Part shown: piece by piece, positions 1 through 64,000 of the stretch
Layout: every line of letters begins with the position of its first letter
How positions within the stretch are numbered: position 1 is the first letter of the stretch
Assembly: GCA_965202585.1 (NCBI GenBank)
Contig: OZ241826.1
Span: 15,500,001 to 15,564,000 of the forward strand
DNA: 64,000 nucleotides
Direction: 5' to 3'
Origin: Thalia democratica
Taxonomy: Eukaryota
Made by a program: the position numbers and the translations under genes
The notes under the pieces: generated by a model
What the model was told of the DNA's origin: nothing
Seen by the model: the letters and a program-made list of their open reading frames with translations, nothing else
Databases searched by the model: none

Positions 1-448
1 GGATAATATTGCGCGATGAAATTTTACACTAAGGTTATTTTTGCACGAAGACACTTTTACACGAAGAGTACTTTTGCACAAAGAAATACTTTTGCACGTA
101 GACACTTTTGCACAAAGAGTACCTTTGCACGAAGAGTCACTTTTACACGGAGACTCTTTTTAACGAAAAGTCACTTTACACGAAGGATAGTAAAAAAGAA
201 ACAAAAAGCAATAAAAAATAAATTAATAAAATTAAAAAAAAATACTGCCCGAGGGTAAGGGGTAACAGTGATAGTAAAAACTAAAAAATAAAATTATAAA
301 AAGAATCAACCCATGCAAAAGTGTCTTCGTGCTAAAGTGACCCCTCGTGGTAAAGTGACTTGTCGTTTAAAAGAATCTCCGTGTAAAAGTGACACATCGT
401 GCAAAATTGACACCAAGCAAAAAATTTCATCGTGCATATTTGACACTT
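1..448. mobile_element. Foldback-like MITE, family A, copy 1
   Basis: Left arm is a tandem array of ~18-19 bp CACTTTTGCACGAAGAG units. The right arm is the inverted array. Ends AATATTGCGCGATGAAATTTT and AAAATTTCATCGTGCATATT are inverted repeats. Central motif GAGGGTAAGGGGTAACAGTGA is shared with the other copies. Confidence 0.8.
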
Positions 449-3400
449 ATATAATAAGACTATTTTAAGCTACAATAGTTTCGAAAATTTCAACTAAATT
501 TTAAAGGAGTAAACTATTATTTTCTGTTATACAGTTTTTCAAAATCCCAATTTCCTACATTAAGAGTTTATACTTTGTAAACAATGCAATGGTGCTCAAA
601 ATTTTTGTGTGTAGTAAAACATAAACCAACAAACTTAAATTTTTAAAATCATAAACTTTGTCTGTTATTTAATTGATTACTCAACCATAACGAATGTATT
701 TTAAAATTTGTCGATTAATGGTTGATAAAACAAGAATAAATTACTACCATAACAAGTTTTTGAGCATAATATAAATCTTTTTGGTCAATATTTTCATTAT
801 AAAAGTATTTTAAAATGTTCTTAATTAACGTTCATTTATACTAAGAGTTATAAGATTTTTTTTAGTCAATATTTTCATAACAAAAAAAGTCTTGAGAATG
901 ACTTTTAAAAAATTCATAATTTACGTTCATCTACACTTAGAGTCATAAGAGCTTTACTTTTGTTTTAAGTTTTAGTTTAAACAAAATAGTTTGAAAAATT
1001 TTAATATGTTTGTAATTAATTTTTTGTTTTTTTTTAGTCTAATAAGTTAATATTAAAGGTTAAATATTTAAAACATTCATTATAAAATAAAACTTTGAAA
1101 AGAGCTAAGTAGTAACAAACTCATATCTTACAATTTATAAACTTATTATTTAAAACAATCAATTTAAATTACTATATTGATATTTTTTAATCAATTAATT
1201 AATTTAAGCTATCTAAATTTTTTTCAGATAAAAAAAAATTATCTTTATTAAGTCTTAGAAAAATTAAAACATTGCATTCAAAGAACATAAAATACAATAA
1301 ATTTTTATTTTTTTAAGTTAGTTTTTTGACTTTTGTATCAACTTTTATACTCCCGAAAATATCAAAAGAATAAGTGTAAATTGTTAAAAACACAACAATT
1401 CAATTTAAGAAATTTCTTAATTTAAAAGCAAATTGTAAAAATAAATTGCATGTAATATGACATTAACATATATTATAAACTGCATTTAAAACCAATAAAC
1501 TGTAGTATGATTAAAAAATTAAATTAAAGTTTCTAAGTTTTCATAAATCAAAATTAAGGTGATTTATTCACCAAAAAATAGAAAGGTTTTTGTCTTTGGC
1601 TGTATATGAATAAACAAGAAAGGTATAAGCTTATACAGCTATGCATTAAAAAATTATTTTAGAAAAAGAAAAATTTTATCTATCTTGTTCCTAAAAGCTT
1701 TGTTTGGGAACTTAATATGATACAAATACAAATTTATAGTGTAAATGTAATTTTGAAACAGAATTTAGTTTAAAACAGTATGATGTATTATTTTTACAAA
1801 TTTTAATCAATATTTATGTAATTGATAATATTCCTCAGTATAAAATTCTTTTGCCGACCTGTTTCTTAGTTTGACTCTCCACTGTACATCTCCTGTAAAT
1901 ACAAGTATAATTTTAAGATACATGTTTAGAAGAAAAAGAAGAAATTTTTCCTTAAAAATTATTGAACTAGAGTATGAGCAAAAGAGGTTTTTTACCTCAA
2001 CACTTTTTTCTTTGAAAGTTGTTTTTGCTATAAAAAAATTTGGGCTACTTAAAGAGAAAAGTAACTAGAAAGTTTCATTTTATTTTGACTTTTACTTAAA
2101 CTATAAAAACTTTATACATTTTTCTTAGAAACAAAAAACCTACTCAATTAGTTTTTTGTAGCTTATTAGTTTTAAAGAAACGATGAATTTCAGTGATCAA
2201 CCACCACCTTGAAAAGTTTGCATCAATATAAATTGCAATGATATATTTTTTTGAGCTTAGTTAAGTAGTAAATTTATTTTGTGTTTGGTTTTTTCCAATA
2301 TTTACATAATTCAAGAAAAATAAAAGATCTTATCAGAATCTTCAACTTATTTACAGTAAAAGCTATGAACTTATTTTTAAACAACATTGTTTTAAATTTT
2401 GCGATCTTAAGTTTTACTTTTATTTTCTTTTATTTAATACTAGTATTTCTCTAATATTTTCAATAGTTAAGCTTAATATAAAAACTAAAAATATGTTTAA
2501 TTACCTTTAAAAAGTTCACTTGGTTCAAAATGAAGTTGTTTTCAAGAGTCCATTTTGAATTTAGCTAAATATTTCAAGTTGTTTGAGTCTGGATGAGCAC
2601 TGGTTGTATTCTCAAAAGAAATCTATAAAGTTATAAAATTTTACAGCTTACATTGAAATGAAAAAAAAAACCATGTAAAAGTTGTTAGTTGAATAAGTTT
2701 TAACCATATAATTATACAATTTACACTTGGACTCAAAATTTAATACAAAATAGAAGAACAAACTTGAATTTTTACTATAATAACTGTTTAAGAGATAGAC
2801 ACATTGTGTATTACTTCAATTTTGATAATGTAAAATTAAAACTCAGCTCTTAAAACTATTTTAAAATCTAGTTTATATTTAGTAATTCTTTACATAAACA
2901 CGAAAAGTAGTGAAAAGAATATTAAGAAAAATAAAAATAAAAACTAACTGTACGAGATGTTAAAAGGTACCCGTGGTGTGCGACTTGATAACTGAACAAA
3001 TCTTTGTGGACCATATTGTAGGACCAAACACTTTGAGCGTCTTTTTATAGTAGTTAAATAGATTATACTAAATTTCTAGGTAGAGCCATCCATATGAAAA
3101 ATAGTATTTTTATCAAACATCATACGAAATATGTTAAAAACTATATTGTTAATATTGTCTAAAACTAATTCTTTATAAAAACATCACAATTTATGTTAAA
3201 ATTAATAAATTAAGCATATAAAAAAATTTAAACTAACAAATTAATACATTCATTTCAACTAATAAATAAAAACAAATTACTTGCATAAATTAAACTACAG
3301 TTCAGTCGCCTATAAAATCAGTAAAAGTTAACAAGCTCAAAAAATAATCTCAAAAAGGCAAGAAAAATAATCCCAAGCTTTAATGCACAACAAATCAACA

Positions 3401-3511
3401 AACTAGATTTCAAAGATTTTAGAGCATGTAAGACCAGATGACTGTAAAGGCTAGGCGTATTTAAAATACATGCAGAAAGATGTGCTAATACGAAAACTCA
3501 GCTTCAAACTT

Positions 3512-4102
3512 CTACAGCTCTCGTAAGAAGAACTGGTCGGTCACCGGCTTCTCCTGTATCTTCTGATATTGCTGATTGAGCAAGCAGCTCTTCAGCAAGT
3601 CCTCGTCCGCGCTGGTCGCGTTGTTCTTCTGGACAATCGACTGTAAAAGAGACTCTTTCAGCAGGGACACCTTGTAATACATCTGCGCCTTGACTTCCTC
3701 GATTTTGTTACTTTCTTCAACTTGCAAGTCCTCCGGGAGCATTTTCTCATCAGTGGTCAGCTGACAACCACCGTCTTCAAATTCAGCCATAAAATCGCTG
3801 TTTTCAGGCTCAGTATCTTTTTTAAAGCCGTCTTCTAATTGCTCGTCTGCTAACAACTTATCACCCGTCATTAACTGGCAAGTTTCTTTTGTATTCTTGG
3901 CTACCTGCATTTTCATTGAGTAAGAATGCTCTTCCAGGTGATGGTGTCCCGATGCTTTGATTACAAGAACTTCAGCGCCAAACTCTTCATCCTGAAAGTT
4001 TTCAGTTTCGTAAAACCTACTTTCATCATGAAGCACTTCAACCTGATCCGATGAAGAAATTTCTTCAACGTGATCGATTCCTTGGAGAAATTTGATGTCC
4101 AT
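3512..4102 (-). CDS. Orphan acidic 196-aa protein, single coding exon
   Basis: ATG-to-stop ORF clearly more GC-rich than its flanks. D/E-rich, with internal repeat CQLMTGDKLLADEQLE / CQLTTDEKMLPEDLQVE. No family recognised. Confidence 0.65.
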   Translation of the reverse strand: MDIKFLQGIDHVEEISSSDQVEVLHDESRFYETENFQDEEFGAEVLVIKASGHHHLEEHSYSMKMQVAKNTKETCQLMTGDKLLADEQLEDGFKKDTEPENSDFMAEFEDGGCQLTTDEKMLPEDLQVEESNKIEEVKAQMYYKVSLLKESLLQSIVQKNNATSADEDLLKSCLLNQQYQKIQEKPVTDQFFLREL

Positions 4103-4492
4103 TATTAATTTTTATTTTTAGTGTTACACTACCTGTTATAAAATATTTCAGTGTTTAAACAATGTTTTTACTTTATAATAAATGTATAAATTTAACTCTC
4201 AGTTTCTTTAGCCTGTTATTTCAGCTGTTGTTAACATTTAAGGTTGTGAAAATTGATTTCTGTTTTTAAAATGTCTTTAAGTTAGCAACTCATAGTTAAA
4301 AGAAAAAAAGAGCTTATTGTTAAATTGTAGTTTTATAGATATAAATATACAGATGCATTCAGTAAATTTTTCAAAACTAACTATGGGTTCGTTTAGTTTG
4401 AATAAGCTAATAAAAATATTTATGATGTATATTTAGAAACAACTGTTATATATCAAAGTTTAAAAGTTTCTGGGTATGAAAATTGTTGGAAC

Positions 4493-4994
4493 AGGTCAAA
4501 TATGCATTAAGGGACACTTTTGCACGAATACACTTTTGCACGGAAGTGTTAATAGAAAGTATAAAAATAGAATAAATAAAAACGAAGAAACAAAAAGATG
4601 AATTAATAAAAAAAACAAATAAGTTACCGACTGAGGGTTAGCGGTAACAGTGACAGCAAAACTAGATTAGAAAAATGAGTTATAAATTAAAAGTATAATA
4701 ATAAAGATAAATTTGTTAAAAAAAAAAAAACAAAGAACAAGGGTTAGTAGTAACAGTGATAGCAAAAGTGGTAATAAAAAAAATAATTAATAAAATTAAT
4801 TACAAAAAAAAATAAGTTGTTAGAAAAAAATAAGAATTAAAAGTTACAAACAAGGGTAAGGGGTAACAGTGAAAGTGAAAAAAGTTAACATTGATAAAAA
4901 ATTTAACTTAATTAAAAACAATTTAAATTGATAAAAACATAAAAATAAAAAACTAAGCTGTGCAAAAGTGACCTGTCGTGCATATTTGAATCCT
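4493..4994. mobile_element. Foldback-like MITE, family A, copy 2
   Basis: Ends AGGTCAAATATGCA and TGCATATTTGAATCCT. Subterminal CACTTTTGCACG units. Three copies of the central GGGTWAGNRGTAACAGTGA motif. Confidence 0.8.
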
Positions 4995-6578
4995 ACCAGA
5001 AAATTTTAGAAGCACAGAAAAAAAAATTAATACAACTCACATTAATAATATATTATCGTGTCTAGCCTTGTTATATTTATATTTGCATTATAAAAAACCC
5101 GTTTTAAGTAGGTCATCGTAAACATTCACAGTTATCAATGAAACGATTAAATATTGATTAGTTTAATGATAATGATAGCTAATACAAAATACAATCAACT
5201 AGGATAAACTTTAAAGACTATCTTTAAAATTTTATTAATTAAGTTTTTTCAGGTTGTTTTTTAAAGCATTCCGTTAACATATCAAACATTTAAATAAAAT
5301 TGCAGTGGAATACTAGTCCATTTACTAAATGAAACCATGTATAGAAATTTGACATTTTAATTCAGAGTTTTCCATACTTTCTTTCATAAAACCCTTGCTC
5401 AAAAAATTAATGTTTAATACGCCTATAACTTTTTCTTTTGCTCTTCATCATTAATTCTAAAGTATCTAAGGTAATTTTTAAATTATGGCCTTATACTCTC
5501 CCCCCTTTGTAGCTTGTGGTCCCCTAAATTTTTCAAATACCGCTATTTTGCAGAATCTAATTTAAATGGTAAAACACGAAAATTATATTAAATATAAGTA
5601 AAAACTATCCAATAGATATAAAAAAACAGTACTGATAATCAACATTGGCTAACAAAGTAAATTAAAAATAGTCTGATTTATTTTAAACTTATATTTTTTA
5701 AATCAATATGACTTCTGTAACATTGTGTTTAAAAAAAAATTGCATAAATATTGGCCATTATAAAATGTAGAATTATGTTATTTACTTAATTAATTTAATT
5801 AGCTAACCATTTTTTTTAAATGGTTTTAAATCTGATTTTTTTAATGTCACATTTAAGACAAATTTATTGTCTTTAATTGTAAATAATCATCATTAGTTAA
5901 AATATTTTTTTGTTTAATTTATAAAATTATATACTGTCAACTTTATAAGAATATATCATTTATAATTCTTAAGTAATATTTTCTTATAAAACGTTGTAGA
6001 TCAACTTTTAAGTGAACAAAATTAAAATAAAAAATAATAAAAGAAGCTATGTTATTGAACAAATAAAAATCTGTCAAGAATTAAAATCATTTTTTAGTTA
6101 TGTTTATTACAATGTTTTAAAAAACAGCCTTAAAAATATATGTAAGTGCTAATGTTATACTATATGTTTCTAGTGAGCCAATATTTAAAGTCTAAAGAAG
6201 CTTTCACTTTGAAATTTAGAATAATTAAAATATTACTAAAATAATTTTTTAAGAACTAAAATATTAACTATTATTCAAAAGAATAATAAAAATAAATGTT
6301 CTTACAAGGACTTTCATTTTAAATTAGTATAAGTTTAGTTTCGCTTTTTAAAATTGAGTAATCAATAAAAACATGTTTAAGATCAAGGAAATTAAACATT
6401 AAATTAAGTAACTGTACTTAATTTTATTATTTTCAATGTAGTAGTGTAATTGAAGAGCTTTAGATTCCAGACAGTTTAGATATCCTTATAGAAAAACTTC
6501 ATTATAAAAAAAGGCGATTACGGCATATACGGTGATTTCTAAACTGAAAAACTGATTGTGTTGTAGTTGTCACTAAAG

Positions 6579-7297
6579 TAGGGGTGGGCAACGTTTTTCA
6601 ATCAACTGGCAGATCCGAAAAAAATAAGTCTTTTGCGGGCCGGAGCATTTCGAATTAGTAATTTACCGGATCCAGTTTCTGGATCCAGCCAAAATATGAT
6701 TTTTTATATCCGAATCCGACTGGTACTAATTTTAAGTCGAGATCCGGATCCGGCTGGATTTTAATTATAAACGAAGTTTTAAATCCGGCCAGATTCTAAT
6801 TTTGTGGATACAGTTGATAACTTTTTTAAATCCTTCAAATTCACAAAACTTTCTCAAGTCTGATAACTTAAGATGTAGATTGAGACATGTCAGATGTTTG
6901 AATAATGTCTATAAATGGAATTGACATTGTAATTAACAAATATCGTACTTAAAAAAACACTTTGCTTGGGGTAATTTGGCAACAATAATTTCCAACTAAG
7001 TTAGAACAATATAAACTATTAGGACAAGATAGTGTATTTAATAGTACACATAAATTTATAAAGTATATTTTAGCATGTTTTTAAAGTCAAATACTTACAG
7101 TTTTGTTTTGTAAAAGTATTATAAAAATTTTATGAAAATTTTGTAATATTGACCCTTCGCGGGCCTGCCACTTTGCTCGCGAACCGGTAATTTTCATTTG
7201 CGGGCCAGATCCCACTAACTTTTATAAAACGGTCGGGGCCGGTCTTTTTCACTCTGCGGGCGGATCCGGCCCGAGGGCCGTACGTTGCCCACCCCTA
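6579..7297. mobile_element. hAT (Charlie-like) non-autonomous element
   Basis: Perfect 16-bp TIR TAGGGGTGGGCAACGT / ACGTTGCCCACCCCTA. Degenerate 8-bp target duplication CACTAAAG vs CATAAAAG (6/8). GCGGGCC-rich subterminal motifs. Confidence 0.85.
6660..6812. repeat. GGATCC/CCGGAT-rich segment nested in the hAT element
   Basis: Repeated CCGGATCC, GGATCCAG and ATCCG motifs, unlike the rest of the host element. Confidence 0.5.
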
Positions 7298-10200
7298 CAT
7301 AAAAGCATAAAGATTTTATTTGAAATTTTTCACTTCACTCGTTTTACAAAATATAGTGATTTGTGTTTCAAAGAATATTGATTGTCGCATTTTTTAGAAT
7401 TTGTTAGTAAGTTACGCATGTGGCTTATGCGTACTTTATACATATCACTACTGTATACGGTTTTTTTAAAGTACGTCATACATATTTTACTATAGAAAAT
7501 GTAAACTAGCACGCTTTTGAGTTTACTGATAAATTCAAACCGAAATTTAAATTATTAAGTTGTTTTGAAAAAAAAAGGAGCACCAAGTATGCAGTTATTT
7601 TTCATTTGTGTTTGAATTCAAATCAAAGTACTTTACAAAAATTCATCTCTTTTTAACAAACTAAGTTGAAGCAATGTATTGTTTAAAGGCTCTTAGTGTT
7701 TGTAAATCTTTAGAAACCTAACAGCTTATTTATATAGTTTAAACAGTTTAAACAAAACAAAGTTGTTATTAAAATCTTATAATTTATGTAAACAAAAACT
7801 TATCAAGAACCGAATAAAGCAGCAAGTAAAATACCTTGCATTATTATTTTTGTTTTCAAAGTGTAAAATCAGCTGAAAAAACTTTAATTACTATTTATAT
7901 CAATCCTAGTTAAACTTAAATAAACGTAGTTTTACTGCAGTTAATAAATATATAAAATGACTATAGTTCAAAAGGAGTACATAGGTAGTAAATGATTGAG
8001 TAATTTTGTTCAGCTTTATTTTATCAAAATGTAATAGAGCTTTTTTTATTTTTTAAATGATGTTTGCTAATCAAAACACAAAATACAGAAAGAAAAGTGT
8101 GAATCACAACTATGGTCATTAGATTTGTGTAGAAAGACATTCTGTGATCAGCATCATATGGTATATTTTATAAACATTGCTTAGAAGAAAAATGTATTTT
8201 GAAATCAAATTTACTTCATAGAAAAAGATAAAATAATAGCTTATGTGAATCTTTTAGTTTCTATTATTAGTTTTGTAGAAGTATATGAATATAAAATATA
8301 AACATAAAATTATGTTATTTATTCAATTGTTTTGAAAATTAGTGATTTCTTAACTTAATCAAACTAAACACTTTAAAAAATTCAACAATTCTTATACTTA
8401 TTATTTGAAATACTAAAATATCTATTTTTTAAATAACTTCAAATCATTCATTTCTATGTTTTTAAGAAGAAAGAATTGAATAATTCAGCTAAATTAATTT
8501 TACCTACTAATAATTAATTACAAAAAAAAAATGAAATATGTATAAAAAAAAATTTTCTATAAAAGTTTCTATTAATTTAAAAGTTATTTTTGCTTTTCTT
8601 GATTAGTAACTAAAGTGAAAACAAATGCAAAAAAAAAAAAGATAAGATTAATAAATTAATTAAAAATTAATTATAAACAAATTAATTTTGGCTTTATGAC
8701 TACTATGATATCATAAAGCTGCACTATAAGTAATAAGTAAAAATTACTTAAAAATTTGACTACTAAGTAAGATGAGCAAAAATAACTTTTAAAATTAAAA
8801 GAAACTTTTGTCGAATAAAGAAATTTTGAATAATTTTCAATCTTTTATTGTTTTAATATTATTAGTAGGTAAAAGTTGTTAATCTGCCATAATTAAGTCT
8901 TTCTTCCTAAAAACATACAAATGAATGATGCTAAATTTTTTTTTAATTATTGTTGTAATACAGTTGTAAACGTTACTATGTATTAAGATGTTTTTTGAAG
9001 TATTTGTTTCCTAATCTTTTCAAGTATAAAAAAATTGGTATATATTGCATAATTAATTGTTGCAAACAACAGCACATTTTCATTAGTTAAGCTGTAATGT
9101 TTTAGAGATTTTTATAATATAAAGTAACATAATAATAAAAAATAATTAATTATAAACTATAACAAACTAACATTAAACTTAAACTAAAACAACAATTGAT
9201 ATACTTTTGATTATATTATATAGTGTAACTATGTACATTACTTCAAATTTTAAAATGCAGATATGCTCACTTTATCATTACGCCACCTATATTTCAAATT
9301 AAGCAGGACTCAAATTTGTAATTAATTAATATAATTAATTACTTAGACAAATTAATAGTAATCTTTTAATTAATTGTCTTCATTAAAGTTAACCTTTTAT
9401 TGAATATTTCGACTTCTTTTTTTTGTTTTTAATAATTTTTTTAAACAACTTATGATAAACATTTAATAAAACTGGCAAATAAATAAATAAACAAACAAGT
9501 CTCGGCAGATTTAAACGGTTGTATATTACTAACTATAATGAAAGTTAAAAGAGAAACTAAGTTTATGTGTAAATAGTTTTGAGTCAATAATTTTTTAATG
9601 GTTTTTGTTGCTAAACCTGAGCCAGTATAAATTAGGCTTTTTTAAGTTTAGTAGTTACACAGCTAAAATCATATAGAACTAGTTTGTCCAAAAAAAAAAA
9701 TCTTTAGCTTTACCAAGAACTAAATTTAAAAATTTATATTTATAAAGCTACTTTGAATAAAATCTATATGTTATACTTTTAACTTAAAATTTCTAAAACT
9801 GTAAAAGTTCCGAACATCTTTATAAACGATATAAACAATTACAAGTGTTACAAAATTTAAACGTTCAAGTATAACAATTAACAACACTTTTTAGTTAACA
9901 ATCTGTCGAAATTTGATAAAAAATAAGTAGTTGTTTTCTTTTAAAAATTATTACGTTATAAATTGATCATAGCTTCAATGTGTTACATATTAGTTTCAAA
10001 CTCTATAATTTCTAACTTTATAAAGTTTTGTTTTTTAAATCCATTAAACTTCACAATACCTCACTATATACCATGATTCAATTTTTTGAATATATAGGTT
10101 ATAATTTATTAAATTATAGTTAAGGGGTTTTTACCATTAATATTTTTCTTAATGGTTTCTTTTTTTTCTTCAATTTAATTTTGTCAAAATAAAAATATTT

Positions 10201-11419
10201 CAAACAAATTCTAAATTATTTCTTATATTTATTTTTATTATTTTATTACAGATCTAAAACTTGAAAATCCGCTCTTGGTGAAACATATTAATTGTTTTTC
10301 TTTAAAGTTATAAATTACTAAAGAAATAGATACTTATACACATGTCATTTAATTTAAAAAAAAATAATTTAATGGTTTCAAAAAATGTTTTATGTTGTCT
10401 GAAAATCTTAATATTTTCCTCTTGTCAAATAACGACTTTTAATAATGTTAAAGATTAATAACTTGACGTATGCTTTTAATTATAAAATTGTATATGGCTA
10501 TAGATTTCATCTTAAACCACGTTTAACTGCAATCTTTATTATTTACATATGAGTAATAGTTTAAACTGTTTCTGTGTTCACAATACCACAGTAAGAGGAC
10601 AACTTTGTTTGAAAAACCTGAAAGTGCAGACTGTAAACTTTTTTGATAAAATTAATCTTTTTTAAATTGTTAAGATATTTTAAGAATAAAAACTGTTTAG
10701 CGACGCTTATGTTGGTTAATAAATTTCGCTTTTACTGTTTATTTCATTTAGGTAAATTAAAAGGGTTTAAAAAAATCGCTTTTAAATTCTAAAAAATGCT
10801 TTAAACTACTTTATTAAACTAATGAAAGTTACTTTGTTCAATTACTGTTGTTTTTTTAATAATCACAACTGTTGTTGAAAAACTAATAGATTTTTAAATT
10901 AGCTATTTTTATTATACATTTTAATATCAACTTAAATCAGACTAAGGTTTTCTATACAATGTTTTATAATAAACTTCTTGTGTAGTTTGTTTGAGCAAAT
11001 GTCAAAAAGTTATACTACATCTATACAGTAATTACATCTAGCTCTCAATTCTCAATCTAAACACATTTAACTTACTTAATTGCCCCTTACATTTTTTACC
11101 CAAACGTACTACAAAAGTTACTTCTTAAACTTTTTTTATTTTTTTTAAATATGAAACCTACATATTTCAAAATATTATAACAACTTACAATCTAAAGCAA
11201 TCTTTTTCCACTTATTTTAAGGATGCTCTAAAATATACAAAATAGTATTAAGATGAAAATCAAATGTTTCAAACTTAAGCATATTAATAACAATTGATGC
11301 AACTGCTTTATTTAAACCAAGATACAATTTCCAACAATTTAGTTCCACAAGTTTACTTTAAAAAAAAAACTGGTAATAGTAATTGTTTTCAGGGTCATAA
11401 AGTACGAATTAATTAATTA

Positions 11420-11690
11420 TAATTTATAGATTTTTAGGATGGGTAGAAGTATAATATGCAAGAAGGGAAAATTTTGCACGAAGGACAACATTCATATGGA
11501 GAATTATTTGCACGTGCAGTGACTTTTGCACAATACAATCAGTTGAGCTTGTGTCTTAGAGTTTAATCATAGCACACTTACCAAAACTAAAAAACATTTC
11601 TTAATCAACATATAATCACTCTCAGATTCTAGAATTTCCTCCATGACATACATTCGGTTATCATTGTCGTTATCAACAATGCTTCTTATA
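11420..11690 (-). pseudogene. Decayed paralog of the PARP-like gene at 19548
   Basis: Minus-strand translation YVMEEILESESDYMLIKKCF matches YSIEELSPKQKDYKLIKKCF (11/20 identical). It is followed by a stop, a MITE fragment, then KIYKL* (paralog KIYRV). Confidence 0.6.
11436..11533. mobile_element. MITE family A, truncated left arm
   Basis: AGGAT...AATATGCA start followed by TTTTGCACG units. Confidence 0.6.
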
Positions 11691-13248
11691 TTTTGTAAGT
11701 ATTAGTTAGTTGACAACAATTTTCTTTGTTTGATGTATAAAATTTATTCGTAAAGATCATATATACCTTTTTAATTTCTGTAAAGATAAATTATAAAAGA
11801 GTACATTTTATTTATAATTTGTCTTTAGTAGTTTTACACTTATTTACTTATGTTTATAAACTAAACTTAGGTAGCATTTTTTATCTAAATAAAGCATAAC
11901 TGAATATGTTATTTAAAACTTAAAAGTAAACACATTTTATCTTATACATACATTTTTATACTTAACAGCTAAAATTTTTTATTTAAACATATTTATACGT
12001 TAAATTTATTAATGTTATTTATTTTAAGCTTTGTTAACCAGTCTATCTATTAAATCAAATACTTATTTATTTTAAAAGTTTGGTTTTAATAAAGATAGAT
12101 AGTTTTGTTCAACATTATAAAAAACATCTCTACTTTTTTTAAACTTACCACAATAAGGTAATTTAATTCGAATAAGAACTTTGAACGCAGGTAAAAAGTT
12201 TTTATTTAATAAGAAGAGCTTACCTAAAGTTATTGTTTGTTGTACTAATGTTTATTAAACGACCTAAAATGATCGCTCAAAAAGCTTGGTTCAAGGAGAA
12301 AAAAATATTTAGATCATCGAGTCATACACCAAGGTTACAGCTTATTATCTTTTCAAAAACCTAAAAGTTTGTAATTAAGGGTAGAGAGTGTTGTATCGAA
12401 ATTTAGTTATCATTTATAACTAAGTATTAAACTAGATTAAGACCAAAAAAGTGAATTGCAGCTTCATATTAAATTAATCAACCGGATGCGGTCAAGCGTG
12501 ACATTTATATATATAATATTTTACTAAAAAAAAAGTTTTGGCTTTTTTCTGTCCACTATAAAAACTGATCACGTCACTTCAACTATTCTACCAAGAATTT
12601 AACAGAGTGAAGCTTAACAGTAGTTTAACAGTTAACTAATGACAGACAGTGCTTTATTTTTTAAGTGCTTTAATACTACCAGCGCTTTAAGATTTAAATT
12701 TAACTAAAATTAAGTTTAAGATTTTAATATGTTAGTTTTTTCTTAAAATAAAACTAGAAATAAATATTCAATTGTCTAACGATACTTAAATGCAAAGAAC
12801 CTTAAACAATTAAGTTAAGAAAAAGTTTAAATGTCTTTACAAAAATAAACTCTATAATTTCTTAGTAGTTAATAATGATTAAGAACTACAGATTGATAAT
12901 GGAAATGAGTAGTTGGAGTTAGATAAAAAATTAAATTTTATTTAAACTAAAAAAAAACTAAAAATCTTGTAATTTAAATCCCTGAAGAAAAATTTTCAAA
13001 ACCTTGAGAAAATTTGCCGAAAACATTTGGCAACTGTGTTTATAAGGTTTGCAAAATCTTGTGCTGTGGAAAACATTTGTTTTCTAATTGAAGTTTTGCT
13101 ATATGCTCTAAGAACTATATTACAAGTAACCAGAAATGATTATAAAATGGTAAATTTGTAAGAATTTAAGTTTTAAGAACTGGTAAAGTTTTCTAATTTG
13201 GTTTAAAACTTACTTATAATTACTTTCCAGCTATTTAAACCTTCTAAA

Positions 13249-26013: not shown

Positions 26014-28364
26014 ATGGGGTCGTCGGCATCTGTATCAAAATTCTCCCAAGACGTCAATTTTGAAAGTTTGGACGAAACTCAACTGGAAAACGCTGTAAAA
26101 GGACTTCAGACTGGACAATTGTCCTGTTTAGAAAGAATGACAAAACTGTCGGAACCTTGCGCTAAAATTGTTCAATTCATTATTTGGTTTGTTAAAGGTT
26201 TTTTTATCTATTTACAGTTTTGTTTAAACAAATAAAAAGGATGTAATAATACTTTAAATAAATTTTCAAAATAATCGGTGTGTAGATATCAAGTCTAGTA
26301 AATGTTGGAAAAACTATCAGTATGTTATGAATTGGTCAAAAAAATCTACAACGAAGCCATTTTATGGTTTTAACAAAACTTCAAATGTAACATATATAAA
26401 TACAATGTTTACTTATTAACATAAAAGCCCATTCAAATTTGTGTTAAAAAAAGTACAAAGTTAGACGTTATTGTATAAGTTTTTTATTATTGAGTTACTC
26501 CAAAACAAAACAAAGTTTTTTATTAGTCTCACTAACATGTAGGTTCATAAAAATATATAGCTTTTTATCGTTTGATTTCTAACGTGCTGGTTTAAATATA
26601 AAAAACAAATAGGAGCTTTCAAAGTCAATAAACTTTTTTTTTAGAATTACGCACTACAGTTATTGCCATAAAAAAAATGTAATAAAAGCTACATTTACTT
26701 TGAAACTAAATCAGTTTGAGCGCTGTGCTTGACACAATAGTTGTATAAAAAAATTAATGAAAGTTATAAAAATTATAACAACTATTCCATAAATAAAAAC
26801 AAAATAAAACATATTCAGGTACAACGAGACAGAATTATATCAGGAGGACACATTGGGATACCAGGACATGGCTAACCGGGCCAGGACCTTGTTGACCAAG
26901 CACCAGATAAATGAAGACCTGTTGTACTGGCCCGAGTACCCGGATCCAGCGTGGGTAATTCCCTCTGTTGAGAGTGTTAGCACCAGGGACGAAATTGTGG
27001 GTAGGAGTTTGGTCGTTTACCAGCAGAAAGTCGAACAGTGTCTTGTCCAACTCGATAATATTGGTTGGTTGAGATATATTGATTAATTTATTAAAATATC
27101 AATAAAACTGATTATAGTTGGTTATTGGTCTTATGGAATTGGTGGGCTGTTTTCAAGTATTAAAATATAGAAAGTTAAATCGGGAAGGTTCAGAGGCTTG
27201 TCAAAAATTAAAACAAAATTGAAATCTTTAAAAGTTATTTTTTAATCAAATTAGACTAATAAAGTTTTTGTATAGCAAACTTTACTTTAAAATAAAACTT
27301 TACTTTGACCAAAAATAGTTACTGAATTTATTTTAGTTGCATCTTTTAACCCTAAAACATTATAAAAGTTAGAAATAATTGATAGTTTTTATTAAGCTAC
27401 GACATATAATTGCTAAGTTACCTGTTCTTGTTAAACTGATGAGAAAAAAATAATTATTTTTATAGGTCAGACCGATGAGTTCACTTTGGACCTGAACCTG
27501 GGTCTTCCTAGCAACCAAATCGACCAGTTCGAAATCGTCACGGTAACCGAGGACAAGGTTGGTGACCAGTGCCCGATATGCTTGGCCGATTACGGGTTGG
27601 GTGATGAGGTTATGGCGCTACCGTGCGGCCATTTGATTCACGAAGAGTGCGCCAGACAGTGGTGAGAAATTATTTAATTAGTTTTAAAAACTGTTGTCTA
27701 GTTTTGTAGTGATATGTTTATATTTAGTGAATGATAACTGTTATTTAGGATTAGTTTGTTTAAGAAACTTTGTTAACTTCTATTTTTAAATAACATTTAG
27801 TATTAATTAACTAATTAATTATTATTAATTAATTAATAACATTACTAACTCGGTTAAAAGAAAACTTAATCACTTTGCAAAAATTTTTAATATTGTTTGT
27901 TATTTGTACTTTTTAACGTTTACACTTTTTGTGATTTTACAACTCAAAATAGTTTATAAAAATTCAAGCAGTTTGCATTTTTGCTTGCAAAACAAAGTCA
28001 AACTTTTTACAAATGTTTACCACCATTGCCTTTGGTAATCGGGTTTTTTATTTATTTAGTGTAATGAAAAAAAAAAAAACAAAAATTTACAGATTTTACA
28101 ATTTAACAAAAAATTTTTTAGATTTTCTTATAAACCTGTTCGTGTTTGAAGTTGAATTCGTTACATAACATTGAAAAAAAAAACTTCAGAACCTGACACT
28201 TTGATTAATTTTTTTAAAACTTCAGCAGCTAACACACTTAAATTTTTTTTTTGCAATTTGACAGGTTTCAGGACCGGGACACGTGCCCGGTCTGCCGTAA
28301 AAACTTCGGTCAGGAAAGCTACTGGCTCTCGGACATACTGGACAGACTCGAGAGTCAGGCATGA
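26014..28364 (+). CDS. RING-H2 E3 ubiquitin ligase with N-terminal myristoylation-type motif; join(26014..26186,26819..27063,27466..27661,28265..28364), 237 aa
   Basis: Phases match (2,1,2). Spliced RING-H2 reads CPICLADYGLGDEVMALPCGHLIHEECARQWFQDRDTCPVC. N-terminus MGSSAS fits M-G-x-x-x-S. Confidence 0.9.
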
Positions 28365-28801
28365 AACGAATTGATGGTCTGTGGTGGGGTGCACGAAACG
28401 TTTGCAGTTTTGAGAAAAAACGAAAAAAAAATATGGTAAAAAATTGGAACCAATAAAGTTACGATACAAATAAAAAGTACTTTTTTTCTAATGTTCAAGA
28501 ATCGTGTTATTCCTAGATCGGATAAATAGGAATCATCGGCAAAAATCATCAAGGTCAATTCATTTTATTCATTTCACTACGTATTTTTTATGTTTGGAGT
28601 GAGGTGCATAGATGCTGGATTAAAGTAAATAAAAAGTGACTGAAAAAACATTACTCAAAGGAACCGAATTCAATAAAATTATGTTACCAGCCGACAAAAA
28701 TTTTTACTTGAAAATGGTGCTAAATACTGCAAAATTTATAAATTCTTAACATTATCAAAATAAAAAGAAAAGCCAACATCGGCGAATGTCTATTATAATC
28801 A

Positions 28802-28990
28802 AGGCCTGGACTTTTATGTGCCTAAACTCAAATTAATAAAAATTTTTGATTATATAACCTCAATAATCAAACTTTACATAGACTTCGGTCATGACAAATT
28901 GGTTTCAACGGAAACAGAACCCGAGTTTCAGTCTACCGAAAGATCTTGTCATGTGATCGAAGTGATATGATCAAAACTCGATGAAGTCCA
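28802..28990. repeat. Short element with an internal inverted repeat, possible MITE remnant
   Basis: CTTCGGTCATGAC ... GTCATGTGATCGAAG inverted pair. GGACTT / AAGTCC ends. Confidence 0.35.
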
Positions 28991-30789
28991 CAACAGTTTG
29001 GTTGTTTGGAAATATAAACTCAGTTTTCAGTAATGTAAGGATAGTTTCTGAGAAAAAGTGAACATACAAGCAAAGTTTTTCATATTGTCCTGCAAAATCA
29101 CTTAAACTAAATTAGCCTGTACAGAAATAAACAAGTCTGGGATATATTTCAATTTCGATCGGCTTTTCTTATACGTTATCAGTTTATTGTTAATTTCAAA
29201 ACTTTTCTACACATTATAAAACATTATTTAAAGTGTTTAGGTTTAATTTTACTGGCGAAACTAAAGTATCAAGCTGGTTAATATATTAATTTGAATTGTT
29301 ATAGATTATTAAAAAGACTTACATGCCATTGAAAAAAATTAAATGCAACAGCATTGGCTATGGTTTAAGATTATACACAGCTAGTCAAGAAAACATCATA
29401 ATAAAGTTTAAAAACTATTAAGTTTATTAATTTTTAAGTAAAGTAGGTTGACAAGCAAACAGAACCACAAAACTATTAAAAAAAACATAAGAACTTAGTT
29501 TAGCTTGTAAACATGATAAGTATAACTTTTAACTTACTTTTACAGTAGCTTATACAGTGTTTAAACTGTTGTTATTGTTAAAAGTTTTCTTTAATAAAAT
29601 TAAATTAAAGTTTTAGCACAAAACCTAAATATTGTTGTCTTGAAGTATACATTTTCTTGATTTTCATTAGCATAGAAATAATCTTTTCATAAAAGGGTGT
29701 TTCGTTCAAAGTAAACCATTTTGATTTTAAAACGTAAACAAAAACTAATACATTGATTGGATTTATTATAAAAAAACATAAAACATACTTTCGAAATGTT
29801 TCTAAAGCACTATGAAAATCTATTGTCTAAAAAAGACATACACTATATTCAAGAAAAAAATAATTGCAATCAATAATGGATCAAAAAAGAGTAAACTTAA
29901 AATATATTTATTGTAAAAAAATTAAACAATTTTTAAGAACAAATAAATGCATTACAAAAGTTAAACTATTACTAGTAAAAGATTTTGTTTGAAATTATTT
30001 CGAATTTCAGAACAATAAATCTTGAAATTAAAAAAAAAACTTTTTAAAAGCAAGCAAGACTTCAGTTAAGTTAACTTCGAAAGTACTGTAGACTTATTAA
30101 CATTATATTTTTAATTGTTCTTTGTATATAAAACAGTGTTGAGTGATAAAAGATAAAACTTTTCCAAAAAAGATTAAAACAAGAACAATATGAAACTGTT
30201 TTCTTAAGTTTTTAAAGACTAACATTACAGTGAGTGTTTAAAACAAAAAAGAAAGTTAATATATAAATTATTTGGGCTTTAACTACTCAACAGCTTGTAT
30301 AAACCAAGAAAACAGAAAAACGGTTAAATAATTTTAATCTCAATAAATAATTTTATTCAGCTTAAGAAGCATACCAATTAGTCGATTTTAAGATAACAGT
30401 TTAAGTTTAATGGTTTTACTGTGATTATAATAAAACAACATTGATAAACATTTTATTTTGTTATAGTATAGAGAAAGCAAACTTATTCAATCAACTGAAA
30501 AGGCTTCTAAGTTATTGAAATGTTTCATTTTGCTTTAATGCTAATCATGTTTGAAATAGTTTCAGAACTACATACGTAAGTTTAGAAGCATTTCAGTGTT
30601 TGAAGACAGCTTAGATTGAAGGTTTTAGTAACTAAGCTGAAAACAAACAAAACCTAATGCTTTGGTGTCAAAATACTGATAAAGTTATTATGTACAAAGA
30701 TAAAATGGATATTCACTAAAACGCCAACACAGTTTCGAATAAAGCGCCAACTTTATCATAAATTCCAACACATACTTTATAACAACACA

Positions 30790-30965
30790 TTTGAAACTTC
30801 CAAACTGAAAATTTCCCGCTCAAACTTCGTCGTCTTGGTAACCACAAACGAGAGAGAGACGGTCTCGGAAACCAGCTCTTCTCATACTTGTCACGTATTT
30901 GTTCTTTATTACGTCATAATGTGGTTTGGGAACGACGCTCCAGCTTCTGTGAACTTTTGAGCTCA
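30790..30965. promoter_or_regulatory. CpG-enriched promoter-like island
   Basis: Local CpG enrichment, TTTCCCGC (E2F-like) at 30812-30819, TTACGTCAT (CRE-like), GA repeat. No ORF. Confidence 0.35.
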
Positions 30966-33900
30966 TGATATTTTTAATGGTTTTTTATGAAAAGTTCAAC
31001 AAAGGAAAAACTTCATTTTAAGAGTAAATGAAAAGAAAATTACTTTTTTTTTGATGTTAACCATTTTATCAAATGTACACGTAAATGTTGTTTTATTGTG
31101 CAATTGTGTGGTTTGTTCGATGTTTGTTTTATAAAGATTACAGTCTAATTGATTTAAATTAGAAACTTATCTTTTTTCAGATGACACAGCTGAAAATAAA
31201 TTGTTTGTTCTGTTTATAATTTCTGAGAATTTAAAAAAGCATTATTTTATTGTTGAATGAAATTAATGTTCCATTTTAGATGTACTTATAGTTAAAGATG
31301 GTCTTTATTGTCTTTTAAGAAAACAAAAATTATACAAACTGTATAAGCTTTACGATTTTTGACAAGCGTTTTTTTAACTTTCATGATCTCTATGCTTGAA
31401 TAATTATTTTTAACTGCAATTTAGGCAAATTTCTTTTTAACTACAAGTTTAATATTGTTTTAATTTTAATCTTAATTGAAGAGTTTATAAATGCTTAGTT
31501 AATCTTAAAATAAAACAAGCGTTTTTAATTTACTTTAATTATTTTTTTAGTATACAGTTTACTGTTTTATTTTAAATAAATATCGGAAAAAAGTACAAAC
31601 GTTCTACAGAAACTTTTTTTTTATACAAAAAGTTCTAAATCAATCCAAAATCGTAATACATCTAAATAAAGTAAATTATGGCACAAATAAAATTCAGTGG
31701 AAAACCACTGGAATATAATGCGTTCCTGGCACAAACTGAGATTATAATTCATTTCTTTTTATTTCGGTTTTTTTCTCAAGTCGACACGTACGCAGCAAAT
31801 TAAAAAAAGAAACCTTGTATTATGTAAAAATTCTTTAATTAGATAAAATTTTTTAATTAAATATTTAATGTTAAAACATCCTTTACACTGATTGAAACTA
31901 AGATTTTGTAGAATCAAAAAGTATTTTACAAAACATGTTATAGTTAAAAGAGAGGCTAGATTATAATTTCTGAACAAAGAGTTTCTATTCGTTGTATAAC
32001 ATGTTTATTTCAGCCTTAATTTTGAAACTATAAGACTTTTGATTAAATCTAAAATGTTAAGAACTATTTTACAATTATTAAAACTTAGGTTTTATGCAAT
32101 CAAAGAAATATTTTACAAAATACAAGGTAATAAAATGACTAGTTTAAAATTTAAGGACAGAAGTTTCACTAGTACTATAAAATTTTAAATTTTAAATTGA
32201 CTTTTAGTACCAAATTTATTTTCTGCAAAAATTAAGTGTTTTGTATTGAGCATGTTTAAGTTTAAACAATGTTTAAATACATTGCAAATTTATTTCGAAA
32301 TACTTCAGTAACATTTATAGTGAAGAAAACAGCTTTATATCTTACAAGGTATCAAAAACTTTACTTTAGAACATAACAAATAAAAAATTTATTATTTTAA
32401 ATTTTATCGAGTTATATAAGATAATTTATGTACAGTAAAACATGCAGTTAATGTATCTTTTGCATCTAGTGAAATATAGTCTAAAAGCACAACATAAAAT
32501 TCATGAAAATAAAACTGATTTTATCATATAATAAAATGTCAGATCTGTCTAGTAGCTATTATTGTTTTATACGTTTTAAATGAAGTTGAATTGTTGGTTT
32601 TACTCAAATCTAAAACTGATTTTATAAGATCTTATATTGTGTGAGTAACAATTTTAAAAAGTTATACACCATTTTCAAATTAATCTCAACTTTAAATTTC
32701 GCTACACAAGCTGTGTTTTAAACCTATTTTAAATACTAAGGATCTAAAAACTTGAAAAGTAATTATATGCAGAGTTAAGTAGAAAAATATAGTTAAAGTA
32801 TAAAACTTTGTAAATGGCGACTTGTGTTTTAACGGCAATATTTATTTTAAACTGGAAACAAAATGTTATTAAACTTTAAACGGACAAATATCAGTTAATT
32901 GATTTATGTTTTAGTTTTCCTGCACAAAACTTATTTATTAAGTGAACAAATAAAAAATTCGAATTCAAAAAAAACTTTGGTCATAATTAGTTAAACAGAA
33001 TTAATGTAAATAAAAAAACATATTTTAAGTGAAGACTAAACGTTACAAGGTCTTTTAAATGCAAAATATTTATTAATGGTTAATCTTGAGTTTAATGTTT
33101 AATGAATTTTTTAACTTAATGCACTTTTTCACCTAAAAAACCTAACAATTTAATCGAGATATTAATCAATAATAATTTTTTTTAAGAAAAGTTGTATTCT
33201 GAAAATTTGAATTTTTATAAATAAAAAGTGCATTTGTAGTATTTATTTAAAAGTTTTCCCCTGAAGTTTTTGAACCCTGAAGTTTTTAACCATATATCAT
33301 AAAACAATTATGTATCAAAAATCAATAAAGTTAAGTTTAATTTATTCAAGCATTTAAAAACAATTCAAATTAAAATGTCTATAAGAAGCAACTAAATATT
33401 AAAAAAACATAAAATAATATGTTCTAAGGTATTTAATATTTTCAATATAAAAATAAAAGAACGAAATAAGTACGTTTACATACTAAATACTTTCATATTT
33501 TTATACAAAAGCTTCTATGATAGCAGACATAAAACAATTATCACACTAAAGTTTGTTAATTTTAAGACTAAACTATTTTTGGTCAAAAGTTACAAAAAGA
33601 TTAAACGCGATAAAATAAACAAATGATGAATGAGTAAAACATTAAAAATAAGTCAATTAAAAATATTAACAAAATGGCTGGATACGATATGAATAAATTG
33701 TAAGTACTACTCTGTATGTAGACGTAAGTTTTAAAAGTCGACAATTAAAGGCTAGACGATGCTGTAAATACTTCTTTTTTACTTACAAAAATGTCTATGC
33801 TCTTTCTCTCTATTTTGACATTTAGCTTATTTTTTTCATGCAACTCTTAAAGTGAGAATTTGAACAAAAAGTTGAAACACAGTGTATAAAACAAACACTA

Positions 33901-36099
33901 AATTGATAAAATATTTTTATTAGCTACGATTTTATGTATGCTTTAAGTTAAAAACACTAAAAGTATACTTTCAAAAAAATAGTTGAAAATACTAGAAAAC
34001 GTTTTTGACTCTTAGTTATAGCGTTAAAATATTATTTATAACGCTGTAAACTAAGATAAGAATGTAGAACGTTAATAAATGTAAAGCTATATTAAACTCA
34101 TGTTGTTAAAACTTTAGTTTTTTCTAATATTACTGTTGTGTTGATTTTCTTTTAACATAACCAATGATTTTTAACTAATTAGTCTGTATGCTATTTTCCG
34201 AATAAATTTAATTCAGACATAATATTCAATAAAAAAATGTAATCAATACTTTTATAAAAAGAACAAATCAAAGAAATAATTAAAAGCGAACTGATTTTTA
34301 AACCGCAAGTTAAAATGGCGTCCATTGAAAATAGTCCGCTGAAGAATGGTACAAAATGTTAAAAAGCTTACAAGTTCTTTGACTCATTATGTATGCAAAC
34401 AATCTGATGAAACATGCAAAACTGCTTCAATGTATTGTGTACTAACAAAGTTTGTTGCTAGATTTTCATCGGTTTTGTTTTGTGATATTATTTTTTTGGA
34501 TAAAACATAGTATCCTTAAACAAAAAAGGGCTTTTTTAATCTTTAAACCCACTCTAATATTTTAACTTAATTATATTACTTAATGTTCTTATCTATTCAT
34601 TTTAACTTAATCACTTATCAGAACAAGTTTTCGAAAATTTTGCTTCAAGTAGTTGCTATGAGAAAATTTAAGCTAAAACAATATTGTTTAATAATATCTA
34701 GAAATTAAAAAAAAGCTACAAATGTTGTAGTTCTACTAACTATATATTATTTAATTTTTCTAAATCAAAAGTTCCTAACATAGTCGTTAAAAGTTTATCG
34801 AATATTTAAGTTAAATGATTTTTACTAGTTCAAGTCTTACGTATTTACTTATGAAAGTTAAATTAAGGCTAAAAAGTCGCATTAAAATTACTTAGCTAGT
34901 AAAAATCATGTAATAAAAACTGCGTAAAAATACAATTAACACTATTTAATTTTAACCCAAATAAACCTTAAACTATGTGATCTTTTAAAACGTGCCTGGT
35001 TAAACAGAAACAAAAAAAATCCTTACAAATTTATTTTCAAAACATAGGTAAAAGCTAAAGTATTCAATTTAGATAACAGCTTTTATTTTACGAACTAAGG
35101 TTGATAAATTCTATAAAAGTCTAACATATTTATTTTCTCAGTTAGATAATAGCTTTTGTATAAAAGTTGTTCTAAGAATTATTTACCTTGTGAAAAATAA
35201 GCTGTAAAACAAAGCTTAGATGTCAATATTTTGTACTTCAATCAGAATAAACTTTATAGTTTGGTTTTGTTGTCTGATAATTCGAAACCAAATATTTTTG
35301 AACAAACAAAATGAAAAACCAATAAAATATAAAACAAACAAATCGTAGACTTTACTTTAGATTTATTACAATAAAACAGCTTTTTTTTAAGATTGATTTG
35401 TTTTAAACATAATTTTGTTTGATATTAGAATTCTTTAAAAATATCAATATTAATGCAATCTACATTTTATTTTTTAGTAATAGAATTGACTACATGTTAT
35501 ACAGTTTTACAATTCACTGAAAAAAAAAAGTTTTACGACATTAACCAGTACATGCATTTAAAACGATTGTTAGCATAAAACAGATGATTTTAATTTTATT
35601 CTGAAAAAATGTTATAATCAAAAACCTAGCTTAAACTATTATACGGGTTCCCATGTATGAGTAACAAGTAAAAATAAATTTAGATGCATTTAAGAACTTT
35701 AAAGAAATTTTTATCATGAAAGCTTTAATCACTTTATAAATTACACCAAAAAAAACTGTCTCATTATTTAAGAATACCAAATTTTCAAATCAAGTCTTTA
35801 TAGTTTTGCTAAAACAGCTAATTAAAACTGAACCCTTTTGCAGTTAACTAGAAAATTTTATTATTTCCAATTTTTTTTTTGAAACTAGATGATTACTTTG
35901 TTTTATAAGTGCAAAAACTAGGAATTTTAAGTTTACAAGTTTGCACTACTTATTTCTAAGTGTGTTTGATAATTAAAATTAGATTTACTTAGTGAAAGTT
36001 TTAATTATCTTTAGGCCCCAAAACAAATTTATGTGCAATAATGCTAGAAGAGTACAAAACTAAATTCATATCAAAAAATGCGCATTAATTTTCCATTGG

Positions 36100-37650
36100 A
36101 AAACAAATGTTCTCTAAAAAGCGCGCAAATTCAAACTTTAAAATTACAAACTTCAAATTAGACAAAGTAGGAATTTGCGAACCTAAGTCAGCAAGTGAGG
36201 CTGTTGTCCAGCAGATGAGAAGCAGAAGTTGAAAATGACATAATGTCTATAAAAGAATTATATGTCGCGCATTAAAACAGCGCCACAAAATCAAACAAGC
36301 TCCATTACACAAACACTGTAATAAAAATCGAGTGTAGAAAAAGTTCACATTTTACAGCTAACAAAGATAATGTTTAGCTACCGGAAAAATACCAATATAC
36401 TTTGTGAAAAATCCAGAAATTTGATAACACGCGGGTTCAATTTCACTACCAAGCAATAAAAATTCGCAACAGACAAAAAGAAGCTGTAATTTCAACCCAG
36501 CAGACAGAGACGGCAGCAAAGCGCGATGCAAAGCAAACAGAGGAAAAAGTGTGGAAAAGCCGAAAAAGTGTGGAAATTTCAAATTTCACATCGAAATATC
36601 GAAACGCATGGATGAATGTTGTAAAGCCCCCAGGTGCGGCGAAAAATCCAAGAAAAAAAATGATGTGAAAAGGCGAAAATTTAAGGATGGTTTTCAAGGC
36701 GCGCTTCGGTATAAAGTTTGATTTGGAGCGAGGATTGGTTTTAGGCGGCGCATTTTCAAATAATGGGAGCAATTTCCCCTCTCGATAAAAAGCCGTGGAA
36801 GTTTTTCCGAACGGCCGTCACGTTCCGGACGTCTGCGAGGTCTCGTCATCGAAGCGTCGATTAGCGGCATTGCGCGTCTGATTGCATTTTTCGTCTGGTG
36901 AAACTATTTAAACTTTGTAATCAAAAAAAAAGTTTTTAGTTTTTTTTCTTAAGAAAAAGAAGCTTATAAGCTGCAGCAAATGAAAAATACTTCGCATTTT
37001 ATTTCCACTGCTCAACAATTTCTTCCCCCTTTCCACGCGCGCTCATCATCTCATTGTCGCTTTATGTAAGCAGCCATCATCGGCTCATTCCAACTGCATT
37101 GTGACGTCAAAGGTGTGAGAAACGCGAGAAAACCGAGAGAGCCTTGAGGGCAGACGCTCGATGCGTTGGAAATCAGAAATTCAAATTTCAAATTTCTACC
37201 CGGTCACAGTTTATCACCTGGCAACGGTTTTGCGTGGCAACGACGTTTCAATTTCGGTTGCCATGGAGAAGCGTAACTGGGTTGGTTGCAATTTTTCTAG
37301 AAACTTCGTTGCTCATACTTTCGACTGGTTTTGCAAGTAAAAAATATAATGAATTTAAGCAGAGCTGAAAAGTGGCGTGAAAATTGAACTGAAATGCGGA
37401 AGTTGAAATTATAATATCTCACTGAACATTAAATTATTAAACGAATTACCTGCAAGAGGAAGCTTTAAAAGATACTTTCTCAAAAAGTGTCAAACACAAT
37501 GGGGTCAATAAAAAGGATTGTTGAAAGTTGCGCAAGGTTTATATAAATATCAAACAAAAACCTTTTTTTTTTTCACAGTGATTTATTTTTTCTCCTTTTT
37601 ATTGTGAGGGCAGCTTACCGCAAAGTGGCTGCCATCCAAGTTAATTTTAT
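36100..37650. promoter_or_regulatory. Large non-coding CpG-rich island (promoter, long 5' UTR or lncRNA)
   Basis: Many CpG/GCGC motifs against an AT-rich background. TGACGTCA near 37102. Three RFX-type half sites at 37217-37270. No protein-like ORF. Confidence 0.45.
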
Positions 37651-40533
37651 TTTCCACAGTTTTGAATTTTATTTCGTGTTCGGAAAATTTTTGAACTTTG
37701 TTTGAATGTAAGTTTTGAAGTTTACTTTGAGTAAATATTTTTTATGGTTTTCGAAAACTTTTCTTTGGTAAATCATAACATACCTATTAAATGATAATAA
37801 TATTAAAAATACCAATACGAAAGTATCTTAACTTAAAATAAATAGTATAAAGTGTTTACTTAACTACAGTTATCAGCTAGTTTTAATTCCATTACAATAA
37901 AAAACAACGTAAAACAAATATTAAATCAAAAACAATGTTGTTCAACAAACTTAAATAAAATTTCATATGTTTTTTGCAAGTAACCATGATTGTATGTTTT
38001 TTTATAATAAATTACCAGGTATACATAAAAAAAAACGCTTAATTGCGTCTGAATTGAAAATGTGCTACATAAACATTAAAAGCCGCATAATCCTCGCTTA
38101 AAATTGCTACACACCGTTTAATAACATTAATGTCTTGTTAAATGAAATTACACAAATATTTTTCTGCTTAACATGACCTTACAAGCATTTTAAAACTGAA
38201 AATTTCGTTTCTAAACATTGTGGTTATACCGCCTAAAATGTTTTATTGGAATTGTTACAAAGTATACAGTAAAGTAGGCTTTTTTCATAAAATAAAAGTT
38301 TAACTACTAAGTGGACCACAAGTACATTATAAAGGCTATGTAAAACCTTGTAAGACAAACTTATAAAAAATGATATAATAAAAAGACATTCAAAAAGCAC
38401 TAGCTTAAAGACTAAAAAAAGCCTCATTGCTCTTAAGCTATTTTGCTTATAAAAACACTAATGTTAGAAAAAGTATTTAGACATAAATACAGTTTTAGAA
38501 AGTAAAAGGCTGTATGAGGTATTTTTTACAAAACTTGAAAAAGTGTATCAGACCATTTTAGTTTATAAGCTGCCAAGGTATATCAGTTCCAAACTTTTTC
38601 CAGGGAAAAATTAAATTTTTGCTCAAAAAGTCGATACCATTTTAAACCCGAAAAGTAAACCTCTTAAATTTATTTTTCACATATTTTAGTAAAAAAATAT
38701 TTTTAATTTTTCATACTTTTTTTGAGTGCATAAAGGTTCGAGTTCTTCAATAAATCCGACAAAAACAAAATAATTTTCACATATTATATTTTCATCAACA
38801 AAGCGAAAACATCCGACTCGGCGACCTCTGACCCACCTAACGGAGCTTTTCATCGAACAACGCGAATGTCGAACTTCGCGAATATCGATTATCAGATCGA
38901 TCTGCAACGTGAACTCTCTACACATCTTGTTTCGAAAATATTTTGTTGTTTGTCAGCGCTGACAGATTTACTTGTTGAGTTTTGTGAAAGCTTCGATTTG
39001 TTTTGGAATGTTTTAATTAAAAAATTATAGATTTTTTAGCAGTTCAAAGTTTTGCATCTATATGACATACTGTTTTTATGAATACTTCGTGAATAATTTT
39101 TTTTCTTTATAATATGTCTATAGTTTTAAGACTTTAACTTCTTTTATGTCTACTTTGGCCTTTTTTATAAGTACGGTTTCATTGAGAACTTTTATGATTT
39201 TGAAACACTTTTACAAAATTAGAAATTTTTTCTTAACTTATGGCTTTTTTTCAATTTGTATTTGAAATAAAGTTACATTTAAACTCTATATAACTTAACA
39301 ACAAGCTGTGTTAGTTTGTTCTATTTTACAACTTGTAAGAGAAATAATAAAAGTATCGTATTGTGTTTAATATATAAGTCTTCAACTACAACAAACTAAG
39401 TAAATTCAAAGCCTGTATATTGCCTACTGTAATATTTTTTTTTTAATTAATGTAGCTCATACAAATATCTCAGTATATCTAGCAACATCCGAAAACTACA
39501 TTCAAGTTTCATTTGTAGAGCAGCTAAAAGATTGTGCTTACAAGATATTGTTTTTTACTACAATTAAAAAAAAAGCTTTAAAAATAAGCACTGTTTTGGA
39601 CTATCTCTTCTTAATAAACTGTTTTAAACATATCTATTTTATCTATGTTAAGTCTTATTGGATTTTTAAATTAATTATTAGTTACCACTTAGATACATTT
39701 ATGATCAAACAAATTATTTTTACTTTTTATTGTAATAACTCTCTCTGGAAGGTAATTGTATAAAAACCACTTAAAATTTTGTGAAATTTTTAATTTATGA
39801 CATATGAAAACTTACTAGCGTGAAAAACTAGTTACATTTATCACAAGTCTTTTGTAACAACTAATATTTCATGTAACGAACAACAAAGATGATATTTAAA
39901 TCATGATAGTTAATATTGACAAAAGCTTATCATGAATTACATAATACTAGTATTTATTTTAACATACCATGTCTGTAAACTAGAAGTTTTATGCGTTAGT
40001 TTAAATTTTCAAGTCTCAAACTTTTTTTTTTTTAATTAAGTAGTTAATGACTTATGCAGTAAAAAATATTTTTGTTATTTTAATGGTATATTGACTGTAA
40101 CTTAAACTCAAAACTTAAGATATATTCAAGTTACTTTTAATGTAAGGCCTTGTATACAAATTATTTTTAGAAGTGTTAGATAACAATACTTACTTATACA
40201 AAAAACAAATTTTCTTAATTTATATGACATTTATTCCTTAACAAATACACAATTTGCGAACCCAGAAGTCAATTTAAACAATAAAAAGAAGAAATGAGAC
40301 ATTTAACAAAACACAAGGTAATTCGCAACAAAAAAAAATGGGGGAATTTTTTTACCTATACAACAAAATGGACTTTTCGCAAAACAACACACAGAAACAC
40401 GTAAGAAGAAAAAAAGTATAAAAAAGAAGCGAAAAGTTATGAAAGAATTATCTATAGAAGTTATGATGTATATTGTGACGTCACGCAAGGCCGAAGCCAA
40501 CCGTGTTGTTGTGACGTCATTATGACGTCATAG

Positions 40534-43500
40534 TTAAGCGAGGCCGAATCCAACCGTGCACTCGTTGATTGCTTGGAGGAGTTTCTCGCGAAGTTTGTCG
40601 TAAGTTTCGTACAACGGCAAGTCCAACTGGTTGAAACTGAAATAAAAAAATTGCTTATAAACAAATAAATTTGTTATAACTTATGCTAAGTAATTTTTAA
40701 GGATGCAAAGAAAATAAATCTTCAGTTGATTTATTTTCATCTCAAAGTTTTAGGATTTAAAAATGTTTAACATTTCAGATTAGTAAAACATGTGTAAAAA
40801 ACTTGAACTTACAAACAAGTATTTCATTTATAACTATTTTTGATTTTTAAATTAATATTTCAATTTAATCAAAAACATTTTAATTTCTAATGATAAACTA
40901 ACCAAGTATGGGCGCAAGGTAGCCGGTCAGTGGACCTGTTGTCCATTGAAATTTGGAATAACTGGACGCCCGTCATGCCTTCCAACCTCGAAAAACCGCC
41001 AATCGGCACTTTTGACGTTCCTGTGAGGAAAAACATTTAAATAAGAACAATAACTTGGTAAAATTTTTAAATTGCAAGTCATATTTTGTTTTCCACCAAT
41101 AGGGACCTTTTGATGTTCCTGTTTAAAATACAAGATTTAAATTAAAATGAACTTTTAATACCAATCTGTGAGTGGTAACAAAGTTCCTTTAAAAAACGTG
41201 GAGTTAAAATGTGGCACTCTTATGTATAATGGTGGTTTGAAAAATAAAATAGTTTTCAACTACAATATTTATTATAAAAAAATCAATTAATTTATATATT
41301 AAGTTGAAATTAAATCCAGTGAAAGTTAGGATTTATAAACTAAGTAATAAGAATTTAGTAAAGCTAATCATTAAACTTTTGTGTTAAGCAAAACAAGTGG
41401 TATCAATTCAGTTGAATATTTTTACAAACGAAGATAAAATTTTGTTTTTTTTTTGTGTTTTGAAGAATCTAATTTAAAATTTGTTTTGAAGAATAAAGAT
41501 AATTTTAAATGAAAACTTTAAATATCAAAGAAAACAGCTCATAACATTAGAAGAGTTTAGAAAATCTTTAGCAGAAATTTAAAATCTAACTACGCATAGA
41601 GCTAGATAAGAAAAAGTATGAATTATTAAATAGTTTCTTCACATTTCAAACTCAAGTAAAACATCTACTGCTTTTAACAGGTGATTTGCTTAGATGCATT
41701 TAAAAAAGATTATAATAATTCAACAATACTTGCTTAAATATTATTACTCGTATGATTTTACTAACAAGAAACTTTAAACTTGCAAAATATACAACCAACT
41801 AACAGATGTTTGAAAAATTTAGAAATTTGATTTTGTGCCAATTTAATTCAAAACTTTATATAATAAATATAACCTAGATTTTAATTGACAAATTGAATTT
41901 TTTTTAATAGACAAAGCTATTTTAGTAAGCATAAAACCTTAAAAAAGAAAGGAAATTTGTTGGAACATAAGTGATAATTCAAGTTTCAACGATAAAAATA
42001 CATAATAAATAACCAGTAGGAAAATAATGTGTAACAACTTAGAATAAAATATACTTATTTGCTCTTAATGATAACTAGTAACCAACTAGTAGCAAACTGA
42101 AGAAACTACATTAGTTAGAAAAGCAAGAGAATTGTGCAAAGTTTGACTTCTTAATTTAATTATTACTGAATTAAAATAAACACTCAATATAACCAACCAA
42201 TAGTATAAAGGAAACAAATAAGTAATTAATTTATTATAGGACTTAAGGGCAACAATAATTTTAATGTGAATCATAAAATTGAAACTTACGTTCTGGTTTA
42301 ATAGTTATTTGCCAACTAATAAAACAAAAGTCATTTTTCAATAAGTTTAAAACCAGCAAAAAATATTTATTTATTACAATCTAATCTAATATACCGACCA
42401 GTGGCAAATTGAAAGAATTTAGCTTTGGTAGCCTTGTAGAGACTTGAGAAAAAAATATTTTAAAACCACTAACATATAACAAAAAGTTTTATTCTTATTA
42501 TTCATTTATTCAACAAACAACCAACCGGTGGCAAATTGTAGGAACTTGGCTTTGGTGGCCTCGTCGAAGGACTTCAGGGCCCGCCAGAACCACTGCACCT
42601 GCTTGCTGGCCGTGGTGAACCTCGTGTAGGTCGTGTTCGCCTTCATGTCCGCCACGTCTATGGTGGGAAGTCCCGAGATCAAGAGCTCCAGTTCCTGCTC
42701 GTCGAACATCGAGATCAGCTTGAACGGGATCACCTGGTAGAAACCCTTCAGGAAGGCGCTGTTGAGAAAATGGAAATATTTAGTTTGTGTGGAGTCATGT
42801 TGTAATTTTTTTTGAACATTTTTATTATTTATTTATTATTTCAATATACGTAATGAATTTTAACACCATGGTTGGTAAATGAATGTTAAAAATGTGTTTA
42901 CATTTTGAAACAGTTTTATGTATTTGGTCTTTAAAATATTATAATCATAAACAGGTTTACAAGTTTCATTAGCAAGAACTTAAGCTTATCAGAAACTTAA
43001 ACCGAAAGAAGAATCAATTTCTACTTTTTTAACAGATTTTTTTTTATTTGCTTGTAAACAAACTGACACTCCATTATATGTCAAACACTGAACAACTATT
43101 TCTTAATAACTTATAAACTTTAAAGTAGCACAAAAAACAAACTTGATTTGGTCTTTAATGTTGACACACATTTTGTGCTTGCAGTACAGGTACACGTAAT
43201 GTTTCTTGTTTTCCTCTGTAACTTCAATTTCGTTTCCGCCCGGCTTCAACTCCTTGTTAACCGCCATTCCGAATTCACTTTCCTGTGTGACGTAACAGTT
43301 TTGTTATTATGACGTAAGAGTTAGATTAAATGTTAGGTATAACTCTAGCATGTAAAAATTTGTCATGTTGCTTGAGATTAAAACAAAGTTGGTTATTTAT
43401 GCATTTACACTATTTTTATGAACCTTTGAAAAAAATTGCATCACGACTAAAAAAGAGACAATTTCCACAATAACATTAAGAGACTTGGCTAAAAAAAAAA

Positions 43501-46500
43501 GTTAATTAACACAGGAGCGATTGCATATATAAGACAGCTCTAAGAAAGTTTCAAAACTATAGATCTGGATATAAATAAAAAAAGGTCTCAAAAACACTAA
43601 TTTCAAAAGAAAATGCGAGACGAATTTCAACACTTAAATAAAATTCAAAAAAACTTCAAAAAATAACAGTTGAAAAAAAAATTACTAACATCAACGGAGA
43701 ATGTGAGGTAGTTTTCAACAAAAAATAATAAACAAATTATTAGAAAAAATAACTAAAATAAAAATATAATCAAACTTACATCAACGGAGAACGTGAGGCA
43801 GTTTTCAACAAAAAATAATAAACAAATTATTAGAAAAAATAACTAAAATAAAAATATAATCAAACTTACATCAACGGAGAACGTGAGGCAGTTTTCAACG
43901 CCTATCTGCTTCAGCGATTGGTCGAGCATTGAGAGCAGGTGCCTGTAGCTGCCGGGTTCCTCGGACTCGTAGTCGTGGGAAGTGACCTGCTTGCCGAGTA
44001 TGTGCTTGTAGAAAGACCTGCAGAAGTAGCACGACATGTGCTTGTTGTCGAATATCGCCTTCGCCACCACACGACCTACGAACTGTTCGAATAATTAGTT
44101 TGTTAATTGTTTTATTAATATTAATAATTTTATTGTCGAATATCGCCTTCGCCACCACACGTCCTACGAACTGTTGAGTAAAAAATATCTTAATACATAT
44201 AAGACTTTCTTAGTTAGTATGATATAGAAAAAATATGCCATTTATGAATATAAAAACATCTACTTAAATTGTGAGATAAGAATTATTGCTCTTCCTAAGA
44301 ACTGTTCAAATAAAAAGGTTTTTATTAATAGTTTAGATTATTTATTATTCGTTTCTGAATATCGCCTATGTTACCCAGGAACTGTTGAATAAAGTAAATA
44401 ATTAAAATTTAGATGTTATAAAAAATATATTAACTAGAGTTAAAAACTAGAGCCTTTGTCAATAGACGAGCTTATTATTATGCCAAGACTTTGTTAATTA
44501 GTCAAAAATAAAAACATTTTAGTTAGAACATTACATATTTGGATGACAAAATTAGAATTGTGTATAAGCAACTTAAGATATAGTAAAAGGATATTTAGTA
44601 TGTTTTTACTTTCAATTGTAAAGAACATATTAGATTGAAAAAATACTTAAAAAGTTACAAGCCAATCACTTGTGCTTTATAGTTCCTGTTAATAAAGTTT
44701 TGGTAATCAAGAAACCGCTATCTCATCATATTACTGAGAAATATTGTTTGCATACAAACAATTGACTGCTTTGTTTTTGTAATAACCTAACTATTTTTAA
44801 TGATAAATAAATCCAGGTTTGAACGTTTAAGTTTTTTTACAAAACTACTTTGAATATGGTTTATAAATATTAGAATGGAATAGATTCAAGCGGACTTACA
44901 TAGTGTTAAATGAAGTAAACTGTAAAACATATTTCAAACATGAATTAAAGCAAATGTGCAAAATTTAAGATACATTCAGCTTGGCAAACAATTTATTCCA
45001 AATGCAAATACGCCAACGCATTAAGCCGATAATGCGATGTAATATTTCTAGCAATTGACCAAACACTTATCTCGTTATGTAACATTGAAAATTATCCACT
45101 ATAAGTATTTAAAACGTTGAAAACACCTAGATTAGCATCTTTCATTGATTAAAAAAAGATGATTCATCAAAAATTCAATGGCCCAGTATTTTAACTGATT
45201 AAATTAAATAATAAATTATTAGCATTTAAACTATTAGCATTAATCAAATGAACGGATATTCATTCACTAAAGGCACTTACAGCGTAAATAACACCTAGTA
45301 AAATCGGTTCAACGTATTTCATCAATTATTCGAAACAAAATGATTTATCAAAATTCAGTAACCCAGCGTTTTTTCTGATTGAATTAAAAAAACAAATGAC
45401 GTCTTAAAACAACGTTTCCACCGCTAAAGCGAAACTCAAGTCCGCACTGAGCTTTAATAATAATCATGATAGCATTTCTCGAGAAGCGTGCTTAATGTAA
45501 GTGAAAAAATTACTCAAGGAAAATAGAAAGTTGGGTATCCACTTGTGTTTGGGACTTGCGTACTCAAGTTTTGCGAAATTTTAAAGTGAGCAGTTTTAAG
45601 CGTTTTGTGTCAAAAATTTATTTTAAGAAAAACAACTGTTTACTGTGATGTTAACTTATCGGTAAAAGCTAATTTCAGGCAAACATTTAATTTGCACAAA
45701 TAAAAAACGTTAGAAAAAACAAATATTTGCCGTGTATTGCAATGTTTATTTTTTTTATGTTAAGTTTATCTAACGATTTTTTAAACTTGTGCTTTATTTG
45801 TTCATTTTCAGTTATTTAAACATAAATTATTTCAATTTGTTCAAATTACTGTAAATATTAATTTTTAACTGGAATGTAGATCAAACAAAATATAAGTTAT
45901 GATGTTATACTATACTATTTTAACTATATTACATAAAAAAAAGAATAATGTACTTTTTATTTAATACTCTACTACAGTTCGTTAATGGTTAATAAAACAA
46001 CTAAAACTTTTATTATTTAAAAACAAAATTATAATAATTAAAAGTGAAAATTCATACCAAGTATATCATTTACACTAATTAATTTTCATATCAAATTTTT
46101 GTACAAACTTTTAAATTTAAACTTATTATTTTTAAATATTAACCAATATTATTTATTCAACAACTTACTTCGAAATACTGCAAATGGGCGGGGTTTATTG
46201 TCGAAGTTGGGTTTATCGCGTAGCAACCGTGACCCTTGTACATGAACAAGCAGTAGTTCTGATTGAATATCTGCTCACTAATCACCTGACATAATTTGTA
46301 TTATTATTCTATGTTATTATATTTATATGATTTTTATTGTAATTTATGTATTATTATATTATGTGTTAATTAAATATTAATTGTATACTTAATAATTATG
46401 ATTGAATATCTGCTCACTTATGACCTACTAATGTATATGTATTACATTATTTATTTAACAAATTATTCAATATATATAGAACAATTTAACAGCTTTAATT

Positions 46501-49500
46501 GAATATCTGCTCAATGATAATGTATTGTATATTTATTATATTACAATTTTTTTATTTTTTTTCAATTAGGATAATTTTAATAATATTTACCTGATACCAC
46601 TCCCTCAAAACACCACCTGCGTCTTGACCGTCCTCATCCTTGAAAGTGACGTACAACCTGAAAAATAAAAAATATAATTATTAATTTAATTGAATGTACA
46701 ACCTGAAAAATTATAAAATTAATTATTAATTTAATTGTACGTACAACCTAAAAAATGATAAATATAATTATTAATTTAATTAAATTACAATCTGAAAAAT
46801 AATAAACATAATTATTAATTCATTGAATGTTACGTACAACCTGTTTTGATTAGTTGATAGTTAGTATGAGTTTATCATTAGTTATATATTATATATATTA
46901 CATATATTTTATATATAAAATTCTGACTTGGTAATTGGTAATAAAGGTTTTTAATGAGATTTGTAAGCTTACAACCTGTTTATAAATGATAACTATAACT
47001 ATTAAATAAAATGAATGCAACATATAACCTTTTTTGATTTGATTGTTAGCTAATTATATATCTATATTTGTTATAGTTTTTATATAATAAAATGTAAGGT
47101 TGGATTGGTTAATAACTGGTGTTTTTGTGACTATTTGAATGTCACAGCTAAAACTTGTTAATTGGTATAGTAGATTTTTGATTGGTCTTTTGGAAGTTTA
47201 GGAAGTTTTAAGTGGTTAATAATTATTTTTATCTGGTATTTAACTGTAGTTATAGTCTGATTTCTATTGATTAAATCATAAGGAGAAAATTTCAGTTGGC
47301 TAATTAGAAGTAGGAATAGTTTGTTTGTTTTTAATTTATCACATCACCTGTTTGAGTATTGACATTTTAAATGCCACGTATACTTTGGTTAAACATGGAT
47401 TTATTTATTAAGTGTCAGTTAGTAGATTAAGGTTTAGGTATTAAGATTAAGATTTAGGTAAAATAGTAGAAAAAAAACAAATATTATGATAAAATTGCAT
47501 CTTACTCATTAAATTTATAATTTACTTTAGCCTTAAAAGACCTCATGATCAAAACAAAACCTTAAAATGTCACATATAGTTGAAATTAAACTTATTTTTT
47601 ATAATTTTCAAAATTAACTTTTTACTTGACCTTTTCTTTTTGTGGGCAATTGTATAACAAAATATATTTTAATTAAAAAAGTTTATAATATAAATGTAGC
47701 AATTTTTGGCGCTAACTCAATAAGGAAGTGAAGAGATTATGACTAATTTAATTTCGTTTCTCAGAAAAAAAGATTAAACTCAATAAGTTTTGGTAGAAAC
47801 TGAGTTTAATAGTTCAAACTCAAAAAGTTTTATAGGAAAACAACTAAAACTTATTTGTTGTATTCCAATGCTTACAAACATTTTTTTATGAAGAACAAAA
47901 TAATTAAAAAGATTATACTTCAGTATAAATTTAAATGAAAAACTCCAGTAGACTGATTACAAACACTTCCGCTTTATATTCGTTTAATTAATATTATTAG
48001 ATTAAATAATGATTATTAAAATCTAGTAATTTATTACTTGTATGCTATAGCAATTTCTGTAATGACAATTTCCAAACATGATTTAATTTATTTCAACACT
48101 AGTTCTTCTGAGCAATAACTTAATCTTAACAAGATAAACGCTTCGAGGATATGAGGAAAAAAAATATTATCAAGACTTTATATCGTACTTACATTAAAAC
48201 TGCTACTTATATAGTTTTATTTGTACACAATTTTACGCTCACTATTTATCTAAAAATTCGCATAAAAAGCAAGTTCTTGACAAAATTCAATTTTATTTTT
48301 TGGTTACAAAAGTTGACGCGTAAGTAAATTCAGCTGTAATTGTAAATCTAACATATATATATTTTTAATTTAATTATTCAAAACCAAGCTTGCTCTGAGG
48401 TCGGTTTTACGTTTATACAAAAACTTCCAATTAGTATTATATTTGTTACGTAATTTTGAAAACTTAGTTCTTAAACCAGCACCGGAAGTCATAGAAAAAA
48501 AAGCGCTCATAAGCTAACAAAGCTTCAATCATAAACTTAACTTTGTCTAAAATAAAATAATAAACATATAATAAGAAGATATATAACATTAAAAAAAATA
48601 ATTATATAAGCATATATATTTAACTTAAAATTATTATGTTTATATCACGAAACAAAAATTCCAACCTTGCTCTGAGATCGGCACTAAAGCTTACAGTTGA
48701 AAAACTCAAGTAAAAACAACTTTAATACAAATATTAAAATTAACATTTTATTCCTAATTATCATATTATCTTTAATAAACCAACCTAGCCCTGAGATCGG
48801 CGCCGGACTTCTTCTGGAACTCCCTGAACGAGTCCTCGAACAAATTTTTCCTGCTCACCTTCAGCTGCAGGTCGTCCCTGCTCCTTGAGCTTCCTGAAGT
48901 CTCGCTCAGCTTGTCCAGCTGCTGCCGGAAGTGCTTCCGCTTCACGTCGAAGTCCAGGACGCGCGTGTGCGTTGCCAGGACGCTGAAGGGGCCCGTTGCC
49001 AGGGGGACGGTGGACTGGCGCAGGATCTGGTTGAGGACGGTGCGGTGGCGATCGGCGAACCTGCGGAAGTTTGTTTGTGAAAAAGGAGAAAGGGAAGAAC
49101 AAAGGAGAAATTTCTTTGTAGAGAGAAAATAGTACAAGTAGTAATTAATAATAAAAATTAATAATAATCTATTAATGTTAATAAATAAAAAAAAATTATA
49201 AAAATAAAAATAATAGTTCAAGTACAGAACCTATTAATGATGTGTCTCTAATTGTATCTTGCACCCAAACATCAACAGCTGACACAAATTGTTTTTATTG
49301 TTTTGTACCAAAAAGGAGTTGGAAATTTTTTATTATTAAGTTTCAAGTTGAAATAAAATTGATGAACTTAACCCCATAAAAAAAACCTACTTTTTACATG
49401 TTTTTTTTTCTAACTGCAGATAAAAGCGATAAAATGCAAACAAACTCCACAAAAAAACAACTAGGTAAACTGAAACTACTAAATTTTGGATCAAATATTA

Positions 49501-52500
49501 ACATACTCATTAATTTTATTATCATCAAATACAGTCGACACTTACTTGAGGAACTCTTTCTCGTTCTTGGGCATCTTGTCGTCTATCAGACTCGATTCGG
49601 ACTTCTTCGCGTCGAGGTCTTCAAAGAAGTGCTCGAAGTCGTCCCTGGTGAACATTTATTATTATGAAATAAGTAGTTTATTATTATTTATTATTGTATT
49701 CAATGATCGTTCATTAATTAAAAATCAAGTTTTTTATTACCTGGTACTCTCTTATTTATCGCTTAACAAATAATATCAGATAATATCTATTAGGACGTTA
49801 TTTGTTTGAAACTAAATCAAACAATCATTTTTAACTTTTTATTTTTTTTATTCATTATAGTTTAATTATTTTTTAAATGTTTTTATTACCTGGTGAGCCT
49901 CTTCATGACTTCCTCATTCTCGTTCCTGCTCGTGGACGCGTCCTCCTGATCGGGTTGGTCCTGCTTGATGTCGAAGGAGTGGACGAGGAAGAACGCCTCC
50001 ACTGCGGGCTGTTCAAGTGAGGAGAAAGGTTAAGTTAGGGGATATTAGTGGGTGGAACTCATGTTGTTACTATATATTTTAGAGAATTAATATTTATCAT
50101 GGTAGAGTTATATTATAAAGTTAATGATTGGTATATGGGATTTTCTCTACCATACTAACAAAAATTAAAAAAAAGGAATGAAAAAAAACTGTCTTAAACG
50201 AATGTTTTAAGGGGTTTGTTGAAAAGTTACTTAGAGGAAATCTTAACTGCGGGCTGTAAAGTGGAAAGATGTTGGTGAGGTAAGTGTATGCTCTAAGTGT
50301 TGTTTTTTAGAAAATCGCTTTTTAAAACTTTTTAAGGGAATCTTAATTTATCAAGATGTTAATGGTGAATAAACCGTAGACAAGTTTTTAAATAACTTGG
50401 TGTGAATTAGAAAAAAAATCTTTTACTGTTGAAAACATTTTTCCTAAGGTTAAAAACAGACTTAACCAAATAAGTATTATATTAATTCAGGATTGAACAA
50501 CATAAATGATATTACTTGTAATACAAGCACTGCGTGTTCGTCTCCACTTTTTTCCAATTCTTTCAAACAATCACCGAGGACTTTCCACAAGCTCTCAAGT
50601 TGCAATTTCTCTGCTAGTGTGGCTGTTTGCAAACATAAATAAACATTAATAACTTATTTTGTTAGTTATTTTATATTGACAGAATATAAGAAAAAAATAC
50701 TATCATTAATATTTTTTTACCATAAAAGATTAAATACCAACCAAATATCAAAATCAAATTTTAATATGTTTAGATTATATGTTGAACGAAAACCGTATCT
50801 TACAAATAAGAATTCAAGGAATGCAAATTAATTCTTATATTTATAATTTACTTACATAATTACAATATTTTTTAATCAGTTCACCAACCTTGCGTTTCCT
50901 CCGGTTTGTTTTCAGTTGTAGTACCCTGACCGCTTGTCGAAGCTTCATTGTTCCTGCTACTGCCACCCCTGTTTGAACCCTGCGACCTCTGCTGGTGCCT
51001 GGTGACCCACGAGGGGAGGGGGTAGGCGGCGTTGAGAGCGTCCATGTCCAATAAAGAGTCCCCGTCGAACAAACCGAACTGGGTGTTGGGGTGCTCTGCA
51101 ACGGCTTGGGTGTACAAAACTTGCGGTTTAATTGTTTGTTTTATTTACAAAAACGAGTTTAGTTATTTTTGCGTTCATGTTTCAAATATTGTCTTTCTCT
51201 GGATAATTGTATATTAAAAAAACCAGTGGGAGAAAGAGAGTCCTCAAAATTTTAAGTTTAATCAAAACCTGAAGCTGAACTCAAATCGATTTAAAACAAA
51301 CGAAGTTAGGTGTAAGAAAATTTTTCACTTGAAGTGCAAAACTTAATTTCAGCCTTTAAAACTGACTTTAAGCAAGGTTTAAGACCACTTACTGACTTTA
51401 GTCTGTGAGGAGGAGCTTGTTTAACTTAACAAAAAATAAAATAAACATACGTCTACGCCATCTTCTAATCTGGCTCCTGACTTGATTGGAGTTGGGAACG
51501 AAATTGAAGTACTGATGTTTGCCTGATGTTTGCAGTTGCAATATAACCTTCAGTATTCTCAAGAAGAACGCCTGTTGAGTTCATGTAACGTTTATTTATT
51601 TTACAAGCTAGTAGAGTATTAGAGTTTTTTTTTACTGACTAGGACTTATTTAACTTATGCTTACATCAAAATCCATTACTTAAAAACTACAAATTAAACG
51701 AAACAGTATGTTTCTCTTGTTAAAACTACAAATATTAATTTTAAAGCTGTACTAAAAATATTACCAATTGTAATTTTACCTGTCTGCTGGTTTTGCAGGT
51801 AAGGGGTTGCATGCTTGGAAGTTGAAGGTCTCTCGCCAATTTGTCGTCTTTCTTCAGCACCAACTTCTTATCTTTGTCGAACCTGTTTGCATATTTTGTT
51901 TTTATTACATTTAAGTATATTGAAGTTTATTAACTTATAATTTTTCTTCAACACCAACTTTTTATCTTTGTTGAACCTGCATGTATGTTGATAATAATTT
52001 TTGTTTTTAAATACAAGGTTGTATGAAAAAGTTGAAAACTTAAATTTGGTTGGAGTTTGATTGTAACAGCCGTTTTAAAAAAACTAAACGAAATTTAAAC
52101 ATACTTGAGTAAAAAATGTCGAGTTAACTTTCAAGTTAATACAAAATCATAAAAAAATTAAAACTTTACTTTAATGTAATTGTTAACAAAATGTCACAAT
52201 TAGAATGACACGTATACAAAGCATGACTAACATTAAAACAACTGGTTCAACTGTAAAAATCGTGCTATAAACTGCCAGCTTTAGCAACATTTCTATTGAC
52301 GTATTTTTGCTCAATAATGTTGCAATAACTTTTAATTGATTGATCAGTTTCTTAGAACTTTTAAGTTCACTTGACTTGCTTAACTTTTAAAACATTAAAT
52401 ACCCTAAATAACCACCTTTTTTAAAAATATAAACTTTACTGGTAGCGTCAGGCAATTAAATTTTAACAATAATTATTTGTACATTTATGAAACAAAAATT

Positions 52501-55500
52501 TTGTAAGAATGTATTTAACTCTCTTTTTTCTACATACATTTCCAAGAGCTTCACAATTAAAATAAACAGCTATTTCTGTTTTCTCTATTTCTATCTTAAA
52601 CTATACTTATATGCTAATTTGTGCTGAAGTAGTAACGTAAAACAATTATTTCTAAAAATACATTTGTTCTGCTTACTGAAGAAATTACTCGGAATATTCA
52701 AAATTACGGAATATTTTACGTTCAAGTCTAGTACAGACAATTACATCTAAATATAACTGTTCAACGTAGAAAAGTAAACTATAATTTTAAAACTCGCAAA
52801 ATAATCGTACTGCACTTTAAATAGATACATTAATACATAATTTGCAATATAAAAAACCTGCTGATAATTTCTCCCAGCAAAACAGTTTTGTCAAAATCAC
52901 GGAATACTTTACATACAAGTACGACAAAGGCAAGTATTTATAAAAATAAATGAAACATTAAAATAGATAAGTTACAATAAATACCTGCTGGTGAATTCTC
53001 CCTGATTTGAGCTGGTAGACGGCGAATCAACGTTTGATTTTTTGTTTTTGTTGTATTCTTTTATTTCCCTGTACAGCCCACTTATTTGTTCTGCTAACCT
53101 GACTCCCAGGGTTTTGCCACCTAAATAATTATGAGGTTTAAAAAATGTTCTACCATATAAAGTTTGATAAGTTTAATAATTAAAGCCTAATTTTTTTGGT
53201 TAACAAGAATCTTAAGCTTAACTATTTCAAAACGAACGTATTGAAAATAGACCTTGATTAACAAATTACCTAAAGATCATAAAGCATTAAACAGTAAATT
53301 CAAGAGAAGTCATTTAAAGTTTTAAAAATTTAAGTATTAGAATATCACTAGAAAATAATTATGAAAATGTTGCCAAAGACATATCTTTTTAAATTTCCAA
53401 AAAATACGAACCGTCAACAAGTAGTGAAACAATGACTGATCTCAGCGGGTCAGCTGATTTTGACAATTGTAGAAGAAGTTGGGTGGCATCCTCAAGACCA
53501 TCTTCGCTGCAACTGTGTGAAGTCAGCACTTCGATGCACACGCCTGAGATTTATATTATCAATTTTAATTCAATTATTAGAATAACTCAAAAATATTATT
53601 TGTATTTTTATTCATTTCAAGCTTTACATTAAACGCACTTGATTTAGAGAAAAGTTTTTATACCAATATTAAATTTATTCCATTAAGAATGCACTGAATG
53701 AACTTTGAAGTTAATATCTAAAAACTTCAAAACTTTAGTTCGCTTTTCATTTAGCTTAAAAACAAAAAGTAACAATGAGATAAAACAGATCACACGCACC
53801 TAGCTCGTCCTTCAAGCACTCTTCCTTCTTCGGGGTGTTTTCCCCTTGATGAGAACTGGATATGAGGGACTTGGAACTGGTGGTGGTGCTGGTTTCAGTC
53901 GCGGTGTTTCCCCTCGTGTCCGTCTGCGTGTTGGACGTCGAGGCCTGCGCCGACATGGTCCTCGTCGTCATGGTCCTCACGGGCGGTTGCTGGGGAGCGG
54001 GGGTCGGTTGCGTGGCAACGGGGGGTTGCTGCTGGGAGGTGGAGGCTTCCTCGCTAGGGGGAGTTGTTGCTTGGGGCGGGGTGACTGTTCGGGCCAATGT
54101 GCTCCTGAAGTGATAGAAACTAATAAAATGTATAAAAATTTAAATTAATAATAATTAATTTTATATTAATATACAGTATTATTAAGCATATGATATTTTC
54201 AATTGTGAAAGGTCAGTTTAATTTTAGTTTATTATAAATGCATTTAAAACCTCAGTAAATCAAGTTTAAATAATATAAATTTCTTTTTGAAGTTCATACG
54301 TAACCAGCTTTAAGTTTTACGTATAAGCTAAACTATTTCATTTTTTCAAGTTAAAAATTTTATATAATACCAACAATAATAGAAAACGTTACATTTTACT
54401 TTAACATAATAAGTTACTATGGATATCTAGTAACACTTTAAATATTCAAAACAAGAAAACAATTTTAAGCTGAAAGTAATATAAATAAAATAGAGTGAAA
54501 CTAACTTTGGTGGAGCCTTGATGTTTTTGGAGATGTTGCTCAACAATTTCAGCATCCTGTCAGTTAATTGCTGGTTCTTTTTAACAACAGGATGGCTCAA
54601 TTGCTTTAAGAGGAACGACAACCAAGATGTTTGAAGTTGACCAGCGTCCTGTGAAGTATTATTGATAAGATAAACAACATTTCAAGACATTATGCTATTT
54701 TTATTCCCGTGAAAGATAAATAAATATTTGTAGTTTAATAACGTTTTAGATTAACTTGTTACTTCATACACTTGTGTTTTTAACGTACGCATAGTTTAAT
54801 TGTTAAAAATTACAATTAAGACAATTCAACAAAATTTAAATTTAAAAAAATAGTGTAACTGTATCAACGTACTTTGCTTGAACTATTTTTGGTACAAATT
54901 GCGAAGCTGCATTAGTCGAAAAGAAATAAAAGCTTAAAAACCGACAAAACTTGAAAACCCATACCTTGATAACAACGGGTCCAGTGGTGGGTCTGTTCTC
55001 CTGATCAATGGTTGCCGTGTGCGCTCTCGAGGTGGCGGTGATCTTCTTCTTGGTTGAAGAGGAAGTGTCCAATTTCATCAGAATGTCCCAGAAATCCGAA
55101 GACACTTCCGCGTCTGTATAACAGAATTGTAATGTTCATAAATAGCACTTACATCAAACGTGCTTAGTTTAAAATCAAACACACTATTCTTTTACAAGTT
55201 TGAAAAATAATTATAATAAATTGTCTGTTTGGTAAGCATTTTGGCAATCTAAAATCTACTTTAAATTATTAATTTTCAGACATTTACGCACTATTTGATT
55301 TAAAACTTAAAATATTTCAACAAAAGTTATCACTGTGTCGTAATACTTGTAAGGAGCAGACAAAAACTTGTACTTTTTTAGTAATAAATTGGAAGTAATG
55401 TGAACAATAAGTCAATAATAAAATTTTATAATGAAAGCCATATGTCTAATGTGCACTACATCAAATATTTACTCAACTGTGTAACAGTCCATTGTATAAA

Positions 55501-58500
55501 TTTTACTTTAGCAACTTTTGTTTGTTTATGCATAAGAAATTTATTTTACATTTGCAAAAAAGTGGGCTTCACCTAAATGTAACGTTTTATAAAAATGTTT
55601 GCTCAAGTTTGAAAAGCCAAATTTTATTGAATTGAACAAAATAAACATTGCTATTATGTTTTAAAGAATAAAATTTACTGTAAAAATATATTATAGAGCT
55701 TCAACAAACTTTTATAGCTCTTTAATCTTATGAAAACTAAAATGATTATAATGGTTTCTGATAAATTTTTAGACTGGTAATATGGAAGTATGGGAAAAAA
55801 TGACTTGGAGTTTGAAACAATATTCACATACTTTAAGTTCCTTGTTAAATATTTGGCAATATATTCAATATAATATTAATATAAATTTTTTATAACTTGA
55901 TTAAAGAAATAGTCTTTTTTTTTCAACTGACAATTAAAAATAAACAACCCACCATTGAGTTCCTTGCTCTTATATACTTAACTTATACAACATTTTTCAG
56001 CTTCTAAATGTTTTGTTAAACTGCTCACTTATTTTAAGTTCTCAATATATATTTAAAACACAAGATAACAAACGCACCATTCAACTCCTTGCTCTTCTTG
56101 TTGGTGCTGGCAACCAGTTGCTGGGGCTGAACGAAATCGGCGGGGAACACTTTGCTGAGCATGTTCAAGCAGTCGATGGCGTGCCTGGCCACCAGCGGCG
56201 CCGCTTGCGGGTGGATGAACAGCTTCTTCACCAACCTCTGCGACGAAGACTTCTTGTTCGAAGATTGCGATGGCACCTTCGCTACCTGAGTTGGAAGTTT
56301 TTAGTTTTATCAGTTGGAAAAATTTATGCTCTATTTAGCCTGTACACATTTCATGTTTAAACATAATATAAATTGTGTTAAGCAAATAACTATTTGGTTC
56401 TTAAAGTTAAGTTAAATAAAAGTGCATTATTGTCTAAATACAAAGTAATAACTTCTTCTTATTTGTGCATCTAAAAATAATATTAAAGACTTGTTTTAAC
56501 AAAATATAGACTTATATAAATTTATAAAGAGGTTATAACATTAAATATTTTTTTCAACAAACTTGGAAAATGGAAGCCCTGGCACCCAAAGCGCCGTCCA
56601 GCTTGATCGACATCCAACTGGAGGTGGCGTACTTGACGGTGGTTGCTTCCTGCTTCTTAGCCGGTTGCTTGGCAACCTTGGTGTCCCCGGAACGTTGCAG
56701 GATGGATACCAAAGTGGATACCAGCCAATCGCGGGTGGCCGAGTGGTAACATACGTTCCTGAACACTTTGTGGAGAACCTGTTGGAAAATTAACTTGTTG
56801 AAAGGTAGACATATAAGAATATTATCTATGACTTTTTATATAAGTTATTAATTGAATCTTTTGGATATGATTAAATACTTTGAACGAAGTTTCATTTGCT
56901 TTTCAACTTCAAAAAGCCCACTTAAACTAATTTAAACGTGACTTAAGGTAAAAAAAAAAGCATGTCCATTTTTTTATTAAAATGGATTAATTTTCAAAGT
57001 CTTTACAGAATTACTTCTAACTTTTTTATGGCTGTTACTTTAAGCATTGAGAATATTAAGGTACAAAACAACCGACCTGAACGTTCAACTTGGAGTCTTC
57101 TTGCACGAACAGCAGCAGCAGCAGGTGGGACAGCGACTCGTGATCGAGGACCTGCCTGGACTGGAACGTCTTGTCCCCATTTCCGGCCTGCGCGCCCTGG
57201 CTCCCCTGGTGGTACCTGAGCGCCCTCCTGCGGCCGCCCGCAACGCCGAAGTCGACCAGCATGCCGCCTCTGTCGCGGTATCTGTGGTCAATTTCTGCGT
57301 ACCTTCTGGCGCATACAAAAAAGTGGGTTTAGTTTGGTCGGATGTTGCTTGGTTTTTGAGTTTTTTATGTTTTTTTTAATGAAATAATAAACAACTAGTT
57401 TTGTTTATTTGAATTGAATAGTGGATAAAATCAAGAAAATTTTGATGTTTTAGAGATGCATACAAAAAGTGGGTTTGGTCGTCGGATGTTGCTTAGTTTT
57501 TAAAGAACTTAATGGTGATTTTGAGATACTTGAGATAAATTGTTAAACAGATTTTTTTTTTAATTCCCTTTTTGTTTTAATTTGATGGAGAAAATCAAGA
57601 AAATTTCGATTGATACAATCAAAAACTAAACAATTTTGTAAATTATCAAACTTATGTATTAAGCAATGCGCGGTATCTGTCGTAAGTTTCTGCGTGCCTT
57701 CTAGTGGAAGCGTACAAAAAATACGGGTTTAGTCGTTGGTAGGATGATGTTTAGTTTTAGAGTTTTTCTTTGCTTTTTTTTTAAATTAAATAATAAATAA
57801 CTAGTTTTGTTTATTTGAAATCAGCGGATAAAATCTAGAAAATTTCGATATTTTTGTCTTTGCCAAGTATAACGAACTTGATTTAGTTAAAAAGTAACCA
57901 CACTTGTAAACGGAAGTCCCAAACAAAAATAAGTATATCTTAATAATATTACGTCATAACACCAACCTCTGCAAATGTTCGGTGACGTTCCTGTGCTGCT
58001 CCATCTGCCTTCTCTCGTTCTCCGCCCTCAGAGACCTCGCTTCTTCCTGGAGAGCTTGCGGCAGTTGGGCGATCTCTGAATCTTCCATCTCACCTGGTTA
58101 ACATTGTTATGATTATTATGAGGTCATTTCACATAGAAAAAATAAATTTTTAGGCTTACAGTCCTTCTGTGACCATTGCTTTGAACGTGAATAATTTGAA
58201 TTAGCTATGTATCTATATTTAATTACATATGCACTTATGTTATTATTAGTGTACTTCCACTAAAATCTTATGTATTATTATTAGCTACGTCATAGTTTAG
58301 AAGTTTTTTGTGACCATTGTCAGCTAAAAATAGTTTGTAAATGCATTCCTTATCGGAAATTCTGTGATATAAGCATGTTCTAATGTATTTCCACTATCTA
58401 TTTTTATTTTGTGTTAAGTATTGTTATGTATTTCCACTAAAATCTTATGAATGTATTTATCTTAAAAAAGTTATGCACTATAATCTTATTACATATGTAT

Positions 58501-61500
58501 TATGTATCATAAGTGTTAATTATGACTTATACCAACCTTAAAGTATATACTTATCTAAAAAAATTATGCACCTGTATTTAATTGATACGTACTTATTATT
58601 ATTTATACCAACCTAGCAACTGCCTCCTCAAATCAGGTTCAAGTTGGTGGATGAAGGAGGAATTGTCCGCTGAAGGTTGCGTCGCTTGATTGAATGCTGC
58701 GCGTTGCTCTTCGTGCTGCGAATTATCAGTTTAAAATAAAACACAACATTTTTTACTGTTATTATAATTAGATGAGGAATACAAGAAGTGTTTGAATCAA
58801 AATGGTCATATAATCAAGTAGTTTTAAAAATCATAAAAATCACAATACAAGTTGTTCTTTCTACTAAAAAAAGATGAGCTTAAATCATCTTTTTCAAGTT
58901 TTATATTAAATAAAGACAGTTTTATAGTTAAATCAGATTTTAAATCTCATTGATAATATAAAAGACTTGAATCATACAACTTGACTTCAATAAAATTTTA
59001 ATTTCAAACAAAGTACTACCAACCCTCCTCTGCTGATCAATGACTTCTTGTTGGATGTTCTGAGGGAGGGCGTTCAAGAATTCAGGGTTCAATCTGGTGC
59101 TGAGAACGTTCGCTTGCCCGCTACCAGATTCTGCGTTTCTGTTCAGTGTGTCCCTGTGGAAAGAAAATTAAACTGTTAGTGTTCAAAAAATATAAGTATA
59201 GATGTGTGAAGATAATGATGTTATGCTTTCTAATAATATTATTTTTAAGCTTAACGTACTAAAAAGCTCAAAATTTGCAAAAAAAAAAAAAAAATCAAGT
59301 AAAAAAGATAATGATAAGTTTCATAATAGTGTTTACTTTTTAAGGTAATGTTAATCGATTTAAAGTCAGTATTCAATAGATATTAGTATAGATTTGTGGA
59401 GAAAATGATGTTATGTAAAATTTGTATGTAATAATCTAACATATGCAACACCTACTACTCTTGCATTTAGTTAAAAAAATTCAAAATGCTTCTTATATTT
59501 TTTTTGTTAACAAAAGGTTTCAAAATTTGCAAAAAAAAAAGATGACAGTTAAACTTGTAATAGTTTTTACTTTCTATGACAATATTAATCAATGTAAAAT
59601 CAGTGAAACAAAATATCTGTGTCGTAACAAACTTTCAATTATTCAAAAATCAACAAAATATACCTGATAATTTCAGCTCTGACGTCTTGGGGTACTGCGA
59701 TGAGAAATTGGGGGTCGACGTTGTTCCACACAGTAGGACCGTCGTCTACCTGATTTGCTTGCTGTTGATTGGACGGTTGATCAGATGCTGCTTGTTGATT
59801 GGTTGCTGCATCTGATGCAGGTGGCTCTGTAAAGAATCGTGATTTAATGTATAATGTATATCATTTGTTTTTTTTTAACTAGTATATTCTTTTTGGTTTA
59901 CACTGAAATAAACTCCCGGAATGAATAATTACTTATTTTTTAAATCTTTTTTTTTTCGTTCTAACAAGTTATGTCTACATTTTTCATTTATTTTAAGGTA
60001 TTACATTTACCTTACTCAAATAAAAATTAATTATTTCAAAACTTTTTTGGATTCTAGGCATTATCTTATATGCACAGGCAATTAATACTTTAATTAATTT
60101 TTTTTATAACTATTATTAGAAAAACACCATTTCACAAACCTTGTTGCTGAGATGGGGCGGTGGTAGTTTGGGGTTCCTGGGTAACCGTGTTTGATGGTTG
60201 CCCTGGTAACTCGGCGGATGAATCCCCCGTGTCCATGGGTTGAGCGTCAGTCACATCCCTATCAACATCTGTTTGATAAATATTAAAGTTTAATATTTTG
60301 TTTTGGGTGTTTTTTTAATAAAATATATTTAAACTTACTTTACACAACTCAGCCCTTTGGCGAATAGGGCCGCAACAAAATTAGGCTTTCAGTTGAAGAA
60401 GTTTTATTCATTATTTTCAGTTTTAGTTTTATATTTAAGTTTATATCTAATAAAAAATACTTGTTTTATCTCGAACTAACATTTGTGCTTAAACATGTTT
60501 CTTAGTGACAAATACAAAAAAATATGTACTTAAAAAAGATAAACTTAATTTCTAAAGAAGTTTTCTTATGATGATGGACTAAAATTTCTATTTATTATTT
60601 ACAAAACACAACAAAAAAAAGGAAATTTTATTTTCAATAGAAGCTTTCTTACACAGATGAGAAGATTAGGGTTTATATATATGAGAAAAAAAAATATAAA
60701 GCTTTAATTTCAACAGAAGCTTTTAGACGGGGAGATTAAAGTTTTGATTCATTTTACCAAATACAACAAAAAGATGTTAATTTTCAACACAAGCTTATAA
60801 AGGGGGAGATCAAAAGCTGTATGTATAATACTTAGACAACAAGCATAAAGAATAAAATTATTTAAACAGAAGCTTACAGACTGGGAACGTTTTCATTTAT
60901 TATTTTAACAAATGCATATATAAAGTTTAACTTCAACAGATGAGGAGATTATCGTTCGACACAAAAGCAAACATGTTGCATCAGGAAAAGCAAACATCAA
61001 AAAAAAATCCAGCGAGCAAAACCGTGCGGAAAAAGAGTGAGAAATTGCGTCACACAAAATGAGAGCGAGAGATGTTGGAACGAAAGTTTTGAACTTGGGA
61101 TGCGAGAGAGGGCTTTCATAAGAGCTCTCTCTCTCGTTTATTTGTTTGCACAGAACATCAAGTGATAGGAAGTGCTGAAGTTACAAACGGTGCTGACACA
61201 GTCTGTACAGAGGTCAGTACAGTAGATCAGTTGAAATTTGATATGATTTGCACTGAAAAGTCGCTTTTTCTTCATATTTTTGTTCAAACTAGTAGGTGAA
61301 ACAGCAAGAAATTAACAATTCAGAAAGAAAACTCATCAATGTAGGAGGTGCTAGCCCAGCATGGGAGGTAGAAAACAATATAGTCTAATTGTTTTTATTA
61401 TTAATTGACTATATTACCTTCTACCTCACTTGCTAGGCTGCTTTATTTTAATGATGAGTGCAAATAATTGAGAAAGTAAGGTAAAAGTAAGAAGAAAACT

Positions 61501-63672
61501 GACGTACAAGTAAAAACTGTGACAAATTAGGACATGAACTATCCAATCAATACTTAAAATTCTAGTTTAAAAAACTTAATGCTCGATAAAAAGTGAAATA
61601 TTAAAGTTCTTTAGTCAAAAAACCAGTTTACGAAACTTAAAAATTTTACACTAAAAAAAATTCTTCAAACAAATGAACTAGTTTAAAAATCATTCAATTG
61701 AAAAACTCAACTAAATAAAACCAAAACTAAAACAACTTTTATCTTTCACTGTGTGAATGTGAGCTTGTCAGGGCAAGGTAGTAGTAAACCAGTTCACAAA
61801 AAAAATATATATATATATATATATACCAACCCGGAACTGATTTAACCTACTACCTCACCGCGACGCCAAAAGCTCCTTCTGTGACGTCACAGTGACTCAG
61901 CCGACGTGATGACCTTGACTCCTTTGAAGTTTCGAGCGAGCCGCTTCGGCGGAGGCGGTGAAGTTTGTAGTTCGGCAAAAAAAAAAACTACAAAATCCAC
62001 TACCTCAGCAGAAACTGCACAAAATTTTAGTAAAAAAAAATAAAAAAATAAACTGAAACGAAAAGCTGCACTTGAAATTAAAAATGACGTGTGTTTTGTT
62101 CGATCGATTTTTTTTTCAAACTGACTGCACCAGCTGAAAAGTGGAAAGAACGCGAAAGCGAGCGGGCCGCCTGCAAAAGAACGCGCAACGCGAGAGAAGA
62201 GAAAAAATTGAAACGAGAGAATTAAAAAAAAACGAGAGAATTAAAAAAAAAATTGGTGAAGGAAACTTTGCGGTTTTGGTAAAGAGAGCTTTCCATTTGG
62301 AACGATTTTTTTGTGTTTCTTTAATTTTAATTTTGCGACTTTTTTTTCGGGAGATTTTAAGCCGGTTTTATTTTTATCACGACTCTCGCCTTTTATAAGC
62401 TGTGTGTGACGCAATAATAAGAAACTTGCGTCAAACGCCTTCGTGCATTGTGACGAGCGAAATTGAATTGTGCGGGTTCCAAGCTTTTATGTTTAATTTA
62501 ATAATATATATTTATAAATACAAAGGATTGTCGCTTTTTGAGCTGAAACAACTTTTTCATTGTCTGCTATAAATAGATGAAATCTTTCCTCTCTATTTAT
62601 ATTAAAAGATTATACTACAAACTGTAACTAGCACAATAAAAATTTGCTGCAATGAATATTGTTTTAACAATAAAACCAACAAATATTAAACATATCAAAG
62701 ACAAAATATCTACTTAAAATCTTTTTTTCTCTTTTATTCTTAACTTTTTTATGTGTTCTCTAAAATATCATACTTCAAATATTACAACTAATATTGTAAC
62801 TTGAAAAGTTACAAAAAATAAGGAACTTTACAAAAAAACAAATTACAAAGAAAGTTTTTGACAAGGAAATGAAACATGCGAAAGTCGTGGTTAAATTGAA
62901 TCTTTTTTTTTTATTAAAAATGATTTGCAATATTTTTTCCTAATTAATTCAATAATTGCAACACAAATTAATATCTGGTTAGCACAAACCGGCTTGAACC
63001 ATTTCGAATTTCCAAATAAGGAAATGTCCAAGAAAGCGTAATACAGTCAGTAGGCGAATATGAGTTTGTTTGTTTTATTTATAAAACATACTGTCTATTG
63101 TTTTATTCTCAACATTCATTTTCTTTTGTCATTCGAACAAAAACACTTGTTTTGTTAACAATGCATGTTTCTGCAGAATTTCTTTGTTCGAAATTTTAAT
63201 ATAAATTTTTATTCGAGGAATTTTTTTTGTCAATATATAGTAAATTAAATAAACATGTGCTGTTAATGTTAAGCCGGGTCAAATTAAAAATATTCAAAAA
63301 ATTGAGTTTATTTAAATTAATTTTATGTCTAGGTTTTAATGAGAAAATCAAGCATTTTAAAATTTTATTTCAATCACAAAATTTTTTTAAATTCTTTTGT
63401 ATTGTAATGTAACTAAGTAAAATCTAGCCCATCATTTTGCACCTAAATTTTGCACCTTTTTAACATTTTTTTTAATTTAAAAGGTAATATACTTTTTTGC
63501 TAAAAAAGTTCTCGCTAACTACTTGGTCAATGTTGTGTCAAAGAGAAAGTAAAGTTTAATATGAAGTGACATATAACTAACCGTCATTTTGCTGTTGTGC
63601 ATTTTCTCCTGTCGTCGGAGGAGTTTCTGCTTGAGGAGGGTTTTCTGCGGAGGGCTCACCTTCAGCAGCAGT
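40534..63672 (-). CDS. HUWE1: E3 ubiquitin ligase HUWE1, 3' part (gene presumably continues beyond the window end)
   Basis: 28 GT-AG exons with consistent phases: 63582-63672, 60140-60268, 59664-59826, 59024-59153, 58613-58715, 57967-58093, 57077-~57307, 56563-56778, 56078-56285, 54965-55113, 54506-54648, 53800-54104, 53412-53543, 52985-53120, 51780-51882, 51451-51571, 50889-~51095, 50516-50622, 49890-50008, 49546-49644, 48785-49060, 46591-46657, 46169-46285, 43870-44082, 43143-43282, 42526-42758, 40903-41020, 40534-40636. HUWE1-type motifs [28 protein letters not shown] and the C-terminus LPCAHTCFNQLDLP...GFGLA*. Confidence 0.96.
43684..43899. repeat. Three 90-bp tandem units spanning a HUWE1 donor site
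   Basis: The exon-end 30-mer recurs at 43690, 43780 and 43870 (the last is the real exon). Confidence 0.9.
46651..46845. repeat. ~43-45 bp minisatellite spanning a HUWE1 acceptor
   Basis: Unit GTACAACCTGAAAAAT...TAATTATTAATTTAATT repeated about five times with decay. Confidence 0.75.
57967..59826 (-). other. HUWE1: UBM-type ubiquitin-binding repeat exons of HUWE1
   Basis: [36 protein letters not shown] and [22 protein letters not shown]. Confidence 0.8.
60335..60395 (-). mobile_element. Possible retroelement 3' tail remnant
   Basis: Isolated GC-rich TTGTTGCGGCCCTATTCGCCAAAGGGCTGAG with a GCCCT/AGGGC hairpin, ending in a GTAAAGTAAGT tail. Classification is inference. Confidence 0.3.
60560..60950. 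repeat. Degenerate tandem repeat (~60-85 bp units)
   Basis: Recurring ACAGAAGCTT...GGGAGATT-like motifs, five to six copies. Confidence 0.5.
61352..61439 (-). ncRNA. let-7: let-7 family pre-miRNA (third in cluster), mature UGAGGUAGAAGGUAAUAUAGUC at 61407-61428
   Basis: let-7 seed UGAGGUAG. The 3' arm GACUAUAUUGUUUUCUACCUCC pairs with 21 of 22 mature nt, and the flanks extend the stem. Confidence 0.9.
61765..61864 (-). ncRNA. let-7: let-7 family pre-miRNA (second), mature UGAGGUAGUAGGUUAAAUCAGU at 61836-61857
   Basis: First 14 nt identical to canonical let-7 (UGAGGUAGUAGGUU). The 3' arm AACUGGUUUACUACUACCUUGC pairs with a 2-nt bulge. Loop is ~40 nt. Confidence 0.92.
61940..62017 (-). ncRNA. 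let-7: let-7 family pre-miRNA (first), mature UGAGGUAGUGGAUUUUGUAGUU at 61986-62007
   Basis: let-7 seed. The 3' arm AACUACAAACUUCACCGCCUCCG pairs with three mismatches, and the lower stem extends. Confidence 0.88.
62080..62480. promoter_or_regulatory. Intronic CpG-rich island just upstream of the let-7 cluster
   Basis: Dense CpG (CGCGAAAGCGAGCGGGCCGC, CGCGCAACGCG) inside an AT-rich intron, 5' of the first hairpin on the minus strand. Confidence 0.45.
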
Positions 63673-64000
63673 CTGTAATAATATATTTGATTATTATGTA
63701 TCAAGTTTAAACAGTTTGTTGTAACATTTATCACAAAGAGAAATATTTGGTAATGTTCTACTTTTATTTATTTGTGTTTTTACAAGTGTATCTTTCGTAG
63801 TAGAAGTGGTAAATAACAAATTGTTACTGTTACAGTCTGAACAATATATTTGATTATACACGGTACTATATATAAAAAATATATTTATACTTAAACACAT
63901 ATTAAACAAAAAAACAATATGAGTATAGTTCATTGTTGAACTAGCAACAATTTTTTTTAATTTTCAGTTTTTTCATTAAAAACAATTTTTTTTTATTTTA

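Follow-up and report, generated by a model that had tools for sequence, protein, structure and literature searches.

The window, a 64,000-nucleotide stretch of Thalia democratica DNA, has a G+C content of 27% and carries on its minus strand the 3' part of HUWE1, whose upstream part extends past position 60290, beyond the window. The gene was traced from open frames with high third-position G+C and by tblastn with two full-length homologues called HUWE1 by their sources (P0005 and P0040). Its stop codon lies at 40536-40534, the last exon ending in TVGFGLA, and in the weakly conserved parts we placed the exon ends ourselves, guided by open frames, splice motifs and tblastn. Short copies of exon ends, together with their splice signals, recur in the adjacent noncoding DNA, and the features are as follows.

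40534-60290, minus strand: 3' part of HUWE1, about 27 exons.
40481-40505, minus strand: stop-codon copy (last 7 codons plus stop) in the 3' UTR, 53 nt downstream, strong at 40485-40505; all four changes are silent, TAA to TGA among them.
41093-41122, minus strand: acceptor copy of exon start 41020, offset 98, AG retained; five silent changes, no replacement, one inserted base.
42393-42440, minus strand: donor copy of exon end 42526, offset 127, 39/48 identity, GT retained (GTCGGT).
43600-43899, minus strand: donor array of exon end 43870 in units of about 90 nt, each with 30 nt of exon end, GT and 60 nt of intron (direct-repeat search and TRF); the strong copies are 43684-43719 and 43768-43809, the latter identical to the live junction at 42/42 positions.
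44130-44400, minus strand: acceptor array of exon start 44082, offsets 88, about 209 and about 298; strong copies 44130-44175 and 44294-44313.
46393-46523, minus strand: two acceptor copies of exon start 46285 (46393-46426 and 46498-46513), offsets 139 and 236, occupying most of a 305-nt intron.
46649-46843, minus strand: acceptor array of exon start 46657 with four 45-nt units (36 nt of intron end, CAG and 9 nt of exon) and an older copy in which the exon part is 24 nt (direct-repeat search and TRF); the strong stretch is 46696-46843.
48661-48682 and 48381-48404, minus strand: two donor copies of exon end 48785, both reading AGA GCA where the exon reads AGG GCT (direct-repeat search).
49731-49745, minus strand: short donor copy of exon end 49890, 15/15 identical (5 nt of exon, 10 nt of intron).
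50246-50257, minus strand: weak acceptor copy of exon start 50008, 12/12 identical, offset 245.
51943-51979, minus strand: acceptor copy of exon start 51882, offset 94, core 34/37, overall 58 nt at 79% identity (direct-repeat search).
52852-52875, minus strand: donor copy of exon end 52986, offset 127, 20/24 identity.
55946-55971, minus strand: donor copy of exon end 56078, offset 125; GAG to GAA and TTG to CTC, both silent.
57669-57854, minus strand: acceptor copy of exon start 57305 (core 57669-57702), offset 395, found as a blastn self-hit against 57274-57451; it lies in a duplicated segment of about 190 nt, some 155 nt of it intron, at 80% identity.
58527-58538, minus strand: weak donor copy of exon end 58613, 12/12 identical, almost all on the intron side.

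These copies were quantified by Smith-Waterman alignment of every exon end, taken as 12 nt of intron and at most 60 nt of exon, with the adjacent intron. At a score of at least 14, an exon-end copy with its AG or GT was found in the adjacent intron at 13 of the 53 HUWE1 junction sides, and lowering the threshold to 12 added three weaker copies (16/53). The initial annotation, which had reported such copies at 14 junctions and the stop codon, called for a comparison with control introns; run within HUWE1, it gave no score of at least 14 with the same intron reverse-complemented (0/53), with the intron on the wrong side (0/52) or with a nonadjacent intron (0/53). Exon-interior pieces of HUWE1 gave no match of at least 14 by the same alignment. 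The copies are real, polar and far above chance. Two of them, 58527-58538 and 50246-50257, are weak, the score of 12 at the latter being barely above the control maxima. Direct-repeat search, blastn self-hits and TRF recovered the HUWE1 repeats independently.

The copies fall into seven families at acceptors and eight at donors, with the stop-codon copy in addition, always on the intron side of the junction and 45 to 396 nt from it. The direct repeats span the exon end and the adjoining intron end, head to tail beside the live junction (the 90-nt, 45-nt, 88-nt and ~190-nt cases), and five junctions carry arrays with a spacing of 45 to about 90 nt. In young or large copies the unit takes in intron sequence as well. 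TRF reports a period of 90 with 2.4 copies at 97% for 43684-43899, where the 90-nt unit is 97 to 98% identical, and a period of 45 with 4.0 copies for 46651-46830; both junctions of exon 44082-43870 share a spacing of 88 to 90 nt (88 nt at 44042/44130). Identity to the exon drops with distance, from 100 to 92 and 67% in the copies that follow the live unit at the 43870 junction and from 88 to 75% at the 46285 junction. In the four introns measured, copies make up 10 to 85% of the intron length. By our own reading, AG or GT is retained in about 19 of 22 copies, in agreement with the earlier statement that most keep it, and it is lost in the oldest ones (43602, 46521 and 48389).

Similar structures occur in other genes of this genome. 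Another HECT gene holds arrays of 86-nt units (18 copies) and 65-nt units (13 copies), and a myosin gene holds a 248-nt unit in two copies. One array (L036) has a higher-order period of 336 nt with variants shared among units, and the L055 donor copy is identical to the exon at 21/21 positions. The frequency of copies is uneven among genes, with copies at 3 of 94 junction sides of validated myosin exons and at 3 of 55 of validated HECT exons.

The initial annotation knew of no description of such copies as a system. However, tandem duplications of exon-intron boundaries have been named mirages in amphioxus (PMC3087553, PMC3902484), where they were reported from Adh3, the globins BflGb6 and BflGb9, troponin C, PGBD5, retinol dehydrogenase and presenilin; Canestro et al. 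2002 is among the sources cited for them in PMC3087553. Amphioxus mirages affect 5' and 3' boundaries, have units of 10 to 160 bp with AG or GT in most, evolve in concert within clusters and leave splicing undisturbed, and their mechanism was termed unclear by the describing papers (PMC3087553, PMC3902484). The HUWE1 copies resemble them in a unit that spans the exon-intron boundary, in affecting acceptors and donors, in the AG or GT of most units, in their place in the intron beside the live junction and possibly in concerted evolution, to which the 336-nt period and shared variants of the L036 array and the 44130-44175 copy with its unalignable flanks would point; mirages likewise form arrays of two to six or more units that are 81 to 100% identical, and unit sizes overlap (45 to 400 nt in Thalia democratica). 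The Thalia HUWE1 structures belong to the known mirage kind. They differ in density, which is far above that reported for amphioxus mirages, with a quarter of the HUWE1 junction sides affected and 13- and 18-unit arrays in the other HECT gene. Moreover, neither PMC3087553 nor PMC3902484 describes young amphioxus copies as diverging mainly at silent sites. Splicing neutrality and length instability have been demonstrated for amphioxus mirages. The genomic setting also differs, since the window has far less G+C than lancelet genomes, at about 41%.

Two other systems are related in part. The human F7 intron 7 minisatellite is a 37-bp VNTR that begins with an element spanning the exon 7 donor, the most upstream donor site being the one used (PMC1557585). 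Like the HUWE1 donor copies, it starts at a live donor and fills the intron with serial pseudo-donor sites, but it concerns one locus of a genome in which arrays of this sort are rare, with no acceptor-side counterpart and no codon-structured divergence described. In the Rogers model, introns are gained when a stretch inside an exon that contains AGGT is duplicated in tandem (PMC2891723, PMC4974935). There too a local tandem duplication makes extra splice signals inside a gene. In that model the piece that doubles is internal to an exon, and the intron gained stretches between the GT of one copy and the AG of the following copy; the HUWE1 duplications cross junctions that were already there and do no more than make present introns longer. 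Rogers-type gain was rejected for the HUWE1 copies, which lie in existing introns and include an existing junction, with none from exon interiors. In a recursive splice site, which serves the stepwise removal of an intron, an intronic AG stands immediately before a GT-type donor. The motif of CAG followed by GTTGTA is found in each unit of the 46649-46843 array only, because the exon itself begins with GT.

The sequence of the copies holds a further, quantitative property. In the nearest copies, 25 codons differ silently from the exon and 6 by replacement (25:10 when the 57305 copy, whose frame is ambiguous, is assigned the frame of the conserved block downstream), a recount that bears out the roughly 26:6 first counted by hand. 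The accompanying premise that a neutral copy gains mostly replacement changes was too simple: because changes on the exon side are all silent and decay is fastest at third positions rich in G+C, the expected silent share rises from 27% to 41-48% in a codon-level simulation of a neutral copy and a silently evolving exon. Even so, the coding-like parts of the nearest copies differ mainly by silent changes, in excess of this null (P <= 0.0015), and the second-to-fourth copies (9 silent, 13 replacement) are consistent with it. The changes are directional, with G/C in the exon and A/T in the copy at 29 third positions against 4 of the reverse, and 35 against 11 overall.

We consider it fairly probable that the copies are mirages, local tandem duplications spanning the exon-intron boundary, and that their young members exchange with the live exon edges. 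The sequence itself shows the arrays and their polarity, the fall of identity with distance and the silent excess; how the segments duplicate, why splicing tolerates them and what keeps young copies clean are inferences. A segment of 45 to 400 nt including the junction would duplicate head to tail, perhaps by replication slippage or unequal exchange, and the duplications have often grown into minisatellite-like arrays. Only the exon-contiguous copy yields a correct mRNA, and the others are therefore stranded, upstream for acceptors and downstream for donors. A stranded copy is without its opposite splice site, for which reason the splicing machinery presumably ignores it, and it would drift toward intron-like A+T-rich sequence, lengthening the intron. 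The youngest, exon-proximal copies may keep exchanging with the live exon edges by gene conversion or unequal crossing-over, with the sister chromatid and probably with the homologue too. Such exchange would keep replacement sites clean in young copies, leaving mostly silent variants as differences from the exon, and once it ended the copies would decay neutrally. The contrast between the nearest copies and the older ones points to exchange, as does the 44130-44175 copy, which is 44/46 identical to the exon edge (96%, with three silent changes) and whose flanks do not align above the level of unrelated intron pieces (0.62; the 95th percentile of the null is also 0.62).

The stronger claim, that young copies trade sequence with the live edges on the sister chromatid or homologue often enough to imprint protein-level selection or allelic silent variation on the intron, is tentative and rather doubtful. 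Against the exchange explanation in general, simple bidirectional conversion with selection on the live copy only would not by itself predict a silent excess, by our own rate argument; exchange needs to run between homologues in a very polymorphic species, or to be joined by selection against exon-converting copies. Furthermore, part of the silent excess could reflect exons gaining third-position G+C rather than exchange, because the third-position differences are directional. The uneven frequency of copies between genes is not accounted for by the mirage and exchange explanation.

Allele capture, proposed in the initial annotation, would have each copy born from the divergent other haplotype, so that the silent differences were allelic at birth. 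Inter-homologue repair or crossing-over would begin in exon homology and stop at the intron, and end-joining would leave the exon edge of the homologue next to the resident edge. A constrained path of two to four times the neutral path would accommodate the silent excess of the nearest copies, and homology breaks off abruptly, immediately beyond the exon-like part of 44130-44175 and past the 43684-43719 copy. Unplaced contigs that duplicate chromosome loci with slightly different protein scores (C965 against C4) suggest appreciable heterozygosity; amphioxus, the only other known mirage host, is among the most polymorphic animals. We nevertheless regard both this origin and its route as unlikely, and as the whole story allele capture fails on three counts. 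Two functional alleles should differ symmetrically, not 29 to 4. The youngest copies (43768-43809 and the L055 donor copy) are identical to the exon, and therefore birth from the same haplotype occurs. Finally, the point estimate needs an allelic silent divergence of about 0.1-0.25, to our knowledge at or above the highest values known. In addition, no second HUWE1 copy was found in the assembly. Splice-site turnover, the other origin suggested initially, is geometrically possible, although through unequal exchange only, because only an exon-contiguous copy gives a correct mRNA.

Copies that are dead on arrival and decay neutrally would owe their silent bias to silent evolution of the exon, to faster G/C to A/T decay at G+C-rich third positions and possibly to a drive of exon third positions toward G+C. 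The older copies match this null, and so does the direction of the changes. In the 18-unit array, variation follows G/C content and codon position is not significant once stratified; once G/C is allowed for, third positions in the long arrays of the other HECT gene show only a marginal excess (Mantel-Haenszel P = 0.056), and L036 taken alone shows none that is significant. The third-position ratio, 3.2 after adjustment for composition, has 1.7 as its lower 95% bound, near the null ceiling of 1.7-2. Against decay alone, the nearest copies depart from the simulated null even under extreme G/C mutability (at equal rates, P = 0.0015 or less; when the exon evolves at twice the rate, P = 0.004 to 0.05), and the excess is present in every base class, in and outside CpG. 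Rare silent changes at first or second positions also occur (TTG to CTC, CTG to TTG, TAA to TGA), and in one copy, where 9 replacement-site bases are G or C, five silent changes stand against no replacement. The silent excess of the youngest copies is not explained by simple decay, which we hold improbable as the only process.

It is very improbable that the copies are functional elements maintained by selection to tune HUWE1 splicing, whether as decoy or auxiliary splice sites or as steps in recursive splicing. The retained AG or GT, and the CAG followed by GT in each unit of the 46649-46843 array, the form of a recursive splice site, would suit such a role, but retention is expected of young copies anyway and the oldest copies have lost the signal. 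Moreover, a three-base periodicity is not something a splicing signal would impose, splicing at a copied site would add 45 to 400 nt with stop codons, and in amphioxus mRNAs are unaltered by mirages (PMC3087553, PMC3902484). Collapsed or stuttered haplotypes in the assembly are scarcely credible as the source: 43768-43809 is identical to the live junction, array copy numbers come from the assembly only and one amphioxus mirage was mis-assembled in a draft genome (PMC3087553), but most copies are 67 to 95% identical with substitutions and indels of their own, which assemblers do not invent, arrays have higher-order periodicity (336 nt in L036), like structures recur in other genes and chromosomes, and two read sets, probably from the source sample and so not independent, contain 83 to 94% of the 31-mers of the region.

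Mirages have so far been reported from a handful of lancelet genes only, and they are now found densely in a second, very probably unrelated animal with a chromosome-level assembly. Their origin, their clustering in some genes and the intron length they create thereby become answerable genome-wide, as does the question of whether they seed new introns or micro-exons; they were proposed as raw material for intron gains in the amphioxus globin paper (PMC3087553). Since the copies combine intact splice signals with codon-like sequence, gene predictors will be misled in this genome. Should the predominance of silent differences in the youngest copies hold across the genome, it would be a new property; protein selection or allelic diversity would then be legible in the noncoding neighbors of exons, and ectopic conversion would be measurable. 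If the exchange reading is true, mirage arrays would preserve a readable record of past or alternative exon codon states, would measure short-range gene conversion directly and would be a chief driver of intron growth in hyper-polymorphic marine animals.

The sequence of the window (G000:C1:15500001-15564000; 27% G+C, no gaps), part of an 802-Mb assembly, includes the 3'-terminal third of HUWE1, encoded on the minus strand, which was recognized from open frames with G+C-rich third positions and from tblastn with two full-length homologues, P0005 and P0040. Splice junctions were assigned by combining open frames, homology across the junction, and splice motifs; confidence in the calls is high across the HECT part (40.5-49 kb) and lower at 50-58 kb, and exon ends in weakly conserved parts are our own calls. 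The HUWE1 protein sequence of this genome is divergent, and none of the homologues returned by protein searches with length limits and 50%-identity clustering is nearer than about 60% identity. Searches of sequencing runs matched none recorded as RNA; one run, X4, contains 14-21% of the sequence words and may represent transcript contigs. Many donors (e.g., 58613, 57967, 59024, 50889, 48785, and 42526) read GTTGGT after an exonic G, or GTTAGT, instead of GTAAGT; judged from these sites, the typical intron start here may depart from the common animal consensus. Features of the gene in the window include the following.

40536-40534, minus strand: stop codon of the last HUWE1 exon, which ends in ...TVGFGLA; the gene extends up past 60290
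61358-61434, minus strand: let-7-like hairpin (Rfam let-7) in a HUWE1 intron, on the strand of the gene
61768-61863, minus strand: let-7-like hairpin, as the preceding one
61945-62013, minus strand: let-7-like hairpin, as the preceding ones

The hairpins score 41.8, 26.1, and 33.3 bits, all below the Rfam gathering score of 53.5, and one of them contains TGAGGTAGTAGGTTAA at 61857-61842. Human let-7f-2 and miR-98 likewise lie inside a HUWE1 intron, and the arrangement may represent ancient synteny.

The initial annotation had reported short copies of exon ends, together with their GT or AG, in the noncoding DNA flanking HUWE1 junctions, and these were borne out. At every HUWE1 junction side, the exon end, taken as at most 60 exonic nt with 12 intronic nt, was aligned against the adjacent intron; 13 of 53 sides scored at least 14 and 16 of 53 at least 12. 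No side reached 14 against the reverse-complemented intron (0/53), the opposite-side intron (0/52), or a nonadjacent intron (0/53), and the same alignments revealed no copies of exon interiors. Short direct repeats with an exon end as one member were found alike by a repeat search, blastn self-comparison, and Tandem Repeats Finder. The positions originally listed are strong for all except two, 58527-58538 and 50246-50257, which are simply 12-nt exact matches. Copies lie 45-396 nt from the live junction and their polarity is strict, acceptor copies being invariably upstream and donor copies invariably downstream. A further copy, lying 53 nt into the 3' UTR, duplicates the stop codon together with the seven codons before it. 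Three occurrences of a CRE-type palindrome, TGACGTCA, directly follow the HUWE1 stop codon (40470-40535); the third begins with TGA, which serves the 3' UTR copy as its stop codon.

Five HUWE1 junctions have more than one copy. The arrays and duplications on the minus strand include the following.

Donor array after 43870: three extra units at about 90-nt spacing, each with 30 nt of exon end, GT, and 60 nt of intron
Acceptor array before 44082: three units at offsets of 88, about 209, and about 298 nt
Acceptor array before 46657: four repeats of a 45-nt unit that contains a pyrimidine tract, CAG, and 9 nt of exon
Acceptor copy of 57305: within a duplicated segment of about 190 nt, of which about 155 nt are intron (blastn self-comparison)

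Relative to the live unit, identities in the 43870 array are 100, 92, and 67%, and the 46657 array has an additional, older copy with 24 nt of exon. Identity to the exon drops as distance from it grows. In the four introns measured, recognizable copies fill 10, 15, 46, and 85% of the intron. Because they form arrays of regular units with intron sequence inside the duplicated segment, the copies are very probably tandem duplications of junction-spanning segments. The strict polarity needs no further assumption, since correct splicing is possible only for the copy joined to the exon body. Relics of whole duplicated exons were rejected as a source, given arrays of 13-18 partial units and strictly edge-only content.

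The initial annotation knew of no description of such structures, and in this it was mistaken: tandem duplications spanning exon-intron boundaries have been described as mirages in amphioxus globin genes, with a mechanism called "unclear" (PMC3087553), and two further lancelet cases appear in a study of PGBD5 (PMC3902484). They were first reported for Adh3 and are present in further lancelet genes; either exon boundary may take part, units measure 10-160 bp, AG or GT occurs in many units but not all, length varies between haplotypes, clusters evolve in concert, and the mRNA is unaffected (PMC3087553). A single human analogue is the minisatellite in F7 intron 7 (PMC1557585). In our literature search, mirage reports were confined to cephalochordates, and neither a genome-wide census nor any reference to codon-structured divergence turned up. 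The HUWE1 copies are of the same structural kind as the amphioxus mirages, a known kind whose records had been limited to lancelets and to few genes. Lancelet genomes have about 41% G+C, compared with 27% in the window; mainly this difference, together with the divergent HUWE1 sequence, makes a lancelet host very unlikely, and the let-7-like hairpins point to a bilaterian.

Beyond the window, 61 loci of about 3.2 kb each were sampled. In myosin genes with homology-validated exons, copies scoring at least 16 occur at 3 of 94 junction sides, against 1 in the reverse-complement control; a myosin gene has a 248-nt unit present twice at a donor, plus an acceptor copy at an offset of 360 nt. Other HECT genes have a copy at 3 of 55 sides, against 0 in the control, and all three belong to one gene on contig 2, which has two acceptor arrays.

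G000:C2:2635023-2638271 (locus L036), HECT-ligase gene: acceptor array in which an 86-nt unit occurs 18 times
G000:C2:2640611-2643937 (locus L055), same gene: another acceptor array, with a 65-nt unit repeated about 13 times

The L036 unit comprises 33 nt of intron end, AG, and 49 nt of exon, with a higher-order period of 336 nt, and the array makes up at least 1.5 kb of one intron; in the L055 array, two spacer types alternate. Junction copies are thus genome-wide yet strongly clustered by gene. Elsewhere in the genome, intronless protein-kinase genes number in the dozens and form tandem clusters (contig 8 at about 12.3-17.8 and 53.5-53.8 Mb; contig 6 at about 13.4-13.7 and 67.5-68.0 Mb), with open frames of 320-470 aa and full-length Pkinase matches. 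Genes of chromosomes C4, C1, C5, and C8 recur, at slightly different protein scores, on small unplaced contigs (C965, C598, C792, and C981). These contigs probably represent second haplotypes kept in the assembly; if so, haplotype divergence could be estimated from them directly.

Over all HUWE1 copies, differences from the exon fall at codon positions 1, 2, and 3 in the numbers 14, 7, and 38, and the exon has G/C where the copy has A/T 35 times, against 11 for the reverse. Two trivial effects have to be allowed for in these counts: a true exon adds silent changes only, and G/C bases, concentrated at third positions, change fastest. After base-class stratification, the ratio of third to other positions is 3.2 (bootstrap 95% interval from 1.7), against a ceiling of 1.7-2 for a neutral copy plus a silently evolving exon. 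CpG or base-specific mutability was rejected as the source of the excess, which stays at about 2.6- to 3-fold whichever class (C, G, CpG, or non-CpG) is considered.

The nearest copies, those closest to the live exon, show 25 silent against 6 replacement codons (small numbers, from about 100 codons), or 25:10 if the frame-ambiguous 57305 copy takes the frame of the conserved downstream block, so the mainly silent divergence reported initially holds for them. The accompanying premise, that a neutrally decaying copy gains mostly replacement changes, is correct for the copy alone (27% silent in a codon-level simulation) but ignored the two trivial effects; an exon evolving silently at an equal rate raises the expectation to 41-48%, ten-fold G/C mutability included, and the nearest copies still exceed it (P <= 0.0015). 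The simulation fits the nearest copies only with a constrained path about 2-4 times the neutral path. Second to fourth copies, at 9:13 silent to replacement, are consistent with the simple null.

Individual copies illustrate the pattern. At 41093-41122, the copy carries five silent changes and one frame-breaking inserted base and is unchanged at 18 replacement positions; the four changes in the 3' UTR copy are all silent, TAA to TGA among them; and leucine-preserving changes include TTG to CTC and CTG to TTG. In the 18-unit L036 array, variants common to several units comprise nine silent changes and one conservative replacement, and singletons two silent and eight replacement. The codon-position effect in this array is only marginal once stratified by G/C content. 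For L055, the comparison of replacement sites with intron-like columns (P = 0.007) is not reliable, as these columns are partly misaligned by the alternating spacers. The four differences between 57274-57305 and 57669-57700 are all replacements in the frame entering a conserved 16-residue block and all silent in the +1 frame (GGT/GGC, TTG/CTT, ACC/ACG); on this reading of the frames, the true exon structure between 57305 and 57155 may differ from the model used.

The coding-like part of young copies has diverged from the exon mostly under protein-level constraint, though it is untranslatable. Tentatively, we attribute the silent excess to continued exchange, in which young copies would keep trading sequence with live exon edges. 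Exchange of some kind is favored by the 44130-44175 copy, 96% identical to the exon edge with flanks as dissimilar as unrelated intron (intron-side identity is noisy, with a null mean of 0.40 and SD of 0.16, and is used qualitatively). Three explanations remain. The one proposed initially, by template switching or gene conversion, is that the exon-like part of a copy had until recently been a live exon edge on a different chromosome, transferred by unequal exchange or aborted repair between homologues; taken alone, it demands high allelic divergence and sits poorly with the existence of young copies identical to the exon and with third-position differences that are directional (29:4). That directionality favors a faster-than-neutral gain of third-position G+C by exons, for which the polarizable cases give a mixed picture. 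Copy-exon exchange could also be so frequent that replacement-bearing copies are selected against, which requires a very large population. A single exon lineage budding off snapshot copies is rejected because silent change in the exon cannot outpace the decay of the copies, and two-way conversion with selection on the exon alone falls to a rate argument, as it predicts equal silent and replacement divergence. In HUWE1, the bias of young copies toward silent divergence is real.

What the first reader, a model, noticed from the sequence alone, without database searches (positions are those of the whole stretch)
61352..62017. Three divergent let-7 paralogs clustered in a HUWE1 intron
Seen: three hairpins with the UGAGGUAG seed but different 3' halves, same strand as HUWE1, in the 3.3-kb intron (60269-63581) upstream of the UBM exons. 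Established: vertebrate let-7f-2 and miR-98 lie in a HUWE1 intron. Inference: this linkage predates the split from vertebrates, and the paralogs here expanded and diverged independently. No miR-100/99 or miR-125 sequence was seen in the window. Whether the arrangement is already reported for this lineage needs checking.
Basis: partly seen in the sequence, partly recalled or inferred. Interest (0 to 1): 0.82.

Follow-up and report, generated by a model that had tools for sequence, protein, structure and literature searches.

The report
Let-7 microRNA trio in HUWE1 intron
Three real-looking let-7 family microRNA hairpins sit in an intron of the HUWE1 gene of what is most likely a pelagic tunicate, but this gene-in-gene arrangement and its shared origin with vertebrates were already published for sea squirts in 2012, so it is a new example of a known thing.

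Summary
Three strong minus-strand hairpins (about 61350-62020) each carry UGAGGUAG at the start of the 5' arm. They lie on the same strand as HUWE1, in a GT-AG, phase-1 intron (63581 to 60269) upstream of the UBM exons.

They are let-7 family precursors homologous to the "homogeneous" let-7 cluster that Hertel et al. 2012 (PMC3384580) described in a HUWE1 intron of Ciona intestinalis and C. savignyi.

I found the same cluster in two further unnamed animal contigs: five copies in L016 and four in L018. A let-7 also lies in the equivalent phase-1 intron of a shark HUWE1.

The idea that the copies diverged independently here does not hold for two of the three. H1 and H2 differ by 1-2 bases from specific paralogs in L016 and in the published Halocynthia roretzi cluster. 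H3 has no clear counterpart.

One possibly new detail: all three hairpins lack the GGAG (LIN28-binding) motif that shark, L016 and L018 copies keep.

Expression is untested because no RNA run was found. The tunicate assignment is inferred, not proven.

The parts
61935..62020 (-). Hairpin H1, first in transcript order. Predicted mature 5' arm UGAGGUAGUGGAUUUUGUAGUU at 62007 to 61986. The loop is U-rich and has no GGAG.
   Evidence: Fold -35.1 kcal/mol, z -5.2. Rfam let-7 33.3 bits, full-length. One base from L016 paralog 2 and two from Halocynthia S93_67805. The 5' arm is one of only two stretches of the intron that align to L016 with E<=0.001; weaker hits cover only the shared let-7 5' ends.
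61762..61870 (-). Hairpin H2. Predicted mature 5' arm UGAGGUAGUAGGUUAAAUCAGU(U) at 61857 to about 61835. It has a long terminal loop holding a (TA)n microsatellite (about 61791-61834) and no GGAG.
   Evidence: Fold -52.1 kcal/mol, z -8.8. Rfam let-7 26.1 bits. One base from L016 paralog 4 and from Halocynthia S93_68361. The 5' arm aligns to L016. Reads appear cut at the repeat.
61350..61441 (-). Hairpin H3, the last and most divergent. Predicted mature 5' arm UGAGGUAGAAGGUAAUAUAGUC at 61428 to 61407. The stem is almost perfect with three G-U pairs, the loop is A/U-rich, and there is no GGAG.
   Evidence: Fold -44.3 kcal/mol, z -8.7. Best Rfam let-7 score of the three, 41.8 bits. The minus strand folds better than the plus strand, -42.7 against -36.0. 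The nearest known mature sequences are 4 bases away.
60269..63581 (-). Host intron of HUWE1: 3,313 nt, GT...AG, phase 1.
   Evidence: Donor gt at 63581-63580 and acceptor ag at 60270-60269. The reading frame continues from exon X into exon Y. Splicing itself was not observed.
63582..63672 (-). Upstream HUWE1 exon X, low-complexity ([30 protein letters not shown]).
   Evidence: Open frame with ag/gt borders.
60140..60268 (-). Downstream short HUWE1 exon Y: 129 nt, phase 1-1, low-complexity. It has the same position and phases as the shark's 37-residue exon, but the two sequences do not align.
   Evidence: Shark comparison.
59664..59826 (-). First UBM-motif exon of HUWE1 (…[20 protein letters not shown]).
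   Evidence: tblastn to UBM1 of L001, L012 and L016. Pfam UBM hits on the next two exons.

Best explanation
This is a polycistronic cluster of three let-7 family microRNA genes inside a HUWE1 intron. It is the counterpart of the let-7-only cluster known from ascidian HUWE1 introns and of the vertebrate let-7f-2/miR-98 locus. Inferred mechanism: the hairpins are transcribed with the HUWE1 pre-mRNA, being on the same strand inside an intron. Drosha/DGCR8 excises them, Dicer cuts them, and the 5' arms are loaded into Argonaute. All three share the let-7 seed GAGGUAG and so the core let-7 target set. Their different 3' halves could alter supplementary pairing. Shown here: the hairpins, the seeds, the host gene and strand, the intron borders by sequence signals, cross-species conservation of the H1 and H2 mature arms, compensatory changes in the opposite arms, and the same intron position and phase in a shark. 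Inferred: expression, processing sites, co-transcription with the host, and the tunicate identity of the genome.
For: Seeds and hairpins. Full-length let-7 model matches. Host is HUWE1: the best named hits are all HUWE1, and the exon map runs from the UBM exons to the C-terminal TVGFGLA*. Published precedent: Ciona intestinalis and C. savignyi have four let-7 copies in a HUWE1-homologous intron (PMC3384580), and Halocynthia roretzi has four clustered let-7 on one scaffold (PMC5399378). New comparative loci: L016 has five same-strand hairpins between the lysine/glutamate-rich exon and UBM1, and L018 has four in the same place. L001/L018 is the window's sister in a HUWE1 tree, support 92/95. Orthology: H1 to L016_2 is 1 difference and H2 to L016_4 or Hr_c is 1 difference, against 7-8 between the window's own copies. 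Footprint: between the 3.3-kb intron and L016, the only blastn matches with E<=0.001 are the H1 and H2 5' arms; weaker hits cover only the let-7 5' ends. Covariation: partners change with the mature arm at positions 9, 10, 12 and 14-22 across 9 hairpins. Shark: let-7 at 77.8 bits in a phase-1 intron, then a 37-residue phase 1-1 exon, then UBM1.
Against: No small-RNA or RNA-seq evidence: no RNA run was shown to hold the locus, and the one read-laying run used DNA-like contigs. All three hairpins score below Rfam's let-7 gathering score, although the five L016 copies do too at 33-53.3 bits. H3 has no identified orthologue, and its nearly perfect stem could also fit a young or decaying copy. H2 carries an unusual 42-nt loop with a TA microsatellite. 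The exons flanking the intron are low-complexity and cannot be aligned residue by residue with the shark, so positional homology rests on exon order and intron phase. No named tunicate HUWE1 sequence was obtained, so the taxon is inferred.
Confidence: 0.85

Rival explanations
1. The cluster is real but has its own promoter inside the intron, so let-7 output is set independently of HUWE1 transcription.
For: In a genome of about 25% GC, short GC-rich patches lie just upstream of and within the cluster: 51% at 62100-62199 and 49% at 61900-61999. An AP-1-like TGAGTCA (61899-61893) and a CRE palindrome TGACGTCA (61889-61882) lie between H1 and H2. A marine-metagenome contig matches 61980-62133 with only 1 substitution and 3 gaps, better than other intron pieces from the same run (table 8).
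Against: The motifs lie between H1 and H2, not upstream of the whole cluster, and short motifs like these arise by chance. Same-strand intronic microRNAs are usually processed from the host transcript. No transcription start data exist.
Confidence: 0.2
2. Only H1 and H2 are functional microRNAs. H3 is a degenerating or neutrally drifting duplicate that keeps the seed by chance of recent origin.
For: H3 has no counterpart within 4 differences in L016, L018-type sequences, Halocynthia or shark, whereas H1 and H2 are 1-2 differences from theirs. Its 5' arm did not align to L016.
Against: H3 has the best Rfam let-7 score of the three (41.8 bits) and a very stable fold (z -8.7). Its three G-U pairs make the minus strand fold better than the plus strand, as expected for selection on the RNA. 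The seed is intact and every change in the mature arm is compensated in the opposite arm.
Confidence: 0.25
3. The three seeds and hairpins are chance inverted repeats in A/T-rich intron DNA and not microRNA genes.
For: The genome is A/T-rich and repeat-rich. Rfam's gathering score is not reached. There is no expression evidence.
Against: Three seeds fall in 590 nt on one strand against 0.66 expected per 64 kb on both strands. Each sits at the same place on a hairpin with z -5 to -9. Two mature arms are 21 of 22 identical to paralogs in other animals' HUWE1 introns, while the rest of the intron does not align.
Confidence: 0.02

Closest known systems
Ciona intestinalis / C. savignyi let-7-only cluster in a HUWE1-homologous intron (Hertel et al. 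2012, PMC3384580)
   Same: Several closely spaced let-7 copies, no miR-100 or miR-125, inside an intron of the HUWE1 homologue. It is interpreted as the second let-7 locus founded in the vertebrate-urochordate ancestor.
   Different: Ciona has four copies and this window has three. I could not fetch the Ciona locus, so intron-by-intron and copy-by-copy correspondence to Ciona rests on the paper's text alone.
Halocynthia roretzi let-7 cluster on scaffold S93 (Wang et al. 2017, PMC5399378, Table 1)
   Same: The paralog-specific 3' halves are shared. UGAGGUAGUGGAUU... corresponds to H1 (2 differences) and ...AUAUCAGU to H2 (1 difference).
   Different: Halocynthia has four copies, with the GUGGAUU-type copy last. 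Here the GUGGAUU-type copy is first, as in L016 where it is second of five. The host gene is not stated in that paper. H3 has no match.
Vertebrate let-7f-2 / miR-98 locus in HUWE1 (Hertel's cluster F), seen here in Chiloscyllium punctatum (L010)
   Same: Sense-strand let-7 in a phase-1 HUWE1 intron, two introns upstream of the first UBM motif, with one short phase 1-1 exon in between.
   Different: The shark copy has the canonical mature sequence, passes Rfam's cut-off (77.8 bits) and keeps GGAG before the 3' arm. The window's copies have divergent 3' halves, sub-threshold scores and no GGAG. Only one copy was found in the shark intron.
Ancestral bilaterian miR-100 / let-7 / miR-125 cluster
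   Same: Same microRNA family and seed, and polycistronic organisation.
   Different: That cluster is mixed and not hosted in HUWE1. No miR-100 or miR-125 is present in this window. Whether this genome also keeps the mixed cluster could not be checked.

Membership tests
let-7 microRNA family | Seed GAGGUAG at positions 2-8 of the 5' arm product | tested here: met
   All three hairpins carry it.
let-7 microRNA family | Precursor hairpin of microRNA size with the mature sequence in the stem and a complementary opposite arm | tested here: met
   Folds with z -5.2, -8.8 and -8.7. Per-position pairing table with compensatory changes.
let-7 microRNA family | Rfam RF00027 gathering score (53.5 bits) | tested here: not met
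   41.8, 33.3 and 26.1 bits. The five homologous hairpins of L016 also fall below it at 33-53.3 bits, so the cut-off is too strict for this clade's copies.
let-7 microRNA family | Orthology to annotated let-7 genes beyond the seed | tested here: met
   H1 and H2 are 1-2 bases from Halocynthia let-7 entries and from L016 paralogs. For H3 the test is inconclusive, with the nearest sequences 4 bases away.
let-7 microRNA family | Expressed ~22-nt RNA with a precise 5' end and Drosha/Dicer 2-nt offsets | not testable with these tools
   No RNA run was shown to hold the locus.
HUWE1-hosted let-7-only cluster of tunicates and vertebrates | Located in an intron of HUWE1 on the sense strand | tested here: met
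   HUWE1 exon map on the minus strand. Named HUWE1 hits. GT-AG borders.
HUWE1-hosted let-7-only cluster of tunicates and vertebrates | Same intron position as in vertebrates | tested here: inconclusive
   Same order (let-7 intron, short phase 1-1 exon, UBM1 exon) and same phase 1 as in shark. In L016 and L018 the cluster lies between the lysine/glutamate-rich exon and UBM1. The flanking exons are low-complexity and do not align, and a possible extra exon at 61056-61124 would shift the border.
HUWE1-hosted let-7-only cluster of tunicates and vertebrates | Contains only let-7 copies, with no miR-100 or miR-125 | tested here: met
LIN28-gated let-7 precursors | GGAG-like element in the terminal loop just 5' of the 3' arm, bound by the LIN28 zinc knuckles (bioRxiv 10.1101/202036; PMC3424542) | tested here: not met
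   Absent in H1, H2 and H3. Present in the shark copy, in L016 copies 1, 3, 4 and 5, and in L018 copies a, b and c.
Tunicate genome (taxon of the window) | Closest relatives are named tunicate sequences | tested here: inconclusive
   No named tunicate HUWE1 was among the hits. The kelch ORF hits only unnamed marine sequences. In the HUWE1 tree the window sits on a very long branch with L001 only. Support is indirect: let-7 paralog signatures shared with Halocynthia, presence in marine metagenomes, and earlier scan notes.

The most novel reading that the evidence does not exclude
In this A/T-rich pelagic lineage all three HUWE1-hosted let-7 precursors have lost the GGAG element, which sits at the same place in 8 of 10 homologous hairpins from a shark and two other animals with the cluster. 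If this loss is functional, this animal's let-7 cluster has escaped LIN28 gating, or the animal has lost LIN28. Let-7 output would then follow HUWE1 transcription alone. That would be a natural experiment on the LIN28/let-7 developmental timer in a chordate with alternating life-cycle stages.
Probability: 0.25. Interest if true: 0.45.

Novelty: new member of a known kind. Interest (0 to 1): 0.25.

Why it matters
The HUWE1/let-7 linkage is one of the few microRNA-host gene pairings that date to the common ancestor of tunicates and vertebrates. Another divergent lineage that keeps it, plus two unnamed relatives and a shark examined here, strengthens that published conclusion. It also shows that individual paralogs (the GUGGAUU type and the AUAUCAGU type) are old and conserved across tunicate-like genomes, while copy number varies from 3 to 5. 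This does not change the picture. The only part that could open a new question is the complete loss of the LIN28-binding GGAG element in this species.

Tried and rejected
1. Rfam at gathering threshold on the whole window found nothing. The permissive scan was needed.

2. RNA evidence: a search for RNA runs returned only runs of unknown kind that hold the intron itself.

3. Footprinting with the related organism B failed. It is about 90% identical across the whole intron and the output did not resolve the hairpins.

4. I first took the compact Tara Oceans HUWE1 contigs (L004-L009) and L017 for appendicularian relatives. The tree places them among arthropods, so their lack of let-7 says nothing about tunicates.

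5. L001 at first seemed to lack the cluster. Extending it upstream (L018) showed the cluster about 9 kb before UBM1.

6. L003 shows no let-7 within 5.8 kb upstream of UBM1. It branches with protostome-like sequences and was not pursued.

7. Two of the six metagenome pattern hits (L014, L015) do not fold as let-7 hairpins and are taken as chance.

8. Taxon test with the kelch ORF returned only unnamed marine proteins. Three cluster look-ups gave no named tunicate.

9. Ciona mature sequences could not be found in the held papers or supplements. The Salpa thompsoni supplements hold no let-7 sequences.

10. The similarity of 61046-61132 to the exon that follows the cluster in L016 and L018 is not significant, E 6.4.

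Full report
**1. What is there**

On the minus strand, TGAGGTAG starts at 62007, 61857 and 61428. The window holds four occurrences against 0.66 expected. The fourth (43704, + strand) is antisense to HUWE1 in A/T-rich sequence; I read it but did not fold it, and I take it as chance.

Each of the three opens the 5' arm of a stable hairpin:

| Hairpin | Coordinates | Energy (kcal/mol) | z-score |
|---|---|---|---|
| H1 | 61935-62025 | -35.1 | -5.2 |
| H2 | 61760-61875 | -52.1 | -8.8 |
| H3 | 61350-61445 | -44.3 | -8.7 |

No shuffle out of 200 folded as well. A sliding fold of 60100-63750 found no other comparable hairpin on that strand.

Rfam finds nothing at gathering threshold in the whole window. 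At a permissive threshold its let-7 model matches all three end to end, at 41.8 (H3), 33.3 (H1) and 26.1 (H2) bits against a cut-off of 53.5.

The predicted mature arms are:
- H1: UGAGGUAGUGGAUUUUGUAGUU
- H2: UGAGGUAGUAGGUUAAAUCAGU(U)
- H3: UGAGGUAGAAGGUAAUAUAGUC

**2. Host gene and intron**

Minus-strand open frames give a HUWE1 exon series, from UBM-motif exons (59826-59664, about 59167-58990, about 58730-58610) through the HECT domain to a C-terminal TVGFGLA* near 40540. A phmmer search with the exon at 56557-56781 returned proteins that their sources name HUWE1, from a parrot, a wallaby, a spider, a scorpion and insects.

The hairpins lie between exon X (63672-63582) and exon Y (60268-60140). 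The donor gt is at 63581-63580 and the acceptor ag at 60270-60269. Splicing was not observed directly.

**3. What is already published**

Hertel et al. [quoted passage not shown] They report a very similar arrangement in C. savignyi. [quoted passage not shown]

Wang et al. 2017 (PMC5399378) list four clustered let-7 genes on one Halocynthia roretzi scaffold, plus a canonical let-7 elsewhere.

**4. New comparative evidence**

*L016 and its copies.* A scan of public metagenome contigs with an H1-type pattern gave four contigs of one organism (L011, L012, L013, L016; over 99.8% identical to each other; GC 48%). L016 has five same-strand let-7 hairpins at 5447, 5721, 6230, 6807 and 6938. They lie between a lysine/glutamate-rich HUWE1 exon and the UBM1 exon. 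All five score below Rfam's cut-off at 33-53.3 bits, so sub-threshold scores are normal for this type of cluster.

*L018.* The protein search gave a 649-kb ENA contig (L001) whose HUWE1 is the window's sister in a tree, with support 92/95. Extended upstream as L018, it has four same-strand hairpins at 4938, 5429, 5595 and 6100, between the same landmarks.

*Shark.* In the Chiloscyllium punctatum locus (L010) a let-7 scoring 77.8 bits lies at 10406-10486 on the HUWE1 strand. Its intron (9386-12162) is phase 1. It is followed by a 37-residue phase 1-1 exon and then the UBM1 exon. The window has the same order and phases: let-7 intron in phase 1, exon Y of 129 nt in phase 1-1, then the UBM1 exon. 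The intervening exons are low-complexity and do not align, so positional homology is supported by order and phase, not by residues.

**5. Age of the paralogs**

| Comparison | Differences out of 22 |
|---|---|
| H1 vs L016 copy 2 | 1 |
| H1 vs Halocynthia S93_67805 | 2 |
| H2 vs L016 copy 4 | 1 |
| H2 vs Halocynthia S93_68361 | 1 |
| Between the window's own copies | 7-8 |
| H3 vs its nearest sequences | 4 |

Between the window's intron and L016, the only blastn matches with E<=0.001 are the H1 and H2 5' arms, at 22-23 nt and 95% identity; weaker hits (E 0.14-0.5) cover only the shared let-7 5' ends. H1 and H2 are therefore ancient, conserved paralogs and not local inventions. H3 is either a strongly diverged old copy or a lineage-specific one.

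Copy number varies: 3 here, 4 in L018, Halocynthia and Ciona, and 5 in L016. The order of H1-type before H2-type matches L016.

**6. Selection on the hairpins**

I took each mature position's base-pair partner from the minimum-energy folds of nine hairpins. Changes on both sides that keep the pair occur at positions 9, 10, 12 and 14-22. Examples are U-A to A-U at position 9 in H3, G-C to A-U at position 12 in H1 and L016_2, and A-U to C-G at position 19 in H2 and L016_4. H3's three G-U pairs make the minus strand fold better than the plus strand, -42.7 against -36.0, which fits the transcribed strand.

**7. A difference that may matter**

In the alignment and folds, GGAG lies just 5' of the 3' arm in the shark copy, in L016 copies 1, 3, 4 and 5 (copy 2 has GGGG) and in L018 copies a, b and c. 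None of the window's three hairpins has it. That is 8 of 10 against 0 of 3. By my own hand calculation this gives a hypergeometric probability of about 0.035.

GGAG is the element bound by the LIN28 zinc knuckles (bioRxiv 10.1101/202036; PMC3424542). The loss could reflect drift of the loops towards A/T in a 25% GC genome, or a real release from LIN28 control. I could not search the genome for LIN28, and the scan's notes hold none.

**8. Mechanism**

The most likely mechanism is a canonical intronic microRNA polycistron. It would be co-transcribed with HUWE1 and processed by Drosha and Dicer, with the 5' arms loaded. The shared seed gives a shared core target set, and the distinct 3' halves give possible differences in supplementary pairing. 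Co-transcription and processing are inferred.

An internal promoter is a weaker alternative. GC-rich patches lie near the cluster, and AP-1-like and CRE motifs lie at 61899-61882.

**9. Taxon**

I could not obtain a named tunicate sequence. The assignment rests on four things:
- the Halocynthia-type paralog signatures;
- the restriction of this arrangement to tunicates and vertebrates in the literature;
- presence of the locus in marine metagenomes;
- earlier notes of this scan that call the genome a tunicate.

In the tree the window has a very long branch (1.45), as fast-evolving tunicates would, but this is not proof.

**10. Verdict**

It is a new instance of a known, published arrangement. 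Expression is untested.

Noticed in passing
window 61000-61200, candidate exon 61124-61056 (minus strand): A GC-rich patch (42-44% GC) inside the 'intron', downstream of H3. It is better conserved in the related organism B and in a marine-metagenome run (about 94-98% identity over 60918-61240 and 61016-61210) than the neighbouring intron pieces (about 85-93%). It contains a frame-preserving 69-nt ag...gt unit (phase 1-1, [23 protein letters not shown]). This could be a cassette exon matching the conserved exon that follows the cluster in L016 and L018, but the protein similarity is not significant (E 6.4) and the acceptor lacks a pyrimidine tract.
   Followed up: partly
window 61882-61899 (between H1 and H2): Adjacent AP-1-like TGAGTCA (61899-61893) and CRE palindrome TGACGTCA (61889-61882), within a small stem-loop. 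These are possible regulatory sites or chance.
   Followed up: no
window 62100-62199: A patch of 51% GC just upstream of H1 in a genome of about 25% GC. A metagenome contig matches 61980-62133 almost perfectly. It could be a conserved pri-microRNA flank or a promoter.
   Followed up: no
window about 61791-61834: A (TA)n microsatellite forms the top of H2's terminal loop. Contigs of all runs appear cut there, so its length may vary between individuals.
   Followed up: no
window 13957-15303 (+): A 448-residue single-exon BACK/kelch-repeat ORF with more than 170 homologues at 31-64% identity. All are unnamed and nearly all come from ENA marine assemblies, which points to a large expanded family in this or related plankton genomes.
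   Followed up: partly
window 19548-20282 (+): A 244-residue ORF whose sequence looks like a PARP catalytic domain by eye (HGT...GIYGPGVYLTES). It was not searched.
   Followed up: no
L016:7375-7596 and L018:6486-6698: The exon right after the let-7 cluster is almost identical in these two otherwise divergent genomes (APAINALQQASSSLLAVSGQLEGLSF). This is unusual for this low-complexity part of HUWE1.
   Followed up: partly
protein P0103 (Anisodus tanguticus KAK4337307.1): This 'plant' HECT ligase groups with animal HUWE1 sequences in the tree, which suggests animal contamination in that plant assembly.
   Followed up: no
L010:9386-12162: Only one let-7 seed and one Rfam hit occur in the shark's HUWE1 host intron, whereas mammals have two copies there (let-7f-2 and miR-98). 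The neighbouring intron holds a 5-kb assembly gap.
   Followed up: no
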